Shown: positions 1-64,000 of the stretch, piece by piece
How positions within the stretch are numbered: position 1 is the stretch's first letter
Layout of the letters: each line of letters begins with the position of its first letter
Assembly (NCBI GenBank): GCA_963706515.1
Contig: CAVPMW010000011.1
Span: 65,675 to 129,674, forward strand
Direction: 5' to 3'
DNA from: an uncultured Chloroflexia bacterium
Lineage (GTDB): Bacteria > Chloroflexota > Anaerolineae > Anaerolineales > UBA4823
DNA: 64,000 nt
Notes under the pieces: model-generated
What the model saw: the letters and a program-made list of their open reading frames with translations, nothing else
What the model was told of the DNA's origin: nothing
The model's database searches: none
Made by a program: the position numbers and the translations under genes

Positions 1-310
1 CTGGAATTCTTTTGCGTAATTCACTGACGCCTTCCGGCGGGAGCTGGCGGATATCGCCGCACAGATGGAGCAGGTCTGGCCTGGTTTCCCTCACGATTTC
101 CACCAGCGCTTCAATGTCTGTCTCGATAGAGAGAGCCATCTTTGGATAATTGGAGGGTGTGGCTGCAAAGATCTCGCGGGTTTTTTCGAAGCTCATTTCA
201 CTTGGCATGATCCCTTTCTTGCCCACCTCCAGCCCCCAGCGGTCTAACCCCGCGTCGATGCACATCTGCATTTCCTGGATGGATTTGATTGCAAAAACTT
301 GAACTTTCAC
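1..310 (-). CDS. phosphoribosylanthranilate isomerase-like (TrpF-fold) protein; N-terminal part only, gene runs off the left edge
   Basis: Not in the ORF track (GTG start, truncated by the window edge). GTG at 310-308 has AGGAG 8 nt upstream. Translation VKVQVFAIKSIQEMQMCIDAGLDRWGLEVGKKG...ETRPDLLHLCGDIRQLPPEG resembles TrpF-type TIM-barrel N-termini, with LHLCG in place of QLHG. Confidence 0.45.
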   Translation of the reverse strand, partial: MKVQVFAIKSIQEMQMCIDAGLDRWGLEVGKKGIMPSEMSFEKTREIFAATPSNYPKMALSIETDIEALVEIVRETRPDLLHLCGDIRQLPPEGVSELRKRIP

Positions 311-557
311 TCGAAAACTCCTGCATTATGAAGGTTGTCTGTCCTCACCTAAAATATCCGATCCGGTTTCAAGGAAAGAATGACCTGACCTGGATTATTA
401 TCGGCGTGGAGCTGCTTTTATCAATATGCATAATCTCACAATATATTGGATTGTCAAGGACCTCCCTAGCTCCTGAAGCTTCATTCTCCCAAAAGAAACG
501 GGGCAGCCTGTGCTTGGGCTGCCCCGATGCTACTGGAAAAATTCTTCTTCAACTTGA

Positions 558-713
558 TTATATCCAGCCAAGTATCAACGCCAAGATCAATATTATTAGC
601 ACAAAGCCCAGCAAGCCGCTTCCCGAGTAGCCCCAGCTCCGGCTGTACGGCCAGATGGGCAGTGCACCCAGTAAAAGCAGCACCAGGATAACAAGCAATA
701 TTGTGCCTAACAT
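558..713 (-). CDS. DUF3309-family small membrane protein (51 aa)
   Basis: Below the ORF-track size cutoff. ATG at 713-711 is preceded by GAAGGAGAG. The product MLGTILLVILVLLLLGALPIWPYSRSWGYSGSGLLGFVLIILILALILGWI shows the classic DUF3309 pattern (PxWPYSRxWGY between two hydrophobic helices). Confidence 0.8.
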   Translation of the reverse strand: MLGTILLVILVLLLLGALPIWPYSRSWGYSGSGLLGFVLIILILALILGWI

Positions 714-1007
714 ACTTCACTCTCCTTCAACAATGTAAGATCCGATAAACAGTCCAGGGCATTCCTGCCACCCGTGAGACGAAACTCGCAATTCTACGAA
801 ATACATCGTTCATAATCCTGCTCACACGTAACTATAGCAGGTATGAAATTGACAGGCAATTAGGGATGCTCCCGTTAGCACCCTACGGGATTCACGAAAT
901 ACAGCTAGGGATTTCCCCCAGATAAGTGGTTATCTCCCCCTCAGCGGACCAAACGCGGCAGATATATACCCTTCTGCTCAAATTCAAGCGCCCCCATATC
1001 ACACGCA

Positions 1008-1986
1008 TTACCTTGTGGTCGAAGGATACCGCGCTGCTCGCCTGTATAGCGGAAAGCAGCGCGGCTCCCCTCTTGTCGTGCTAGCCCCACCTTCCACCCT
1101 GGGAGGCATGGGCATCGGCTCGGCGTTCTCCCAACCATTCTTGCGCAAGAACTGCTCAAAGGTGAGCAAGCCGGGGTAGATCCGGCGCAGGGCAGGGATG
1201 TCGGCGTCGTAGCCCTGTCCGTTGAAGAACTGGAACATGGCGATTTGCTCCGGCTGGGGAGCTGCGCCTTCCGGCATCCTGGGAGCCTGCAAGCTTGACC
1301 GGGCGACCGATGACTTTTGCCAGCGTGTCGGCAATCTGCGGCTCGGTCAGCTCGTCGCCGGCCAGCTCGATGGTCCTGCCCAGATAGGCTTGCGGGTCGT
1401 CGAATGCCAGCGCCACGAATGCGCCGATATCGTCCGCCGCAATGAGCTGGATGCCTTTCTCCGGGCGCAGCCCAAAACCGGTGAACATGCCGTTGGTGAT
1501 CGCCGCGCGCTGCCAGTTGTAGTTGTCCATGAACGCCACCGGGCGAAGAATGGTGTAGGGCAGACCGAGCGATTGGACGTACTGCTCGATCTCCCACTTG
1601 CTGGCGAAGTGCGCCTGGCCCATCCCGCGGTGCGCTGCGCCGACCGAGGAGTAGACGAAGTGCCTCACCCCGGCAGCTTTGGCAGCCTCGGCTACGTTCT
1701 TGCCCTGGCGCACTTCTCCCTCTGCGCCGACCTCGGGCAGCCAGAAGTTCTGCACGCTGAAGACGCCGTACGCGCCCCGGAAGGCCGCCTGCAGCTCGTC
1801 TGGGCTGTCCATGTCGCCGGGAACCACTTCGGCTCCTGCTCCCGCCAGGGCTTGGGCGGCGGGCTTGTGCGGATCACGGGTCAGGGCGCGCACCTTCCAG
1901 CCCGCAGCCAATAGATGGCGTGCTACGGATCCGCCTTGCTGTCCCGTTGCGCCTGCAACGGCTATGATTTTTTCACTGTGATTCAT
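1008..1986 (-). pseudogene. NmrA-family NAD(P)-binding protein, one frameshift
   Basis: From the internal ATG at 1986 (MNHSEKIIAVAGATGQQGG Rossmann motif), ORF 1156..2205 reads as NmrA-like down to about 1290. The conserved C-terminus (QAPRMPEGAAPQPEQIAMFQFFNGQGYDADIPALRRIYPGLLTFEQFLRKNGW) continues in ORF 1008..1334 in another frame. Confidence 0.8.
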
Positions 1987-2035
1987 GCTAGTTCTCCTGT
2001 TCGTAAAGCTAATAAGTAGATTGGCTGATATCCGG

Positions 2036-2443
2036 CTAACTGGTGGCGTGGACGGTCCTGTGCGGACCAAACCGACCGCCCTCGAAGGTCGCCGCCTCGA
2101 TGCCCCAGCTCCACGAGACGTCGGGCGTGATCTGCATGTAGGTGCCAGGTCCGAACCGCCCCTCCCTCTCGACGAGCTCCGCCGTGCCGTAGATGCGGAT
2201 CCCACGCGGTTTCCAGGGTTGGATCGACTCCAGGTCGTCTATGACCAGGGCAACCTTGTGATTGCCGGCGCGCAGGTTGCGGTATTTACGCGTATTTCCG
2301 GGGTTGCGCCCCCCGATGAAAAAATACTGCCCATCGAATTCGAAGCCAACCGGGGCGACATCCGGTTGGCCATCCGCAGCCACCGTGGCGAGACGCGCCA
2401 GGGGTTGAGTTCTCATGTAAGCAATTTCGTTCTCAGTAAACAT
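2036..2443 (-). CDS. PPOX-class (pyridoxamine 5'-phosphate oxidase-like) probable F420-dependent enzyme
   Basis: ORF 2036..2443. MFTENEIAYMRTQPLARLATVAADGQPDVAPVGFEFDGQYFFIGG... is the typical split-barrel PPOX/F420 class N-terminus. Confidence 0.75.
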   Translation of the reverse strand: MFTENEIAYMRTQPLARLATVAADGQPDVAPVGFEFDGQYFFIGGRNPGNTRKYRNLRAGNHKVALVIDDLESIQPWKPRGIRIYGTAELVEREGRFGPGTYMQITPDVSWSWGIEAATFEGGRFGPHRTVHATS

Positions 2444-2497
2444 TGGGTGCCTCCTTCGCTTAATAATTAGCCAGCTATGTGATTGGCCAAAAAATAA

Positions 2498-2941
2498 CTA
2501 TCTCCCCCCTCCCAGGTTTTCATTCACCTGGAGCAGGATGCGCCGCAACAGCAGGCGCTCTTCCAGGGTCAGCTTGGCGAAGCTGATCTCTTCCAGCTCC
2601 TGCCAGACCTGTTCGATAGGCCGCAGGAGCTCCTGACCTTTCTCGGTCAGGTAGACCCGCGAAACACGTTGGTCATCGGTATCCGCCCGGCGCTGCACGA
2701 ATCCGGATTTCACCAGTCGATCCAGCATGCGCGTGACCGTGGCGGGCTGCACGCACAGGTTTTCAGCCACCTCGGAATGGGTAAGCCCATCTTGTGGGAA
2801 CAGGTTGAGCAGCAGAAACTCCTGACCGGGATACAATTCGAGCCTGGAGAGCAGCTCCTGCGCTTTATTGCGGTGCGCCCTGCAAATTTGGACGAGCAGG
2901 GCACCGATGGAATCGGGGACTGGTTTTTGAGTCATAATCAC
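2498..2941 (-). CDS. MarR-family transcriptional regulator
   Basis: ORF 2498..2941. The winged-helix segment LTHSEVAENLCVQPATVTRMLDRLVKSGFVQRRADTDDQRVSRVYLTEKG is typical of MarR. Confidence 0.85.
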   Translation of the reverse strand: MIMTQKPVPDSIGALLVQICRAHRNKAQELLSRLELYPGQEFLLLNLFPQDGLTHSEVAENLCVQPATVTRMLDRLVKSGFVQRRADTDDQRVSRVYLTEKGQELLRPIEQVWQELEEISFAKLTLEERLLLRRILLQVNENLGGGR

Positions 2942-3015
2942 TAATCCATCCCGGCTGGTTGGCAGCCGGATATTTAGGCAGCTAAGTAAATTTTATGGAA
3001 TTAATCGGGGCAGTC

Positions 3016-3067
3016 AACCTGCCTGTTCGGCTAGCCTGCCTGTTCGGCGAGCCTGCCTGTTTCGGCG
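3016..3067. repeat. three tandem 17/18-bp repeats (AGCCTGCCTGTTCGGCG-like) in the MarR / isomerase-like divergent intergenic region
   Basis: Units at 3016-3032 aacctgcctgttcggct, 3033-3049 agcctgcctgttcggcg and 3050-3067 agcctgcctgtttcggcg, read directly. Confidence 0.9.
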
Positions 3068-3250
3068 AGGGTTCCGCTAAACCCGCTATGTTTTTATTTC
3101 CGCAACCGATGAGCGAGAATGTTGCAGTTCCACAAAGTTTGATCCCGTAATAAAATGGCAATGGGTCCGGATGCCGGACTTTTGTCCGCAAACACGGGAC
3201 GCAAGGCAGCCGTAAGCGAAATCCATTAACCCAAAAATTGGAGGTATCGG

Positions 3251-4582
3251 ATGAAAGCAGCTCTCACCCCGGTTTATTTTAAAACATCCCAGGACCCGGA
3301 TTTCACCAAACAATTGGGCAGCTTGCGCAGCCTGTTTGCTCAGGAGGCTGAGTTCCTCGAGCCCGTTCCCCTGGGAGCCCCCATCCCCCGCCAGGCAGAC
3401 GCTGTGGTTTTTCCCCAGATGCTGGGGGATGCTTACAACCGTCTGGCTGAGTTTAAAGGATATACACTTCCGATATTGGTGATAACTTCGGAGTTTGGCA
3501 CGGTATCGATGTGGGACTGGGAGATCAACAGCTATCTGGCTGCCGCTGGAGTAAGCGTACTTGCCCCGAGCAGTCTCGAGCAGGCGCGTAAATTCGTCAA
3601 CGCCTGCGCCCTCAAGCGCGAGCTCAGGTCGACCAGGCTGCTGGTTTACCAGGACAACCCCGGCGAAGGCTTCCAGGCGGAGATCTTCAAACGTTTCTAC
3701 TGGTGGGAGCAGGAGTGCATCGACCGCCTGGAGAGCAGGTTCGGCGTCAGCGTCGTCAAAAAGAGCTTTAAGCAATTAGGCGAGCTTGCCGGAGGGATAT
3801 CCGATGAAGAGGCTCGCGCAGTTTGGGCGGAATGGAAAGATAAGATCCCTACCCGGGATCTCTCCGAGCGCTCCATCCTGAGCGCCCTCAAAATCTACCT
3901 GGCGGTGAAGCGCGACCTCGATCAGGATCCTTCCATTGCTGCCGCGGGGATCAACTGTCTGAACGAGTCGCACTTCTCGGATACGACCCCCTGCCTGGCC
4001 TGGAACCTGCTGTTCGAGGATAAGCGCATTGCCTGGGGGTGCGAAGCGGACCTGGTCTCCATGATGACCGAGGTCCTGGTCCAAAAGAGCCTGGGTGTTC
4101 CCTTTATGATGACCAACCTGTATCCCTTCCTGATGGGTAAGGCGGCTCTCAAGCACGAGCACATCCCTTACTTCCCGCCGGTTGAAACCCAGCCCGAAAA
4201 CCATATCCTGATGGCACACTGCGGCTATTTGGGTGTGCTGCCCCAGTCATTTGCCACAGAGTGGAAACTGCAGAAAAAGGTGTTGGCTATCGTCGATGAG
4301 AATGCCCATGCCATTGATGCGCGCCTGGCTGAAGGTGAGATCACCCTGATTAAATTAATGCCCCCCTTCGATTCGATCTCGGTGGTCGAAGGTACGCTCG
4401 AGTTCTACGCTCAGTATGAAAATTCTGACTGCCTCAACGGGGCTGTAGTGCGTGTTCCGAATGGCCCGCGCATGATCAAGGAGCTGGCCTCGCACCACTA
4501 CATTCTGACCTCCGGCAGAAACTTGCCTGACCTGGAAGGTGTAGCCCAGGTTTTTGGTTTGCGCAGCCAGGTCCTGGGATAA
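3251..4582 (+). CDS. sugar isomerase-like protein (L-fucose/L-arabinose isomerase family-like), 443 aa
   Basis: Intact ORF with a GGAGG RBS. The layout (CLNESHFSDTTPCLAWN, WGCEADL, C-terminal HHYILTSG) recalls FucI/AraA-family proteins. The family call is from memory only. Confidence 0.55.
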   Translation: MKAALTPVYFKTSQDPDFTKQLGSLRSLFAQEAEFLEPVPLGAPIPRQADAVVFPQMLGDAYNRLAEFKGYTLPILVITSEFGTVSMWDWEINSYLAAAGVSVLAPSSLEQARKFVNACALKRELRSTRLLVYQDNPGEGFQAEIFKRFYWWEQECIDRLESRFGVSVVKKSFKQLGELAGGISDEEARAVWAEWKDKIPTRDLSERSILSALKIYLAVKRDLDQDPSIAAAGINCLNESHFSDTTPCLAWNLLFEDKRIAWGCEADLVSMMTEVLVQKSLGVPFMMTNLYPFLMGKAALKHEHIPYFPPVETQPENHILMAHCGYLGVLPQSFATEWKLQKKVLAIVDENAHAIDARLAEGEITLIKLMPPFDSISVVEGTLEFYAQYENSDCLNGAVVRVPNGPRMIKELASHHYILTSGRNLPDLEGVAQVFGLRSQVLG

Positions 4583-4713
4583 TATCTCCGGTGAGCGAGC
4601 TTCAGCCGGTCAAATATAATCTACCAAAGAGGAACGATATTGCCTGAGTTGGGATCGCTGCTGTGGGCTTGCTCGTCATAATTCAGTTTTACGTCCGGTA
4701 AGAAACGCCCGCG

Positions 4714-5499
4714 TTAGGAGACCCGCCCAACCCTGAGATGAAGCGGCCAACGGATGCTCCGCCGCTGGCTCGGCTCACCCCAGGCTTCCACCAGCTCCGC
4801 CCAGATGACGCTTAACGGATGCCGGCCGTTCGCCTGCTGGTATCTCCGCGTGGCCGACCAGCTGACCAGAAACCCCGAGAGGTGGTCTAAGTCCCAATCC
4901 GACCGCATGGCAAACTTTGGCGGCTGCAATGGGTCAAAAGGGAAAGGCAGCGTCTGGTAGCGCGCGTCCACATAGCCCATCTGCTCTGGCCAGTAGCCGG
5001 CTAACACGCCGCGGTAGTAATGCTCCAGAACCCGGTCGATGCCGGGTTCGATCACGGGCAAATGGTACGTCCAAACTGCGAGGACCCCATTGGCAGCTGC
5101 GACACGCCGGACAGCCCGATAGAACTGCTCCAGATCGAACCAATGCACAGCTATCGCTACGGTCACCAGGTCGACGCTGTGGTCCTCCAGGCTGACCTCT
5201 TCGGCACGCTCGATGCGGTACTCGATCCGCTCATGGGCAGCGGCCTGGGCCACCTGGTCGGCGCTGGCATCGCTGGCAACCACACAGTCGAAGTGCCTCA
5301 CCAGCCCCCGGGCAGCCTGCCCATTACCCGTCCCACAGTCCCATGCCAATTGACGTCCCGGCGAAACTGACGCCAGGTAAGCGAACAGCTCGCCCGGATA
5401 GTGGGGACGATAGCGTGCGTACTCACTGGCTTGTGCGGAAAAGTGATCTTGAAAGCTCGTCATATATGGAGTTGTGTTGGTACAGGTGGTTTGGTTCAC
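4714..5499 (-). CDS. class I SAM-dependent methyltransferase
   Basis: ORF 4714..5499. Motif I is LAWDCGTGNGQAARGL, followed by VVASDAS and DLVTVAIAVHWF (Methyltransf_11-like). Confidence 0.85.
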   Translation of the reverse strand: MNQTTCTNTTPYMTSFQDHFSAQASEYARYRPHYPGELFAYLASVSPGRQLAWDCGTGNGQAARGLVRHFDCVVASDASADQVAQAAAHERIEYRIERAEEVSLEDHSVDLVTVAIAVHWFDLEQFYRAVRRVAAANGVLAVWTYHLPVIEPGIDRVLEHYYRGVLAGYWPEQMGYVDARYQTLPFPFDPLQPPKFAMRSDWDLDHLSGFLVSWSATRRYQQANGRHPLSVIWAELVEAWGEPSQRRSIRWPLHLRVGRVS

Positions 5500-5629
5500 T
5501 GGCTGTACGGCGAGCTAAATCTACAATATATAGTCTAAATTATCTTGATTGTCTTACCGGCGGCATTATATCACAGGGCAGTCGCTGCGAGGCAATATCT
5601 TAGGGGCAGTCTTCGGGGAGCGGTTGCAT

Positions 5630-5677
5630 GGCAGCAAGGTTGCTGGCAGCAGGACTGCTGGCAGCAAGGTTGCTGCC
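5630..5677. repeat. three abutting 15-bp units, each an inverted repeat (GGCAGCAA-GG-TTGCTGCC type)
   Basis: Units at 5630-5644 ggcagcaaggttgct, 5645-5659 ggcagcaggactgct and 5660-5674 ggcagcaaggttgct, then gcc. The last unit is a perfect 8-2-8 palindrome. They lie between divergent genes. Confidence 0.85.
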
Positions 5678-5750
5678 TGTTCCCTTCCTCTCCAACAAAT
5701 ACATGTGATAAGAATCCAGTGCCAAATAATCCCATAAAAAAGATGATTAT

Positions 5751-5758
5751 TGTATAAT
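5751..5758 (+). promoter_or_regulatory. extended -10 promoter element (TGTATAAT) upstream of the CMD-family gene
   Basis: tgtataat at 5751-5758, about 60 nt upstream of the ATG at 5820. No clear -35 element. Confidence 0.35.
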
Positions 5759-5819
5759 TGCGATGCTACTCCATGCCTTCACCCACAACCGCATTCTGGG
5801 GCGAATAGAAAGGGATGCT

Positions 5820-6391
5820 ATGCGGTATCAGCCTGTCAGTGCTTTACCAATGATCGAAGAAGAGGATGCAACGGGGGAGGTCGCCACGATGTACGCCGCT
5901 ATCCGGCGTGAGATGGGACTGCCTTATGTCCCCAACGCGAGCCAAAGCCCTGGCAGTCTCGCCGGCTGCCCTGGGATTTTTTTGGCTATCTCAACCGCAG
6001 CTACGCCCGCACCACCCTGCCGCAGTCTCTGATCTCGATGATCCTCTACACCATCGCCAAGACCGGCGACTGCAAGTACTGCAGCGCGACCAACGAGCTT
6101 GCCTGCCGCACCCTCGGCGTGGATGAAGCCGCCCTCGAGACCCTGGTCCAAGACCTGCCCAGCTTCACACCGCAGCGCGTGCGAGTCATCATCGAGTTTG
6201 CGGTTAAGGTCGCGCACGACAGGCAGAACCTGGTGGCAGAAGACTACGCGAAGGTGCGCGCCCAGGGTATCTCCGATGCGGAGCTCGTGGAGATCATTCT
6301 GATCGCTGCGATTGGTATCTTTAACGATACGATAGCGGATGCCTTAAAGATCGAGGTCGACCACGAAGTAGCAGAAGCGCTGGGCAGGTAA
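5820..6391 (+). pseudogene. carboxymuconolactone decarboxylase (AhpD-like) family protein, two frameshifts
   Basis: The protein runs through three frames: MRYQPVSALPMIEEEDATGEVATMYAAIRREMGLPYVPN, then AKALAVSPAALGFFW, then ...TTLPQSLISMILYTIAKTGDCKYCSATNE (CxxC). The second shift sits in a T7 run at 5977-5983. Confidence 0.8.
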
Positions 6392-6401
6392 CAATCCCGG
6401 T

Positions 6402-9918
<3,517 letters not shown>

Positions 9919-9958
9919 GATGTCATGGGGTTAATGGTTTACTCGTGGAGGGTGATGC

Positions 9959-11377
9959 ATGGCAGATGAAGCAGGTCATGTGCTGGTGGTCGATGACAAC
10001 CGCATGAACCGGCTCAAGCTGTCGATAAGCCTGGAGCAGCAAGGTCACACGGTTTCCCTGGCTGAAGATGGTCAGCAGGCTTTAGAACTGCTGGCAAACG
10101 AGCCATTCGACGTAGTCCTTCTCGACCTGATCATGCCTGGGATGGATGGCTTCCAGGTCCTGGAAAAGATCAAGGGTGACCCAGGCTTGCGCGATATCCC
10201 GGTTATCGTGATCTCCGCCGTGGATGAATTGGACAGCGTCGTGCGTTGCATCGAAATGGGGGCAGAAGATTACCTGCCCAAGTCCTACGACCCAGTTCTC
10301 CTGCGGGCAAGGCTTGGCTCCAGCCTGCAAAAGAAAAAGCTGCGGGATCTCGAAAAGATGTATTTGCAGCAAGAAGTCACGCTGCGCCAGAACGAGAAGC
10401 TGGCGACCCTGGGAAAGCTCAGCGCCGGAATGGCCCATGAGTTGAATAACCCGGCAGCCGCTGCTCAGCGCGGCGCTGGCCGGCTTCAGGTCACTTTTGC
10501 GCAGCTGCAGCAAACCTATCTGCGCTTGTGTAAGTTAAATCTGACTGAAACCCAGTTGAGCATGCTCGCTGATTTGGATCAGCTTGCCCAGACCAGAGCC
10601 CGGAAGCCGGTCTACCTGGATGCGCTCGCGCGCAGCGATTATGAGAGTGAGCTGGAGGCCTGGCTGGATGAACAAGGCTTGGATAGCGCCTGGGAGATTG
10701 CACCGACCCTGGTGAGCCTGGGCTACCAACAGGCTGAGCTTGAGCGGCTGATGGTCGGTCTAAGCCCTGAGCAATTTGTCGCCACAATCGAGTGGCTGAA
10801 CGCCAGCGCCACTATTTACAGCCTCGCCGAAGAAGTCAGCATGGGCGCCGGGCATATCTCGGAGATCGTCAGAGCCCTCAAGACCTATACCTACATGGAC
10901 CAGGCGCCGATCCAGACTGTGGACATTCACGAAAGCCTGGATAATACGCTGATCATCCTGAGGAGCAAGCTCGCCTCCGGCGTCAGCGTGCGCCGCGACT
11001 TTGCTGCAGATTTACCGAAGATTGAAGCTTTTGGCAGCGAGCTCAATCAAGTCTGGACAAATATCATCGATAATGCGATCGACGCCATGCACGGTCAGGG
11101 TGAAATAGTTTTATCCACTCGCTATGCTTACCCCTGGGTCACTATTGAAATCGAGGACAACGGACCGGGGATTCCCGAATCTATCCTGCCGCACGTCTTT
11201 GACCCGTTCTTCACCACCAAACCGCCCGGCAAGGGGACCGGCTTGGGCTTGAATATCTCCCACAATATCATCGTGCAGAAGCACCATGGGAGGGTCAGCG
11301 TAAGCTCGCAGCCGGGGAAAACCCGCTTCGAGGTGCGCCTGCCTCTCCGCCTTACAGCCGAACAAGAGTTGTCGTAA
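9959..11377 (+). CDS. response-regulator receiver fused to histidine kinase (REC-HisKA-HATPase)
   Basis: Intact 472-aa ORF. It has a receiver ([12 protein letters not shown]...[11 protein letters not shown]...YLPK), the H-box [12 protein letters not shown] and the ATPase boxes [15 protein letters not shown] and GTGLGL. Confidence 0.9.
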
Positions 11378-11451
11378 GTATCTATCAGAAAATGGATGGG
11401 AGAATCGATTTTGTGGTGTGTGCGGCTTCGCCGCACACACCACAAAATCGA
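11375..11451 (+). repeat. intergenic repeat element ending in a perfect 21-bp stem / TTCG loop hairpin; probable terminator, REP-like
   Basis: taagtatctatcagaaaatggatg... is followed by cgattttgtggtgtgtgcggc TTCG gccgcacacaccacaaaatcg (11406-11451). It begins exactly at the TAA stop of the upstream gene. A second, decayed copy lies at 19844-19903. Confidence 0.8.
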
Positions 11452-11507
11452 AACCCCTCATCTTTTCGGACAGGTACTAAGTCTGAGATCGAAGGGGATT
11501 CGATAAA

Positions 11508-13163
11508 ATGGCGAAAGCAAACATCCTGGCAATTGACGATGATCGCAATGTGCTCAACGCAGTAGAGCGCGACCTGCGCCAGAAATACGGGCGCGATTAT
11601 CGCATCATCAAGGCGGAGGCGGGAGGAATAGCCCTGGAGGTGATCGCACAGCTCAAAGAGCGCAATGAGACGGTTGCGCTCTTCGTCGTAGACCAACGCA
11701 TGCCGGAGATGAACGGGGTGCAGTTCCTCGAGCAGGCGGTGCAGCTGTTCCCCGATGCCCGCAAAGTCTTGCTCACTGCCTACGCCGATACCGAAGCCGC
11801 GATCAGCGCCATCAACAAAGTTGGACTGGACTACTACCTGATGAAGCCCTGGGATCCTCCGGAGGAGCATTTTTATCCGGTCCTGGATGGCTTGATCGAA
11901 GAGTGGCATCGCAATGTGCGCCTGCCGTTCGAAGGCATTCGTGTGGTGGGCACTCTCTGGTCGCCCTTGTGCCATGACATCAAGGATTTCCTGGCGCGCA
12001 ACACAATTCCCTACCTGTGGCTGGATGTCGAACGCGATGAGGAAGCGCGCAGCCTGCTCCAATCCGCCTCAGGGGAGGAGCCGAAGATTCCAGCGGTGTT
12101 TTTCCCGGATGGCAGCCACTTATTCGCGCCGACCATCCAGCAGGTAGCGGAAAAGGCCGGGTTGCGCACCCGGGCAGAAATGCCGTTTTACGATGTCGTC
12201 ATCATCGGCGGCGGTCCGGCAGGGCTCTCCGCAGCTGTGTATGCCAGCGCTGATGGGCTCAAAGTGCTCTTGATCGAACGCCAGGCCCCCGGGGGGCAAG
12301 CCGGCAACAGTCCAAAGATCGAGAACTTCTTGGGCTTTCCCAGCGGGATTTCGGGAAGCGAGCTGACTCGCCGGGCAGTGACCCAGGCGCAGCGCTTTGG
12401 CGCTGAAATTTTGACGACCCAGACAATCAGCAGGGTCATTTCTGCTGGCAACACGAAAACGGTGACTTTTGCCGACGGCTCTGAAGTCTCAGCCAAGATC
12501 GTGCTCATCGCGACCGGGGCGTGGTTCCGCACTTTGGACCTTCCAGGCAGCGAGCGCTGGCAGGGCGCAGGGATTTATTATGGCGCAGCGCATACCGAAG
12601 CTGCCAATTACCGGGATCAAGACGTAATCGTCATCGGAGGGGCAAACTCGGCTGCGCAAGCGATGCTCTTCCTGAGCAAATACGCGCATAAGGTGACCGT
12701 GCTGATTCGCGGCTCGGACCCGGACTGGTCGCAATACCTGGACCAGGCTATTCGCAGCAACGAGAAGATCGAGCTGAGGTTCAATACCGAGCTGGTCGAG
12801 ATCCACGGTGAAGACACGATCCAGGAGGTCGTCATCCGGGACCGGAAGGACAATTCTCGCCAAAATCTGCCCGCCGCGGCCATTTTTGTGTTCATCGGAC
12901 AAAAACCGCAGAGCGATTTTGTGGCTGACCTGGTTTTGCGCACTCCGAGCGGTCATATCCTCACCGGGCTTGACCTGGTCCAGGATGGCAAACGCCCGCC
13001 GGGCTGGGATTTGAACCGCGATCCTTTGATGTTAGAGACGAGCGTTCCTGGGATCTTCGCCGCAGGCGATGTGCGCAATGGGACGAAACACGGCGTGGCA
13101 GCCGCCAGCGGAGATGGCGACGCTGCGGTATCCCTCTTCTGGCAGTATCTTTCGACGATCTAG
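11508..13163 (+). CDS. fused response regulator / glutaredoxin-like / thioredoxin-reductase-like FAD-dependent oxidoreductase
   Basis: Intact 551-aa ORF. It has a receiver (ILAIDDDRNV...VVDQRMPEMNG...MKP), a Grx-like segment (WSPLCHDIKDFLARNTIPYLWLDVERDEEA), an FAD GxGxxG motif (VVIIGGGPAGLSAA), an NAD(P) motif (VIVIGGANSAAQ) and a C-terminal GIFAAGDV. Confidence 0.9.
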   Translation: MAKANILAIDDDRNVLNAVERDLRQKYGRDYRIIKAEAGGIALEVIAQLKERNETVALFVVDQRMPEMNGVQFLEQAVQLFPDARKVLLTAYADTEAAISAINKVGLDYYLMKPWDPPEEHFYPVLDGLIEEWHRNVRLPFEGIRVVGTLWSPLCHDIKDFLARNTIPYLWLDVERDEEARSLLQSASGEEPKIPAVFFPDGSHLFAPTIQQVAEKAGLRTRAEMPFYDVVIIGGGPAGLSAAVYASADGLKVLLIERQAPGGQAGNSPKIENFLGFPSGISGSELTRRAVTQAQRFGAEILTTQTISRVISAGNTKTVTFADGSEVSAKIVLIATGAWFRTLDLPGSERWQGAGIYYGAAHTEAANYRDQDVIVIGGANSAAQAMLFLSKYAHKVTVLIRGSDPDWSQYLDQAIRSNEKIELRFNTELVEIHGEDTIQEVVIRDRKDNSRQNLPAAAIFVFIGQKPQSDFVADLVLRTPSGHILTGLDLVQDGKRPPGWDLNRDPLMLETSVPGIFAAGDVRNGTKHGVAAASGDGDAAVSLFWQYLSTI

Positions 13164-13185
13164 CACGCGCGACTGTACGGAAACT

Positions 13186-13215
13186 GTAGGGGGCGACTCA
13201 TGAGTCGCCCCCTAC
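13186..13215. terminator. bidirectional stem-loop terminator between convergent genes
   Basis: gtagggggcgact CATG agtcgccccctac, a 13-bp perfect stem, lies between the stop at 13163 (+) and the stop at 13217 (-). Confidence 0.7.
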
Positions 13216-13216
13216 C

Positions 13217-14634
13217 TCACCACACGCCTTGCGCCCTCAGTTCCTCCATCGCGGCTTTATGGATCTCGATCAGTTGGGTGATGTCCTCGTCGGTGTGCGC
13301 GGTGCTCATGAACCCGTGATTCGGCGCTACGTGCAGCCCGTTCTTGCGGTACAGCAGCCTCAAGCCAGGGCTGGCGAACCGGTCACCCTGGCGCACATCC
13401 CGGACGCTGTTGACCGGTCCACGCGAGGTGTGCATCCAAAACATGGAGCCAACGCCCGTTGCGATCGCCGGATAGTCCCCTTCCTGGGCGAACCGGTTGA
13501 TCTCGGTCCGAAAGCGGTCACCCATCGCGTTCAAGCGTGCATACAGTTGCGGTTCTTTGCTGAGCCGCCGCAAGACAGCGGTCCCGGCTGCAGCAACCAG
13601 TGGGTTGCCGTTGAATGTCCCTGCCATGAGGATAGACACCCGGCTCAACATCGTATTCCATCAGGCGCATCGCCTCGGCAGTTCCGCCCACCGCCCCAAA
13701 TGGAAGACCGCCTCCTGCGATCTTGCCGTAGGTACTCACCTCCGGTGTAACCCCGTAGAGCTCCTGAGCCCCGCCCGGCGCCAAACGGAAGCCGGTTATC
13801 ACTTCATCAAATATCAGGAAGGCGCCGATCTCGCGTGTGACTCTGCGCAGCTCGGATAGGAATTCCCTGTCCAGCTGGGATCGTGCCCGCCGCGCCCTGC
13901 ACGGGCTCGATAATTACGCCCGCCAGCCGGGATGCATAACGTCTGATCTTGTCGAACGCCGCCGGGTGGTTGAAGGGCAATACAATGGTGTCCTTCCATG
14001 CTCCTTCGGCAAGCCCAGGGCTCTCTGGGATTGCGGTTGGATCCTCGACTGGACCAAACAGGTCGGGAGTCGGGCTCGGCCGGCCGAAGCTGACTGCCAG
14101 CAGATCATGCGTTCCGTGATATCCCCCCTCGAATTTTGCAATCAGGGGTCGCCCCACCGTGGCTCGCGCCAGCCGCAGCGCGTACATGGTCGCCTCGGTC
14201 CCCGAGTTGCAGAAGGTCACCTTGTCCACGCCTGGCACCATGTCGCAAAACAGCTTCGCAAACGCATACTCATGCTCGTGGCATTGTCCGAATGAGGTCC
14301 CGCGCGGCAAAGCTTCCCTTAGCGCTGCTTCGACCTCCTCCGGTGCGTTCCCGAGGATCATGGTCGAGAAGCCGAGCATGCAGTCCAGGTATTCATTGTC
14401 ATCCGCGTCCCACATCCTGGCGCCTTTCGCCCGCTTAACCACCATGGGAAAAGGATCCGCCAGCCGGAACACGCTGCCTACACCCGCCGGCATGACCGTG
14501 CGGTTTTCTTGCCAGATCGATAGTGACTTTGGACTCTTTGCCATGATCTCGTCGCGGTACGTGTTCAGAATCCGTGCGATTCTTTCCCGGTCATCCATTG
14601 CATACCCTCCTGACAGCGATCGATCTTCCTTCAC
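13217..14634 (-). pseudogene. class III (GSA-aminomutase-like) PLP aminotransferase, at least 2 frameshifts
   Basis: Fragments 13807..14634, 13518..13802 and 13217..13651 join into one protein ([86 protein letters not shown]). An alternative start is ATG 14598, preceded by AGGAGG. Confidence 0.85.
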
Positions 14635-14644
14635 CGGCTATCCA

Positions 14645-14739
14645 TTAAGTACAGTCACAATACTTTTGAGCGATGGCGCATCGATATCAATGTTGGAAAA
14701 TACCTTAACATCCAACAGAATTTATGTGACTGTACTTAA
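14645..14739. mobile_element. 95-bp MITE-like element: perfect 15-bp terminal inverted repeats flanked by a TCCA direct duplication
   Basis: TTAAGTACAGTCACA at 14645-14659 and TGTGACTGTACTTAA at 14725-14739 are exact reverse complements. tcca lies immediately outside both ends (14641-14644 and 14740-14743). Confidence 0.45.
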
Positions 14740-15544
14740 TCCAGCCCACACCCGCTCTCGATCAGCTCCACCACTTGCGCGTAAAACGGGCTGCCGGAGC
14801 CCCGTCGATCACGTCGTGGTCGAATATGATTGTCAGGTTGAGGATCTCGCGCGGCTCGATCCGGTCCTCCACTTCGGCCGGCTTCCAGGCTGTACCCCCC
14901 ACGACCAGGTCGAGCACGTGGGTACCGGCAGAGATCCCCCAGCCGCCATGGCCCTTGCCAAACATCCCTACCGAGGAAATTCCAACCGTGCCTGCCATGG
15001 ACGTGACGATCGTCGGATCGCGGCGTATGGCCATAACGGGGCTAAAGCCCTGAACAACCTGGACAGCGGCCATGGTAGCAAGCAGGACGGACTGGAACCA
15101 GGAGGCATGTATCGGCGCTCGCTGGCACCCGGTTGGACTGTACCGAGCGGATCTCCTGGTGGATCTGCTGGTAGGTCTTGTGGTTGGCGCCTCGGATGAC
15201 ATGCGCCGTCAGGACGCGCTTTTCTCCGACCTTGTGTTCGACCATGAACCCGACGTCCACGTCGTCAAACACGACGAGCTGTTTGCTGCCTTTCCGGTAG
15301 GCCTGGACCGTCTTGTCTTCGTCCACCGCACGCGCCAGGCAGGAGATCAGGTAACCGGTGAAGGACAGCTGCTCTCCGGTTTTTGCTTTGTAGCTCGTCG
15401 ATGAACTGCCTGGGGACCGTTACGTCCACCTCCAGCAAGGCCGTACATGCATGTGCCGTCCCTGACTAGGTCGAGGAAGTCAGGCATGACGCGGCGCTCC
15501 GGCGGGAAATCGACGACATGATAGGGTAATATTTTCGTATTCAT
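14736..15544 (-). pseudogene. 2-oxoacid dehydrogenase E2-type acyltransferase, catalytic domain only, several frameshifts
   Basis: Fragments 15347..15544, 15042..15326 and 14762..15202 carry LTIIFDHDVIDGAPAARF (the DHRxxDG-type catalytic motif). The C-terminus appears to continue after one more shift as AQVVELIESGCGLD, ending at TAA 14738-14736. No lipoyl or E3-binding domain is present. Confidence 0.7.
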
Positions 15545-17103
15545 AGGTTGGTTTCCTCCTGCTGGATATTTGAGCCTGGGGGTTTTCGCAGGCTCTGAGG
15601 ATCAGCCCGGTGCGCAGGAATGCCCATATCCCGGCAAAGCCGCCGCATATCCGGGCGATCCAGGCAAGGTCGGGCATTAAGAGGTGCAGAAAACGGAGCA
15701 GGCCGCTGGACTGCAGATATACCAGGATAGCCGCGAGCGACAGGTTTGGGATCAGCGGGAGCAGGATATGCTGCCCCCATATGCGTCCGCCGCTCGGGCG
15801 AAGCTGCCGGGTCCGCTCGCCAGCGGCGCAGCATGCCGCAGGGTGGCGAGGACACCCGCGATCTGGAGAAGCGGGATCAGCGGCAAGGAGCGCATGATCC
15901 ACTGGATGAAGTCCAGCCGGATCGGAGCGGGCTGCTGACCGGCGAGCAGGGCGGTCACACCCATCCCAACCTCCTCCGTGATGAGGGGCAATCCATACGG
16001 GTCGGCGTTGAGGAGCAGGACCACGCCTTTCTTCTGCTCTGGAAGGAGCGCCATAAAGGCAGAAAAGTCGGGAACATTGCCGCCGTGGGAGAAGGTTTTC
16101 GTTTGGCCGATGTCGATGTCGAACCAGCCCATGCCATACTTCCCACCGAGATGCCCACATCACAAATTCCGTCACCCCACGGTGCAGCTCGTCGATGCCC
16201 GCCGCCGAGAGGATTTGCACATCCCCGTAGCGCCCCCCGTTGAGATGGGCGATCAGGTAGTGCGCCATGTCTTCCGCGCTGGAGATGAGCTGGCCGGATG
16301 GAAGCGAACCGCGCGGGACGGGCAGATCCGGCGCCGGGAAGGGCAGGCTGAACCAGTGGCGGTGACCCATCGCCAGGCCATTCTGTTTTGCCTCTGCCTT
16401 GAAGTATAGCTGTGGCTCATTTCCAGCGGGTCGAAGATATGGTTTTGAATGTAGTCTGCGTACGATTCACCGCTGGCGGCCTCGATGATCAGCCCCAGGA
16501 TGTTGTAATTCAGGTTGCTGTACTCGCACTTCGAGCCGACCGGACGGGTGAGCTTGAGGGTGGACAGGGCCCGCACCTGGCGCTCGGTGGCATCCGGGCG
16601 ATCGTCGAAATCAGCCAGAGCGATCATCCCTGGCAGCATGCGGCAGGCCGCTGGTCTGGTTGAGCAGGTGGCGCACGGTCATCTGGGCAGACGCCTCGGG
16701 ATCCGCCACCCGGAACCAGGGCAGGTAGCGCTGGACCGGGGCATCCAGCTCGATCTTGCCGGCTTCGACCAGCTGCATCACCGCCAGGGCGGTGATCGAC
16801 TTGGTGAGCGAGCCGATAAAGAAGGGCGTCTGGGGGGTGGGCGCTTCACCGCCGGGGCGGGCCTGGCCAAAGCCGCGCAGGTGCACGATCTGGTCGCCCT
16901 CGACGATGGCGAGAGATACGCCGGGGATGTTCAGGCGACGCATTTGCTCTTCGACGTAAGCGTCGATCGCATCATAGGAGGTCGCTCTTGGAGACCGGTT
17001 TTGCCGACGCAGGCTTAGCGGTATGCTCGAGTAAATAGCCGGTAGATGACCGCCAGCAGGGAGCAAACCAGCAGCGATGGGAACAGAAATTTTTTTATGT
17101 TCA
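15480..17103 (-). pseudogene. serine hydrolase / beta-lactamase-family (class C / PBP4*-like) protein with C-terminal membrane segment, several frameshifts
   Basis: The signal peptide VNIKKFLFPSLLVCSLLAVIY starts at GTG 17103. The SxxK motif occurs in FFIGSLTKSITALAVMQL, followed by YSNLNYNILGLIIE. Fragments 16611.., 16253.., 15752.. and 15480.. lie in different frames. Confidence 0.75.
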
Positions 17104-17173
17104 CGGTTGTAGCTCTTTGACAGGTAGCGAACGATCCTCATCCATACTTTCCATCTCATGCCGCAGCGCCTGT

Positions 17174-18004
17174 TCAAGCTTCCGGGAATCGAAATCGGTA
17201 GCCTGCGGCAAGCAGTTTGGCCGGTTGGATGCGCCGGCTGGCCAGGATGAACTCCTCGCCCATCTCACCCATCACCAGGCGCACCAGAAAAGCGGGCATG
17301 GTGCCTCCCGATTTTTGTCCCCAAAGCCTGGTCGAGACTTTGGCAAACTCGGCGTTGCGCAGCGGGTTGGGACTGACGGCGTTGACCGGTCCGATCAGGG
17401 TCTCGGTTGTCAGGGCAAACTCAATGATCGAAGCCAGCTCGTCCCGCCCGACCCAACTCGCCCACTGCTGCCCATCTCCGGCCTGAAAACCCACTCGCTG
17501 CAAGGCGGCTCCGCCCAGGACCGGCGGGATGCGCAGGTGCACAACCCGGATTCCGGCTTCGCTTGCCGGGGCGGTGGCTGCCTCGCCATCCTGTTGAAGC
17601 CTGGCAAGAAAACTCGTTCCGGCGGGGCTGTCCTCGGTCAGAACCGTGTCACCAGAGGAAGGGTAGTACCCCATCCCTGATGCACAGATGAGCACCTGGG
17701 GTTTGTGTGCGCATCCAGCCAGCGACTCGGCCAGCAGGCGGTTCGTCGCCAAACGATTGGCGCGTATCTTTTGTTTGGCTTTGGCCGTCCAGCGCATCGG
17801 CCAGGGCATGGTGGCCAGATGGACGACACCGTCGAAGCCATCCAGACCGGCAGTGTCAATTTCACCGGCGTCAGGGTTCCACCAGACTTCGCCAGGACCG
17901 GGTGTCTGCCTGACCAGGCGAACGACTTCGTAACCACATTCGATCAAGTGGCGGGTCACGGCTGACCCAATCATCCCATTCGAACCAGCGATTAGAATTT
18001 TCAT
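17174..18004 (-). CDS. TIGR01777/YfcH-type epimerase-like SDR (DUF1731 C-terminus)
   Basis: ORF 17174..18019; the preferred start is ATG 18004 with AAGGAG 7 nt upstream. MKILIAGSNGMIGSAV is the Rossmann motif, and the C-terminus is ILASRRIQPAKLLAAGYRFRFPE. Confidence 0.85.
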   Translation of the reverse strand: MKILIAGSNGMIGSAVTRHLIECGYEVVRLVRQTPGPGEVWWNPDAGEIDTAGLDGFDGVVHLATMPWPMRWTAKAKQKIRANRLATNRLLAESLAGCAHKPQVLICASGMGYYPSSGDTVLTEDSPAGTSFLARLQQDGEAATAPASEAGIRVVHLRIPPVLGGAALQRVGFQAGDGQQWASWVGRDELASIIEFALTTETLIGPVNAVSPNPLRNAEFAKVSTRLWGQKSGGTMPAFLVRLVMGEMGEEFILASRRIQPAKLLAAGYRFRFPEA

Positions 18005-18052
18005 GGTTTTCTCCTTCATCTGAGATCTGAATACGGTGACAACATTGGCGGA

Positions 18053-18496
18053 TCAGCACAGCTGGACGCGGATCATCACCGCAGTCTGCGCAGCTTTCTC
18101 CACCTCTTCTGCTCTTGGGATTCCGTTGTCGTCGAAGGTGACGCCGTAATACTTGGCGTCGCTCGGCACCTTGCGCAGATGCGCTGCCAGCCCGGCTGCA
18201 ACGGCTTGCTTATCCTCGGCGACCGGTTCTGCCACTCCCTGGAGCTCCCGCCCCCGGATGCGCAGCGTGACCGGCGCGCCGCCGCGCAGGTTTTTCCACC
18301 AGTCTGCATGGGTAAAAACGGTCACCTGATCGCCGTCTTGAGAGTAGTCGACCGGGGTCGTGTAGGTCTTGCCGCTCTTGCGCCCGGTGAAGGTGATCAG
18401 CAGGACGGTTTTGCTGACCATCCCGTGCACAGGCGAGCGCAGCACGAATTTCATGGCAGAATTGACGTATGGAGGGACAGTGGGTGTTTCGGACAT
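18053..18496 (-). CDS. deazaflavin (F420H2)-dependent nitroreductase-family protein (DUF385-like)
   Basis: ORF 18053..18496. ...VLLITFTGRKSGKTYTTPVDYSQDGDQVTVFTHADWWKNLRGGAPVTLRIRG fits the DUF385/Ddn-like pattern. Confidence 0.7.
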   Translation of the reverse strand: MSETPTVPPYVNSAMKFVLRSPVHGMVSKTVLLITFTGRKSGKTYTTPVDYSQDGDQVTVFTHADWWKNLRGGAPVTLRIRGRELQGVAEPVAEDKQAVAAGLAAHLRKVPSDAKYYGVTFDDNGIPRAEEVEKAAQTAVMIRVQLC

Positions 18497-18573
18497 TTCA
18501 ACCTCTTTCGTTATGTAGAATTGAATTACGAATAACAGTCAAACCATCCTCGCGAGTAAATTGCATGCACGGA

Positions 18574-19425
18574 TCAAGCGCAGCCCGGATTCGTTTCGCT
18601 CAAAAAGGGTTTGACTAACTGGATTACTTCAGTGAGCCGCTCCTCTTGCGGATTATGACCGGAGCGCTCGATAATTTCCAGGCGTGCGTTTGGGATTCCA
18701 GCCGCAAGCATCGCCTGATGTTCCGGCGGAAATAGAAAGTCCTGGCGCCCTGCCAAAACCAGGGTAGGCGCCTGGATCTCGCAGAGCCGGTCCATCACCG
18801 TCCAGCCATGGAGCAGCTGGCTGTAACCGAAGATGGTGGCTTCGGGATGCATCTTCACCCGTGGCCCGAACACCATTTCGCGGGCAAGCCCCAAAAGGTT
18901 GAGGCGGTAGTAGTACGCAGTCATGAACCTCAAAAAGTTGGTATAGAACTCTCGGGGTGTCATCTGACCGCTGTAGAAACGGCGAGCCGCCCGCACGGCG
19001 CCGGCGCTGTAGCCGCGTTTCGCCACGATCTCCGGTGCATTGTGCTCCACCCACCATTGGTCGCCGCCGGTATCCATCAATACCAGGCGCGTAAGACTCT
19101 GCGGATACCGGAGCGCATACTCCAGGGCTACGTTCCCGCCAAAGGAATGCCCCAGCACCGCCCACTTGTCGAACCCTAGCGTCTGGCGCAGCGCATCTGC
19201 ATCCGCGGTAAGGTTTTCGAACGTCATGGAGCAGACATCCGCCCACTCCGAGCGACCGTTACAGCGATGGTCATAAAAGATCAGGGTGAATTGATCCGCT
19301 AAAGGCTGTAACCGCAGCAAGGTCGTATGGTCCAGGCCAGGCCCGCCGTGCATGAGCAACAGCGGATATCCCTGTCCGATGACTTTCACGAAGAGGGACA
19401 CATCCCGAATTGGCATGGTTGTCAT
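18574..19425 (-). CDS. alpha/beta hydrolase (proline iminopeptidase-like)
   Basis: Intact 283-aa ORF. It has HGGPG, the nucleophile elbow LGHSFGG and a C-terminal SGHNP. Confidence 0.85.
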   Translation of the reverse strand: MTTMPIRDVSLFVKVIGQGYPLLLMHGGPGLDHTTLLRLQPLADQFTLIFYDHRCNGRSEWADVCSMTFENLTADADALRQTLGFDKWAVLGHSFGGNVALEYALRYPQSLTRLVLMDTGGDQWWVEHNAPEIVAKRGYSAGAVRAARRFYSGQMTPREFYTNFLRFMTAYYYRLNLLGLAREMVFGPRVKMHPEATIFGYSQLLHGWTVMDRLCEIQAPTLVLAGRQDFLFPPEHQAMLAAGIPNARLEIIERSGHNPQEERLTEVIQLVKPFLSETNPGCA

Positions 19426-19843
19426 GAGCTTCTCTCCATCAAATAGCCCACAAAGCTGCTCCGAACTATTGATCCTTCGGAATTATGCCCAGGGAAACCG
19501 CATTATCTAAAGTGGGGGATGTCAAACGTTGGCAGGCACAAAAACATAGGTCATTTTAGTGAGGAGGTGATGATTACCAAGATAATAGATCAAGATCAAC
19601 GCCGGTACAAGTGCTGAATATCATATTGCTGAGAGGACTTTGTGCCACACGGGGCGAAGCGCCCTCCAGGGCCCATTCACCTGGAGCATCCTTGAGACTT
19701 GAAGGCACTAAAAGAGGCAGTGCCCGTACCCTCGCACATTGACGAAGTCATGGATTCCTGGATCATCCTGCATCGTAGGATTACAACAAAAATATGCCCG
19801 TCCCTGCAGCTTTGACGCAAGCTGTCCACCTGGATCGGGAATC

Positions 19844-19903
19844 TAAGTATCTATCCGAAAATGGATGAAAATCGCCGATTTTGTGGTGGTGCAGCTTCGC
19901 CGC
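19844..19903 (+). repeat. second, decayed copy of the 11375-11451 repeat element
   Basis: taagtatctatccgaaaatggatgaaaatcgccgattttgtggtggtgcagcttcgccgcc aligns with the 11375 copy. The right arm of the hairpin is lost. Confidence 0.7.
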
Positions 19904-20016
19904 CTATCGTTGGGTAAAATAGTATAAATCTTACCAACCCTAACAATTTTGACGCAAGCTGTTCACCCGTAGTCTGTAATCTAAAATTGTGAATTCAATC
20001 TACTAATGGAGAAACA

Positions 20017-20823
20017 ATGACTGCCTTTATTTGTATTACCTGCGGAGTTCAACATGCCGAATCAGATGCGCCGCCCGAGCATTGTCCCATTTGCGAGGAC
20101 GAAAGACAGTACATCGGCCACAACGGCCAGCGCTGGACGACCCCGGGAGAATTACAGAAAGGTCACCACAACCGGATCGAAGAGGTGGATGCCAATCTGA
20201 CGGGTATCGGCAGCGTCCCTGGCTTTGCGATCGGTCAACGCGCCCTGCTCGTCCGCACGCCCAATGGCAACGTGTTATGGGACTGCATCAGCCTGCTCGA
20301 TGACGCCACGCTCGAGGCGGTCCGCGCCCGCGGCGGGATCAGCGCGATTGCCGTCTCGCATCCGCATTTGGTTGGGTCCGTAGTGGATTGGAGCCGCGCT
20401 TTCGCTGATGCCCCCATCTACTGGCACGCGGATAATCGCCAATGGGTGATGCGACCCGGCTCCCGCTATGTGTTCTGGGAGGGCGAGCAGCAGCCCCTGA
20501 TGGAGGGGATCACCCTGATCCGCTGCGGCGGTCACTTCAAAGGTTCGACGGCACTGCATTGGTCACAGGGCGCAGACGGCAAGGGAGCATTGTTGACCGG
20601 CGATACCCTGCAAGTTGCCCAGGACAGGCGTTACGTGAGCTTTATGTACAGCTATCCCAACATGATCCCGTTGAACCGGCGCGCCGTCGAAAGCATCGTC
20701 AATGCGGTCGAGCCTTTTGAATTTGACCGCATCTACGGCGGCTGGTGGGATTATCTCGTGGCGCCCGATGCGAAATCCGCGGTGAAGCGATCCGCAGAGA
20801 GGTATATCCGGGCGATAGAATGA
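20017..20823 (+). CDS. MBL-fold metallo-hydrolase with N-terminal Cys-rich (CxxC...CxxC) knuckle
   Basis: Intact 268-aa ORF. It contains MTAFICITCGVQHAESDAPPEHCPICEDERQY and AVSHPH. Confidence 0.75.
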   Translation: MTAFICITCGVQHAESDAPPEHCPICEDERQYIGHNGQRWTTPGELQKGHHNRIEEVDANLTGIGSVPGFAIGQRALLVRTPNGNVLWDCISLLDDATLEAVRARGGISAIAVSHPHLVGSVVDWSRAFADAPIYWHADNRQWVMRPGSRYVFWEGEQQPLMEGITLIRCGGHFKGSTALHWSQGADGKGALLTGDTLQVAQDRRYVSFMYSYPNMIPLNRRAVESIVNAVEPFEFDRIYGGWWDYLVAPDAKSAVKRSAERYIRAIE

Positions 20824-20953
20824 CTGACGGATTAGATATAATACTTCCCAGCTGCAGAGCTCAAGAGGCTAAATTGCACAGATAATTGATTAGAGATGTG
20901 CCTGACCTTGGTTGAAATAGTGTGTTTTATAATATCCGCAGCAGGAGGCCGAC

Positions 20954-21541
20954 ATGCAAAAAGAAAATCATTCTACTAAAAACAAACAGGTTTACATAAC
21001 CGTAGCCGTATTCTACACGCTGAAGCAGGCAGAAAAAACTTTCCAGGAGCTTCATCTCCAACGCAAGCTGAAGGGGGGAAAGGCTGCCGTCATCGTGGAA
21101 AAGGACCTGCGCGGCGACCTGCATATGCAGGAATTTGGCCCAAATGCAGGTAAAAGCGCGGCGAAAGGCGCTGTGTTAGGAGCCGTACTGGGCATCGTCA
21201 CGGGTGGCGCTGGTCTGGCGCTGGTAGCTTTAGGAGGGGTGCTGGGAGGCGTGAAGGGTAAAAGAGCACAGGATGCTTCGTTCAGCGCCGATCTGTCGGA
21301 CCCAATTTCAGGCGCGCTGGCGCCAGGTACTTCGGCAATCCTGGTCGCAGGCAACCGCGTCCTTCCCCAATCGGTTCTGGAGGAGCTGAAAGCGAATGGC
21401 GCAGAGCTTATTAACACTGTGCTTTCTCGCGAGGAGATCGAGCAAATGCTTAATGTCCAAGCGGATGCAGGCGACCAGGAGCTGACAGAAAGCTTTGCGC
21501 AAAAGTGTTGCCTCCAGGGCAGCCTTCCAGGTTCCGTATAA
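20954..21541 (+). CDS. DUF1269-like membrane protein with glycine-zipper segment
   Basis: ORF 20954..21541. The glycine zipper is GAVLGAVLGIVTGGAGLALVALGGVLGGV. Confidence 0.6.
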   Translation: MQKENHSTKNKQVYITVAVFYTLKQAEKTFQELHLQRKLKGGKAAVIVEKDLRGDLHMQEFGPNAGKSAAKGAVLGAVLGIVTGGAGLALVALGGVLGGVKGKRAQDASFSADLSDPISGALAPGTSAILVAGNRVLPQSVLEELKANGAELINTVLSREEIEQMLNVQADAGDQELTESFAQKCCLQGSLPGSV

Positions 21542-22409
21542 AAAAATCCACATCGTGATCAACCCCGCGGCGGGGAAAGATGAGCCTATCCTCAATATTC
21601 TTAATCGTGCCTTTCGGCCTTATAACGTCGAATGGGATGTGAGCGTCACCCAAAAATATGGTGATGCTCAAGCCTTTGCCCGGCGAGCGATCGAAGCCGG
21701 CTGTGATCTGGTGGTGGGCTATGGGGGCGACGGCACCCAGCATGAGATCGCCAATGCATTGATGGGGAGCGGCATCGTAATGGGCGTGCTGCCCGGTGGG
21801 ACCGGTAACGGTTTTGCCAACGAGCTGGGGATCCCGAAATCGCTCGCAGAAGCGGCAGAAGTGCTGTGTACCAGTCGAAAGCTGCGCAAGACCGATATTG
21901 TGCAGCTCAAGGATGGCTACTTTATTCAAAGGCTGTTTATCGGGATCGAACCCGAGCAGCAGACCAGCCGTGAGATGAAGGATAAGTATGGCACGCTCGC
22001 CTATCCCATCACGGCTTATCAGCGGCGCAAAGCCCAACAGCAAGTGAACTATCGCATTACGATCGACGGTAAGCTGATCGAAATGCCGGCGAATAAGGTA
22101 TACGTGGTGAACGCAGCGCAGACGGGCTCAGGGATTGCGGTGACTGGAAAATTCTCGCGCAGCGACGATGGATTGCTGGAGGTATTTGTATTGGACCTGA
22201 AGAGCCTGGAGACGATTTCAGCCGCGGCGGGACGTATGCTCAATATCTCTACGGAGCTGGCAGAGAAATTTATCTGGCAGGGGAAAGAGATAACGATTGA
22301 AACCGAACCGGATCAGCCGGTGTGGACGGACGGCGAGTATATTGGGCGCACCCCAGTGACAATGAAGGTGATCCCTGGCGGGCTGAGTGTGGTCGTCCCG
22401 GAGAGCTAA
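21495..22409 (+). CDS. diacylglycerol/lipid kinase family protein (YegS/DagK-like)
   Basis: ORF with KKIHIVINPAAG, VVGYGGDGTQHE and GVLPGGTGNGFA. The start is uncertain: TTG 21495 overlaps the upstream gene, and an A7 run lies at 21540-21546. Confidence 0.8.
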   Translation: MRKSVASRAAFQVPYKKIHIVINPAAGKDEPILNILNRAFRPYNVEWDVSVTQKYGDAQAFARRAIEAGCDLVVGYGGDGTQHEIANALMGSGIVMGVLPGGTGNGFANELGIPKSLAEAAEVLCTSRKLRKTDIVQLKDGYFIQRLFIGIEPEQQTSREMKDKYGTLAYPITAYQRRKAQQQVNYRITIDGKLIEMPANKVYVVNAAQTGSGIAVTGKFSRSDDGLLEVFVLDLKSLETISAAAGRMLNISTELAEKFIWQGKEITIETEPDQPVWTDGEYIGRTPVTMKVIPGGLSVVVPES

Positions 22410-22413
22410 AAGG

Positions 22414-22938
22414 ATGGTCGCAGCTCGCACGAATTTATATTATCGATATTTAAAGTCCCGCCATCCATTTGAATATTCTCAAATCACGGATCAGCTTTTT
22501 ATCGCAGCCTGGCCGGTAGGCGAAAATTTCGCTGAGATCGTCGGTCTTGGAGTACGCCTGGTGATCAACATGGATTGGATTCCGCCTGACCCAAAGCTGG
22601 GCGAGCCGCCGCTGCGCTTGTTGACCCTGAAGACCAGCGATTCGCCGCTGACGCCTATGCCGCTCGATAAGATTTGGAGGGGTGTCAGGGCTGCAGCAGA
22701 GACGGTAGCCGAAGGCAATAAAGTGATGGTCTATTGCAAAGGAGGAGTGCACCGCAGCGTGGTGATGGCGTGCTGTATTTTGATCTCCCAGGGCTGCACC
22801 GCTGAAGAGGCGATGCGTTTGGTGAAAGAGAAACGCCCGGTTGCCAGGCCCCGGGACGCGCATTGTAAGAAAGTGATTGAGAGCTTCGAGGTGGAGTGGA
22901 AGGCCCAGCCGCCTCCTTCCCTACATCCTCTAAATTAA
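22414..22938 (+). CDS. dual-specificity / Cys-based protein phosphatase
   Basis: The CX5R active site is YCKGGVHRS. ATG 22414 lies just after the upstream stop (22407-22409), preceded by AAAGGA. Confidence 0.75.
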   Translation: MVAARTNLYYRYLKSRHPFEYSQITDQLFIAAWPVGENFAEIVGLGVRLVINMDWIPPDPKLGEPPLRLLTLKTSDSPLTPMPLDKIWRGVRAAAETVAEGNKVMVYCKGGVHRSVVMACCILISQGCTAEEAMRLVKEKRPVARPRDAHCKKVIESFEVEWKAQPPPSLHPLN

Positions 22939-23034
22939 TTGTGGTTGAACCTTATTAACTTCCATTAAGATATTAATAGTCCAATTTATATACAATATAC
23001 CTGGAATTGATTATTACCTGGTGGAGGGATTCGC

Positions 23035-23979
23035 TTGGAAACCACGATTCGCGTAGGTAGGACGGTATGGGGCTACCGGGGAGGCGTCAATCAATGGGCA
23101 TGGGCAGTCCACCGGATAGCCGGGTTAGGCATCCTGCTGTTCTTGGGACTGCACATTGCTGATATTTTCGTCGTTGCCTTCGGCCCAGAATTGTTCAATC
23201 GTTTGCTCTTTATCTATAAAGGACCGGTCGCCCGGGTGCTCGAGATTTTCCTGGCATTCAGCTTGCTCTTCCATGGGATCAACGGAATACGCCTCGCTGC
23301 GGCCGATTTTATCCCCCGCCTCGCCAGCCTGAAGACGGCTCGCCGGCTTTTTTACGGCGAGCTCCTGCTGTTCGCCGCCTTGTTCATCCCAGCCAGCTTT
23401 TTTATGATGTGGACCTTGCCGCAGGCACCTTTTCACCATAATCTCTGGATCGCTTCGGCGACGACCTTAGCCATATTCTTTTTTCCGGTAGTGGTGATCC
23501 TGATCGCTCAGCTGAAACCCCTGGGACTCGTGCTCGGGAGCGATGTGAGCGATATCAGCTACAGTGAGGCGCCAGCCAAGTCTGTCCAGGCTGGTCCCAA
23601 GCCGCCGCGCGGCCGCACCGAGCTGAACATTTGGCTGTTCCTGCGGATCAGCGGCGTTCTGTTGATCGTCCTGGCCTTGTTCCACATGTTCTGGCTGCAT
23701 TTCGTCATCAATGTCGAGGATATCACCTTCAATACGATTGTCCAACGCTGGAATGACCCTGCTCAGCCGCTGCTCAGCCTGTTCTGGAGGGTATACGACC
23801 TGTCTTTGTTGGCGTTTGCTTTCACCCATGGCGTGTTGGGAGTCAACTATATGGTCAGGGATTACATCCACCGGGGGTTATCCAGGCGGGTAATCCAGGT
23901 CGGACTGGCTGGTCTTTGGGTCGTTTTGATGCTGATGGGCCTGGGCATCATTTTCTATTTCAGAGGCACAATATCCTGA
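23035..23979 (+). CDS. succinate dehydrogenase/fumarate reductase membrane anchor, apparent SdhC-SdhD fusion (TTG start)
   Basis: 314-aa multi-TM ORF with a GGAGGG RBS. The N-terminal half is cytochrome b556-like (WAWAVHRIAGLGILLFLGLHI). The C-terminal half is SdhD-like (WLFLRISGVLLIVLALFHMFWLH...FTHGVLGV). Confidence 0.65.
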   Translation: METTIRVGRTVWGYRGGVNQWAWAVHRIAGLGILLFLGLHIADIFVVAFGPELFNRLLFIYKGPVARVLEIFLAFSLLFHGINGIRLAAADFIPRLASLKTARRLFYGELLLFAALFIPASFFMMWTLPQAPFHHNLWIASATTLAIFFFPVVVILIAQLKPLGLVLGSDVSDISYSEAPAKSVQAGPKPPRGRTELNIWLFLRISGVLLIVLALFHMFWLHFVINVEDITFNTIVQRWNDPAQPLLSLFWRVYDLSLLAFAFTHGVLGVNYMVRDYIHRGLSRRVIQVGLAGLWVVLMLMGLGIIFYFRGTIS

Positions 23980-23994
23980 GCAGGAGGGGTGATC

Positions 23995-24705
23995 ATGGAA
24001 TACCGCATCAATATCAAGCGATTTAATCCGGAACAGGATCAGAAACCGCATTGGGAGGAATACACCGTACAGGCTGAGCCGGAAGATCGCCTGCTCGATG
24101 CGCTGCTCACGATCAAGGGGTATCAGGATGGCTCGCTAACCCTGCGTTTTTCATGCGGGCATGGAATATGCGGCAGCGATGCCATGCTGATCAATCGCCA
24201 AACCCGGCTGGCTTGCAAAACCGTGCTAAAGCGGATCGTAGCCAAGCCGGGCGAAATAATTTATGTCGAGCCCATGCGCAGCTTTCCGGTCATCAAGGAC
24301 CTGGTGGTCGATATGAGCCTATTCTATGAAAAATATTATTCCATCCAGCCCTTCCTGATCAATGATACTCCGCCGCCTGTCACTGAGCGGCTGCAGTCTC
24401 CCCAAGAACGCGAGCGCTTCGAGGAAACGACTCGCTGCATCTTGTGCGGAGCCTGCAGTGGGTCTTGCCCCACCTTTTGGGCTAACAAGGAATACGTCGC
24501 ACCCGCCGCAATCGTCCAGGCTCACCGCTTTATCTTTGACTTGCGCGACGAGGCGACTCAGGACCGGCTCGACCAGCTGGGAGATATCGGCGGAGTCTTC
24601 ACCTGTCGCTCGATCTATAATTGTTCGGAAGCCTGCCCGCGCGATATCGATGTGGTCAAGGCAATCAACGAAGTCCGGCAGGCTATTCTGTTCGGTCACC
24701 GATAA
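23995..24705 (+). CDS. sdhB: succinate dehydrogenase/fumarate reductase iron-sulfur subunit
   Basis: Three Cys clusters are present: CGHGICGSD, CILCGACSGSCP and CRSIYNCSEACP. ATG 23995 follows AGGAGGGG. Confidence 0.9.
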   Translation: MEYRINIKRFNPEQDQKPHWEEYTVQAEPEDRLLDALLTIKGYQDGSLTLRFSCGHGICGSDAMLINRQTRLACKTVLKRIVAKPGEIIYVEPMRSFPVIKDLVVDMSLFYEKYYSIQPFLINDTPPPVTERLQSPQERERFEETTRCILCGACSGSCPTFWANKEYVAPAAIVQAHRFIFDLRDEATQDRLDQLGDIGGVFTCRSIYNCSEACPRDIDVVKAINEVRQAILFGHR

Positions 24706-24904
24706 AGGCTGCCGTTAAGGAGCTGCACGGGACAGATCGGATGAAATAGGGATTGTCCCCCATTGAGCATAGGTATTCTCCCCATTCATCTGCGAAAACG
24801 ACATCATTATACTTCTGGAGGATAGACGTATCTGTTTGATAGTGGGTTCGAGCGGACCCATGCTAAGAGATATGAACCGCTGCAAGTCCTAAAGGAGATA
24901 TAAG

Positions 24905-25183
24905 ATGTTCAAACAATTGCTCAGAACTTGGATGGCATTCATGGTCGGGGGATTGATTGGGGCCACAGTGATGTGGCTGGTGGCGCCTATGTCGGGTGAA
25001 GAAACCCGGCGAATTCTCAGGGCAAACCTTGCCGATGTGCAGTCGCAAGTCGGGCTGCGCATTGAAGATGCTCAAGTGAAGGCCCACCAGATTTCCGATA
25101 TCGGTCGCCGGGTAGTTGAAGAGCAGAAAGCCAGCCTCGAACGCGGTGCTGAAGAAGTGAAATCGGTGGCAATGGGTGATTAA
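24905..25183 (+). CDS. YtxH-domain small protein
   Basis: ORF 24905..25183. An N-terminal TM helix is followed by APMSGEETRRILRANL and coiled helical repeats. Confidence 0.7.
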   Translation: MFKQLLRTWMAFMVGGLIGATVMWLVAPMSGEETRRILRANLADVQSQVGLRIEDAQVKAHQISDIGRRVVEEQKASLERGAEEVKSVAMGD

Positions 25184-25311
25184 CCCTTTACTGGTGAGAG
25201 CTCATCTTAAACAGCCATCGTAGCCTGATCTATTTTAGCCATAGCTGCGTGGAACCTCACATGGCGCAGCGATCCAGTGACAGCGGGCTTAAAGGCCAGC
25301 TGTAACGGCTA

Positions 25312-25471
25312 AAATTTTCTGATTCAAACGTATCTCAGCGGGCTGCACGCTGTTGGACGTATGGGTGAGGCGCAGGAAGTTGCCAATCTGGTCGCATTTC
25401 TCTCCTCGGATCAGGCTTCATTCCTGACTGGCGGATACTACCTCGTGGATGGTGGATATACGGCACAATGA
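25312..25471 (+). pseudogene. C-terminal remnant (about 50 codons) of a short-chain dehydrogenase/reductase
   Basis: ...[38 protein letters not shown] is a canonical SDR C-terminus. An in-frame TAA lies at 25309-25311, and no upstream SDR sequence is present. Confidence 0.75.
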
Positions 25472-25514
25472 ATATCAATAATTCGAGCTATGCAGTTGAA
25501 GGAAAAAAGTCCGG

Positions 25515-25560
25515 AAAAAGAGGTGTAGGGCGGGCGGATGCCCGCCCTACACCTCTTTTT
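25515..25560. terminator. bidirectional rho-independent terminator
   Basis: aaaaagaggtgtagggcgggc GGAT gcccgccctacacctcttttt has a long GC-rich stem flanked by A5 and T5 runs. Confidence 0.85.
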
Positions 25561-25571
25561 CCGGCAATTCC

Positions 25572-25896
25572 TCAACGATCATCCCCGTAGTACTCGTAGA
25601 CATCGGTCAGCCAGGCGTCTTCGCTGGTGACTGGCCAGTGATCTTTGTCAAAGCCAGGAGCATCCTCGAGCATCTCCTTGTTGATGTTACCGACGATTAT
25701 ATTATTCTCGCTATCTACTGTCAGAGCCTTCCAGGGGAGGGCAAACAGCTTGTTCCCCATGCCGAGAACGCCTCCGAAGGAAAGGACGGCATACGCAACT
25801 CGCCCGCTCGAAAGGTCGATCATCAGCTCTTCGAGCTTGCCCAGGTCTTCGCCAAAATGGTTTTTTACCGCGAGCGATCTCGGACGTGAAGTTCAC
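25572..25896 (-). pseudogene. PRC-barrel domain protein, one frameshift in a homopolymer
   Basis: ORF 25572..25823 (LMIDLSSGRVAYAVLSFGGVLGMGNKLFALPW) continues upstream as VNFTSEIARGKK in another frame. The junction is at the T6/A6 run at 25861-25866. Confidence 0.75.
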
Positions 25897-25962
25897 GCCA
25901 GTCGTACGCCCTCAGTCAATTGAGACCATCCTCACCCAGCGGTTGAAACACCAGGCGAGGTG

Positions 25963-28900
25963 CTATGGCTCAGTAGGTATATCCTTCCGTTCAGTCATGT
26001 GAAAGACCTCTATAACGGCGTCTGCCACTGCACTGAGAGGGCTAAGCAGATTTGGGACAGTCGCGGGCGTTACGCTGGGATCTGTGCCAATATCCAACGC
26101 GATAGGCGCATGCAAAGAAATAGTCTGATTTGCAGGGCGCAAGCCCTTATCCACCGCCAGGGCTTGTTGTTCGGGCGCCAGGAGATAGTCTTCGTAGAGC
26201 CGTGCCGCCTCGTGCTGCTCCTTGGTGACCCAGTCGGCATCCAGAATGCAATACGGATGTTGCGCCCAGAACGTGCCATGTGCGGGAAAGATAAAGACTA
26301 ACGGGAACGGCAGCAAGTTCCCATATTTGGCATTCGTCTTGAGGACCTCTGCCTCATTGGTGTTGACAGCGTGCAAGTACGATGGCCCACGCTCCGCCAT
26401 GAGCGCTAACAAATCCTCACTTTGCTTCGCATATACGATGGTGTACTGTTCTACTTCACGCATGGCGCTTATCACCGCATCGCTCTTGACCAGGTCGGGC
26501 GTCAGCCCGCTGGTCAAGCCAAGCTTGTCGTATGCAAGCGTCGTCATAATCAGCAGGCCTGAGTTCGAGTAGTCAGGAAGGGTATGCCCAAATTTGAATT
26601 GACCCCATTCCGGGTGACCGTAGGCTGCCCATCCCTGTGGGTCGGCTGCCAGAGCTGCTAACCTGTCCCAGCCGATCGCCTGCTTGGGCCAACCCATTGC
26701 CTCGGCCATCGGTCGCCACATTGCAAAACCGATTGGATCGTACACGGTTGGTGCACAGGTTTCGGAAACGAGCGGCTGACCGGTGCGAGCCTGCCAGGTC
26801 TGATTGGCCTGGTCCACCCAGCTCTGGTCGCCAGGACTCCACACGGTCGGTTGAATCTTGCCGTCTAAGATGTCCTTCATTGAGCCGCCAGAGATGACCT
26901 GCGTAACGGTAACGACGACCGTTTTGCCTGAGGTGGTTTTGACTTGTTTGGCGTTGAAGGCAGCCGTCGCGGCGTTAATCCAGTCCTCTTTGGACGAGGA
27001 GGAGTAGAGTGAGATATTTACCGTGTCAGCATTATCTTCAGGCCATTTTGAGCAGGTCTTGCGGTACGGCTGATTCGACGGCAGGTATTGCTTCCACTCG
27101 ATCTGGGTCAGATTGCGACCAACGACCTCGCAAACGTGGCTTTGCCAATCTGCATCCCAAAATGTAACTGTACCATCCTGACTGCCTGAGGCGAGTGTTT
27201 TGCTATCCGGGCTGAAGGCTATGCTGTACACAGCGCCGGTGTTGCCGGAGAGCGGCTGGCCTAGAGCTTGATTTGTGGCTGAATCCCAAAGGCGGATGGT
27301 GCCGTCCTCGCTGCCTGAGGCGAGCGTTTTGCCATCCGGGCTGAAGGCTACGCTGAAAACATAACCGGTGTGTCCTCGAAGCGGATGGCCGATGAGGTTG
27401 TGCGTCGCTGCATCCCACTGTATGACGGTGTTGTCCGCGCTGCCCGAGGCAAGCCTCCGACCGTCCGGGCTGAAAGCTACGCTATTTACCCAGTCCGTAT
27501 GACCGTTCAGGGGTTTGCCGATAGGTTGCTGCGTTGCCATATCCCATAAGACGATGCTATTGTCCTTGCTGCCCGAGGCAAGCGTCTGCCATCGGGGCTG
27601 AAAGCCACGCTATATACCCAATCCGTGTGACCTTTCAGGGGTTGGCCGATCGTTCGACCGGTGGCTACATCCCATAGGACGATGGTGTTGTCCGCCATAC
27701 CCGAGGCGAGCGTCTTCCCATCGGGGTTAAAGGCCAGGCTGGTTACAAGCTCGCCGTGATTTGCGAGTGTACTGGGCTCGCCTGTCGTCGCCTGCCACGG
27801 CAAGATATAAATGTCCCCGGCGGCTGATGCAACCATCTTGCCATCCGGACTGAAGGCTAAGGCTGTAATGCGATCGGCCTGAGCTAGAGGCGGGCCGCTG
27901 GCCGGGTGTGCCGCCTCGTCCCAGAAGAGCATGGTGCCGTCGGTGCTGGCGGAAGCCAGGGTCTTTCCATCTGGGCTAAAGACCACGCTCCTCACGGATC
28001 CGCTGTGACCGCGCAAATTGCGAGGCAGCTGTGTGTACTGTTCCTGGGCGGTGATTAATGCATTACGCGCTTCTGACAGTGTCGTACGCGTTCAAAGCTT
28101 CAATGCTGAGCAGGCCGGCCAGGTCGGGCTGGTCGCTCATGTGGCTCATAGCCTGGGCTGCCAGCTGGCGCGATCGTGCGAGACGGGTCTGCGTTTGGTA
28201 CTGGTTCCAAAGATACCCTGCCAGGACGGCCAATACGACCGCCATCCCTGCGACTAGCGGCGATTACCCGATTGCGCGCCTGCAATTTCTTTATGGCCTC
28301 TTTTTCGCGCTGTTGCCGGGTGGTCTCCTGAATCTGCTGCGTCCTGTCGCTCTGCCAGGCTGGCCTCGAGATACGCGCGCTCATTGCTTCGTCAACGCCA
28401 GTTCGGTGCTCGCCGCCCAGCCCTCAAATTGAGCCAGTCGCGCACCTTGCAGCAGGAAACTCGCCTCCTGGTTTGCATTCAGCCATTCTTCCTCAGCCGT
28501 CGCCAATTGGCGTTGCAATCGCAGATCCACCCGGCTCGCATCCAGCCAATCGCTCAACCGCCGCCATTCACGCAACAGCGCTGAGTGCGCCACCTCCACG
28601 GTGGGTGTGCGTGTGCTGGGATCGCGGTCGAAGGAGAGCAGGCGGGATCTGCCGAAGGACTTCGATTACTGCCTCCATCACCCCCGCCTGCCAGCTCAGG
28701 GCTGAGGCTGGTTGGGGAAGAGCGGGGGGGAGACCTCCATCAGGTATCGACCCGTCAGGCTCAGGTCCCCTGGCCGAGTCTTCGGTAGCGGCAGGTGTAC
28801 CGAAGTCAATCGACATTAACTCTGACTGTGAGATTCGTCGCCGGGTGTCCTTTACGCCTTCACCGAGTGTCACCAACCGCAGGAATAACTGGCGCGTGGC

Positions 28901-30675
28901 AGACTGCCCCGCTTTGTCCAACCCGGCATAGCCTTCTCTGCACGCCGGCCCAACGCCCCGCCTACCCCGCCAACCCGTTGATAAGCCTTCCGGGTCAGAT
29001 GGCGACCTTCGCGCCGCTCGAATAGCTCGGTCAGCGCGTACTGCAGCAACGGCAGTGCACTGGGTTGCTCATTCACATCCGCTACGATCGCAGCAACCAG
29101 GCCAGGCTCCAGCGTTACCCCAACTCGTTCGGCTGGACCGGCGATCGCGCGTACCAGCTCATCTGCCATGAGCGGCATGACAACCTCCGTGCGTTGGCGC
29201 AGCAGGTTGCCAAAGTCCGGATGCAGGAGCGGGCGATCGTAGAAGTCTGCCCGTAGGGTTATGATCACGCGCAGGCGGCTGGTCGGTTCAGTGACGGCTG
29301 TAAAAAGACTGCTCAGAAAGTGCGCGGTCTCCGCTTCGTCGTCGACGAGTGTAAATACGTGTTCAAATTGGTCAATGACGAGAACTAATTCACTATCATC
29401 AGCTGGCAGGACCAGCTGTGTGGCTCGCAGCAGCCCGCGTTCATCTCGCTGCAGCTGCTCCATCAACCCGGTGGGCTGGTTGACCGCGATGCGCAGCAAA
29501 CCGATTTCAAGTTCTTCCAACGGATGTGCGCCAGGCGACATCTCCACGATGAACCACTTTTCCGAGCCAGGCAGCGCACCGCGCCGCAATGCCGGGAGCA
29601 GACCAGCCTTGACCACCGACGATTTACCGCTGCCGCTGGGTCCGACAACGGCAAGGAATCGCCCGGCTTGCTGGGATTCTCTCAATCGGGTCAACAGCTG
29701 TTCGGTCAGCGCCTCGCGCCCAAAAAAATCGGCGGCGTCGGCCTGCTGAAAGGCGCGCAAACCCTTATAAGGGTTCGATATTTCCACTTGCGATAGGTCG
29801 CTCTTTGCTATGGTTGTCGTCGCAGTTGTCCCGAATGCCTGGTGAAGAGCCGTGACAAACGCCATCACGTCTGAGTAGCGCTCTTCCGGGTTGAGAGCTG
29901 TGGCTCGCTGAATGACAGCGTCCAATTCAGATGGCAAATCCAGGCGCCCCCGCGGTCCAGTAAGATACGGATTACTGCCGGCTGCCATGGCTTTTAATTT
30001 AGAGTGAGGGGATCGCCCAGTCAGTGCCTCATATACCACGAGACCCAGGCTGTATTGATCACTGCAGGGGGTGGCTGGTTCGCCGCGTATTTGCTCTGGT
30101 GCGAGGTAAGCGATTGATGTGGCGGCGGCAGGCTTCCCATCGCCAACAGCGCGGCGCACGTCACTGGAAATTCCAAAGTGGGTGAGATAGCCATTACCCT
30201 CGTCATCGAAGAGGATGTTTTCCGGCTTCAGATGTCCATGGACAAGGCCTTGCCGGTGGGCGGCCATCAATGCCGCCGCGATTTGCTCGACCAGGCACGC
30301 GGTGGTGCTGGTCTCCAACGGACCCTTGCGAAGCAAAACGCGCAAACTGCCCCCACGCATCCAGCGCATGACGATGTAAGCACCGTCCGGCTCCCGCCAG
30401 TAGTCGTATAAGGGGAGGATGTGTGGATGCTCGACCTTTGCAATCAGTTGGGCTTCGGCATCGAAGCGTCGTATGAAATCGGGTTGATTCGCGTACTCAG
30501 GAAGGATGACTTTGATCGCGACCTCACGCCCAACGAGGCGGTGGTAAGCCTGGTAGAGGGACCCGAACTCGCCTGTACTGACGTGCTGGCGTAATTCGTA
30601 ACCCCGTATCTCGCCTTTAGAGAGCCGTTCCTTGAAATCGTGGAGGTAAGCGATGCGCCGTGAAACCGTACACAA
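25963..30675 (-). pseudogene. giant multidomain STAND signalling protein: degenerate Ser/Thr-kinase domain - P-loop STAND (nSTAND/NACHT-like) NTPase - helical region - TM helix - 7 WD40 blades - C-terminal solute-binding-protein-like domain; at least 6 frame changes
   Basis: Fragments 28870..30675, 28568..28921, 28381..28599, 28100..28384, 28063..28245, 27507..28016 and 25963..27540 join colinearly. The kinase lobe carries VAIKVI, HGHLKPEN, HFG and APE. Walker A is VVGPSGSGKSS and Walker B is LVLVIDQFEH. The TM helix is MAVVLAVLAGYLW. Seven repeats of GH..V.SVAFSPDG..LASGS.D.T..LWD follow. The tail (QPTVWSPGDQSWV...) resembles the SBP module found in SBP-vWA proteins. Confidence 0.8.
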
Positions 30676-30699
30676 GTACTTGATTGAGGAGGAATAACA

Positions 30700-31566
30700 A
30701 TGAACACTAGAATTACTATAGTCCTGGTATTACTGCTGATCTGCGTTGCCCAGTCTGCCTGCGGGATTTCTCCGGCTGAGAAGTCAGCTACTGCCACGCA
30801 AGCAGCCGCGGAAGCTGCTGCTGCCAGCTTCGCCACCCAAACGGCTCAAGCTCCCACGGGAACTCCGACTTCCACCTCCAGCCCCACGGTCACGCCTTCA
30901 CCGACCGCTACCGCCACGCCGACGCCCACCCTAAAACCCACGAATCCCTCGACGGTCACACCGACCGCTACGCCTCAATGGATGGGCGCGGGGTTGGTCC
31001 TGGAGGATCTACCAGAAGGATCGAACGCCAGCTGCAGGAAAGAAGGGTGCCAAGCTCTTCTTCGGCAGGGTTTGCCTCCGGATTCTCTAGTTTTTGGGTT
31101 TGGAGATGAAGCTAAGAGCCAGGCTGTTATGGGTTATTACTTGTTTCTCCCAATCCGTGCTGACCAGCTCACATTCGACGGAATGCTGCAAGCAACGCTC
31201 GATTATTTTAGCCTCATCCATGGGCGCGACGACGGAGAAATGCAAGCCAATCCACGTCCAGGATGATGTAGGCGATGCCCGCCTGGCCTCTACGTTCGTA
31301 TTAGATCAAAATGGGTTTCAAATCTCGGTTTGGATATGATCTTGTTCCGCCGCGGTGGAGAGGTTGCCGCATTCTTCTTCGTTCTCTATCCAGATGGTGA
31401 CAAGCCGGTCGTGCGCATGATCGATCTTGCCCATTTGTTCAGACGGGCGGATCCAGGAGCACTTCCAAAGTTATCCCTTCGTCATCTACCACTACCCACA
31501 TTTCCACCGGCCAGAAGGGTATTAGAACCGGTCTGTGATCCGGGTCAGATGTCAGTATCAGATTAA
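30700..31566 (+). pseudogene. secreted lipoprotein with Pro/Thr-rich linker, about 2 frameshifts; end uncertain
   Basis: MNTRITIVLVLLLICVAQSACG is a lipobox signal, followed by a PT-rich linker. The C-terminal domain continues through frames 30700, 31094 and 31330. Confidence 0.55.
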
Positions 31567-31599
31567 TCAATACTCTATTTGACACCAAGGAGCTGCGTC

Positions 31600-32285
31600 A
31601 TGAGTGAAGGGACCAGGATGTTGGAGGTAGAGCAACCATCTGATGAGCCATCAGAGTCGCTTTCCTGGCGTCGGACCTGGCTGCTGGCCGTAATTCGGCC
31701 TTCTGTGGCCACCTCTCAGGCGGATTGCATCTGACCCAAATGCGACGGGCAGGCGGGCATACCTGCGGACGTTTTCAGCCACGTTCCTCGGAGAGAGCAT
31801 ACGTAGCCTTGAGATTGGCTCCTTCGGCGCAGGGCCGAAGCTCGCAGGACCGGAGGCAATTGGTAAACTGCCTGCCGTTCAACGTGATAATGGCAGTATT
31901 GTCCTTTGCCATTGTTTCAGGGGTGACCCATTCGTTGGCGAGAGGATTATTTCATGGCGGCGGGAGATACCCAAGCCTGCTCTACGCATTCGCTTCATTT
32001 TATGCACCTTTGTATATCCTCAGCAGCCTGGTCAGCGGAATTCTCTACCTCAACTGTCTTTATGTTCTGCTACTGGGTTATACCTTCCTGCTTGGCGCCA
32101 CAGCAATCCGGGCAATCCACGGGATTGGCTGGGGGCAGGCGGTGGTTTCCTTTTTGACTGGTCTCATGATCGTGTTCGGCGTCGTGGCTGTTTTTACTTT
32201 TTGTACGTTGGCGTTATTATTAGGCCCAAGTATCGGCGATGGATTTCAGAACAATATTTCTGGACCAGCCAGTGTGCAGTTTTAA
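31600..32285 (+). pseudogene. Yip1-family multi-pass membrane protein, frameshift near the N-terminus
   Basis: ATG 31600 follows AAGGAG (MSEGTRMLEVEQPSDEPSESLSWRRTWLLAVIRPS...). The TM core lies in ORF 31725..32285. Confidence 0.55.
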
Positions 32286-32426
32286 GCGTTTCATTGCCTC
32301 GCCCACTACAACGGGATGGCTTGGCAGGATCTTAGTGGGTGAAGGGGAGCCCGGGGAAGTGGTGTCGGAGTGTTACTTGTGCCAATCCACCCAGCTAAAT
32401 GAGATTACGTTTTGGGATGACGGAAG

Positions 32427-34119
32427 ATGGAAAAATCACAGGAACCGACAGATTCTGACAATTTTCTGGGGTGTCTGGTAGTTGCATTATTCGTATTAAT
32501 TTGGTTTATCGGAGGATTTCGGAATACTCCCGAAGAGCCGCCTGCGCAGGATACCCACACCCCTACGGTCAGTGCTGTTTCTTACCCTGATCCCACGACC
32601 TTTCGTATCGTGGCTGAGAGCGCGGTCAAACCGCTGCAGGATGCCGGGATCTTCGATGATTTCACCAAAGAGACCGGCATCAAGCTGAGCATCGATTATC
32701 GCGGACCGGTCGACGTCCGCAACGCCGTGAGCAACCTGGGCAAGAACAACCGAAAGACGGTGGATGCCTACTGGCCGGGGAGTCTGCTCTGGCTGCCGGG
32801 TCTGCGGGAGGCCCAGTCCCGTTTCGGTTGCGAAGACCTACGTGGTGCTGGCCGTCGATCCGGCCATCGCTAAGGAGCTTGGCTGGGATACGGCCAGGGA
32901 AATTGGCGCTGCCTCCGACCTGGTGAGCGCCATCCAAACCGGGAAGATCAACCTGGCGATGACCTCTGCCTCGCAGAGCACGCCCGGCGCAGCCTTCTAC
33001 CTGGCGATGTACACCGCCCTCACCGGGCAGCGGGTGCTGACCTCCAATGATCTCAACAATGCCCAGGCCCCTTGGACATCAAGACGATGCTGGCCGGCGT
33101 TGACCGCTCATCGGAGAACCTCGACCACCTCGACAGCGCTTCTTATCACCAGAAGACGTCGGGCTAATGAAACGAACGCCATCGTCATCTACGAGAGCCT
33201 CGCCACCCAGATGAACCAGGCGCTGATGGAAAAGGGCCAGCAGCCGATGACGATCTTTTATGTCGATCGGGCGACAGCCATCGCCGATATGCCCCTACGC
33301 TACGTTGACAACGGCGAAACCGGCAGGTTGGAACAATATCAGAAGCTGGTGGCATTCCTGGCCAGGCCTGAGATCCAGAAGAGGCTCCAGGCTCTCGGCC
33401 GGCGTACCAACCCGATCGGCATGCAATGTGAGGACTGCGACCCGGCGGTATTCAACCCGGCCTGGGGCATCAATACCAACACCGAGTTCCAGGAGATGGT
33501 CTTTCCCAAATCGCCCGTAACCAGGGCCGCGCGCTGGACCAGTATCAAACGCTCTTCCGCAAGCCGAGCTTCACCGTCTACTGCCTGGATTATTCTGGAA
33601 GTATGGACGGTAAGCGGCAGGGATGCAGATGGTCGACGCCATGGATCTTCTGCTCGATCAGGAGCGGGCGGCCGGTGTGTCGCTGCAAGCGGCCCCAGAC
33701 GACGTCACCGTGGTCTTCGGCTTTTCATACTGAAGTCCGCCAGGTCGGCGAGCCGGTCATCGGCAACGTTCCTTCAGCTCTGAAGGACTTATCAAGTCAG
33801 ATTGTCAGGTTTCAGCATGGGCCAGGGCACCGCCATGTTTGACTGCGTCAGTTTGCCCTCGACTACATTGCGGGTCAGACCGACCCGAAATATATCTAGC
33901 TCCGTCATTGTACTGACCGACGGGGAGTTTAATAAAGGTGCAAAGCGTCCTATTTTGCCAGCTATTACGGACGCAGAATTCAATCTCCCGATTTACGCCA
34001 TCGCCTTCGGCGACGCAGACTTCGGCCAGCTCGATCAGTTTAAGATGACCGGCGGTGACGTTTACGACGGTCGCCAGGATGTCGCCGCCGCCTTTCGCCT
34101 GGCGAGGGGCAACAACTGA
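32427..34119 (+). pseudogene. membrane-anchored solute-binding-like + von Willebrand A (vWA) domain protein, several frameshifts
   Basis: The N-terminal TM segment is LGCLVVALFVLIWFIGGF. The SBP-like part contains IDYRGPVDV...VDAYWPGS. The junction reads LDQYQTLFRKPSFTVYCLDYSGSMDG (MIDAS DxSxS), followed by GTAMFD and VIVLTDGE. Fragments 32427, 32764, 33603 and 33802 plus internal shifts make up the gene. Confidence 0.75.
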
Positions 34120-34131
34120 TGGGAGGATGCC

Positions 34132-34832
34132 ATGGGAAATGATGATAAGCGGATAACTCCGCAGGAGCTCGTTGCATTCGGGGTGGGTGTCACCGTGACC
34201 ATTGTATCGTCGTGATTACCAGCCTGGTCACCCCGATCCTTTCCCGTTCAACTTTCTCGATCAGCCTTGCCCTGGGCGCGGCGGCTGCCTACGGGGCGCT
34301 CAAGGTGCTTGACCCCGTACCAGCAAGACCTGATCGAAGCGCAGACCAAAGCCGAGTACCGGCGGATGCTGCAGGAGATTGGCGATTTCGCCGCGCGGAC
34401 GGGCAAGGCAAGCCAGAGCCTTCGCGTGGGTAGCCCCGAGGTTCCGGAAGGCTTGCCAGTATCGCCAGAATGACCGAGATGATCCACGCCCGTTACCAGG
34501 GAGCACCCTCGCGATTTCGCCGGGGCCTCAGCCACGCTGCTGATCCTGCAGAAGTTCGACGGGACGCTGGCAGCACTATCTGAAGGTCAAACGTGGTGAG
34601 TTGTTCATGGACGCGAGCGAAGAGAAAAGAGATCATCTAGACCGAGACGCGTGATATCCCTATGACTGAAATAGCCCTCGGGAAACTTGGCAAAAAGCTC
34701 GACGCGGGTGAAGCCCTCGATAAGGGCATCTCGAAGGTGACGTTGGAGAGCATGCTCCAATCATTGAACCTGATCCAATCTTTGAGCGACCAGATTGATG
34801 CCAGTCCTGAGATCGGAGACTTCGATGACTAG
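34132..34832 (+). pseudogene. XpaC-like (5-bromo-4-chloroindolyl phosphate hydrolysis protein family) membrane protein, several frameshifts
   Basis: ATG 34132 follows GGGAGGA. Two hydrophobic helices are followed by helical segments (YQQDLIEAQTKAEYRRMLQEIGDFA, LLILQKFDGTLA, MTEIALGKLGKKLDAGEALDKGISKVTLESMLQSLNLIQSL) spread over three frames. The family call is from memory. Confidence 0.45.
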
Positions 34833-34868
34833 TACACGCAATTTCATGTTCGGGTTCGCCCTACGGCT

Positions 34869-35962
34869 ATGGTCTCGATGATCGTTATTCTGATTTTTGG
34901 GTGGTGTAAAATCTTTTCCTGCCCGGCACCCCCACCCCTCCCTCTGCCGACGCCGACGCCAACGTCGTCTCCCCCCTCTGTTTATGTGTATGGCGGGTAT
35001 CGCTGCTTTGAAGACGAGCAATGCCTGGCTCTGCTCCGTGACAAGTATCATATTGAAGTCACAGGGGAATACCGCAAGGGCACATTTGGCATGGCGGATG
35101 ATTACAAGCCCAGTGTCGAGTGCATCTGGCCGGGAAGCAATACAGGGATCGACGATTTTCGAGCCAGGCAGCCCTGTGAAGATCCGCAAGTCGGCAGTGA
35201 TCTTCCAAACGCCCATTGCCCTCTTTACCTGGAAGGAGCTGCTGCCCGAGCTTGAAAAGGCTGGTCTCGTATATGCCAAAAATGACGTCTACTTCTTGAT
35301 GCTTGCAGCCGCTGGTAGATGCCATGGTCGCAGAAAAGCAGTGGAGTTCCTACGTCGGCGTCGCCATTCCCGGCTACGTACGGGTGGAGTCGCCGGCAAC
35401 TGATCCAGCCTCAAGCTCCAGCGGCATGCTGTGGCTGGAGATGATGGGCAATTTCCTGGTACCGGGTAATGACAGGGGCGGCAAGGTGCTTACGGCTGCC
35501 GATCTGCAGGCTAATCCGGATATCCTGCCCGCGGTTATACACCTACTGGGAGAACCAGGGCCTGCAGGTCGATACCACCAGCAAGCTGTTCGACAAATTT
35601 ATCAGCTCAGGAGCCGGCATGCCGGTCATTGTGGCGTATGAGAGCAGCTTTATCGACTGGTATGAAGCCCAATCGGACAGTATGAAGGCGCAGGCAGCCA
35701 GGATCGTTGGGCTCTACCCGGAAATTACGTCAACACGGACCACACGCTGGCATCATTGGCGCCCGCCTGCGACCCGCTGGTGGATGCACTCGCCAGCGAT
35801 GCCCAGCTTCAGGAGCTTGGCTGGCTAAAGCATGGCATGCGCAACAGCACAGGAGGCATCGGGGCAAAGCCGCAGAGCGCCTCGTGGTTCGCAGCCAGCG
35901 TGCCTTACGTCCCCGAGGCAAAGATCGACGTGTATCAGGCAATCAAGGACGTGTTGAAGTAG
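34869..35962 (+). pseudogene. solute-binding-like lipoprotein paralogous to the N-terminal half of the vWA protein, several frameshifts
   Basis: The signal is MVSMIVILIFGWCKIFSC, followed by a Pro-rich linker. GEYRKGTFGM...VECIWPGS parallels IDYRGPVDV...VDAYWPGS in 32427..34119. Fragments 34869, 34897, 35303, 35469 and 35756 make up the gene. Confidence 0.6.
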
Positions 35963-36003
35963 GGGATCGACCACCGGGTTTCATATAGAAGAAAGGATGC
36001 AGC

Positions 36004-37188
36004 ATGGACAACTTATCAGCTCAAGGTAACGCAGAGTTCGAAAGCCATCGTTACGGCTCAGGAGTACTCGCGGGAAATCAAGAAGTCACCGGCGCTGCCG
36101 CCGCTATCCGAACAGGAAATGGCTCGCGCCCCGACCAGGCTAAGACCCTGGTCCGGAGCGAGGACCGCCTGGAGGACATCGTCACCTTCGGGAGCGATGC
36201 TCAGGCAGGCGTGGCGAAAATCACGAAAGATATGCTGGCCGGGGTCCGGGTCGGCACGCTGGACGAGGTAATCCAGCTCTCGGAAGGCGTCCTCGCCCAG
36301 ATTCAGACTCTCGATATCAAAGACCTTTCACCAGTTGCCCGAAGGGTGGTGTTTGCCATTCTCGAAACAAAGACCGCCATCGAACAGCGCATTAAGAATT
36401 TCTTCAGGAGATACGAGCTGGTGAATACCCGTCTGGATCGCCAGGAGGCGGATATCTTTGCTAAGGAAACAGCCTCTACCGAACGCTACTACAAAGACGC
36501 TGAGCTCGCCAAAGCCGCCTTCGGGATATTGCTGGATGCTCGCTGCAAAGTGATGGCGATTAAGATTTTTCTGGAGGGCGAGCATGGCTATTCTCAGCTT
36601 CAGCGCCGCCAGCAGGCGGTCGTTGACGAACAACAGGCTGCCCGCAGGGATAACCGCTCCATAGACTATGCGATCGTCGCCGCAGGCGATCGCTATGCCA
36701 GGTATATCCAGCGCCTGGAAGGGAAAGCGGCAGGGCTGCATCAGGTGATCCTCTCCGCTTACCAGACGACCATTACCACGCGCATGATGGGTGATAACGA
36801 GATCATCATCCGGCAGAAGCTGAGCGATATCCGCACCGATCTGCTGCCGCAGTGGCGTACGCTGATCGCTATCGCTTATCAGGCTTACCAGCAGGAAGGC
36901 ATCGCCCGGTTCGTCCAACAGCTTACTCGTTCCGAAGCGGAGCTGCGCCACCAGGTTGCCGACCAGCTCGAAACGACAGCAGAAGGCGTAGCCGATCTTA
37001 TGACCCGCCCGCTCTTCGATTATGAGGCCATGCAGTACAACAACGACAAGCTGGTGAAATCGCTGGACATCCTGAAAACTGCCTCGATAGAGGCTAAGAA
37101 TATCCGGGATAAGGCAGAAGAGGAAATGCGAGCGCTTATCAGCCAGTTAGGCGACGCCGTCGCTGCGACCTCGGTGCGCAAGGAATAA
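36004..37188 (+). CDS. telA: TelA-family toxic anion resistance protein
   Basis: Intact 394-aa all-helical ORF. The architecture is typical of TelA/YaaN (…RYELVNTRLDRQEADIFAKE…, LLPQWRTLIAIAY…). Confidence 0.75.
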   Translation: MDNLSAQGNAEFESHRYGSGVLAGNQEVTGAAAAIRTGNGSRPDQAKTLVRSEDRLEDIVTFGSDAQAGVAKITKDMLAGVRVGTLDEVIQLSEGVLAQIQTLDIKDLSPVARRVVFAILETKTAIEQRIKNFFRRYELVNTRLDRQEADIFAKETASTERYYKDAELAKAAFGILLDARCKVMAIKIFLEGEHGYSQLQRRQQAVVDEQQAARRDNRSIDYAIVAAGDRYARYIQRLEGKAAGLHQVILSAYQTTITTRMMGDNEIIIRQKLSDIRTDLLPQWRTLIAIAYQAYQQEGIARFVQQLTRSEAELRHQVADQLETTAEGVADLMTRPLFDYEAMQYNNDKLVKSLDILKTASIEAKNIRDKAEEEMRALISQLGDAVAATSVRKE

Positions 37189-37209
37189 CCAACTAATAAT
37201 GATCGCTCA

Positions 37210-39420
37210 GTGCAGAAGGAGAGACGAACGAGAACCCATATCCGGTCATATTCAGCAATAATCGTTCTGCTGCTTACAGCGGTGATGTTTGTCAGCCTGT
37301 TCTCCGTACCTCCGCCCGTCGCGGTCCCTGGTACGTGGCTCCAACCGGCAGCGATGCCAACTCTTGCCTGAGCCCTGGAAGTCCGTGCGCAACGATAATA
37401 GGAGCTATCAATAAGGCGTCTCTTCCGGCGACAACGATTTCACGTGGCGATCTCGGAGCTTTATATTATTAGCACGAATAGCGAAGTGGTGCTAATTGAC
37501 AGGAACATATACCTTTCTGGAAGGGCGGGACCTAACCTTTACTACACAAGGGAGTAATTCCACCATTGATGGAAATGGAGCGTATAGTGGGATCGTTATA
37601 AATAGCGGCGTGACAGCTACTGCCTGATCGGTTTGCCGTTCATAATGGTTTTGGCTATGGGGGTGGAATCTCGGAACGGTGCGGGCACTCTGAGCCCCTA
37701 AACAACAGCACCATCAGCGGCAACACGACTATATTTTTAGCTAAAGCTGGAGGGGCTCAGCGACGAGGTACCTTACTCGCCCGTGAACAGCAGTATCATT
37801 AGCGGCAATACAGCCTATTCGGAAAGCAGTGGGGGGATCTATAACGTAGGTACCATGACCCTATATAACAGCACTATCGGCGAGAATATGTGGCGGGAAT
37901 GGCGGCAGGCATCCGCAACGACGGCAATATGATCCTATACAAGAACAGTACCGTCAGCGGTAACACAAGCCAGGTCGGCGGTGGCATCTACACACAAGGT
38001 TCGGTGACATTGCAAAACACCATTCTGGCTGGCAATGCATACTTTAGGGACTGGCCTAGATTGCTATGGCTCGATCACCAGCGCCGGTTACAACCTGATC
38101 GGAGGATACGAGCGGCTGCACCATTTCCAGCGAGACACCGCCACAGGAAACATCACAGGGCAGTGGATCCCTTGCTGGGTACCTTTGCAAGACAGATGGT
38201 GGTCCAACGCTCACCCAGGCGCTTCTGCCCGGCAGCCCGGCCATCAACGCTGGCAACCCGGCTGGCTGTACCGATCAGCAGGGTAATCCTTCTCACTCCG
38301 ACCAACGAGGTAAACCCCGCGTCGGTCGCTGTGACATTGGCGCTTATGAATTGCAGCCGCTTAGGGTTTTCTGCCAAGCTGGCGGATCGCCAAGTTTCTC
38401 ACCACTGGGGAAGCCATTTCATATACCATCACACTCGACAACCCTGGTGCGGCTGAAAGTCACTGGCGCGCAGTTATCCGACGCTCTGCCTGCTCATCTC
38501 GGATTTGTGAATGGCTCGCTATCCGCGAGACAAAGGCGCAGGCAGCATCTTATCAGAATGGTGCGATTTCGTGGAGCGGGTACGCTGTGCTGCGCAGGAG
38601 CAGGTGCAGGTTGGCTTTTCGCTGCCACCATCGATGACTTGGCGTCCATCGAATCGACCCATCGCCAATACGGCAGAAATCCGAGGCGGTGGGGAGGTTT
38701 TCGCTGCGAAAGGCAGCCGTGCTGGTGAGAGCCTGTCGGATCGAGCCCTATCGAAATCATCTCCCAGCCATCCTGAGGCCTTGCCATCCCCCTCTACTCT
38801 GACAACTTCAGCAATCCTGCCAGCGGCGTGGCTTGTGGGCGGACGATGGAGATAACCGCTACGAATACCTGAACAGGTGAGTACCGCATCCTGGTACGCC
38901 CGGCTCCCATGGGGGGCAGGCGTCGATCCCGGGTTCCAGTCTTGCGGATTACTCCGTCGCTGTCAACCTGCGGAACCTCATTATGCGGCTCGACGGCTGG
39001 TATGGGATTGCCTTCGGGGTCGCTGGCGATTGGAGCACATTCTACACGTTGGAGATCTATCCGAATGGCTGGTACGGTATTTACCGTTATGACCCGACCG
39101 CCATTGTTACTCTCTCTGAGGCATCGTTCACCAGCAATCCCATCAGGGCAGCGCGGCCAACCAGATCAAAGTCGAGCGGATTGGATCGACCATCAACGCC
39201 TACGCCAATGGCCAGCTTCTGGCAAGCGTTGACCGATGGCACCTACGCTGGCTCCCGAGATACATCGGGCTAGTGGTGTTCAGTGATAACCAGCCGAACG
39301 TTGATATCCGTTTCCGATAATTTCACTGTACGTGCTCAAGCGGCTCGTGCTGGGCCGGCTGCTGCCTTGAGCGTTACGGATGGGGCTTCTGAATTGCCGG
39401 CTCAGCGATTTCTCGAGTAG
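37210..39420 (+). pseudogene. secreted beta-helix / choice-of-anchor-Q-like / DUF11-like surface protein, heavily frame-disrupted
   Basis: The GTG 37210 signal anchor is IIVLLLTAVMFVSLF. Recognisable pieces are YVAPTGSDANSCLSPGSPCATIIGAINKA, repeated N(S/T)T(I/V)SGNT motifs, CDIGAYELQP, a DUF11-like segment and a C-terminal NQIKVERIG..INAYANGQLL...FSDNQPNVDIRFDNFTV. More than 10 frame changes by eye. Confidence 0.55.
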
Positions 39421-39563
39421 ATCCAACGCGTTGAGAAAAGCCATGGAAAACTCCAGCGGTAAAGCAGGTGAGTCGCATGCCAGCCAGGGGAATCCCCATC
39501 TGGCTGGTAATTGCCCGCCGCGGACCCTGGTAATTTAACCGGATAAAGATCGAAGGTGATCGA

Positions 39564-40193
39564 ATGACTATTGAAGATGAACTTCGACCTGAGCTAACGC
39601 CGGTACCGGTCTGGAACAACTGGCACTGCCGCCACCGGCTCCTGCTAACAAGTCGGAGCAGGAGTGTATTCATCATCATTGGTGGGCTGATCGTTTTTCT
39701 GTGCGCTTGTTTGGGGATTTCTGGCACCTTGCGTAGGGATTTGTGGCGGGACCATTGGCGCGTTGGCGGTCAAGACTTATACGGAAGAGGCCAAAGGTCG
39801 AAAGCGTCATATGATGATTGTGTCTGGGCCTGATGGCTGGTAAAGAGGCCAGTCAAGCCTATCGCCTGTTTTCGACTCGTGCGGAAAAGAAATGTATCGT
39901 TAGCCGACAACGAGAAACTCTTGGAAGGCAATAATTACACGCTGTTTGAAGGCTATCGAGGTGTGACCATCACCGGCGTAGCACGCCTCAACGCCACCGT
40001 TCACTCGGACCCCGATATGCCCCAAGGACAGGTTACCGAGGTAGAAGGTGAGATTTCCTACTCTGACGGTTATACGGGCACCTTCAATGCTGTTTCTTGA
40101 AAGGACGGAGATGAGTGGCGACTCTTCGGTATCAATGTTACAGTCCCACCGGACAAGTTCGGTCCTAGGTTTTCTAGTAATAGCCAGCTTTGA
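39564..40193 (+). pseudogene. hypothetical membrane-anchored protein, about 2-3 frameshifts
   Basis: ORFs 39564..39833 and 39879..40100 plus a tail ending at TGA 40191-40193 read colinearly (TM segment VFIIIGGLIVFLCACLGI; ...EGEISYSDGYTGTFNAV..GDEWRLFGINVTVPPDKF). Confidence 0.4.
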
Positions 40194-40280
40194 GCAGTTA
40201 AGCTAATCGATTGATGGTGAATTGGTTGTCCAGAGAGGAGCTTCCATTATGATCGGACCTTTAGGATTCTAGTAGGCGAA

Positions 40281-40517
40281 ATGGTTGCACTGTTTTTCGC
40301 TGTCTACCTGATCGAGAGGAGCTCCAAATCCCAGGAACAAACGGGCAGACGATCCCATTTCGTCCGAATAGTAGGAATTTTAGTAATGATTGGCGTTGCT
40401 GCGGGAATATGGTTTGGCGGGAATATACAATGCCTTGTAATTCTGGGGATATTTATCCTGCTGGGATATGGTATTTTCAGATATTTTGGGAATGTCCGTT
40501 CTCGTCCTCTCGATTAG
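40281..40517 (+). CDS. small two-TM membrane protein (78 aa)
   Basis: ORF 40281..40517 with hydrophobic helices (IVGILVMIGVAAGIWFGG, LVILGIFILLGYGIF). The RBS is weak. Confidence 0.4.
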   Translation: MVALFFAVYLIERSSKSQEQTGRRSHFVRIVGILVMIGVAAGIWFGGNIQCLVILGIFILLGYGIFRYFGNVRSRPLD

Positions 40518-40529
40518 TCTCAAGAAATA

Positions 40530-40697
40530 ATGGGAACCTCGGACAATGTAGCACCGCTCCCTCGCAAGGGATTGGCGCGAAACACAAAAATCGTCATCGG
40601 TTGCAGTACTGTTATCCTCATCGCCATCGGGCTGATATGCACTGGCACAGGTTATTTTAATCTACACCCTCAAATAAGCTCTCATCACATTGGCTGA
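40530..40697 (+). CDS. small single-TM protein (55 aa)
   Basis: Below the ORF-track cutoff. The product is MGTSDNVAPLPRKGLARNTKIVIGCSTVILIAIGLICTGTGYF.... It lies 12 nt after the previous small ORF. Confidence 0.3.
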   Translation: MGTSDNVAPLPRKGLARNTKIVIGCSTVILIAIGLICTGTGYFNLHPQISSHHIG

Positions 40698-40731
40698 TAA
40701 ATGCCGTCTCTTCACCCGTTATAATTGCCCA

Positions 40732-42177
40732 ATGCAACGAAATTTCTTACCCCGCTTGTGGCAGGGGCTGATCCTGCTGCTGGTCTTACTCGTTCCACTG
40801 GGCGGGTTGCAAGCGGGGCGCCATCCAGCGCACTTGCCCAGTCCGGCGGGGTGACCGCCTTCGACCTGATCATCGCCATGAACACGCTGCGCGCTTCGTA
40901 CGGGCTGCCGGCGCTGGTGGAAGACCCGATCATCGACGCCGTCGCCCAGTCGACGGCGGAGATCATGGCTGCCAACAATATGTCGTCGCACATCGGCGAC
41001 GTGCGCGGGCGGCTGCAGGCGGCCGGCTACGGCGGCGGGGCGCAGGTGTGGGCGACCGAAAATTTCGCCGTGGGCGGCATCCTTCGGCATCGACGAGATC
41101 ATGCTGGTCTGGTGCGACGCTTCGCACATGATCCCGGCGGTCAACCCGGCTTACTGCAACGTCGGGGCAGGGGTCGCCAAAGCCGCCAACGGGCGCACCT
41201 ATTACATCTTGCAGGCGGCCTACACCTCGGCTAAATCCTGCGGGGAATATAAATCCGTGGGCGGCGGGAGCAACACCCAGCCCGGCGGGGTGACGGGCGT
41301 ATCGCAGATCATCATCCCGGTGAAGATCGCCACGCCGGACGCCGAAGGCAGGGTCTTCCACGAAGTGAAGGCCGGGCAATCCTTCTGGGCCATCGCCGTG
41401 GCTTACAAGATCACCATCAACGACCTGGAGGTGTGGAACAATCTTTCACGAGCAGAACAAGCTGCAGATCGGGCAGAAGCTGTTCATCCCCGGCAGCAAC
41501 ACGAAGGGCTATGCCACGCCCACGCCGGTGGGCATGATCCAGGTAGCACGCCCGACGCGGACGGCAGGATCGTGCATTCCGTCGCAGCCCTACAACACGC
41601 TGATCACGATCGCCGATGCCTACGGGGTGAAGGTCGATACTATCCTGGCGAATAACGGCCTGCAGGTGGATTGGCCCTTGCAGATCGGGCAGAAGCTGGT
41701 GATCGACCCGGGAACTTTACCCCCAGCCCTACCCCCCGCCCGCTGACCCCCATCGAGAAGCTCACCCCGGCCAGCGATGGCAAGTATTACCACACGGTCA
41801 GCAGCGGGGAGACGCTGTCGTGGATCGCCGGTTATTACGGCGTGAACATGGGCGAGCTGATGGCCTGGAACGGGCTGAGCGCCAGCTCGATCATCTTCCC
41901 CGGGGAAAAGCTGCTGCTGCAGGTGACGCCGCCCGCCACCGAGACGCCCGTGCCCCCGCCGGCAACGCCCACGCCGCTCCCTGTCGCAACCTTTACGCCG
42001 TCTCCTACACGTGAAAGCTCCGCGGCGCAGCCGCCATCCCCCACGGCGACCCCCGCCGAGCCTGTAGCGGAGTCTCCCTTCGCCGGTGGGAAGCTTACAG
42101 GCATGCTGATCTTATTTGTCGCTCTGGCTGCAGGGGGATTGATCGTAGCGGGATTTTTCATGCGCCGGAAATCGTAA
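40732..42177 (+). pseudogene. secreted CAP/SCP-domain + 3x LysM protein with C-terminal TM anchor, several frameshifts
   Basis: The signal is MQRNFLPRLWQGLILLLVLLVPLGG and the CAP-like part is NTLRASYGLPALVEDPIIDAVAQSTAEIMAANNMSSH...ENFAVGG. LysM repeats are HEVKAGQSFWAIAVAYKITINDLEVWNNL, ...YNTLITIADAYGVKVDTILANNGL and HTVSSGETLSWIAGYYGVNMGELMAWNGL. The TM anchor is MLILFVALAAGGLIVAGFF. Confidence 0.7.
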
Positions 42178-42282
42178 GGGCTAGCTGGCTGTCCTCAGGC
42201 TTGGGTAGGGTATTACCCTCCCATTTTAGGGGAGGCCCAGGGAGGGATCGCTTCCCCAACCGCCTGTCGAAAGCCCCGCCCA

Positions 42283-42444
42283 GCGTGAACTGAGCGATCT
42301 CGGGCGTGGTGCATGTTCACATACCAATCCCTCCTTGCGTATACCTTCAGCACTCTGACATTCGTCCACCAAGCGATTGAGGCCGGCGAAGATGCTCTAA
42401 AAGTTATACGCTCTGCAGAGAGGGTGGGCCGCATCTCCACGGTG
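42283..42444 (+). repeat. copy 1 of a roughly 150-160-bp direct repeat family whose right end resembles a reverse-strand tRNA 3' end
   Basis: A 93-nt block (gcgtgaactgagcgatctcgggcgtggtgcatgttcac...ccaccaagcg) differs at 4 positions (hand count) from 44396 onward. The tail aaagttatacgctctgcagagagggtgggccgcatctccacggtg is shared with copies 2 and 3. Confidence 0.85.
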
Positions 42445-42548
42445 GGTGTAATAGATGGAAAAAGCCTGTATCCTATCAAAGTTATTGATTGGTACAGGCT
42501 TTTTGATAGTCGCGCTCCATTCCATTTCTAAAAAATGGTTTATAGCGC

Positions 42549-42577
42549 TTTACGCTTAGCGCAATGCGTTATATAAT
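42549..42577 (+). promoter_or_regulatory. candidate sigma70-type promoter of higBA (TTTACG-N17-TATAAT) with overlapping inverted repeat
   Basis: tttacg at 42549-42554 and tataat at 42572-42577. The agcgct...agcgc inverted repeat spans the -35 element. The ATG at 42590 implies a very short leader. Confidence 0.4.
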
Positions 42578-42589
42578 ATATCGGAACAC

Positions 42590-42871
42590 ATGATCAAATC
42601 TTTCAAGAGCAAGGAAACTGCCCGAATCTTTGCCCGTTTGCGCTCGACCCGGTTGCCAGGAGACATCCAACAGGTCAGCTACCGTAAGCTACGTATGCTT
42701 AACAATGCCGTCACATTGGACGATCTTCGAGTTCCTCCAGCAAACCGGCTGGAGAAGCTCAGCGGTGACCGGGCAGGGCAGTACAGCATCCGGATCAACG
42801 ATCAATGGCGGATCTGCTTTGAATGGATCGATGGTGATGCCTATAACGTAGAAATCGTGGATTATCATTAG
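42590..42871 (+). CDS. higB: HigB-type toxin (plasmid maintenance system killer, RelE/ParE superfamily)
   Basis: MIKSFKSKETARIF...LEKLSGDRAGQYSIRINDQWRICFEWIDGDAYNVEIVDYH is the canonical HigB pattern. Confidence 0.9.
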   Translation: MIKSFKSKETARIFARLRSTRLPGDIQQVSYRKLRMLNNAVTLDDLRVPPANRLEKLSGDRAGQYSIRINDQWRICFEWIDGDAYNVEIVDYH

Positions 42872-42882
42872 GAGCTGGTAAT

Positions 42883-43185
42883 ATGAACGAGAAGCTAAAT
42901 CCTGTACATCCTGGGGAGGTACTGTTAGAAGAATTCCTCAAGCCAATGGGTTTGAGCCAGAACCGGTTGTCGTTAGAGATCGGGGTACACCCCCGGCGGA
43001 TCAATGAGATCGTGCTCGGCAAGCGGCGCATCACTGCCGATACTGCCCTGCGCCTGGCGCGCTATTTCGGCACATCACCCCAGTTCTGGATGGGATTGCA
43101 GAACGATTATGATCTAGATGTGGCTGCCGATACCTTGGGAGACAGGCTGGATATCGAGGTGCGGCCTATGGCGGTATCTGGGTAA
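42883..43185 (+). CDS. higA: HigA-type antitoxin (XRE HTH)
   Basis: HPGEVLLEEFLKPMGLSQNRLSLEIGVHPRRINEIVLGKRRITADTALRLARYFGTSPQFWMGLQ. The gene starts 11 nt after higB. Confidence 0.9.
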   Translation: MNEKLNPVHPGEVLLEEFLKPMGLSQNRLSLEIGVHPRRINEIVLGKRRITADTALRLARYFGTSPQFWMGLQNDYDLDVAADTLGDRLDIEVRPMAVSG

Positions 43186-43230
43186 TTCTAACGATACGGG
43201 GTTCTTGGTAGGTTCGTCTCAGGAAAACCT

Positions 43231-43258
43231 GCGGAGAGGGTGGGATTCGAACCCACGC
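43231..43258 (-). other. isolated tRNA 3'-end fragment (T-arm plus acceptor 3' strand), no 5' half
   Basis: The reverse strand reads GTGGG TTCGAAT CCCAC CCTCTCC G. The expected GGAGAGG 5' acceptor strand, D-arm and anticodon arm are absent in the 90 nt upstream. Confidence 0.65.
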
Positions 43259-43536
43259 TGGTTACGTATAAGCTGTCCTACCAGAGAGTGCTGCGTGCTG
43301 ATTGCTGCGTGGATCCTTCCCGCCAGAAAGCTCGATACATCACCTCGAAATTAACGGCAAGCCTGTCAAACAGGTGAGGAGAGAGCTTATGCGTACAGCG
43401 ATGGCGATCTTGCCGCCTTGGCGGTTCGAAATGTTCTACACCGCAAAGACGCAAAGCTCGCCAAGCTATAAGTTTCAAAAGTCAGCTTAGCGATCTTGGC
43501 GCCTTAGCGGTTAAATTTATATAGAATGGATCTTTA

Positions 43537-44049
43537 TTATTTCGCCCTTAATTCTCTCGATTGCACGAAAATGCCGGCTGCTATGAGCACGAGGAAGAGG
43601 AGAGACGCAACGGCGGCGCCCAAGGTGAACATCCCGTTCACCTTTCCTGCGATGGCATTCGCGCCAGCCCAGGAGGTGAGCAGGATGAGGCCCCAGTCAA
43701 ACAGGAAGATCATCAACAAAAAGCCCACTACAGCCCCGATCAGCGCCATCAGCATCCAGCTCCAATTGATGCCAAACATGCTGAGGAATAGCGGCAATCC
43801 CACTGCTCCCGCCAGCGCCCCAACGATGTAGCCGACGATCTTGATAAACTTGGTCGCCAGCCAGGCGAAGATCGCGCCGATAATGATTGCCACGATCAAC
43901 CCCAGCCACCCGCCTCCGAACACGTTATCGAACAGGTTGAAGATGAACAAAAATGCCACCATCGCGGCTGCCAGCCAGAAAAACCGGCGCCCTGCGAAAA
44001 GCAGGATCAGTCCTGCTACGACCGAAAGAATTAACGAGATCCATTCCAT
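43537..44049 (-). CDS. multi-pass membrane protein (DUF4203/TM7S3-like), 170 aa
   Basis: Intact ORF with a GGAGG RBS and five or six hydrophobic helices. The function is unknown. Confidence 0.65.
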   Translation of the reverse strand: MEWISLILSVVAGLILLFAGRRFFWLAAAMVAFLFIFNLFDNVFGGGWLGLIVAIIIGAIFAWLATKFIKIVGYIVGALAGAVGLPLFLSMFGINWSWMLMALIGAVVGFLLMIFLFDWGLILLTSWAGANAIAGKVNGMFTLGAAVASLLFLVLIAAGIFVQSRELRAK

Positions 44050-44395
44050 GTTTGCCTCCGTATTGTGAGACGTGTAACGAGTCTAGAAAGTGACCGTCCA
44101 AAATGTATAACCCCAATCGGGTCTGGAAGTTCTTCAAATCATTCACCGCGGAGAAGACATTTACCGCAAAGCTTTGCGGCGGTCTCTGCTTCGGACCGGA
44201 ACTCGATCGGTTTGCCGCACCTACCCCAATCCTACAAAATAACTGTGACATAGAGGTAGATATCGGATATATGAGCACCGGTGTCGAAATCGTGCTGCAG
44301 ATTTCTGACAAGACAAGCACTTGTCTTGTAACATTTTGACTATCGCCGAAGAGTATATACCGTGATGGATAAGCCATTAAAAGAGAGATCGCCTT

Positions 44396-44540
44396 GCGTG
44401 AAATGAGCGATCTCGGGCGTGGTGCATGTTCACATGCCAATCCCGCCTTGCGTATACCTTCAGCACTCTGACAGTCGTCCACCAAGCGCTGCTGTCGGCG
44501 ATGACGCACTGAAAGTTATACGCGCTGTGGAGAGGGTAGG
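44396..44540 (+). repeat. copy 2 of the direct repeat family (see 42283)
   Basis: gcgtgaaatgagcgatctcgggcgtggtgcatgttcacatgcc...aaagttatacgcgctgtggagagggtaggt, in the same orientation as copy 1. Confidence 0.85.
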
Positions 44541-44799
44541 TGCCCGCCAGCCGAGCGTGAAGTAGACTAAAAGCAATTATTAGCCGGCTCTCGATACTGA
44601 AACCTGGGATTTTTCACAAGTCAGAATAAGAATGGATCGCTTATAATTAAGACAATCAACATCTTATTACTGCTAGAATGCCTTCCATTCTGTTTCATTG
44701 AACAATAAAGGAGTTGCTGGCGATCGAGGGGTAATCAGCCTCGCTAAGGAGTGCTGGCTTGGTCCTCAGCCCGTAAATACGATCTATCGGAGAAATATC

Positions 44800-45426
44800 A
44801 TGAGCACACAGCCTCGAATGTGGAGGGTCATCGTTGGAATTGGCTTAATCGTGATGACAATGGCCTGCACCTTGCCATCGTTGGTCGGTACAGCCACACC
44901 CACTCCCGGCTTGGTGGCGATCGGCAGCAAGGAGGGCACGGGCGGCGGCACGGGCGGCGGCAGCGGCAGCGGAAGCGGCGGCAACCAGTCACTTCCCCCT
45001 TCCAATGAGACTCTTCCGGAGGCAACAGCTACCCCCACCATTCCGCTTCCCAATCCGGGCGGTCCTTACGTGGTCAAGCAGGTTGAATCGTTAGGCGGTG
45101 AAGTCATTTCAGGCCAGGTTTGCAGCCTTTCGGCTCCATTTTCCGTGAATTCCGCGACCTCCAAAGTTGCGTGGGTCTTCAATTTCATTCCCAAAGATGC
45201 CCATCACGGCATCTTGACTTACGTCTATTCGATCCCCTCCGCTGGCGAGTCGCATAATGCCACCGGAAGCTACACCATCAGCCCGCCAGATAAAGATGGC
45301 ACGCTCCACCTGTCATTGCAGGTCTCCGATCATGTGACCTTTAAAGGCTTTGATGGAAACATACCCGTCTCGTATAAATTTGACCTGGTGCCGTCTGGCA
45401 GCACGTCTTGTCCGCCAACGCCGTAA
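44800..45426 (+). CDS. secreted lipoprotein with Gly/Ser linker, unknown function
   Basis: ATG 44800 follows GGAGA. The signal is MSTQPRMWRVIVGIGLIVMTMAC, followed by a GTGGGTGGGSGSGSGG linker and a beta-rich domain. Confidence 0.7.
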   Translation: MSTQPRMWRVIVGIGLIVMTMACTLPSLVGTATPTPGLVAIGSKEGTGGGTGGGSGSGSGGNQSLPPSNETLPEATATPTIPLPNPGGPYVVKQVESLGGEVISGQVCSLSAPFSVNSATSKVAWVFNFIPKDAHHGILTYVYSIPSAGESHNATGSYTISPPDKDGTLHLSLQVSDHVTFKGFDGNIPVSYKFDLVPSGSTSCPPTP

Positions 45427-45533
45427 GATGTGATTCAAGTCCGCATGGTATGCAATTTAATAACGAAATCGCCCAGCTTCCGCCGGACGATCTGCCCTCT
45501 GCTGACCCAAATCTAAAATCGTAAATCTGCAGG

Positions 45534-45558
45534 CGGAGAGGGCATCACCCTCTCCGCA
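45534..45558. terminator. stem-loop between convergent genes
   Basis: gcggagaggg CATCA ccctctccgc, a 10-bp perfect stem. The flanking U-tract is weak. Confidence 0.5.
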
Positions 45559-45618
45559 GAGGGTAAAAAAACAGGTATCTGTTTTAGAATTTAACTTTGA
45601 GGGATTTGGGAATATCGA

Positions 45619-45945
45619 TTAATCCGCATCATAGGCTGCCAGGGCAGCCGGCAGGCATTGCACCACCACCTGCCCGGCTGCCGGCAATCCAACCAGGATA
45701 GCGCTGATCACTTCCTGGCGTGTCGCCCCAGCTTGTTTAGCCGACCGCACGTGAAAGAAAATGCCGCTTTCCATGCGCTGAGCAGCCAGCACAGCCAGGT
45801 AAGCCAGCTCTTCGGTCTTCTTGTCCAGCGCACTGGCTTCATCCAGTCCCTTCACGGCTGCCATCCAGGCTTGCGCATGCTCTGGAGCTTCTTGCAAGAA
45901 TGCTTGAAACGAATTGCTTATTCCGCTCAAATTTTGGTTGTTCAT
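45619..45945 (-). CDS. carboxymuconolactone decarboxylase (AhpD-like) family protein
   Basis: Intact 108-aa ORF with ...KTEELAYLAVLAAQRMESGIFFHVRSAKQAGATRQEVISAIL. Confidence 0.75.
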   Translation of the reverse strand: MNNQNLSGISNSFQAFLQEAPEHAQAWMAAVKGLDEASALDKKTEELAYLAVLAAQRMESGIFFHVRSAKQAGATRQEVISAILVGLPAAGQVVVQCLPAALAAYDAD

Positions 45946-46197
45946 CTATTTTTCTCCTGAGAGGATTCCGATCGTCCCGACCATAAAGGGCAGTTTGAGC
46001 GCTGGCGGGATAAACGGCGCATTGCGCGTTTCAACGAATTCAACCTTACGAATGCCCCAGGCTCGGACGGCATCAAGGAGGTCGTCTATCTTGCGAACTC
46101 GCGCTCGATCAAGAACAAATCCTGGAAGGCGAACTTGCTCCGGCCTGACCCCGTAGCTTCTGGATGTCTCCCGCTTGTCTTTATAGAAATTGAAATT
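45946..46197 (-). pseudogene. 83-codon open frame without a usable start, stop-start coupled (TAG|ATG) to the downstream CMD gene
   Basis: NFNFYKDKRETSRSYGVRPEQVRLPGFVLDRARVRKIDDLLDAVRAWGIRKVEFVETRNAPFIPPALKLPFMVGTIGILSGEK*. The frame is preceded by ATG-AAC-TAG. No ATG, GTG or TTG occurs inside until the last 12 codons. Confidence 0.35.
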
Positions 46198-46205
46198 CTA
46201 GTTCA

Positions 46206-47159
46206 TCAGCCCTTTTTTGTATCCAGCAAAACCTGTAAGCTCTCTAACGCCGGCACTTCCATCCCCAGCTCATCGGCAGTGCGTAACATGGCTCTATAGT
46301 GCATGCGAGTTTCCTGCATGCTGCCAGGAGAAGCCGCGTGGGCGGTATAGCGCTGCATGCTTTTATTGGTGCGCCACATCCAGCGCATTATGGCAACCAC
46401 CAGCCAGTTAGGCCAGTCCACAAACGAGACGTCTGGATACTGCTTCAGGTTCACACCGCGCTTCTCGCACAAATGGACCAGCTCGCTGGTTGCCTTGACA
46501 CAGGTTTTCATCAGGTCGCCATCGCGCAAGAAGGGTTTCACCTCGCCGTATTTGGCAAACCCAACGGCAAAGCCCACCGCCGAGGCGTTGTGCACCCACA
46601 ACCAGTGCAGGATGCTTGGCTGGATATCCGGCTTCATATCCGCTTTTTCGAACAGCGCTTTCACCTGCTCCAGTTTTTCCGTGCTCTGTCCCTCCAAAAC
46701 GCCCAGGTGGACCTCGGCGCCCAGGTTGGTCCAGTAGGCGCCGTTGCGCACCGTGCCGCCGCCATCTGCGTACCCCAGCAAGTAGCGCTGGCGAGGGAGC
46801 AAGGCATCGATCTCGCCAGCCCCTTCCCAGTTGGAAGTCATAGGCAGGAATGTGGCCTGCTCCCCCACACACGGGATCAGTGTGCAAAGGGCATCGGACA
46901 ATTGCTGGGCATTCACCGGTACCATGACCAGTTCATAGCCATCTTCTGGACGAACTTCTTCGGCGCAGCGCAGGTTGTAGTGCGCTTGGTTGTCGGCGGG
47001 GTGACCCTTGCGTTCATCGAGTAAATCGAGGTCCACACCTTGCAGATATTTCTCCTTTTTACCCGGGCGGACGTAGTGCGTTACATCCACTCCGGCTTCC
47101 GCCAATGCCCATCCGTAGATGGTTCCAATGACGCCGGTTCCAACGATGACTGTTTTCAT
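46206..47159 (-). CDS. ketopantoate reductase (PanE/ApbA) family oxidoreductase
   Basis: ATG 47159 gives MKTVIVGTGVIGTIYGWALAEAG (Rossmann motif). The 317-aa ORF is intact. Confidence 0.7.
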   Translation of the reverse strand: MKTVIVGTGVIGTIYGWALAEAGVDVTHYVRPGKKEKYLQGVDLDLLDERKGHPADNQAHYNLRCAEEVRPEDGYELVMVPVNAQQLSDALCTLIPCVGEQATFLPMTSNWEGAGEIDALLPRQRYLLGYADGGGTVRNGAYWTNLGAEVHLGVLEGQSTEKLEQVKALFEKADMKPDIQPSILHWLWVHNASAVGFAVGFAKYGEVKPFLRDGDLMKTCVKATSELVHLCEKRGVNLKQYPDVSFVDWPNWLVVAIMRWMWRTNKSMQRYTAHAASPGSMQETRMHYRAMLRTADELGMEVPALESLQVLLDTKKG

Positions 47160-47206
47160 TTTTTTTATTCCTTTCCTTTTCAACTCAACTCGATGGAATC
47201 TAAAGC

Positions 47207-47512
47207 CTAGAAGGCAAGACAAGCGCGGCAGCAAACGCTCGGATTTCTGGTTCGATGCTGCTCATTGCCGGCATACTGCACCCAGTAGATAGTGGAGGAT
47301 CTTCTCGTGAACCGCGGCAGGGATATCCGCTGACCAGCATAAGGCGATGACCTTGTCCAGGCAGTCATCGTGCCTGCCGTCCACCTGCCGATATCGATGC
47401 ATGCGATTGTGGCAACAAGGGCTTCGTCCTGAAATTCCCCGCCTTCCTTGGCGTCGCCGCACGCGTAACGAGTGGGCGGCAGAATAGCATAATTCAACGT
47501 TAACTGCCACAA
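47207..47512 (-). pseudogene. hypothetical Cys-rich protein, apparent frameshifts
   Basis: Frames 47207..47512 and 47262..47510 each carry protein-like pieces (YACGDAKEGGEFQDEALVATIACIDIG; DDCLDKVIALCWSADIPAAVHEKILHYLLGAV). Confidence 0.25.
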
Positions 47513-47700
47513 ATAATTGACGACTGATGATTGGAGGTGAGATTAACTAGATTTTAGAATAAAACTATCACTGATACAAGTAACGAATATCATATCCCCC
47601 TGGGGACCTCGCCTCTCTCGGTGCGAAGTGTCCGCTTAGGTGCCAATTACACGGAGGAAATACACACACCTACCTTATGGTAAACCGCTAAGAGCTCGAC

Positions 47701-48180
47701 CTACACCTGGCATTTCTGGCAGACACCGAATAATTGCAGCCAATGGCTGCCTATTTTATAACTCGTCTCCTGGCTGACCTCGTTGATCAGTAGTTCCAGC
47801 TTATCCCCGCTGAAGAATTCAACCCGCCCGCACTTTTCACAAATCAGGATGTGTTGGTGACCTGAATTAGCGGCAATGAAAGCCTGGCAGCCCGAAGGTT
47901 GGTGGACCCGCTGGATTAACCCTACCTCTTCCAGTTTCTCCACGGTGCGGTAGACTGTAACCAGGCCAAATTTGGGATTTTTTGCCCGCACCAGGTCAAA
48001 TAGCTGCAATGGACTCAGCACGCGCCGGCTCGTCGCCAGAATTTCAACAATCTCCCTGAGCGGCGTGGAGGTGCGATATCCCTTTGCCTGCAAGATCCTG
48101 ATCCATTCATCTGTAGGATTGTAAGACAGGTTATCTGTCAACAAATCTGTTTGCGCGTCCATCTTCATTTCATCGTCCAT
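47701..48180 (-). CDS. Fur-family metalloregulator (Zur-like by context)
   Basis: The winged helix is SPLQLFDLVRAKNPKFGLVTVYRTVEKLEEVGLIQRV. Metal sites are HQHILICEKCGRVEFF and GVCQKCQ. The gene is divergent from a metal ABC importer. Confidence 0.85.
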   Translation of the reverse strand: MDDEMKMDAQTDLLTDNLSYNPTDEWIRILQAKGYRTSTPLREIVEILATSRRVLSPLQLFDLVRAKNPKFGLVTVYRTVEKLEEVGLIQRVHQPSGCQAFIAANSGHQHILICEKCGRVEFFSGDKLELLINEVSQETSYKIGSHWLQLFGVCQKCQV

Positions 48181-48250
48181 CTAATTTGGCCGGGATAACT
48201 GGTGAGCTTACCTGGTATAGACCAATTTTACCAGCATCCCGGGTTAGCTC

Positions 48251-48294
48251 TTGACCGGCAAAGGATAAAAGTTATAATGCAAATGGATTTCATT
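48251..48294 (+). promoter_or_regulatory. promoter TTGACC-N16-TATAAT with an overlapping Fur/Zur-box-like imperfect palindrome
   Basis: ttgacc at 48251-48256 and tataat at 48273-48278. aatgcaaatggatttcatt at 48276-48294 has AATG.AAAT / ATTT.CATT half-sites. Confidence 0.55.
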
Positions 48295-48346
48295 TACAGT
48301 TAAGTGAAGATTTCTTGAATACTTCCGATTGGGAACGAACGCGAAA

Positions 48347-49272
48347 ATGAAAAAGTATATTTGCATCCTTTTTGCGTTGTTTGCCATTAGTTCTCTCATC
48401 TTGACCTCCTGCCAATCTCAAGCTCCTTCTGAACAAAATTCAAAGAAAACAATCGTGGTAACCTACTCAATCCTGGGCGCAGTGGTCAAAGATCTGGTAG
48501 ATGATCGTGCGAATGTGATCGTATCCTATGCCGGATGGGCAGGACCCGCACGAATGGGAGCCCTCCGCAAAGGATATCGAGACGATCATGAACGCTGATC
48601 TTGTCGTGCAGAATGGCTTAGGCTTAGAAGGTGGGCTGGAAAAAACCCTCGCTCAAGCGCAGCAGAAACGGGGTGAAAACCTTTATTGCATCCGATCATA
48701 TCGCTGTGCGCAAAGTTGGTCAGGGTGAAGGGATACCCAGCGGCGACCCGGACCAGGCTGTTGGAGCCGAAGATCCGCATCTATGGATGGATCCATTAAC
48801 CATGAAAATGGTCGTTCAGGCTTTGGCCGAGCAGTTGAAAAGCGACCTGGGAATTGACGTGTCCAGCCGGGCAGCGGACCTGGAAAGCCGTTTGGTCGAC
48901 CTGAATGACGAGATTGCGGCTCAGGTCGCGATCCTACCCGAGGCAAACCGCAAACTGGTCACCGGGCACGAATCCATGGGTTACTACGCCCAGCGTTATG
49001 GTTTTAAACTGGTCGGTGTGATCGTTCCCAGCCTCACCAGCCAGGCGGAGGTTTCGGCTTCCGACCTGGCAGCTCTGAAGAAATCGATCCAGGAGAACCA
49101 GGTGAAGGTGATTTTTACCGAGCTCGGCACCTCGCCAGCAGTTTCCGCAGCGATCGGAAAAGAAACGGGCGTCAAGGTTGTCGAGCTAACCACACACAGC
49201 CTGCCGCCAGACGGATTGTATTTCTCTTTCTTGCGCAACCTCACGCGTACTCTGGTGGACAACCTGAAATAA
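48347..49272 (+). pseudogene. metal (Zn/Mn) ABC transporter substrate-binding lipoprotein (ZnuA/TroA family), 2 frameshifts
   Basis: The lipobox signal is MKKYICILFALFAISSLILTSC. The sequence runs ...VVTYSILGAVVKDLV.., then MPDGQDPHEWEPSAKDIETIMNADLVVQNGLGLE, then EDPHLWMDP...GHESMGYYAQRYG through three frames. Confidence 0.8.
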
Positions 49273-49273
49273 C

Positions 49274-50116
49274 ATGGAATGGTTTATTAACCCCTTTCTC
49301 TCGAATAGCTTTATGGTGAACGCCTTGATCGCCGGCATTCTCGTTTCGATCGCCTGCGGGATCGTCGGCACTTTCATCGTCTTGCGCGGGCTGGCGTTTC
49401 TCGGAGATGCCCTGGCCCACGGCGTGCTCCCCGGTATCGCTGTCGCCATCCTGATTGGAATTCCAAGTATCATTGGCGCTGCGCTAGGAGCGGTAGTGAT
49501 GATCGCCGGGATCAGCCTGATCACCCACCGCACCCGGCTTTCCTCAGATACAGCCATCGGGCTGCTGTTTGTGGGGATGCTGGCGCTGGGCGTTTTGATC
49601 GTCTCACGCTCAACTGCCTTCAGCGGGGATCTGGTGCGCATCCTATTCGGAGAGATCCTGGGGATCAGCCAGCAGGCAATTCTCATCCAGCTGTTTGCCA
49701 CAATCCTGATCCTGGTTACTTCCGTGATCTGCTCTCGACCTTTCCTGCTGTTGTGCTTCAACCCTGAGCAAGCCCAGGTCTCCGGTTTCTCTGCCAGCCT
49801 TTTCCACAACATCATGCTGGCTCTGATTGCGTTAACCGTGATTGTCTCGTTCCAAACCGTGGGCACGCTGCTGGTATTTGGGATGCTGCTGGCGCCTGCC
49901 GGAGCTGGCGCCTTGATTGCCCGGCGGTTGGAAACGATGATGCTGTGGGCAATCTTGTTCGGTTCGCTCTCCGTCTATGCCGGCCTGTTAGCCAGCTACC
50001 ACTTCAACCTGGCTGCCGGGTCGGCGATCGTGCTGGTTGCTACTCTCATTTTCTTCCTGGTATTCATCGTCCAGAACCGTAAAGCGGCAAGACCTGCTCC
50101 GACCGAAATATCCTGA
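49274..50116 (+). CDS. metal ABC transporter permease (ZnuB/TroC-like)
   Basis: Intact 280-aa multi-TM ORF. LRGLAFLGDALAHGVLPGIA is the typical ABC-3 family motif. Confidence 0.85.
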   Translation: MEWFINPFLSNSFMVNALIAGILVSIACGIVGTFIVLRGLAFLGDALAHGVLPGIAVAILIGIPSIIGAALGAVVMIAGISLITHRTRLSSDTAIGLLFVGMLALGVLIVSRSTAFSGDLVRILFGEILGISQQAILIQLFATILILVTSVICSRPFLLLCFNPEQAQVSGFSASLFHNIMLALIALTVIVSFQTVGTLLVFGMLLAPAGAGALIARRLETMMLWAILFGSLSVYAGLLASYHFNLAAGSAIVLVATLIFFLVFIVQNRKAARPAPTEIS

Positions 50117-50119
50117 AAT

Positions 50120-50911
50120 ATGGGCCCTTCCGATTCCAGTCAAGATCAAAGCTGCCTGAACGTCCATAACCTGGACGTTGGATATGATGGTGCTGTGGTT
50201 GTGGCGGGCATGAATTTCGATTTGAGCTGCGGCCAATGCCTGGCACTGGTGGGGATGAATGGGTCAGGAAAGACGACCTTACTGAAAACCATCGTCGGTC
50301 TCCTGCCGCCAATACGCGGGGATATCCAGGTTCTCGGCGGTCCGCCGGGCGAAGTTCCTCGCCGGATAGCCTATCTCAGCCAGTTCCATTCTTCCAGTTT
50401 TATCCTGCCGTTACGCGCCATCGATGTGGTCCGTATGGGGCGCTTCTCCACAAAAGGGCTGTTCAGCCGGATGACCCAGACGGACGACGAAATCGTCCGC
50501 ACCTCCATGCGCCGCATGGGGATCGAGAACCTGCAAGATGCGCCTCTGCGCTCGCTTTCCGGTGGGCAGCAGCAGCGCGTCTATATCGCACAGCTGCTTG
50601 CTCACCAGTCAGATTTGCTGATCCTGGACGAGCCAACCTCCGGCCTGGACGCGAGCGGCAGGGAATTGTTCTCACAGATCTTGACCGAAGAGCTGGCTCG
50701 CGGGGCCATGGCGATCAATGCCACCCACGATATTCAACAGGCCGCAGAATGTGATCAGGTCATGCTCCTGGCGAAGCAGGTCGTAGCTCTCGGTCCGGCG
50801 CATGAAGTGCTGACGCCTGAGACCTTATTGGAGACCTTTGGAATTGTTATGGTTGTACAGGGTCCGGATCAGCGCATCGGAATCGTTGAGCGAGAGCACG
50901 GTCACGGGTAG
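50120..50911 (+). CDS. metal ABC transporter ATP-binding protein (ZnuC-like)
   Basis: Walker A is GMNGSGKTT, the signature is LSGGQQQR and Walker B is LLILDEP. Confidence 0.9.
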   Translation: MGPSDSSQDQSCLNVHNLDVGYDGAVVVAGMNFDLSCGQCLALVGMNGSGKTTLLKTIVGLLPPIRGDIQVLGGPPGEVPRRIAYLSQFHSSSFILPLRAIDVVRMGRFSTKGLFSRMTQTDDEIVRTSMRRMGIENLQDAPLRSLSGGQQQRVYIAQLLAHQSDLLILDEPTSGLDASGRELFSQILTEELARGAMAINATHDIQQAAECDQVMLLAKQVVALGPAHEVLTPETLLETFGIVMVVQGPDQRIGIVEREHGHG

Positions 50912-50916
50912 CTATC

Positions 50917-51975
50917 TTACACTGGACTGGCAGTTCCGCGAACTGGCAGTTCCGCTCGTTGCCAGTCCCCTTCCAGCGGCATCTGCGTTAGTCTCGTGCT
51001 GAATACCAGTCCAAGGCGCGTAAAGGCGCGCAGGGTGTTCCACCGGCTCGGTCGGCCCACTCCCTCGTCCATCTCGACCGGCATCACGCCGGGATACCGG
51101 GTCTCGAGCAGCCACCGCCCGTCGCCGTCACGCTTCGCTGCGACCAGCTCGATCGCCTCTGCCACCCGCTCGTCGGGCGTGACGCCGGCGCTGCGCAGGT
51201 ACTCGAGCCCCCGCAGCACGTCGTAGTGCCACCAGGTTGGGAAGGCGAAGCGCGTCCACACCGCGCCATCCTTGCGGTCTCGCTCGATCACCTCGCCGGT
51301 CGATCGCCGCCGGAAGAGCCGGCGCTCGAGGAGGTACTCTTGCCCCCGGAGACGGGCCTCGGTCACCTCCGGTCTGCCTCCGCTCGCTCGTTCGTGCTCG
51401 AGCAGAGCCTCCAGCACGCAGATCGTGGTATTGAACGACGACCGCCTCGAGCCGTTCTCCGCCTCGCAGTTCCAGCCGCCGTCGCGCAGCTGCTCGCCCA
51501 GCAGCCGGTCGACGAGGCCGCGGACATCCACTCCGAAGTAGGCGCCCGCCGTCGCCACCTGCCCGTTGATGCATGGCTCCACCTCGCCGGCGAAGAAGGG
51601 GTTGTTGGCGCACTCCTGCGGGCCCGAACCCTGCCACGTCACGTGGTCGCGGACGAGACCCACCGCATGCCGTGCCTCCGCGCTCGCCGGATCGAGCCCC
51701 AGGTGGCGCAGCAGCCACAGGACGTGCATCGTGGAGTTCCACCCGCGGTTCCAAGCCGCACCCGCCCAGCTTCCGTCCGCCCCCTGCAGCGCGAGCAGCC
51801 GCGCTCCCCAGCCCTCGGTCGCCACCCTTGCCCGCTCGGCCGCGATTTCATCCGCGGGCGCATCGGTCAGGTCTTGCATCACCTGCCAGCGGATCGAAGG
51901 GTCAGAATCAAGCAGCCAGCGTATGACCGGACTCTGTGGCTGCAGGGCTTTCTGTTTGGCTGGTTGGGTCGCCAT
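50917..51975 (-). CDS. prenyltransferase / squalene-cyclase-like alpha-alpha toroid repeat protein
   Basis: ATG 51975 has AAGGAGG 8 nt upstream. Repeated DGSW/DGGW/DGRW motifs (QGADGSWAG, LRDGGWNCE, RDGDGRWLLE) are present. The gene is very GC-rich compared with its neighbours. Confidence 0.6.
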   Translation of the reverse strand: MATQPAKQKALQPQSPVIRWLLDSDPSIRWQVMQDLTDAPADEIAAERARVATEGWGARLLALQGADGSWAGAAWNRGWNSTMHVLWLLRHLGLDPASAEARHAVGLVRDHVTWQGSGPQECANNPFFAGEVEPCINGQVATAGAYFGVDVRGLVDRLLGEQLRDGGWNCEAENGSRRSSFNTTICVLEALLEHERASGGRPEVTEARLRGQEYLLERRLFRRRSTGEVIERDRKDGAVWTRFAFPTWWHYDVLRGLEYLRSAGVTPDERVAEAIELVAAKRDGDGRWLLETRYPGVMPVEMDEGVGRPSRWNTLRAFTRLGLVFSTRLTQMPLEGDWQRAELPVRGTASPV

Positions 51976-52065
51976 CTGCTGGTTCCTCCTTACTTCGGCA
52001 GGTTCCATTCATCAGGTGCTTGATAACCAGGGGGACGATCTCTGCCAAATTTTAGACCATCTGCA

Positions 52066-52384
52066 CTATTTGGACAAGTTATATCCATCCACCACCTCAT
52101 CCATCACATCGTCGATCAGCTGCTGCATGAACGCGCCGATATCCCCTTGTTCCGCTTCTGCACCCTCAGCAATCGCACCAGCCGGCTGCACCCATGCTGT
52201 AAATCTCCACGAGCGTGTTGAGCTCCCGCGCACCCTCGGTCTCCTGTGCCAGCCTCAGCATCCGTTCCAGCACCTGCCGCGTCGCCAGCACCTCGCGCCA
52301 TACCTGCCGCCCACCGCCATCCTGCCACAGCTCTCCCCTCAGCGCTGCGACCTTCATCCATTCACCAAACGGCTCCTCTCCCAA
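52066..52384 (-). pseudogene. hypothetical protein, one frameshift
   Basis: ORF 52166..52384 (GEEPFGEWMKVAALRGELWQDGGGRQVWREVLATRQVLERMLRLAQE...) continues as ...AEGAEAEQGDIGAFMQQLIDDVMDEVVDGYNLSK* in another frame. Confidence 0.3.
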
Positions 52385-52517
52385 ACTGACCGCCAGCTCA
52401 GTTAAAAGCGTTCAGTGCGAGAGGGATGAATTATTTTTCCTGAGAAGCGAGCAGTGCAGGGCTGGTTTGTGCTACGAGGTGGGTTGTTCAGCCAGGTCTC
52501 TTTAGATGATGCGGCGG

Positions 52518-55500
52518 CTATTGTCTCAATATCAATGGTAAGCGGATGTGCCACGATGGCGCTGCCACAATCCCCAGGCTGGGAATAACGCCGGACATAC
52601 TGCCGTCGCCCAGGTTCTCGCGGTACAGGGCCACTCCCACGCGGTCCGGGTTTCCTAGGTCGGCCAGCGGGATGCGGATTTCTACCGTGCTGCCATAGAT
52701 CACGTCGATCGATGGGATGATATGCATGAAGATGAGATCCGGATACCCGGAATACTCAGCTGAGCTCAAAAGCGTGGCGCCCGCATGAGGAGAGGCTGTA
52801 GCCCCGTAATCCAAAACGCCATCCGCGCCGGTGTCCAGCTCGAACAGGAAATCTCGCCGGGGTGTGGGCGTGTTGAATTCGAACTGCATCACCAGGCTCG
52901 AGCCATCCAGCGTGGCGTAGAAATGGCGCAGCTGGCTGTTGTTGGCCTGGCCTTGTTCGTCGCTTTGGGAATACATAGGGCTGACGCCTGACCAATCTCC
53001 CGCTTCACCGTCGATCTGGATCGTCAGCGCATCCTGAGTCTGCCCGCTCAATAGGATTGCGTCCCAGTAATGTCCTGTGTTGAACGAGGAATGGGCCTGT
53101 GAATACAAGCTCATTGCCTCGACCACATCGCTGGTTTTGCCGAGGTTATTAGCCCAGGCGAGAGATTGCTGTGCTTCCCCAAGGGCGGCGAGGGCGTCCT
53201 GGCGGTTTTCCACCAGTGTCTGGGTTGGATCGAAGACGATGGTGAATGTGTTGGTCAGCCCTTCCCTGGCATGGATCGTTTCCTGGTGGACCGCGCCGTT
53301 GGGAGCCGTCAGGGTGAGCCGGTATTCTCCGGCAAAGCCGTTGAAATCCAATTTGACCTTCTACGCCGGTCTGAGCAGTGCCTGAGATCGTCCAGGAGTG
53401 GAAAAGGTCACTCAGTGCATAGGCCATCGGGCGCAGCGATAGACCGTCTCGGTGCAGGTAGCCATCGCCTGCCCGCCCATTTTCGATCAGGTCGCCGGGG
53501 ATATCATAAGACATGCTCCAGTTTGCCCCCAGCAGGTAGGGTTTGCTGAAGGCCAGCGTGTACATGCCCACTGCCCAATCGGCCTGAGCCTGGTCGGTGT
53601 GTCCCTGGTGCCACCCCCAATAGTTGCTGTAATTGACAAGCCCGGGGTAATCCTCGTGGGTTGGGTATTCCAGCTCGGTAATGTAAAACGGCAGGTCAAA
53701 GTTCTGCCCGTATACATCCAGCAGGTCCGAGACGGTTCCCAGGTCGATGGCGGGCAGGTACACGCCGTTGTAGAACTGGATCCCCACCGCATCCGGGCGG
53801 ACGCCGGCTTCCAGCATCCCATGGAGATAGTTATAGGTGGAGAAGTCCGCCGTCGATTTATCGCCTGGCGGTCTCCCGATCTGACTCAGCCCGGGGGCGC
53901 TGAGATTCACCAGCATCACCGCCTGGGGGTCTGCCGCCTTTCCGGCTGACAGCACTGCCTGGGTAAAATCCAGCATCTGGGCCGGGGTGAAGTCGAGGTC
54001 GTTCGCGGTGTTCGGTTCATTGACCAAGTTGTACAACTGAATCTTCCCGGCGAAGTGGGAGACGGTGGTGGTCACGAAGTCCAATGCAGCGGCCTTAACC
54101 TGAGAGTAATTCATCCCCTCCACATACGAAGGAATATTATCGGACTGGCTGCCATTGAACCAGATCGTGTTGGCGGTGGTCGATTGGAAGCCCAGGCTTG
54201 TCATTTTGTTCAAGATCACGTCGTCGTCGAAGCGGTAGGGTACCTCAGGCCACCCGCGCTGGACAATACCCCATGTCGGAAACGGCGGATTGTCTAATGA
54301 CTCTAAAACCGATCTCTTTGGCAATCCCGGCATAGAGATTGGCATCCCCCACCCAGTGACGGGTTTCAGGAGTGTCACCCAAGGGGACTTCAACCCCTCC
54401 CCAACCACCATTCAAAATGAAGTCGTGGTTGGTTTCCTGATAATCCACCTGAACGTTCTCGACCGGCTGTTGGTCCGCCCCGACCACGCGGATCGTCACC
54501 GGCAGGCGGCGTTTTTGGATATCCTGCCGGGCAATTTCCAGCGCGATCGCTTCTTTTGCCTGGATGGCCGGGGTGAGCGCCTGGTAAGCGCTTACCGCCG
54601 CGCTCTGCCCATTTCCACCCGCCAGATAACCCTGGGCGGTATCCAATGCCGCCTGCGCCTGTGTGAGCCACAGCGAGACCTCCGGCGAAAAATCATAGCC
54701 GGCGCTGATTTTCTGGGTATATTTTTGCTCTGCATTTCGGAGCTGGGTGCGGGCAAACTCGTATGCGATGTTGATTGTTTTCGCCTCGCCTTCGGCGGCG
54801 CTGTATCCCAGCCCGCCGTTATCCATATCCAGCATGATAGTGCCGGCCCCGGGGACGGTCCACAATCCCCAGACGGTGATGGGGGTTGCGGCCTGCGAGG
54901 GCAGCATCAGCACCGCCGGGTTTTTCAAGGTTCCCGTGATCGTCTCCCATCCCCACAGGAGCGAACGCTGGTGGTTCTCGGATTGCAGCGGCTCGGTCAC
55001 AGGCGGGCTGCCCGAGAGGATAAGAAATAAAAAAGGCTTGATGGGGGAAAGTATCGATGAACAAGGGGTTGCCCTGCGGGTCGTACGCATCCAACAAGAT
55101 CGTACCGCCGGGCATGACGGTGAGATCCAGGGTAAGATCGGTCTCCGTAGCCCGGTTGATGCGTTCCCAGCGATCCACGAACCCCACCGGGACTTCCACC
55201 GCCCCGAGGGAAACACGCTGAGAAGGGAAAACGGTCACCACGTAGTGGTCTTGCGGGGGTACGTCAAATGCGTAATAACCGTTCGCGTCCGAGAGGCCTT
55301 GGGTGATGTCCGGCCCGAGGAATGTGGAAATAACCACGTAACCCTGGCGCGGATTGCCGAGTGTATCCCGGATCTGGCCGTGGAGATGCACCGTATCTGG
55401 TGCAGACGGTTGGAGAGCGGTGGCCAGGGAGCTGGATGCGCCCCCGACGATGAATTGCATCAGAACGAGACATAGCGCCAGGGTGAACAAGGCATTGAAT

Positions 55501-55529
55501 CTGGCGTGTGCGAATCGTTCCCATTTCAT
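52518..55529 (-). pseudogene. large secreted clan GH-A (GH10-like) glycoside hydrolase with N-terminal CarboxypepD_reg-like domain and C-terminal accessory domains, at least 3 frameshifts
   Basis: The signal is MKWERFAHARFNALFTLALCLVLMQFIVGG, followed by a YYAFDVPP beta-sandwich. The catalytic motifs are LYNLVNEPN and FYITELEY. Fragments 54819.., 54245.., 53149.. and 52518.. are colinear. Confidence 0.7.
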
Positions 55530-55942
55530 CTATTTTTCCTCTTGTCCTGTTTGAACATAAACTGATCACAGGAACCTACCACCGATAATTATTGGCTAAT
55601 AAAAAGACTGTTACTATTATCCCAAAACACCAAGATAAAGTCATGTGCTGAATGTCACCCAGTCCTGATAGTTGTGATAGGCGATTAGCAAATACGAAAA
55701 GGATGGCTTGGCACAAGCAATATCTGATGCTCAGATTACTTTTCCGGGTTTCAAATGGTCCATTCGTTGTCTTCCGCCCTTGGAATACTCATCCGCATGC
55801 TCCTGGCGCTCATCCTGATTGCTTGTTTGGTTATATTCGCTTTTGTGGGGTACCGAAGGCTCTCAACCCATGCAGCTGGCCGGCGCAAATGGCATGACCT
55901 ACTGGCAGTTCATGCGGGAGCGAATTGGCGCCATTCGCGAGC

Positions 55943-56004
55943 TGCCGGCAAAGATGCTCTGAAAGTTATACGCTCAGCGGAGAGGTGGGTTCCATACCCA
56001 CGGT
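55943..56004 (+). repeat. copy 3 (tail part only) of the repeat family, at the left edge of the low-GC island
   Basis: gccggcaaagatgctctgaaagttatacgctcagcggagaggtgggttccatacccacggtg aligns with 42383-42444. The GTGGGT-TCCAT-ACCCAC hairpin mimics a T-arm. Confidence 0.75.
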
Positions 56005-56171
56005 GAGTAAAGAACCCCTAGTCGCTGAAGGCCGAAAATGTTGCTGATTTCGCAACATCTGAAAAAGGCGCAACCGGGGAGGATTTTTCACCTCTCTCGG
56101 TTCCGCTGATATTACATCTGTATCTACTCATAAGCTCGTGCATGTTTCGTAGAACAGCTTGGCTGCTGCTG

Positions 56172-56303
56172 TCATCTGTTTGTACCAGTCAGCACTTCAC
56201 TATCGGCAAGTTGGGGCTGTGACCCGCGTTGGCGAAGGCGTTTGCCTTTGAGCCATTCATCTACCAGACAGTACACGCTGATCAGATAGGTGGTAATATC
56301 CAT
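56172..56303 (-). mobile_element. N-terminal remnant (43 codons) of a DDE transposase (IS982-like / IS4-IS5 superfamily)
   Basis: MDITTYLISVYCLVDEWLKGKRLRQRGSQPQLADSEVLTGTNR*. The VYCLVDDxL...RLRQRGxxPxLxDSEVLT motif is typical of this transposase N-terminus. No catalytic domain follows. Confidence 0.6.
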
Positions 56304-56614
56304 GCGAAGACCTCTGTTCTCGAGTGTTAGCTTGGCCGCTACACTTGTATCGGTGGTCTTCTTATATTGTCAAGCTCCTAGAAAAACTTGCACATCGGGT
56401 TAATTAGGATCGAGAATTGTGTAATATATTGATACTGCAAATAATTGACTTCTGGACGTAATGGTGGCCGATACGCCTATTGATTGCCTCAGACGCCCAA
56501 AAGCTGGGTTTTAGTCCTGACACAGCGGCAATCTCCATCCGCTTGTCAAGCTCTTCAATGTTAAGGAGTTGATCGGAAATTTTGAGTTATGGATAACTAC
56601 AATATCCTCTTTCC

Positions 56615-56665
56615 TTGACAATCCTTGAATTTAGTATATACTACACGCTTAGTAGTATATACTAC
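56615..56665 (+). promoter_or_regulatory. promoter TTGACA-N16-TATACT with two palindromic operators (TAGTATATACTA; GTAGTATATACTAC) 21 bp apart
   Basis: ttgaca at 56615-56620 and tatact at 56637-56642. Operator 1 is at 56632-56643 and operator 2 at 56652-56665. The core GTATATAC fits the GntR/HutC GTnTAnAC consensus. Confidence 0.7.
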
Positions 56666-56823
56666 TTTTGTTACTTATCAATTTCAATAAACCAACTCCA
56701 TCTTGGGAGGAAATACTTGTTTCCTGATTGTTTGTTCAAGAACCTCACTCAACGATACCAACCAGTCTGAAGCTCTATAACCCCAGCTAACTAACCTCAT
56801 CAAACGTAACAGCAGAGTTTTCA

Positions 56824-57877
56824 ATGAAATCATTCAATGTTGTTTTCACTGATAAGGAAAAGGTCGAGATCATTGAAGAACCTGTCAGTCTTCCTGGGCC
56901 AGATGAAGTTTTATGCAGGGCGGAAAAATCCCTCCTCAGCATAGGCACCGAAACACTCATGTTGAGAGGTGTGGCCGATGAAGATACCAACTGGTTTGAG
57001 TACATGAATTATCCAACCTATACCGGTGATGGAATGGCGGCTACCATTACGGCTGTAGGTAAGGATATTCGTGGTTTTAGGGAAGGTGACCGGGTTGCAG
57101 TCGAAGCGAACCACAAGCAGTATTTCACCTTCAAACCTAACTCACAAGAAATACACCTTCTTCCTGACCACGTTAGTTTTGAAGAAGCATCCATCCTGAC
57201 ACTATCCTTGACGGCGCAATTGGGGGTCAGACGCGCAGAGCTGAAACTTGGTGAATCAGTCGGCGTTGTCGGTGTAGGAATTGTCGGGCAATTAGTGGTG
57301 CAGTACCTGAAAGCATCAGGGGCACGTCGAATTGTCGTCATTGATACCATTCAAAAACGGTTGGATACAGCTAAAGCTCATGGAGCGACGCACATTTTGC
57401 CCATGGATGTGAAAGCTGCATTGGAATCAGTCCGACGAATTGACTGATGCCAAGATGCTGGATGTAGTAATCGACGTTACCGGGTCGCCTTCTGTGTTAG
57501 GACCTGCCACACGGCTTCTCCATCCGTTCGGTCGTGCTATTCTTCTCGGTGATACAACAACGCCTTCGAAACAATCAGTAGGCAGCAGGATAGTGGCGAA
57601 CTCTATCGCCATCCTCGGCTCTCATTCATTTAATCATCCTCGTCACTATTCTGTTTACAGTCCGTGGGACAACAGTGAAATGGCAAGCTTATATTTCGAT
57701 TATCTTAAATTGGGGGTGATGTCAGTCAATGGACTGATAACGCACCGCTATTCGCCGATGGATGCTCCAAACATATATCAAGGATTATTATCTGACCGCT
57801 CATCACAGATTGGGATCATATTCGAATGGAATTTAATTGCGGAAGCAAAAGCCCATCCGGAACGGTTCGCTCTATAA
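56824..57877 (+). pseudogene. zinc-type (MDR) alcohol dehydrogenase-like oxidoreductase, one frameshift near 57440
   Basis: ORFs 56824..57447 and 57440..57877 are colinear. The Rossmann motif is VGVVGVGIVGQLVVQYLKASGARRIVVID, followed by LDVVIDVTGSP. Confidence 0.8.
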
Positions 57878-57888
57878 ATAGGAGCCTG

Positions 57889-59316
57889 ATGATGCAAATA
57901 AAAACATGGGGAACATCCCAGGTACTAAATCGATCCGAGATCGAAGAAATATATGGCAAGGCTTTGAGAGTTTTGAACGAAGTCGGGGTCAGGATAGAAA
58001 ACAAGTGGATGATTGATATGCTGGTGGCAAATGGCGCTGAGGTCAAAGGACCGTTTCTGGTTGCATTCCCTGAACACCTGATCGACGCAATGGTCAAAAC
58101 TGCGGTTCCATTCGATTGGGAGGGAGTTCCGGAATTATCCTTTGTAGCTGGGGCAAACCCCCAGTATTACATGGCTGCTGGCACTGACCAGGTTCGTGAG
58201 AATACGCTGGCAAGTATTGAACGCCTTACAATATTAGCTGACCGTTTAGAACACATTTCCCGGATCCACTTGATGGGAGCAGCTTCAGATGTCAACCCAG
58301 AGCTGACTCCACTCTACGCAAGAATTATAGGATGGAAATATGTAAATAACTCTGAATTCGATTGCCATGAAATCTGGCATGATGACACGATCGATTATGT
58401 ACTAGAGATGGTCGATGTATATAAGGCGGACAGCGGAGAAACGGATGATGGTAATCTACTAGATGTAGTCGTCTATATGATCTCACCGTTAAGTCTTAAA
58501 GCGATGGAAGCGGATCGATTTGAAAAGTGCCATAAAAAAGGATTTAATGTCAAAGTAGGTTCATTGTGCTCTGCAGGAGGAACAGCTCCCATTACTTTAG
58601 CTGGATCACTGGTGCAGAACCTGGCTGAGATGTTGTTCATGAATTTATTGGATCGAGTTTTTAACAATAAAAATAGGATGGTGATCGAGAATCGCATCGG
58701 TGTGATGGATATGAGGTACGCGATGTTTCCATATGGAAGACCCGAAATTGGGATTACCAATTTGGCCATGGGCAATATCGCCAGGCATCTTAAAGCAGAA
58801 TATATCTCCAATTCTTTTTCAGCTGACGCAAAACTGCCAAGCAGTGAAGCAGGGATGCAAAAATCCGTTTCTGCTATAACAGGAATTCTCGCCGGTTCGA
58901 CCACTTTCTACACTCTGGGACTGCTCTCGATTGACGAAATCATTTCAGAAGAGCAATTGGTGATTGACAATGAATTTGTGGGCTTATTAAAACGGATGGC
59001 AAGAGGATTTGAACTAAGCAATGAAACGATGGCACTCGATGTAATCAAAGAAGTTGGCCCTGGAGGCTTGTTTACTGCAACCGACCATACACGGGTAAAT
59101 TATCGCACTGAACACTGGCAGCCGGATATCTTTTCACGCGAAATGTATGGCAGTTGGGTTGCCAAAGGGAAAATGATAGATCGAGACCTGGCTGCTAAGC
59201 GGGTGCAAGAGCTTTTAGCAAAGGAACAACCAATCGGCATTTCAGAAGATACAGAAATGCGGTTGTTGTCAATTGTCGAGAGAGCGAAAAGCAAATTGGA
59301 AAGGAGAAACACTTAA
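57889..59316 (+). CDS. MttB-superfamily (trimethylamine methyltransferase-like) protein without in-frame UAG (non-Pyl type)
   Basis: ATG 57889 follows AGGAG. The N-terminus is LNRSEIEEIYGKALRVLNEVGVRIENKWMIDMLVANGAEV, with ...GSLCSAGGTAPITLAGSLVQ in the middle and C-terminal VIKEVGPGGLFTATDHTRVNYRTEHWQPDIFSREMYGSWVAKG. The 475-codon frame is uninterrupted. Confidence 0.8.
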   Translation: MMQIKTWGTSQVLNRSEIEEIYGKALRVLNEVGVRIENKWMIDMLVANGAEVKGPFLVAFPEHLIDAMVKTAVPFDWEGVPELSFVAGANPQYYMAAGTDQVRENTLASIERLTILADRLEHISRIHLMGAASDVNPELTPLYARIIGWKYVNNSEFDCHEIWHDDTIDYVLEMVDVYKADSGETDDGNLLDVVVYMISPLSLKAMEADRFEKCHKKGFNVKVGSLCSAGGTAPITLAGSLVQNLAEMLFMNLLDRVFNNKNRMVIENRIGVMDMRYAMFPYGRPEIGITNLAMGNIARHLKAEYISNSFSADAKLPSSEAGMQKSVSAITGILAGSTTFYTLGLLSIDEIISEEQLVIDNEFVGLLKRMARGFELSNETMALDVIKEVGPGGLFTATDHTRVNYRTEHWQPDIFSREMYGSWVAKGKMIDRDLAAKRVQELLAKEQPIGISEDTEMRLLSIVERAKSKLERRNT

Positions 59317-60249
59317 TGAAGTACGGAATGCATTCTTGCGGACTTAAGAGCTATTCTTTATTAGAAGCTTTGAAAAAAGCAGGGGAATTTGGTTACGACG
59401 GTCTTGAAATTGATATATTTCCTCAGATAAACGATAGATTGGGCTGGGAAAAATATCGTAATGATCTGACCAACGCTGTTCCAGAAATCGCCACCGTTAA
59501 GCAAAATGCCGGAATTGAAATCAGCTCGCTTTGTCTGGGTGTTTTGTGGTTTGTAAACATTGCCGGCGATAACGAAGTAGAAAGCGACCTTGGAGTCAGC
59601 ATCATCAATGATTGTATTGAAATCGGTTCCAGGCTTGGCGCTAGCTGCTTGCTGCTGCCCATAGGCCAACCGGAAGAAGCCTCCTCGGCAAAGGCAAGGG
59701 ATAATCTATATCATTCGATCTTAAAGTGTCTCGATAGAGCTGATAAGCACAAAATCGTGTTGGCAGTTGAAAATGTCGTACAGAGAGTATTGTGGAATAG
59801 CAATGATCTGATTGAGCTGGTCGACCGCGTGGATTCACCCTGGTGCAGGGTATATTACGATGTAGGCAACCCATATTTCGTGGAGTATCAACCCGGCTGA
59901 AGAGATCTTATCGCTAAATAAAAGGATTTTCCAGTTCCATATAAAGGACATGCAAGAAGTTGTAGTTCCGCCTGTCGAAGCGAATGGCGGAAATAAAACT
60001 GAACCAGATGATAATGAAATTAAGTTCAGAGGAGACACAGCAAATTGGAAAGGGAAAAAGGATGCCAGCATTGGGACCGGGATTGTGAACTGGCCTGAAA
60101 TTATTACTGCAATTCATGATATTGGATTTGACGGTTATTTGGTTACTGAAATCCAACAGGATTTAATGCAGCCAGATTTGATCGCAAAAGAAAATTTCAC
60201 CACGCTAAAAGCGCTGGGGGAGAAAATCAAACTGAGAGGAGCACGATAA
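59316..60249 (+). pseudogene. xylose isomerase-like TIM-barrel sugar-phosphate isomerase/epimerase, one frameshift near 59895
   Basis: ORFs 59316..59900 (GYDGLEI, LAVENV, YYDVGN) and 59950..60249 (FHIKD...GFDGYLVTEI) are colinear. Confidence 0.8.
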
Positions 60250-61298
60250 TGGGAACAAGATTATTAATTACAAATCCCCGGGAAATCGGATACGGGGAAT
60301 ATGAAGACCGGATCCTGAAAAGCAATGAGGTCAGGCTGAAGACGATCTATTCCGGTATCAGCATTGGAACAGAGCTGACTGTTTATCGCGGGCTCAATCC
60401 TTATATGCTCAAAAAATGGGACAGCGAAAAGAAGCTGTTCGTAAAGGGAGAAGGGACCTCACTGAGTTACCCTACCGAATCAGGGTATGAGGCTGTCGGG
60501 CAGGTCTCAGAAATAGGTTCAGACGTTACCAAAGTAAGGGAAGGGGATTTTGTTTACGGTGGTGAATGGTATGGATGGACTCATAAAACCACGCACATTC
60601 TTACTGAAGATGCCGCCTTAAGACAAAGAATGCCAGCGCATGTGAATCCGAAACTGGGGATATTTGTCCCGCTACTGCAAACTTCATTCAATGGAATTCT
60701 AGATTCGCAGGTAAACCTTGGCGAAACCGCAGTTGTCTTTGGCGCCGGTATTGTCGGTCAGCTGGCGCTGCAATTTTTAAAACTATCCGGCGCGGAAGTG
60801 GTTGTCGTCGATTTGATCGACGAACGGCTGGAAATTGCCAAACAGCTCGGCGCGGATGAAGTCATCAACGGAATAAATATAAATGCTGGCGAATATATCA
60901 AAAGTAAAACTGGTGGGCGAGGCGCTGACGTATGCATCGAAGCGGCTGGAAATGACCTGGCTTTACACGAAGCGATCCGATGCAGCGCGTACTCAGGGAA
61001 AGTGATTTCTCTGGGCTTTAACCCTAACCCTGCGAGCCACCTAAATCTTGGCGAAGAATTCCATCACAACCGGATCAGTATTATATGCTCCCAGATCGGT
61101 GGCGTAAACCCGGCTTTGCTGAACCGGTGGGATGTGTACCGGGTGGAGGATGCCGTCGTAAAAATGCTTTACGAAGGAAAATTAAACCTGGAACCTCTCA
61201 TCACGCATGAGTTTGACTTTAGAAACGGGCAGGAAGCTTATAATTTAGCGGATAAAAACCCACAAGCTGCCTTGCAAATAATATTAAGATATTCGTAA
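60249..61298 (+). CDS. zinc-type (MDR) alcohol dehydrogenase-like oxidoreductase
   Basis: Intact 349-aa ORF. The Rossmann motif is VVFGAGIVGQLALQFLKLSGAEVVVVD, followed by ADVCIEAAGN. Confidence 0.8.
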   Translation: MGTRLLITNPREIGYGEYEDRILKSNEVRLKTIYSGISIGTELTVYRGLNPYMLKKWDSEKKLFVKGEGTSLSYPTESGYEAVGQVSEIGSDVTKVREGDFVYGGEWYGWTHKTTHILTEDAALRQRMPAHVNPKLGIFVPLLQTSFNGILDSQVNLGETAVVFGAGIVGQLALQFLKLSGAEVVVVDLIDERLEIAKQLGADEVINGININAGEYIKSKTGGRGADVCIEAAGNDLALHEAIRCSAYSGKVISLGFNPNPASHLNLGEEFHHNRISIICSQIGGVNPALLNRWDVYRVEDAVVKMLYEGKLNLEPLITHEFDFRNGQEAYNLADKNPQAALQIILRYS

Positions 61299-61318
61299 AA
61301 TTTTCTGTGACTATACAG

Positions 61319-61349
61319 AAGGCGTCACAACGAATTGTTGTGACGCCTT
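61319..61349. terminator. bidirectional stem-loop terminator between convergent operons
   Basis: aaggcgtcacaac GAAT tgttgtgacgcctt has a 13-bp stem, followed by aacttttt. Confidence 0.75.
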
Positions 61350-61369
61350 AACTTTTTAAACACCAGGAC

Positions 61370-62434
61370 CTATAAACGAACAGACGCCCCAATAGAAGAA
61401 GATTCGTAAATGGCATCGATGATTTTCATCACTTGAATTGCATCGTCGGCGGGGCAGATACACGAGATATTCTGTAGAATACAATCTACGAAATGATTGA
61501 TCTCTGTGTCCAGACATTTACCCCAATTTAAGGTGTCATCATCAAGGATGGGTTTTAGGTCGACCAGATAATCATTTTGCTCATTGAAGACCTCGAACCC
61601 GGGCTCAACTCTGGCGCCAGCCTTTTCCCCAAAAACGTCCATATATACAACCTCTTCTTTGGCTTTCATATGCATATCGAAACTCGACTCAAGAAATAAA
61701 GTGGCACCGTTATTAAATTTGACCATTGCAGTTGCCAGATCTTCAGTGTCAAATTTTCCCATCTCATAATCCGCGGTTTTGTACCAGTCGATCCCTTTAA
61801 GATTGGATCGTTTGCCAAACTTGTTGAAGGTGCTGGCAAATACATATTCTGGCTCGGGGTTGCCCATTAAATAAAGAGCTATGTCGATCATATGCACCCC
61901 CAGGTCAATCAGCGGTCCGCCTCCAGATAATTCCTTCGTTGCGAACCAGCCGCCTGGATTCCCGCATCTGCGGATGTAGCCGGTTTTAATATAATAAATC
62001 TCACCGAACGACCCTGCTTGCGAGAATTCTTTCAAGTACTGTATTTTCTCAGAGAATCTACCATTAAAACCGAACATCAGCAGTTTCCCATTCTTTTTAG
62101 CAGTATCAACCATCCGAATAGCATCTTCCGCATTCATGCCCGGTGGTTTTTCGCATAGGACGTGCTTCCCTGCATCCAGGGCTGCAATCGTAAATTCGGA
62201 GTGAGTAAAATTCGGAGTTACGATGTTTACCGCGTCGATATCCTCCCTGAGGATTAATTTCCGATAGTCATCATAAACGGTTTTGATCCCAAAATCTCTA
62301 GCTTTCTTTTCAGCATTATGTATATTCTTATCACATAATGCGATAACTTCTACCGCAGGATTGGAGGCATAGGCTTTGATATGATTGACCGCCATGCCCC
62401 CTGCACCGATAACTCCGACTCTCACTTTTTTCAT
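61370..62434 (-). CDS. Gfo/Idh/MocA-family NAD(P)-dependent oxidoreductase
   Basis: The N-terminus is MKKVRVGVIGAGGMAVNH, followed by the EKP motif (VLCEKPPG). The 354-aa ORF is intact. Confidence 0.9.
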   Translation of the reverse strand: MKKVRVGVIGAGGMAVNHIKAYASNPAVEVIALCDKNIHNAEKKARDFGIKTVYDDYRKLILREDIDAVNIVTPNFTHSEFTIAALDAGKHVLCEKPPGMNAEDAIRMVDTAKKNGKLLMFGFNGRFSEKIQYLKEFSQAGSFGEIYYIKTGYIRRCGNPGGWFATKELSGGGPLIDLGVHMIDIALYLMGNPEPEYVFASTFNKFGKRSNLKGIDWYKTADYEMGKFDTEDLATAMVKFNNGATLFLESSFDMHMKAKEEVVYMDVFGEKAGARVEPGFEVFNEQNDYLVDLKPILDDDTLNWGKCLDTEINHFVDCILQNISCICPADDAIQVMKIIDAIYESSSIGASVRL

Positions 62435-62463
62435 TTGAAAGCGTCCTTCCGGATAGCCTGTTG

Positions 62464-63808
62464 TTATTCTTGCCTGAATTTAGGCAGGTAAGCGCTCTGG
62501 GCAAGGATCAATTCGTCTGCCAGCCGCACAGCTATATCAGGCGATTGAACTGCGCCATCCAGGATTAATGCCTGAATGAATTTCTCCCGATTTCCTTCCA
62601 TTGCGGCTTCTGTGACGACCTGGGTCCAGGCAAACCGTGCTGCTACAATGCCGGCTGCTGCAGTTGGCAAGCTGGATTGCTGGATTGCATGGATTCCAAG
62701 CCCATCGGTCAAAGCAGGCGTTTCCACAATCATGCCCTCTGGAAGGTTAGGCGCCTGACCGGTGTTGGGTAAATTGGCGAAAAATACTTTCTTCTCGTTT
62801 CTCAGGATCGCTTGAATGATCTCGACGACCTGCTCTTGCTCACCACTCTGTTTATCCAAATAAGCAGCGTCATGCATATCGTCATAGATCTTGTCACCGA
62901 ACCTGATCGTTTCTTCAAAACTGAATTCATCAATCCCCAAGGTTTTTCCATAATAACTGCCGTCCCGGAATAATTGAGGGAAGAACTCTGTGACATGCCG
63001 GTCCATGGGAGCAGGGAAGGCGTCGAACCAATCCAGGCATTGCCAGCTGAATGGGTGGTCGAAAGAGGACTCAAATGGTTTACCGCAATGAGGAATGGAA
63101 GCCATCCCTGTTTTTGCCTGGTCGACTGCTAAACGAGTGTTTTCGACGACTCGGTGGGCGTGATCTTTGAGCGTCGGTTTTGCATCTCTTCCATTGGCAT
63201 AAATTTCGGAGAACCACGTCAGGTGGTTAATCCCGGCTGCGTTGAGTGATATCTCTCCGGCTTCGACCTTCAGCGTTTTGGACAGATATTGTATTGCTTC
63301 CCAGGTACCTATGCACAATCCTATAACTGATGCTCCGGTTACTTTAGTTAACAGCATAGCAGATGGGAGCCATTGGATTTGCATAGTTAAAAAATAATGA
63401 ATCAGGAGCAAGATCTATGACATCCTGAGCGATATCTACCATCGCGGGGATCATGCGTAATGCCCGAGAAGTACCGCCTGGACCAACCGAATCGCCGACC
63501 GGCATGAAAATGCCATATTTGCGCGGGATAAAGACATCCTGTTCCCAGGCACGCCTGCCTCCGACGCCGATGGTCGTAATAACTGCGGTTGCATCTCTGA
63601 GCAGTTTGCGGCGCTCCATTCCCGCGCTCAATTTAATTGAGCTATTACCGGAATGGATCATTTTTTTCGATAATTTTTTGGCAGTATCGAGTGCAATCGG
63701 ATCGATGTCGACCAAAGCAAGCTCCGCCTTGATCCCTGCTTTGATGAGATCAGAAACTACCCCGATCGTAAACATTGCACTTCCGGCTCCAATCAAGACA
63801 ATTTTCAT
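62464..63808 (-). pseudogene. glycoside hydrolase family 4 (NAD+/Mn2+-dependent glycosidase), one frameshift near 63350-63410
   Basis: ORF 63344..63808 ([13 protein letters not shown]...[11 protein letters not shown]) is colinear with ORF 62464..63411 (GLCIGTWEAIQYL...AAGINHLTWF). Confidence 0.8.
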
Positions 63809-63904
63809 GGCTTCGATTCCTTATATTTCCTCATATCGACATATTGAGGGCGTCGGCCTTTAGTAGGAATGCATTGTTGAAGCGTCTATAAAAATCAGAC
63901 AGCC

Positions 63905-63955
63905 TTGACAATCTCATTATTTAGTATATACTACTAGTTATGTAGTATATACTAC
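63905..63955 (+). promoter_or_regulatory. second copy of the TTGACA-N16-TATACT promoter with the same paired palindromic operators
   Basis: ttgaca at 63905-63910 and tatact at 63927-63932. tagtatatacta is at 63922-63933 and gtagtatatactac at 63942-63955. The spacing is identical to 56615-56665. Confidence 0.7.
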
Positions 63956-63965
63956 CTGGGTTTAT

Positions 63966-64000
63966 ATGTCAACCAATACCCCGTCGAAATCTCCTTGGAG
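63966..64000 (+). CDS. start of an unidentified gene running off the right edge (MSTNTPSKSPW...)
   Basis: ATG at 63966 lies about 30 nt downstream of the predicted -10 element. Only 11 codons are visible. Confidence 0.3.
   Translation, partial: MSTNTPSKSPW

Follow-up and report, generated by a model that had tools for sequence, protein, structure and literature searches.

In a 64,000-nucleotide stretch of DNA from an uncultured Chloroflexia bacterium (the window), the region from 25963 to 37188 is read here, with about even confidence, as two adjoining units, a TelA-type envelope operon and a clade-specific regulator that is damaged in the window copy. Unit 1 (32427-37188) comprises, in order, genes for an SBP-vWA protein, an XpaC-like protein, a second SBP and TelA, and unit 2 (25963-30675, minus strand) is a single giant gene. 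As carried by close relatives, the giant gene is most plausibly read as an outside-in activator of TelA-unit transcription that is specific to this clade. The locus is thus a local variant and no new kind of system. The domains listed in an earlier note on this DNA were all recovered, but every gene of the region except TelA is frameshifted.

The TelA operon and its distribution

The first gene of the operon (32427..34119, plus strand), located by tblastn with P0125 and by the family alignment A1, encodes a membrane-anchored SBP-vWA protein of 'type B'. It switches frame at least eight times in the window. The MIDAS motifs DYSGSM, GTAMFD and LTDGE, which are invariant in A1 and supply DxSxS, the conserved Thr and the conserved Asp, lie on different frames, and the vWA domain with a complete MIDAS proposed earlier was thereby confirmed. 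The AlphaFold model of the protein (pLDDT 86) combines an FbpA/AfuA-like SBP with a CLCA1/CMG2-like vWA domain, and an orthologue matches SBP_bac_11 at 31.8 bits. The XpaC-like gene (34132..34832, plus strand), with at least six frame switches, was assigned by operon position and profile, and its product has a helical domain as well as two TM helices. Of 40 proteins sampled from this position, 36 match PF10112 (Halogen_Hydrol); no match to that family at E <= 0.05 was obtained with the orthologues of L001 and L171. Compared by hhalign with the alignment of XpaC-position proteins, the clade protein reached 90.9% probability (E 1.2e-6). The XpaC-like label stands on this match, on the two N-terminal TM helices and on the location between SBP-vWA and SBP, and not on a Pfam match within the clade.

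The third gene (34869..35962, plus strand) is frameshifted and encodes a second SBP-fold protein with an N-terminal helix anchor. It has no Pfam match and was recognised by hhalign against the SBP of the type B SBP-vWA protein (99.2%, E 2.8e-19). Its earlier description as an SBP-like lipoprotein is correct for the fold but not for the anchor, which across the family is an N-terminal hydrophobic helix (126/128) and seldom a lipobox (3/128). TelA (36004..37188, plus strand) is intact, as had been noted, and has no hydrophobic segment. It matches PF05816 at 2.3e-19, with 70.1 bits against a Pfam gathering cut-off of 30, over model positions 14-328 of 332. Across operon loci, SBP-vWA carries one N-terminal hydrophobic segment in 143 of 156 cases and XpaC carries two in 103 of 133, while TelA has none (0/78). 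In the window the four genes share a strand, with intergenic gaps of 13, 37 and 42 nt, and the same order in relatives bears out the proposal that they form one operon. NCBIfam holds no specific model for any operon protein. By PDB sequence searches, neither TelA nor XpaC has a solved structure, and the matches of SBP-vWA covered the vWA domain only.

Relatives of the operon were retrieved with alignment A1; TelA, used as a single-sequence probe of genome contigs, found none. About 160 loci, fetched from many phyla, carry the four-gene cassette, with the gene order of the window in L006-L166. An XpaC-position gene is present in 141 of about 160 operon loci, a second SBP in about 147 (143 of 165 in a separate count), and TelA in 79 of the 119 loci that extend far enough to include it; where TelA is missing, the genes at its position are unrelated to one another. 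Across many phyla the XpaC/TelA pair is usually accompanied by two SBP-fold proteins, one of them with a vWA domain, and these companions suggest an external ligand or surface-recognition step. A limited literature search found no description of the four-gene TelA operon.

TelA and XpaC have for decades been tied, without a known mechanism, to resistance to tellurite and envelope-active antibiotics; B. subtilis yaaN-xpaC and L. monocytogenes telA are among the closest known systems. Triads of a TerY-type vWA protein, a Ser/Thr kinase and PP2C were reportedly described by Anantharaman, Iyer and Aravind in 2012. The locus resembles these in that a MIDAS vWA protein and a kinase-like protein lie close together in a setting related to tellurite resistance, whereas here the kinase is apparently dead and part of a STAND regulator, and the vWA domain is SBP-fused and predicted to be extracytoplasmic. 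Among the region ORFs scanned (some small ORFs lay outside the scan), the Pfam matches included no PP2C, TerD, TerC or TerB, in agreement with the earlier remark that a PP2C partner is lacking. The TelA-XpaC pair itself has been linked to envelope-active antimicrobials, as for E. faecium xpaC-telA (PMC6811118). Like that pair, the operon encodes TelA (PF05816) with a two-helix XpaC-family protein, but it is a four-gene unit with SBP-vWA and a second SBP, and one gene separates XpaC from TelA. In addition, the RefSeq 'substrate-binding and VWA domain-containing protein' has the same SBP-vWA architecture. Its plasmid examples (Variovorax) likewise stand beside TelA and a roughly 208-aa protein, but in permuted order (SBP, TelA, SBP-vWA, 208-aa protein) and at an identity of about 27%.

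Domain architecture of the giant gene

In the window, the giant gene is 5'-truncated (25963..30630, minus strand) and broken into at least seven ORF pieces, within which Pfam and motif searches identify a pseudokinase, nSTAND1, a TM helix, seven WD40 repeats and an SBP. The domains previously assigned to a gene at 25963-30675 were therefore found, but the gene is not continuous and the start at 30675 is not native. That it is nevertheless one gene is borne out by L170, where the orthologue is a single uninterrupted ORF of 1,658 codons from BTAD through SBP. The closest orthologue is that of L167, with 91.8% DNA identity over 25941-30630.

The kinase-like domain (29806..30600, minus strand; Pkinase 1.7e-39, residues 26-228) carries HGH in place of HRD, within HGHLKPEN, and HFG in place of DFG. 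HGH and HFG recur in L001, L167 and L171, and HGH with HIG is found in L170; among 120 relatives, HRD is kept in 110 and DFG in 112. An active Hanks-type kinase has the catalytic Asp of HRD and the Mg-binding Asp of DFG. Judged by these motifs, the kinase of the clade has neither and is catalytically dead, in line with its earlier description as a pseudokinase. The adjoining nSTAND1 NTPase (28465..29772, minus strand; PF20703, 292 bits, 1.3e-86) is frameshifted, with model positions 1-271, 272-307 and 333-377 spread over three ORF pieces. Its P-loop (Walker A, GPSGSGKSS) and Walker B motif (LVLVIDQFEH) are both present, in accord with the STAND assignment. The single TM helix, MAVVLAVLAGYLW (28207..28266, minus strand), was placed by sequence and family position, and its L001 counterpart reads VIIVVAGMAVVLAVLAGII. 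A hydrophobic helix lies 406-469 residues past the P-loop in 31 of 34 family members, which supports the helix as real. From this topology, the propeller of seven WD40 repeats (27136..28016, minus strand; PF00400, in stretches of four and three) is predicted to be extracytoplasmic, and the whole WD40-SBP part is most likely extracellular, as had been suggested.

HTH-kinase-nSTAND1-TM helix-WD40 is the layout of a very large Chloroflexi family that includes the giant gene; the kinase-nSTAND1 family yields more than 3,000 matches. HTH heads (BTAD, XRE or LuxR-type) occur in about 70 of the best 120 relatives. In its close relatives, the intact protein consists of a BTAD/SARP head, the apparently dead kinase, nSTAND1, the TM helix, the WD40 propeller and the SBP. 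The BTAD head is carried by the L001, L086, L167, L170 and L171 orthologues, with profile matches of 3.4e-15 and 1.7e-14. The SARP family is defined by an N-terminal wHTH together with BTAD; in the clade orthologues Pfam detects BTAD only, with no Trans_reg_C/wHTH part, and the window copy has no BTAD match. Because orthologues carry BTAD/SARP heads and HTH heads are widespread in the family, the output of the giant protein is probably transcriptional and not that of a STAND effector switch. STAND proteins are usually viewed as soluble cytoplasmic sensors, and this family suggests that STAND switches could be wired across a membrane as one-component regulators, which would widen that view.

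The C-terminal SBP (25966..27093, minus strand; SBP_bac_11 5.5e-15, 56.2 bits) groups with the 'type A' SBP-vWA family and shares 56-67% identity with the SBP half of these proteins of about 590 aa, a family distinct from the SBP-vWA protein next door and with a neighbourhood of its own. Residues 53-401 of P0008 align through the final residue of the giant protein, which terminates exactly at the SBP/vWA domain boundary. The domain thus appears to have been captured from the type A family and not from the adjoining vWA protein. Between the giant-gene SBP and the other two SBPs of the locus there is no BLAST similarity and no tblastn match, and its relation to them is at the profile level only (E 1.3e-9 for the SBP of the neighbouring vWA protein). 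The idea that the giant protein and the neighbouring vWA protein share the same SBP module was accordingly abandoned; all three SBP-like regions are nevertheless of the SBP_bac_11-type fold, by profile or fold match of each. A vWA remnant past the giant gene's stop was considered and rejected: the homology goes exactly as far as the domain boundary, and the sequence beyond it contains nothing resembling vWA. A WD40 plus SBP query of the representative library returned matches dominated by WD40 repeat proteins and gives no measure of how rare WD40-SBP fusions are.

Neighbourhood, promoter element and deletion

Of six closely related contigs, five (the window, L001, L086, L170 and L171) have the giant gene and the TelA unit side by side in divergent orientation; the sixth, L167, has the giant gene, a shared promoter element and the genes g264 and g194, with no TelA operon beside the giant gene. 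A kinase-STAND neighbour was found at none of about 160 other operon loci. The joining of the giant gene to the vWA/TelA/XpaC module described earlier thus stands as adjacency within a narrow clade and not as a general association, and any regulatory link from the giant gene to the TelA unit would be specific to that clade. The contigs with this adjacency are all closely related, at 83-92% DNA identity, and common descent could account for the synteny. The genes that separate the giant gene from SBP-vWA differ in every contig: L086 has none, L001 a lipoprotein, the window a lipoprotein and Yip1, and L171 g264-g194-g199.

Common to the relatives is a promoter element of roughly 110 nt with TAACGCT heptamers 11 nt apart. 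It is present in L086, L167, L001 (twice), L087, L170 and L171, always before the unit facing the giant gene. The second L001 copy lies directly before SBP-vWA and the L087 copy before Yip1-SBP-vWA. A sigma-70 scan of the element revealed no canonical promoter. Since L087 has the element and operon with no giant gene within its 400-nt flank, and L167 the giant gene and element without the operon, the element may be no more than a promoter that local rearrangements have duplicated. In this one Chloroflexi clade, the operon lies under a promoter with SARP-type repeats and adjoins a candidate sensor-regulator, which offers a testable handle on its function.

In the window, neither the element nor any match to the BTAD region was found. 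Orthologue homology of the giant gene starts at 30630, and abutting the kinase-coding sequence is a junction (30631..30699, plus strand) that holds the 5'UTR, ribosome-binding site and first six codons of a Yip1-like gene (33/38 match to L087); positions 30631-30668 of the former gene model are the antisense of this remnant. A deletion of about 0.9 kb therefore appears, from the sequence, to have removed the promoter element together with the BTAD/SARP coding region. Next to the junction lies a frameshifted lipoprotein gene (30700..31440, plus strand) with a Thr/Pro-rich linker, the lipobox VAQSAC, no Pfam family and 54% identity to a 250-aa protein of L001. It is followed by a frameshifted multi-pass Yip1-like membrane protein (31600..32285, plus strand), whose earlier assignment is supported by the intact L087 orthologue, a PF04893 match at 6e-11. 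Beyond TelA, tblastn with g264 and g194 of L171, both secreted or anchored proteins, located homologues at 38758..40166 (plus strand). In relatives these two accompany the unit that is oriented divergently from the giant gene; L167 9327-8736 and 7472-7160 correspond to window 38769-39380 and 39843-40160. tRNA and Rfam scans of the window were both empty.

The window copy is without the regulatory circuit, and its indel-ridden SBP-vWA and XpaC genes reflect either real decay or a poor local consensus. There is only a little less than an even prospect that the frameshifts, and possibly the deletion as well, were introduced by noisy long-read metagenome assembly and that the organism carries an intact L171-like locus. 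The sister assemblies L001, L086 and L167 are also frameshifted, at different positions; most indels are of 1 nt, and their excess over substitutions resembles a read-error profile more than natural decay. Furthermore, in-frame SBP-vWA segments are still 74% identical to P0125, similar to L001, and window 37.2-46.2 kb has no ORF of at least 250 aa. Such errors would not readily explain why window-specific frameshifts are concentrated in SBP-vWA and XpaC (21 in 2.2 kb) versus the giant gene (7 in 4.7 kb), with TelA intact, or why window-specific substitutions in SBP-vWA are spread nearly evenly over codon positions (38% third, versus 57% in TelA). Consensus error would also not typically leave a clean deletion of 0.9 kb whose flanks can still be recognised. 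Of the 62 gaps checked, four fall in homopolymers. Being damaged, the window copy is the wrong one to study; L171 and L170 are better.

Signalling model and alternatives

In unit 1, two extracytoplasmic SBP-fold proteins, one fused to the MIDAS-bearing vWA domain, would recognise a ligand or surface state outside the membrane, and the signal would be relayed through the two-helix XpaC-like membrane protein to the cytoplasmic helical TelA at the inner face, extending the TelA/XpaC pair linked to envelope-active antimicrobials. In unit 2, the external WD40-SBP part would sense a ligand, the NTPase would then switch or oligomerise, and the SARP head would activate the divergent promoter with its TAACGCT heptamers at 11-nt spacing, driving the TelA unit and a few secreted proteins. 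Because its SBP was apparently copied from an abundant surface SBP-vWA protein, the receptor would respond to whatever ligand or surface state that protein recognises. The full proposal, a membrane-spanning STAND receptor that acts as a transcription factor and turns on an envelope-protection operon, is tentative and somewhat unlikely as a whole; if true, the TelA module would for the first time have a defined input and a defined output, and here a STAND NTPase would signal across a membrane. SARP/AfsR-type activators offer one likeness, with a BTAD head (here in orthologues) followed by a STAND NTPase and repeat sensor, and with heptamer direct repeats 11 nt apart beside the target promoter. 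Unlike them, the giant protein has a kinase-like domain between head and NTPase, nSTAND1 instead of NB-ARC and a TM helix that would place the WD40 and SBP sensor outside the cell, and the window copy is headless. Similarly, ToxR/CadC membrane-tethered one-component regulators and PknD external-propeller receptor kinases combine a single pass, a cytoplasmic output and an external ligand-binding domain, but here the output is separated from the membrane by a STAND NTPase and a pseudokinase, an arrangement of which we know no characterised example.

Alternatively, the units may be chance neighbours, which we judge unlikely: the giant gene, one of many paralogous HTH-kinase-nSTAND1 regulators, would control something else, such as the g264/g194 secreted proteins or itself, and the TelA operon would be a mobile cassette inserted at a promoter-proximal site prone to rearrangement. 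The lack of kinase-STAND neighbours at other operon loci, the L167 arrangement, the different intervening genes in every contig and the size of the kinase-nSTAND1 family are all consistent with this, while the element copies directly before SBP-vWA in L001 and before Yip1-SBP-vWA in L087, together with the adjacency in five of the six clade contigs, speak against it. Highly improbable is a single physical envelope sensory or defence complex in which STAND-WD40-SBP works directly with SBP-vWA, XpaC and TelA, for instance as a defence-type STAND switch, with no transcriptional output. A DNA-binding head is missing from the window copy, every partner is membrane-associated or extracytoplasmic, and the nSTAND1 clade, to which the giant gene belongs by its PF20703 score, was delimited in counter-invader systems, with N-terminal kinase fusions among its listed architectures (Kaur et al. 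2021, PMC8195603). The headless state is, however, a window-specific deletion, with BTAD retained in orthologues; the SBP modules differ, co-conservation ends at one clade, and the giant gene has no effector or effector-associated (EAD) domain and no defence-island context. Nothing was found to favour the defence role raised earlier: PADLOC-DB 2.0 has no match for SBP-vWA, XpaC, SBP or TelA and gives generic kinase-domain matches only for the giant gene. With its HTH heads, TM helix and external sensor, the giant-gene family points instead to signal transduction.

Distribution and predicted topology of the TelA operon

The four-gene operon on the plus strand of the window (32427-37188) encodes a protein that joins a solute-binding (SBP) to a vWA domain (type B SBP-vWA), an XpaC-like protein, a second SBP and TelA, and is widespread and self-contained. 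By scanning genome and metagenome collections with a family alignment of the SBP-vWA protein (A1), 160 loci were recovered from Clostridia, Chloroflexia, Thermomicrobiales, Desulfobulbaceae, Acidobacteriota, Armatimonadota, Spirochaetes, Bacteroidales, one Gammaproteobacteria MAG and one Woesebacteria genome. Relatives of the type B protein, an architecture named 'substrate-binding and VWA domain-containing protein' in RefSeq, are present in cultured Firmicutes and Bacteroidota, and cultivable organisms that carry the operon include Fusibacter sp. 3D3, Catenibacillus scindens and Pseudoflavonifractor capillosus. The recurrent order on one strand is SBP-vWA (~535 aa), a ~205-aa protein, SBP (~352 aa) and TelA (~375 aa). 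The 205-aa gene occurs in 141/160 loci, the second SBP in about 147/160, and TelA in 79 of the 119 loci that reach far enough. Approximately one third of the operon loci have no TelA after the SBP, and the substitute genes are mutually unrelated. In a Leptospirales MAG (L060, 13203-14801), a 7TM-SpoIIE (PP2C-type) phosphatase follows the SBP in the position of TelA. No further recurrent partner was found among the 160 loci, and, one unrelated kinase apart, kinase or STAND matches near the operon are confined to the window's close relatives; the joining of vWA/TelA/XpaC to STAND proteins put forward in the earlier note is therefore not a general system.

The XpaC family model PF10112 is matched by 36 of 40 sampled 205-aa proteins. 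In the window's clade, the protein at this position falls below that Pfam model but matches the XpaC family profile with 90.9% probability, so that its description as XpaC-like holds at the level of the family profile and not of PF10112 itself. A permuted module, consisting of a 374-aa protein, TelA, a small ORF, SBP-vWA and a 208-aa protein, is found on plasmid 2 of Variovorax sp. SRS16 (L168, 4076-9111), with a flotillin gene on one side and a Wadjet (JetA) system on the other. In the close relative L170, TelA is followed by a 787-aa protein with 14 RCC1 repeats (14530-16893), the C-terminal part of which is homologous to the secreted protein g264 of the relative L171 and to window 38758-39417.

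Simple hydrophobicity counts gave one N-terminal hydrophobic segment in 143/156 SBP-vWA proteins (102 with a lipobox-like motif) and in 126/128 second SBPs (only 3 with such a motif), two segments in 103/133 XpaC-like proteins, and none in 78 TelA proteins. In the predicted topology, both binding proteins would thus be extracellular, XpaC would be a membrane protein and TelA would be cytoplasmic. Furthermore, the AlphaFold model of a type B protein (pLDDT 86.4) comprises an N-terminal helix, a linker, the SBP and the vWA domain; the solved folds closest to it are binding proteins of the FbpA, AfuA and FutA type, together with the vWA domains from CLCA1 and CMG2. Among vault components, a relationship to TelA has been proposed for the major vault protein, a vWA domain is part of VPARP, and NACHT is combined with WD40 in TEP1. 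The recurrence of this vault-like trio of domain types in the window (36004-37188, 32427-34119 and 25963-30675) is probably a coincidence. A vault review mentions von Willebrand domains as well as the toxic anion resistance family (PMC7916137).

Architecture of the giant gene and origin of its SBP

The giant gene (25963-30675, minus strand) is broken into at least seven ORF pieces in the window. In order, Pfam matches identify a protein kinase domain (1.7e-39), nSTAND1 (1.3e-86, with two more pieces covering model positions 272-307 and 333-377), four plus three WD40 repeats and a C-terminal SBP_bac_11 domain (5.5e-15). That these pieces form one gene, as had been proposed, is confirmed by L170, a 415-kb contig also at NCBI, in which BTAD-kinase-nSTAND1-WD40-SBP is a single 1,658-codon ORF ending in ...RRDIPTEP, and by the short-read assembly L171, in which BTAD, kinase and the start of nSTAND1 share one frame. 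The pseudokinase assignment is likewise sustained: the window carries HGHLKPEN and HFG, compared with HRD in 110 and DFG in 112 of the 120 best relatives, and the pseudokinase state is specific to the window's clade. In addition, the strongly hydrophobic helix after nSTAND1, previously put forward as a single TM helix, is real and a feature of the family, because 31 of the 34 relatives long enough to judge have a helix 406-469 residues past the P-loop; this suggests that these STAND NTPases are wired across the membrane. Downstream of the giant gene, proteins with faint Peptidase_C25 matches and a second nSTAND1 protein are encoded in two relatives (L001 11300-14831 and L170 1-3065).

Relatives of the kinase-nSTAND1 part number more than 3,000 and come chiefly from Anaerolineae and other Chloroflexi. 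Among the best 120, approximately 70 carry an N-terminal BTAD/SARP, XRE or LuxR-type HTH domain, many end in WD40 repeats and some in a cyclase domain, and the family layout (P0175-P0294, relatives of window 28873-30675) is HTH, active kinase, nSTAND1, one TM helix, and WD40 or other C-terminal domains. The nSTAND1 clade was defined from counter-invader systems, where N-terminal kinases are one of several kinds of head (PMC8195603); the present family differs from these by its DNA-binding heads and external sensors, features on account of which it looks like a signal-transduction family.

The earlier note had assigned the same kind of SBP module to the giant gene and to the vWA protein. This was contradicted by the comparison: the giant gene's SBP gave no BLAST match to either operon SBP, and instead shares 56-67% identity with the SBP portion of a separate SBP-vWA family (type A). 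All three SBPs are related at the profile level, at which the two operon SBPs are mutually close (99.2%, E 2.8e-19) and that of the giant gene is more distant from them (E 1.3e-9 and 1.9e-7). The giant protein stops exactly at the position where the vWA domain would start, and P0004 and P0006, the sole further fusions of WD40 with an SBP that were recovered, share this end point. The giant gene's SBP thus derives from elsewhere than the neighbouring operon. Type A proteins (~590 aa, anchored by an N-terminal helix) are very abundant in Chloroflexi, with 1,703 matches, and their conserved neighbourhood (L003 8767-12964; L004; L005 8654-12957) comprises a small ORF, a 272-aa FGE-sulfatase protein, the SBP-vWA, a 120-aa protein with TM and coiled-coil segments and a 268-aa secreted protein; TelA is absent from it. 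Elsewhere on L005 (17620-21761), a reverse transcriptase (RVT_1) is immediately preceded by a protein of 1,064 aa that gave faint NACHT and FGE-sulfatase matches, an arrangement resembling the diversity-generating retroelement targets reported previously (PMC10907252).

A local link and its loss in the window

The local link between the giant gene and the TelA operon is real and probably regulatory. The giant gene is divergent from the unit containing the operon in L001, L170, L086 and L171, and the gene content between it and SBP-vWA varies contig by contig, and the secreted proteins g264 and g194 lie upstream of the operon in some cases and downstream of it in others. In L167, whose giant gene is 91.8% identical to that of the window at the DNA level, ~1 kb stands in place of 8.1 kb (window 30630-38769) between collinear flanks. 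All intact orthologues of the giant gene start with a BTAD region, and the interval separating the giant gene from the unit opposite holds a conserved element of ~110 nt in L086 (4985-5125), L167 (9462-9605), L170 (near 8809), L171 (1850-1985) and, twice, L001 (4632-4775 and 5645-5785). It is also found in the operon relative L087 (400-565), ahead of Yip1-SBP-vWA, with no giant gene within the 400 nt of flank. The genes behind the element differ, and include SBP-vWA, lipoprotein, Yip1 and g264.

In the orientation of the operon, the element carries TAACGCT-N4-TAACGCT, with heptamers 11 nt apart, and two turns on a further AAACGCA, which ends 7 nt before the -10-like box TGCTAAACT; next come a conserved leader and a ribosome-binding site. 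SARP-dependent promoters typically have direct repeats of a heptamer, spaced with an 11-nt period, near the -10, an arrangement that the element appears to resemble, and a simple sigma-70 scan of the element called no promoter. On the most parsimonious reading, the giant protein would activate the facing unit in this clade. The earlier note thus holds in part, for its observation and for its interpretation alike: the two units have a local, probably regulatory link, but the envelope-linked system is not general, its SBP modules are not the same, and PADLOC gave no sign of a defence role. The interest lies chiefly in the handles offered on TelA biology and in the idea that STAND regulators could span the membrane.

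The copy in the window is a damaged one. Both the BTAD region and the full element are missing from it, and leader remnants only are left at 30631-30668 and 31470-31600, the leader part alone persisting upstream of the Yip1-like gene (31600-32285); this pattern points to a ~0.9-kb deletion that would have taken both promoters and the DNA-binding head. Homology to the orthologues begins at 30630, and the 38 nt above it agree at 33/38 positions with the L087 Yip1-like gene, over a stretch running from its leader through the ribosome-binding site to the sixth codon, so that the ORF start at 30675, 24 nt from the ATG of the lipoprotein gene (30700-31440), is read from the antisense of that remnant. 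Position 30675 was accordingly ruled out as the native start of the giant gene.

Frameshifts in the window

TelA (36004-37188), correctly described earlier as intact, is the sole uninterrupted gene of expected size within 25963-37188. Fragments of SBP-vWA (32427-34119, plus strand) gave weak SBP_bac_11 and VWA matches, and tblastn with the intact relative P0125 revealed at least eight frame jumps across the whole gene, together with all of the MIDAS motifs claimed for it (DYSGSM, GTAMFD, LTDGE). The XpaC-like gene (34132-34832) switches frame at least six times and the second SBP gene (34869-35962) several times. The related contigs L001, L086 and L167, which come from sister ENA assemblies, are also frameshifted, at other positions.

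Frameshifting indels were assigned to lineages by three-way DNA alignment, giving for the window, L086 and L001, respectively, 11, 0 and 1 in SBP-vWA, 10, 2 and 1 in XpaC, 3, 3 and 1 in the second SBP, and 7, 5 and 2 in the giant gene (4 in L167). Such indels are thus locally in excess in the SBP-vWA and XpaC genes of the window. Window-specific substitutions in this stretch are nearly even over codon positions (38% third), compared with third-position shares of 57% in TelA and 62% in SBP-vWA on the L001 branch. Relaxed selection on the stretch and a poorly resolved consensus would both fit; the high indel-to-substitution ratio and a protein identity to P0125 that is unchanged tip the balance slightly towards the latter.

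Beyond the operon, window 37189-46205 contains no ORF of at least 250 aa over 9 kb, carries beta-helix-like repeats (37890-38456) and fragmentary homologues of g264 and g194, and is probably another frameshift-dense stretch. In window 56001-64000, GC content falls from ~0.56 to ~0.45 and GC skew shifts, which could reflect a foreign island or an assembly join.

Follow-up and report, generated by a model that had tools for sequence, protein, structure and literature searches.

A low-GC glycoside utilization locus in an Anaerolineales genome, most likely acquired horizontally

Classical genomic islands are compositionally deviant segments of 10-20 kb that have a self-contained accessory function and are patchy among relatives. 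The low-GC block described here begins in the last part of a 64,000-nucleotide stretch of contig C11 (the window). Like the metabolic or fitness islands of Hacker, Kaper and Dobrindt, it deviates in composition, is patchy, is found in varied contexts, has a self-contained function, and carries an IS remnant and tRNA-derived sequence at one edge. It differs from them in several ways. There is no integrase (PF00589) on C11 nearer than 117 kb (the closest is at C11:3.5-4.0k), no intact tRNA target on C11 and no flanking att-type direct repeats, with nothing at the right end that matches the left tail, and the right border is diffuse. Sequence related to mobility is limited to a 215-bp remnant at the edge, probably of IS982 type, and the tRNA-Ser/IS edge itself marks a later rearrangement and is not an insertion scar. 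The block is an ordinary kind of genomic island, though a real one.

GH4 glycosidases such as AglA and MelA are NAD+/Mn2+-dependent. Glycoside utilization loci of this type (AglA, MelA; CUT1 ABC transporter) are similar to the island in its two GH4 genes (PF02056, PF11975), its solute-binding protein and two permeases without a dedicated ATPase, its PfkB kinase and its Gfo/Idh/MocA dehydrogenase. The island GH4 scores, however, are far under the AglA and alpha-galactosidase cut-offs, and the island also has a gene of the MttB superfamily, two for MDR dehydrogenases and GH127, a combination that to our knowledge has not been described.

The predicted regulation is similar to that of the GntR/HutC sugar regulons (TreR of Bacillus subtilis, NagR/DasR, FarR). 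The regulator has a GntR winged helix and a UTRA effector domain, its gene is within the regulated transporter operon, and the operators, which have a core of the GT..TA..AC type, overlap promoters. The island is different in that its operators come in pairs, the two members lying 21 nt apart, and that two promoters each have such a pair. Since all its matches are below the equivalog cut-offs, with HutC, PhnF and TreR-type repressors as the best NCBIfam similarities, the regulator is not an ortholog of any characterized one.

Like the non-pyrrolysine members of the MttB superfamily (MtgB, MtpB, MtcB, MtyB), the MttB-like protein has a full-length PF06253 domain and no in-frame amber codon. With 244.7 bits for TIGR02369 against a cut-off of 525 and a frame that is open without TAG, it has neither the equivalog score nor the in-frame amber of the MttB trimethylamine:corrinoid methyltransferase. 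Unlike the genes for the other non-pyrrolysine proteins, it has no B12-binding or corrinoid protein gene nearby among the ORFs of at least 100 aa scanned over C11:121-150k, and is found in tight linkage with genes for a TIM-barrel epimerase and an MDR dehydrogenase instead.

The features of the island inside the window are as follows, with comparisons to the orthologous cluster on a JGI metagenome contig, L014.

56,615-56,665, + strand: promoter-operator module 1, TTGACA-16-TATACT, with two TAGTATATACTA palindromes 21 nt apart
56,824-57,877, + strand: MDR (zinc-type) dehydrogenase 1 in two frames (56,824-57,447 and 57,440-57,877), with ADH_N and ADH_zinc_N divided between the two ORFs
57,826-59,316, + strand: MttB-superfamily protein, PF06253 E = 3e-55, no in-frame stop
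59,316-60,249, + strand: xylose-isomerase-like TIM-barrel sugar epimerase/isomerase (AP_endonuc_2), PF01261 across two ORFs, one frame change near 59,887-59,897
60,249-61,298, + strand: MDR dehydrogenase 2, intact, 85% identical to the L014 ortholog
61,319-61,349, no strand: hairpin with a 14-bp stem, bidirectional terminator-like, between the convergent operons
61,370-62,434, - strand: Gfo/Idh/MocA sugar dehydrogenase, intact, PF01408, PF22725 and PF02894, 79% identical to the L014 ortholog
62,464-63,808, - strand: GH4 glycosidase 1, Glyco_hydro_4 and Glyco_hydro_4C on two overlapping ORFs, frame change near 63,344-63,411
63,905-63,972, no strand: promoter-operator module 2, divergent promoters, palindromes at 63,922-63,933 and 63,943-63,954

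All the genes named in an earlier, sequence-only reading of this DNA are present (two MDR dehydrogenases, MttB-like protein, TIM barrel, Gfo/Idh/MocA and GH4), and they are convergently arranged as it had described, with the two operons meeting at the hairpin. It had also called the set self-contained. The genes are real, but the set is incomplete in the window, as an ABC solute-binding protein, two permeases, a GntR regulator, a second GH4, PfkB and GH127 lie past its end. In the sister contigs L054 and L055, the ORF of MDR dehydrogenase 1 is uninterrupted (341 aa); the gene is missing from L014 and from the Logan contig L015. The MttB-like gene probably starts at 57,889-57,892, and its product is 81% identical to the L014 ortholog. 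The TIM-barrel protein is weakly similar to ketose/L-ribulose-5-P 3-epimerases, and its L014 ortholog is intact (308 aa, 71-74% identical). GH4-1 is intact in L054 (447 aa) and absent in L014, where about 130 nt can still be aligned just past the Gfo gene. From this gene content, we infer that the locus is a self-regulated uptake and breakdown unit with a glycoside or oligosaccharide as its substrate.

The operator palindrome TAGTATATACTA occurs four times against 0.03 expected. The copies sit within two modules of 60 nt, 78% alike, so the duplicated operator system noted previously is real, and the modules fall where the region has its three best matches to a sigma-70-like promoter. Both are kept in L014, module 1 upstream of the MttB gene. 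In module 2, each promoter has 11 of the 12 consensus positions and its -10 box inside a palindrome. The GntR regulator (L006:12,470-13,204, past the window) has a winged helix (PF00392, E = 1.6e-16) and a C-terminal UTRA domain (PF07702, E = 5.4e-39). We suggest that this HutC-type GntR repressor binds the paired GTAGTATATACTAC palindromes overlapping the -10 boxes of the two modules. Module 1 would drive MDR1, the MttB-like gene, the TIM epimerase and MDR2. Module 2 faces GH4-Gfo/Idh/MocA on its left and, on its right, genes for the ABC solute-binding protein, two permeases, GntR, GH4, PfkB kinase and GH127 in this order; it would drive both sets, the rightward one including the repressor itself. 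The inducer is presumably the sugar or its derivative.

The drop in GC content that had been placed near 55.6 kb is real. GC is 56.7% at positions 1-55,529 of the window versus 45.2% at 56,007-64,000, and the change-point is at about 55,550, where the 3-kb left/right contrast is largest (0.131). Among 4,183 8-kb windows of the 4.4-Mb assembly (mean 0.564, sd 0.036), the island part, with a GC of 0.454, has z = -3.1, and 0.31% of them are equally low. Only two other segments of the genome are below 0.48 GC, C2:110-123k and C8:95-124k. Both are functional clusters of polysaccharide type. Codon usage, proposed as a further check, deviates too, with a GC3 of 0.44-0.53 in the island ORFs versus a genome median of 0.66 (5th percentile 0.52) and 0.67-0.82 in the left-flank genes. 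The tetranucleotide signature, proposed likewise, does not deviate once base composition is removed (r of 0.87-0.88 with the genome, 10th-15th percentile of windows). The right border was expected beyond the window, and the low-GC block can indeed be traced to about C11:138.5k, some 8.9 kb past the window end, giving a total of about 16.5 kb from position 56,401. There is, however, no sharp edge, as GC rises gradually from 0.46 to 0.55 across 15 kb, and the right flank, which is conserved in the family, has a GC3 of only 0.53-0.67.

None of 136 other family species yielded the island as a block. A 12.9-kb query gave only patchy GH4 and short matches of at most 215 bits, in 43 of the 136, and the MttB-TIM-MDR core had no match in these species. 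A left-flank query of equal length matched 133 of them, with identity up to 88%. To the right of C11:139k there are again family homologs, and G002:C4 matches C11:142.4-152k collinearly at 64-73%. The distribution is sporadic with conserved flanks at the family level, the comparison holding no island-free genome of the same genus. In genome G051 the two flank genes are 2.5 kb apart, but their relative orientation is different and this is not a clean empty site.

The same block is found in different contexts. On L014, the genes follow one another as in the island, with 52-85% amino acid identity, and both operator modules are present; its cluster, of about 46% GC, adjoins unrelated genes of 60-65% GC, and this junction is seen again in a second sample (L052). 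Copies of the cluster in other metagenomes are 67-78% identical. L015 is uniformly low in GC (46%, range 43-50%) and carries only the three-gene core, at 78% nucleotide identity, and its flanks are collinear with a genome from the same order but a different family. In the sister strains, the left flank is of the type found on contig C30. Because the distribution is patchy, the contexts are unrelated, a native-looking low-GC homolog contig exists and GC3 is un-ameliorated, we conclude that the block of about 16.5 kb is most likely a horizontally acquired island. The same conclusion had been reached before, and it now stands on these stronger grounds.

The donor was probably not a distant phylum. 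Since the nearest named MttB homolog is from an Anaerolineae MAG, and since the flanks of the low-GC contig are collinear with a same-order genome, it was probably a lower-GC (about 46%) member of the same order, an Anaerolineales-like Chloroflexota. The phylogenetic foreignness of the island is at the family or order level only, as that MttB homolog belongs to the host's own class. We hold with good confidence the account as a whole, i.e., an acquired glycoside island, a low-GC donor of the same order, entry before the split of the sister strains and a secondary left junction. Gene flow within the Anaerolineales, a poorly studied group, is well documented by this locus, with one sugar module in three states, native-looking at low GC, imported into two high-GC hosts, and IS-rearranged in one strain.

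Alternatively, the low-GC cluster could be native, an old, vertically inherited accessory locus with its own mutational or selective regime that most relatives have lost. The tetranucleotide signature near that of the genome, the other low-GC functional clusters of polysaccharide type on C8 and C2, the gradual right border, the mostly Anaerolineae-like homologs, and the equal similarity of island and flank to the sister strains would all fit such a history. We consider it unlikely, though, since it needs nearly every one of the 136 family species sampled to have lost the cluster, and since the L014/L052 lineage holds the cluster in another neighborhood with the same sharp GC step. In addition, copies about 23% apart in nucleotide sequence are all 45-46% GC within hosts of 57-63% GC. 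Thus, separate recent imports from L015-like donors of about 46% GC fit better than long residence.

Seven genes are split: MDR1, the TIM barrel, both GH4, PfkB, GH127 and a DUF4185-like gene. If they were true pseudogenes, the acquired island would be a decaying relic with a non-functional pathway in this strain. Each has a single frame change compared with an intact ortholog, and that of GH4-1, at least, is outside any long homopolymer. Nevertheless, decay is quite improbable. Splitting is much heavier in rpoB, an essential single-copy gene, and also affects the IS on C25. In the long-read assemblies of the sisters, the splits fall elsewhere and are not shared (TIM in both, GH4-1 in L055 only, E2 in L056), which is the pattern of random consensus indels. 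Since rpoB is also split, indel errors of long reads are the probable cause of the seven split genes. As a practical warning, split genes in this long-read MAG are not evidence of decay.

The left junction of the island has the following features.

55,530-55,750, no strand: AT-rich intergenic stretch containing the GC change-point, GC 0.389; the last high-GC left-flank ORF ends at 55,529
55,943-56,004, + strand: third tail derived from a tRNA-Ser(CGA) locus, 82-83% identical to the copies at 42,382-42,447 and 44,491-44,535
56,188-56,402, - strand: probable IS982-family remnant, outer end and first ~38 transposase codons, truncated on the inner side, 79% nucleotide identity to G000 C25:12,199-12,413
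56,401-56,402, no strand: strain-specific breakpoint, first island base common to the sisters, with window 56,401 equal to C11 position 122,075

Both elements that the sequence-only reading had placed at this border, the third repeat copy and the IS982-like transposase remnant, are real. The tail consists of about 33 nt of tRNA downstream flank and about 30 nt of the tRNA 3' end (acceptor, T arm), read on the opposite strand. It aligns to sequence that overlaps, and extends downstream of, an intact tRNA-Ser(CGA) in the family genome G005:C3, and neither ARAGORN nor Rfam finds a tRNA at the tail itself. The IS remnant, whose translation begins MDITTYLISVYCLVDEWLKGKRLRQRGSQPQLADSEVL, has no catalytic domain and no direct family match. 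Its link to IS982 is through the C25 element, of which three frame fragments match NF033520 (IS982 transposase) collinearly (profile 1-45, 47-136 and 179-241), each below the 130-bit cut-off.

As marks of integration, these elements do not hold, since the sisters are without that junction. L054 and L055 match C11 from 122,075 onward at 97.1-97.5%, and to the left of the breakpoint they match G000 C30:96,952-99,516 at 94-95%, so that in the sister contigs the island adjoins core DNA of 59-63% GC. The two sister assemblies share both the island, at 97.4-98.6% identity, and its right flank, at 98.1-98.8%. At the reciprocal junction on C30, too, this genome and the sisters differ. Because the sisters, at 97-98% identity, start the island at position 56,401 joined to a different core region, the tRNA-Ser tail, 400 bp left of the island, and the IS982 remnant mark a later strain-specific rearrangement and not the integration event. 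Elements at an island edge are not necessarily integration scars, which is a second practical warning. In the order of events that we favor, the block would have entered from an organism of about 46% GC before the split from the two sister strains. An IS982 copy would then have landed at its left end. Next, the island would have been joined to the tRNA-Ser-derived repeat locus by a rearrangement, in the simplest case an inversion, that left 215 bp of the IS.

That C11 is chimeric, with the low-GC block taken from another organism in the sample or the left side misjoined, is very improbable: though the genome is a MAG with an estimated contamination of 6%, the assembly is prone to errors (reading rpoB takes three frames and at least six switches), and the left junction is unlike both sisters and sits at a fragment of a repeat family (IS982), the join of island and right flank recurs in two independent assemblies, both C11 ends carry family-typical DNA, the 215-bp IS fragment is a poor substrate for assembler confusion because it is truncated and only 79% identical to the other copy, one real rearrangement suffices for the C11 and C30 junctions where two independent misjoins would be needed, and even with a wrong left join the sisters show the island beside 59-63% GC core DNA.

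The MttB-TIM-MDR trio is the sole element of the acquired island that could lead to new biochemistry. This core recurs beside sugar ABC transporters and glycosidases on contigs of 36-53% GC. Since it recurs in sugar settings and has no corrinoid protein among the ORFs scanned, it could represent an undescribed sugar-linked role of a non-pyrrolysine MttB clade, with the island spreading among Anaerolineales as a ready-made self-regulated module, a proposal that we make tentatively and hold to be rather doubtful. Such a role may be, for example, methyl removal or transfer on a methylated or quaternary-amine-bearing glycoside. In a more distant MttB homolog, on an Anaerolineae contig of 62% GC, the TIM barrel and MDR are absent and the sugar-transporter setting is kept. 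A URO-D-like gene is found at the right edge of the C11:121-150k scan.

By composition, distribution and context, the low-GC block that runs rightward from window 56,401 is a genomic (metabolic) island. The drop in GC that the sequence-only reading had counted by hand is real, from 0.567 in window 1-55,529 to 0.452 in 56,007-64,000, and the strongest left/right contrast (3-kb) is at window 55,550. Among 8-kb windows across the host genome (mean GC 0.564, sd 0.036), the island part has a z of -3.1 and belongs to the lowest 0.31%. GC3 is 0.44-0.53 in the island ORFs, compared with a genome median of 0.66 and values of 0.67-0.82 in the left-flank genes. Tetranucleotides do not set the island apart. 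Once base composition is removed, its correlation with the genome is r = 0.87-0.88 (10th-15th percentile), which is ordinary. The proposal of horizontal acquisition is supported by composition, distribution and context, and not by tetranucleotides, the tRNA-like tail or the insertion sequence (IS) remnant. The window corresponds to C11:65,675-129,674 of the host MAG (G000; 4.42 Mb in 32 contigs), which is estimated to be 85% complete and 6% contaminated. Since the matches of a conserved left-flank gene are named as Chloroflexi, Anaerolineales or Anaerolineae MAGs, the host is an Anaerolineales-type Chloroflexota; in the GTDB sample used for comparison its genus is represented by no other member. 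Only two other segments of the genome are comparably low in GC (C8:95-124k and C2:110-123k, both <48%). Judged from N-terminal sequences only, their ORFs resemble glycosyltransferase, ABC-exporter and sugar-modifying genes, as in surface-polysaccharide-type clusters. The most atypical GC-normalised tetranucleotides are found in high-GC segments (63-67%) at C10:376-432k, C18:1-12k and C2:384-396k, which are far more deviant (r = 0.33-0.64, compared with a mean of 0.90) than the low-GC island.

Pfam recovered every gene first named for the island, i.e., two MDR dehydrogenases, an MttB-like protein, a TIM-barrel isomerase, Gfo/Idh/MocA and GH4, and the convergent layout is confirmed too, a strong hairpin occupying 61,319-61,349. 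Past the window end, on contig C11, there follow genes for a solute-binding protein, two permeases, a GntR/UTRA regulator, a second GH4, PfkB, GH127 and a DUF4185-like protein, and then URO-D-like, Gfo, 2-oxoacid dehydrogenase E1/E2, two GntR/FCD, ADH and transketolase genes. The right border, expected beyond window 64000, was located as a rise in GC and a return of family matches, not as a sharp edge. GC stays at 0.43-0.49 up to C11:134k and climbs gradually to about 0.55 by 151k. The DUF4185-like gene (C11:138.6-139.6k) has a homologue in the family genome G051 at 69-84% amino acid identity, family homologues resume from C11:139k, and C11:142.4-152k is collinear with another family genome (G002:C4:172-182k, 64-73%). 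Composition and collinearity with a sister contig put the right end near C11:138.5k, for a total of about 16.5 kb.

Seven genes, namely MDR1, the TIM barrel, both GH4, PfkB, GH127 and the DUF4185-like gene, each differ from intact orthologues by one frame change. The frame splits in the sister assemblies fall at other places. The profile matches of the single, essential rpoB of the host (G000:C10:176,689-180,491) are spread over three reading frames and change frame at least six times within 3.8 kb, whereas rpoC on C18 is intact in one open 1,424-aa frame. These seven splits are most likely long-read consensus indels, and pseudogenisation of the island genes should not be claimed. Because indel errors are locally dense in this assembly, split genes anywhere in the genome need read support.

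The distribution of the island is different from that of its flank. The island query for the family DNA search was C11:123.5-136.4k, with the GH127 stretch (C11:136.4-138.5k) lying outside it. It gave only patchy GH4 and short matches in 43 of 136 family species (best 215 bits), and the three-gene core of MttB, TIM barrel and MDR had no DNA match among the 136; a left-flank query of equal length matched 133 of them at up to 88% identity. The MttB protein, searched against species genome contigs, gave no confirmed relative, and no other copy of the host assembly came up in an exact-match look-up with it. The nearest MttB homologues, 80-81% identical, led to two metagenome contigs. The first, L014 (JGI), has the same order as the island (MttB-TIM-MDR-Gfo(-)-SBP-permease-permease-GntR-GH4-PfkB) at 52-85% amino acid identity, and both operator modules are present. 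Its cluster is ~46% GC and adjoins genes of 60-65% GC, which have no counterpart in the host MAG; four family genomes match them collinearly, but only weakly. This junction is seen again in L052, from an independently assembled sample. The PHROGs matches in the L014 flank, just a DnaB-like ATPase and an M23 peptidase, are too few to name it a prophage. GH4 gene 1 is missing from L014 (L014:11,429-11,644 against window 62,434-63,955), where ~130 nt align just past the Gfo gene and are followed by the operator module; from this alignment it looks like a deletion in the L014 lineage. The second contig, L015 (Logan), is uniformly 43-50% GC and carries only the three-gene core (78% nucleotide identity), with no operator palindromes. 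Its right flank is collinear (68-70%) with a genome from another family of the same order. Long residence could be proposed for these copies. However, since copies ~23% apart in nucleotides all remain at ~46% GC, even inside hosts of 57-63% GC, they are more simply explained by separate imports from donors of ~46% GC. A candidate empty site, suggestive only, is G051:C28:22,184-26,779 (L049:8,184-12,779), where homologues of the cyclase-like gene (window 50,917-52,008) and the DUF4185-like gene lie 2.5 kb apart. The same pair is 21 kb apart in the host MAG, in a different relative orientation.

Cluster look-ups gave two long-read contigs from ENA, which we treat as sister strains and whose island proteins share at least 90% identity with those of the host. 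Their DNA matches the host at 97.4-98.6% identity along most of the island, with a lower value of 93.8% in the first 2.5 kb. The right flank is 98.1-98.8% identical and collinear save for a 2.4-kb AFOR-ferredoxin indel. At this point, between its URO-D-like and Gfo genes, the sister contig L056 (11,147-13,565) carries genes for an aldehyde:ferredoxin oxidoreductase and a 4Fe-4S ferredoxin plus a 139-aa ORF, where the host has about 200 bp (C11:140,754-140,953). Because the sisters match both the island and its right flank, the island and its right junction, reproduced in independent assemblies, are by these alignments older than the split of host and sister strains. On the left, the alignment of both sister contigs starts at C11:122,075 (window 56,401), the exact outer end of the IS982 remnant. 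Beyond it the sisters have a ~350-bp spacer and then an ECF-sigma/DUF4367/cytochrome-c region (59-63% GC) that is 94-95% identical to host C30:96,952-99,516. Past the breakpoint, C30 continues with tandem MDR and DUF4386 genes. That both junctions at this site are new is consistent with one real rearrangement that involved an IS982 copy, an inversion being the simplest form; a double misassembly behind them is much less likely. The C30 stretch itself (99,536-104,000, 43-50% GC) holds three tandem MDR quinone-oxidoreductase-like and two DUF4386 genes; it contains internal repeats that are 65% identical and has paralogues at C10:318-319k.

Both border elements are real. The 43-codon ORF (56,172-56,303) is a probable transposase remnant. 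It sits inside 215 bp that share 79% identity with an element on C25, and the three frame fragments of this element match the IS982 transposase model collinearly (NCBIfam); Pfam gave nothing on the IS fragments. Repeat copy 3 (55,943-56,004) shares ~65 nt with two copies bracketing the HigBA cassette. The reading of it as a tRNA-like tail holds because the homologous sequence in the family genome G005 is the downstream flank and 3' end of an intact tRNA-Ser(CGA), which names the source. All three copies (window 42,283-44,540 and 55,943-56,004) derive from such a flank and 3' end, intact at G005:C3:17,426-17,600. An orphan perfect 29-nt tRNA 3' end lies at window 43,229-43,257. A reading of the tail as a conserved peptide motif (G-x-DALKVIR) was rejected, since the nucleotide similarity crosses a frame-breaking indel and the sequence aligns to the G005 tRNA-Ser locus. 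No Rfam family matched the tail, the leaders or any other part of the island, and ARAGORN predicted no tRNA for the window, C11 or four further contigs (L014, L015, L039 and L040). Its tRNA-Ser(cga) call on C2 sits in apparent coding sequence and was disregarded, and there is no intact tRNA-Ser(CGA) in the host assembly. The ancestral tRNA-Ser site could not be rebuilt from G005 and G006, whose flanks map to other host contigs, one at the very start of C30. The G005 gene neighbouring the tRNA maps to the first 500 bp of C30, which suggests that the true locus is in an assembly gap. Neither the tail nor the IS982 remnant can be read as the integration scar of the island, because the sister strains join the island to other DNA at window 56,401. 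No integrase was found near the island, and a search for att-like direct repeats flanking it returned only the operator modules. Unlike in a classical tRNA-integrated island, mobility features are absent.

The novelty of the island lies chiefly in its MttB-TIM-MDR trio, which recurs in sugar loci with no corrinoid partner. MttB-superfamily, AP_endonuc_2 TIM-barrel and MDR genes are linked at window 57,826-61,298 and in the contigs L014, L015, L039, L041 and L052-L055, which range from 36% to 53% GC and often also encode glycosidases and a sugar ABC transporter. The neighbourhoods of the trio showed no corrinoid-protein gene. An Anaerolineae contig of 62% GC (L040) has an MttB homologue and a sugar transporter without the TIM-barrel or MDR gene. 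A literature search on MttB with Anaerolineae returned nothing relevant.

The promoter-operator module is duplicated, in agreement with the first description. Within 55.5-64.0 kb, the rightward promoter of each module and a leftward promoter in module 2 rank as the top three sigma-70-like matches, and the -10 (TATACT) of each falls within a palindrome. The sole regulator in the block is the GntR/UTRA protein, of HutC type. We suggest that this putative repressor would hold two operators per promoter, as predicted from the palindromes, and would silence both the transporter/GH4/kinase operon and the dehydrogenase/MttB/epimerase operon until a sugar-derived effector frees it. The imported glycoside is predicted to be cut by GH4 and GH127; Gfo, the MDR enzymes and the TIM epimerase would then convert the cleavage product, with PfkB as the predicted phosphorylating enzyme. 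Just past the window end, a stretch of ~160-200 nt (about window 64,027-64,242; L006:8,701-8,916) with a possible 71-codon ORF separates operator module 2 from the solute-binding-protein gene. It has no match in Rfam and aligns to DNA of five other family genomes at 72-76%, and a similar small ORF lies at the equivalent position in L014. This stretch may be a conserved leader peptide or cis-regulatory RNA.

Follow-up and report, generated by a model that had tools for sequence, protein, structure and literature searches.

An uninterrupted MttB-family gene in a sugar-type cluster

The DNA analyzed here is a stretch of 64,000 nucleotides, referred to below as the window. Near its end lies a non-pyrrolysine MttB-family open reading frame (57889..59316, plus strand). 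Two neighboring ATGs, at 57889 and 57892, open the frame, and the product is 474 to 475 amino acids long. The second ATG is the probable start; the homologues begin there, as does the database copy P0002 (474 aa), and an AGGAG lies 4 to 7 nt 5' of the start. The product matches the MTTB profile PF06253 from position 29 to position 498 of 500 (E value of 5.5e-55; 186.7 bits, with a cut-off of 25 bits). The frame contains no internal stop of any kind and, hence, no in-frame TAG. UAG is absent from the position of Pyl334 of MttB, which aligns with F310, and the score against TIGR02369, the pyrrolysine-type trimethylamine MttB family, was 245 bits, below the 525-bit cut-off. The gene is under purifying selection, with a dN/dS of 0.09 relative to homologues of 80 to 81% identity.

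The gene is packed between sugar-type genes on the same strand. Upstream is a Zn-dependent (MDR) dehydrogenase, dehydrogenase no. 1 (56824..57877, plus strand), whose stop is 11 nt from the MttB start. It is split into 56824-57447 and 57440-57877, with PF00107 and PF08240 on both pieces. The frame change near 57440 is readable in the sequence, and a tblastn alignment with the dehydrogenase of locus L019 spans 56824-57420. Downstream, the last A of the MttB stop TAA (59314-59316) is also the first base of the ATG (59316-59318) of a xylose-isomerase-like, ketose 3-epimerase-like TIM-barrel gene (59316..60249, plus strand). This gene is also split (59316-59900 and 59950-60249, PF01261 on both pieces). 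It has one extra T near 59886 relative to its homologues in L017 and L018, outside any homopolymer, and tblastn with the intact L017 homologue places the frame switch at 59887-59897. The nearest PDB entries to its product are D-tagatose 3-epimerase and UlaE. A second TAATG overlap (60247-60251) joins the TIM-barrel stop to the ATG of dehydrogenase no. 2, another Zn-dependent (MDR) enzyme (60249..61298, plus strand; PF00107 E value of 3e-25), which is intact and 85% identical to its L017 homologue. Its best NCBIfam matches, YdjJ-like, IolM, and Tdh, all scored far under their cut-offs.

Two minus-strand genes converge on this operon. The first is a Gfo/Idh/MocA oxidoreductase (61370..62434; PF01408, PF22725, and PF02894), which is 79% identical to its L017 homologue and is levoglucosan-dehydrogenase-like and IolG-like by NCBIfam, with both scores under the cut-offs. 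The second is a GH4 NAD-dependent glycosidase (62464..63808), split into 62464-63411 and 63344-63808, with PF11975 and PF02056 matching one piece each; tblastn showed the frame change in the region where the pieces overlap. The GH4 of the L017 type most resembles 6-phospho-beta-glucosidases. A Thermotoga-type inositol pathway (IolG, IolM, and IolO) and an Amadori (frl) pathway were rejected as identities for these neighbors, as the NCBIfam scores were far under the cut-offs. The first-pass annotation had described an unbroken MttB-like frame free of in-frame TAG, a TIM-barrel ATG overlapping its stop (59314-59318), and an operon facing the Gfo/Idh/MocA and GH4 genes. The frame reading and the PF06253 match bear out the first point, the second is seen directly in the sequence, and the convergent strands agree with the third.

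In a genome of 57% GC, the cluster marks the start of an island of 45% GC that extends well past the window end. Beyond that end, its genes include those for a CUT1-type sugar ABC transporter, a regulator of the GntR/UTRA type, a GH127-like protein, and a second GH4, which is split. The island also contains a 2-oxoacid dehydrogenase E1/E2 set, one more dehydrogenase, another Gfo/Idh/MocA oxidoreductase, and two GntR/FCD regulators. Some 10 kb past the window end (L015:10609-11730) is a gene with a weak match to the URO-D family. We found no cobalamin or other riboswitch in the island at an E value of ≤1. In L017, the homologue sits in the same low-GC island beside a flank of 60% GC. Therefore, the cassette is mobile.

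Fold and clade of the MttB-like protein

The AF2 model of the MttB-like protein has a pLDDT of 96.3. Its best Foldseek match, and also its best sequence match (132 bits), is the Methanosarcina barkeri MttB (PDB 7XCL and 7XCN; PMC9842639), with a TM score of 0.87 to 7xcl. The TM scores were 0.81 to 0.85 for MtgB (9yce and 2qne) and 0.81 for the Sinorhizobium meliloti structure 4yyc, all over about 490 columns, and the next best fold, MtmB, reached 0.46. The modeled structure is the MttB/MtgB TIM barrel with its C-terminal dimerization extension. The dimerization loop is present in both MttB and the window protein, and Tyr364 of MttB aligns with Y341, a residue that is not conserved in the window protein's clade. 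However, MttB is a pyrrolysine/UAG enzyme encoded with MttC, whereas the window gene has no UAG. The Desulfitobacterium hafniense MtgB (PDB 2QNE and 9YCE; PMC13080624) resembles the window protein in being a non-pyrrolysine MttB-superfamily TIM barrel of about 475 aa, and it aligns at 114 bits with shared family motifs. It differs in that the two proteins are only 22% identical, the betaine residues are replaced in the window protein, and the MtgB gene lies beside that of its corrinoid protein, whereas the window gene lies in a sugar cluster.

A representative search returned 4488 family members at an E value of ≤0.001, with scores that fall smoothly under about 280 bits. We built a FastTree phylogeny of 184 relatives, in which the supports are local (SH-like) only. 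The window protein fell into a clade of 109 rows, separated with 100% SH-like support from a 75-row group that holds MtgB and all four intact paralogues from this genome. Judged by sequence, the window protein is in a well-separated branch that has no characterized member. Genomes bearing the clade are rare among sampled Chloroflexota (2 of 401) and commoner in a second phylum (24 of 401).

A rebuilt substrate pocket

The clade has a signature of its own: R284 (in 108 of 109 members and never in the outgroup), S347-x-D349-E350, E207, and W149. D349 sits at the rim position of MtgB F356 and MttB Gly372, where the substrate meets the corrin. The F310 column, equivalent to Pyl334, is G or F across the clade. 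MtgB binds glycine betaine through Y97, R312, H348, and F356, and R312, which binds the substrate carboxylate, is conserved in all characterized acidic-betaine enzymes (PMC13080624). In a HMMER pairwise alignment, these four residues correspond to A97, I306, Y341, and D349 of the window protein, so that none of the four is kept. A MAFFT alignment agrees on the last three sites; the placement of Y97 varies with the alignment (A97 or A89), the N-terminal region being method dependent. The R312 column, Ile in the window protein, is G, W, or S in the clade and R in only 5 of 109 members, and the F356 column is D in 94 of 109. Whether the clade might already be assigned to a known quaternary-amine methyltransferase had been raised at first pass, and the A, I, Y, and D at the MtgB sites speak against it. 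From these residues, we predict that the substrate is no known betaine; the acidic and polar character of the pocket points to one that is cationic or protonated and rich in hydroxyl groups.

The family-wide framework is kept. The retained motifs are G230/P234/T236, E247, D274, P285/E286, Q356, D360, E362, GPGG at 390-393, H400/T401, R406, R417, and W423. The C-terminal dimerization loop is also retained; in the 7XCN complex, this loop of MttB is the docking surface for MttC (PMC9842639). MttB holds the corrinoid via main-chain atoms (Gly110-Thr111 and Gly372) (PMC9842639). Therefore, the B12-docking positions are poorly informative from sequence.

Genomic neighborhoods of the clade

We surveyed neighbors within about 10 kb at the 35 clade loci with DNA, namely, the window locus, 10 surveyed loci, L032, L081, and L082, L030, and 20 regions from the second phylum. 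These loci represent 21 lineages at 70% identity. The comparison set was 20 canonical Chloroflexota MttB loci. A B12-binding neighbor was found in 0 of 21 clade lineages (0 of 35 loci) versus 9 of 20 canonical loci. GH4 neighbors showed the opposite trend (9 of 21 versus 0 of 20), as did URO-D-like neighbors (8 of 21 versus 1 of 20). The Fisher p values, calculated per locus and not per lineage, were 2.6e-5 for B12-binding, 0.002 for GH4, and 0.005 for URO-D-like genes. Gfo/Idh/MocA genes were neighbors in 4 of 21 clade lineages and 0 of 20 canonical loci, TIM-barrel genes in 3 of 21 and 0 of 20, and MDR dehydrogenases in 3 of 21 and 1 of 20. Sugar-type substrate-binding proteins were neighbors in 6 of 21 clade lineages; the figure for the canonical loci, 3 of 20, counts family-model hits and is not directly comparable. 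In about one third of the lineages, none of the seven scanned families is near the clade gene.

Some of these associations are close. GH4 is immediately upstream of the clade gene at nine loci, and a URO-D-like gene directly adjoins it in L022, L029, L085-L090, and L101. The MttB-TIM-dehydrogenase trio is kept in two 80% homologues and also, with a changed gene order, in the 44% homologue L019.

The URO-D family includes the MtaA and MtbA methyltransferases. In the methanol and methylamine systems MtaB/MtaC/MtaA and MtbA, a TIM-barrel MT1 works with a URO-D-family MT2, and the pairs of URO-D-like and MttB-like genes seen in several lineages resemble these systems minus the carrier gene. However, the URO-D-like neighbors are very divergent. 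They have 16 to 35% mutual identity between lineages and no PDB relative by sequence, and most have H-[ST]-D-G at the site of the MtaA His-x-Cys zinc motif; L099 and L101 keep H-C-C-G. They are not one orthologous group, and we therefore rejected a fixed two-component MttB/URO-D system as a general rule.

Corrinoid carrier and activase encoded in trans

We found no match to PF02310 (B12-binding), PF14574 (RamA), or PF00809 (pterin-binding) on the whole 154-kb contig C11, where the window occupies 65675-129674, in a scan that reached 24.5 kb beyond the window end. Thus, the first-pass observation that no corrinoid gene is nearby holds past position 64000 and across the full contig. Elsewhere in the genome, the machinery is present. 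The nine B12-binding matches include four or more small corrinoid proteins, each about 220 to 255 aa long, on contigs C2, C19, C30, and C8 (C2:177231, C19:73337, C30:152709, and C8:24894). RamA is on C2 (C2:293053), pterin-binding methyltransferases are on C2 and C19, and there are 19 URO-D-family matches. The MttB-like gene therefore shares its genome with both a corrinoid protein and a RamA-type activase. Of the six MttB-family genes in this genome, three form a tandem array on C2 next to a corrinoid protein. The window gene diverges most, scoring 186 bits versus 255 to 340 bits for the others.

The same holds in other genomes bearing the clade. RamA was found in 28 of 28 checked and a small corrinoid (B12-binding_2) protein of about 207 to 256 aa in 26 of 28, often as the sole such protein in its genome and directly beside RamA. 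In the second-phylum sample of 401 genomes, RamA was present in 24 of 24 clade-bearing genomes versus 206 of 377 others (Fisher p = 1.3e-6, uncorrected for kinship). This p value overstates the significance, as the genomes are not independent: the 20 loci fetched from those 24 genomes represent about 10 lineages, and RamA is common in that phylum (57%). On the complete chromosome G404, the lone pair of RamA (649 aa) and corrinoid protein (208 aa) genes lies between priA/fmt and a signal peptidase gene, remote from all nine MttB-like genes.

A dispersed arrangement of this kind has been described. In Eubacterium limosum, MtpB, MtcB, and MtyB share one corrinoid protein, MtqC, from a separate cluster, while a third holds the genes for the THF methyltransferase MtqA and the activase RamQ, and MtyB and MtcB adjoin only a transporter and a regulator (PMC8604678). 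The likeness to the clade is one of gene arrangement: MttB homologues with transporter and regulator genes, away from a single carrier. The E. limosum enzymes differ in that they act on acidic betaines, keep the R312 equivalent, and have MFS transporter neighbors rather than glycosidases. A B12-binding neighbor is also missing at 11 of the 20 canonical Chloroflexota MttB loci. The first-pass premise that each characterized relative has a dedicated corrinoid protein fails on both counts, and the corrinoid-independent role that it had offered as one alternative is disfavored by the carriers, activase, and pterin-binding methyltransferases in this genome and by the RamA and carrier counts elsewhere. 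An absent cis partner is weak evidence for corrinoid independence and a poor argument in general, as one carrier-activase module can serve many dispersed methyltransferases. In layout, the clade-bearing genomes have a hub and spokes, with one carrier-activase module and many dispersed MttB-like genes; by analogy with E. limosum, the hub may serve the spokes.

A proposed demethylation pathway and its alternatives

We suggest that the MttB-like protein is a corrinoid-dependent demethylase of a methylated sugar-type substrate that is served by a carrier in trans, and we consider the chances of this reading to be about even. It builds on the family and fold, the rebuilt pocket, the sugar-gene neighborhood, the absence of a corrinoid gene in cis, and the corrinoid protein and RamA in trans. 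From these we infer that methyl groups are transferred, that the trans carrier takes part, and what kind of substrate is used.

In this scenario, the cluster would import a glycoside via the CUT1-type ABC transporter, and GH4 would cleave it by NAD-dependent chemistry. The Gfo/Idh/MocA oxidoreductase, the two MDR dehydrogenases, and the ketose-3-epimerase-like TIM barrel would then process the products. The MttB-like protein would be the substrate-specific "MT1," holding a methylated polar, probably cationic or protonatable substrate in the center of its TIM barrel. The Co(I) of a small corrinoid protein would accept the methyl group of this substrate, and a RamA-type activase would keep that protein reduced; the genes for both lie elsewhere in the genome. 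A second methyltransferase, pterin-binding or URO-D-like, may then pass the methyl to tetrahydrofolate or another acceptor. Since the cluster would import, cleave, and process a glycoside, the most likely methyl donors are methylated forms of a sugar, a cyclitol, or an amino sugar, or the corresponding aglycone, set free along the way. The other first-pass alternative had been that a methylated glycoside or cyclitol is handled by a pathway not yet described, and it stands as our best reading, with the substrate itself a guess.

We counted the URO-D-like genes near clade genes (8 of 21 lineages versus 1 of 20 controls) in favor of the demethylase reading. Against it, we counted the loss of all the MtgB glycine-betaine residues, with Ile in place of R312, the great divergence of the URO-D-like neighbors, mostly without the MtaA zinc motif, the lack of a cobalamin riboswitch in the island, and the three frameshifted neighbors in the assembly. 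In addition, we know of no precedent in the MttB family for Co(I) attack on an aliphatic methyl ether.

The MttB fold may instead have been recruited for a corrinoid-independent sugar reaction, such as that of an isomerase, lyase, or hydrolase, so that the protein is a methyltransferase no longer. We consider this unlikely. The corrinoid gene is never in cis (0 of 21 lineages versus 9 of 20 controls), the coupling to GH4, epimerase-like, and dehydrogenase genes is tight, and polar or acidic residues typical of sugar binding (R284, S347, D349, E350, E207, and W149) line the rebuilt pocket, all as recruitment would predict. However, every clade-bearing genome checked has RamA and nearly every one a small corrinoid protein, the clade genes often adjoin URO-D-like members of a methyltransferase family, and the family-wide conserved residues and dimerization loop are kept. 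Every characterized MttB-family enzyme removes N-methyl groups from trimethylamine or betaines in a corrinoid-dependent manner, the aerobic MtgBCD system included (PMC12478193), and the literature that we found holds no PF06253 member with a function besides methyl transfer.

Alternatively, though rather improbably, the protein could be a quaternary-amine:corrinoid methyltransferase of the ordinary kind that acts on choline or another non-acidic amine and rides with sugar genes on a mobile island. The low-GC island and its counterpart in another high-GC host are compatible with such a passenger, the five other MttB paralogues indicate that amine demethylation takes place in this organism anyway, and the acidic pocket residues could bind a cation. 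However, the link to GH4, URO-D-like, and sugar-transporter genes recurs across many lineages in several phyla at 30 to 45% identity, which argues against hitchhiking on a single island. The surveyed contexts, as far as their gene tables and partial annotations show, contain no BCCT or OpuA-type betaine/choline transporter, and the two-aromatic cation-pi motif of MtgB is lost.

A possible route for anaerobic demethylation of methylated carbohydrates

The demethylase reading invites a broader and tentative proposal, which we consider rather unlikely. The clade, often with URO-D-like neighbors, may be a missing oxygen-free demethylation route for methylated carbohydrates and cyclitols, with dispersed methyltransferases working on one housekeeping carrier and activase. 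Candidate substrates are 4-O-methyl-glucuronate, O-methyl-hexoses, pinitol-type methyl-inositols, and N-methyl amino sugars.

Glycans of plants, algae, and microbes are rich in methylated sugars and cyclitols. To our knowledge, the known demethylases of these compounds are all oxygen dependent. We found no literature on a sugar-cluster MttB clade, on MttB with glycoside hydrolases and URO-D genes, or on corrinoid demethylation of methylated sugars. If the proposal is correct, a cobalamin-dependent route in anaerobic glycan degraders (Chloroflexota and Armatimonadota) would fill this gap in anaerobic demethylation. It would tie polysaccharide turnover to C1/methyl metabolism, with sugar-borne methyls feeding the C1 pool, and would extend MttB-family chemistry past simple methylamines and betaines. 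It would also give a function to a clade now annotated "trimethylamine methyltransferase," which contributes 109 of the 184 tree rows, a considerable part of the nearest MttB-family relatives.

Frame splits in the cluster

As assembled, three neighboring genes are frameshifted, and therefore this copy of the pathway may not work. Apart from the functional readings above, and judged separately from them, the cluster could be a decaying, recently acquired island in which the intact MttB-like gene serves no working pathway. Within about 20 kb, splits affect both GH4 genes, the TIM-barrel gene, and dehydrogenase no. 1, as well as, probably, the GH127-like gene and a gene of unknown function, and the extra T of the TIM-barrel gene is not in a homopolymer. 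We nevertheless consider decay quite unlikely. Both halves of each split gene are 71 to 79% identical to intact homologues and contain no further stops. Splits also occur elsewhere in the assembly, in RamA on C2, in the URO-D pieces on C18, and in one MttB paralogue. The genome looks like a long-read metagenome-assembled genome, and assembly indels are at least as likely an explanation. Counted crudely across the genome, overlapping same-strand frames numbered 2.4 per 10 kb here versus 1.7 in controls, values compatible with either explanation.

Base composition and genes split between frames

The entire MttB-like cluster lies inside an island of low GC content (43 to 50%, versus about 57% across the G000 source genome), which occupies positions 56000-64000 of the window and continues on the same contig to about G000:C11:150000. 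The homologous cassette of L017, a locus elsewhere, is 77% identical to the cluster in the window. It has a GC content of 46.8% and sits beside a flank of 59.7% GC that carries DnaB_C and M23-peptidase genes. Therefore, the cassette seems to be mobile between high-GC hosts. At its far end (L015:13362-19205, or G000:C11:142361-148204; L015 is the stretch of the contig running past the window end), the island holds the E1alpha, E1beta, and E2 genes of a dehydrogenase of the 2-oxoacid or acetoin type. Two GntR/FCD regulators in tandem and a Zn-dehydrogenase come after them.

Within the island, the dehydrogenase (57440), the TIM barrel (59886), both GH4 genes (63344-63411 in the window), and possibly GH127 are split between two frames. 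Past the window, split sites in the island are at L015:5865-5962 and L015:8931-9010. Frame-split genes also occur outside the island, including those for the corrinoid activase RamA (G000:C2:302573-303353) and a URO-D-like protein (G000:C18:208788-209674). The numerous split genes of this genome are either indel errors of the assembly or many pseudogenes. One of its five other MttB paralogues (G000:C30:136274-137731) contains an in-frame TAG and an in-frame TGA. Either a pyrrolysine-type gene or simply one more assembly error could account for the TAG. Several related genomes also have single TAG codons within MttB matches.

Related methyltransferase and corrinoid genes

A whole-genome scan found 19 URO-D-family matches in the 4.4-Mb source genome, four of them on contig C11 (positions 33272, 35171, 36898, and 152634). 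The family, most of whose members other than HemE are, to our knowledge, uncharacterized, is thus greatly expanded here. In the second phylum, some genomes have tandem arrays of two or three MttB-like genes, in which one is a clade member and one is more divergent (L099:8654-11517; L097:14988-16466; L101:11573-12997). These lie behind a GH4 gene and adjoin a URO-D-like gene.

RamA (Fer2 plus RACo) and a 208-aa corrinoid protein form a stand-alone pair on the complete Armatimonadetes chromosome G404 (L103:7731-10379, or G404:C1:3419730-3422378). The neighbors are the housekeeping genes priA, fmt, and signal peptidase, and no methyltransferase is near the pair in the L103 region. At least 12 further Armatimonadetes genomes have the same two genes side by side.
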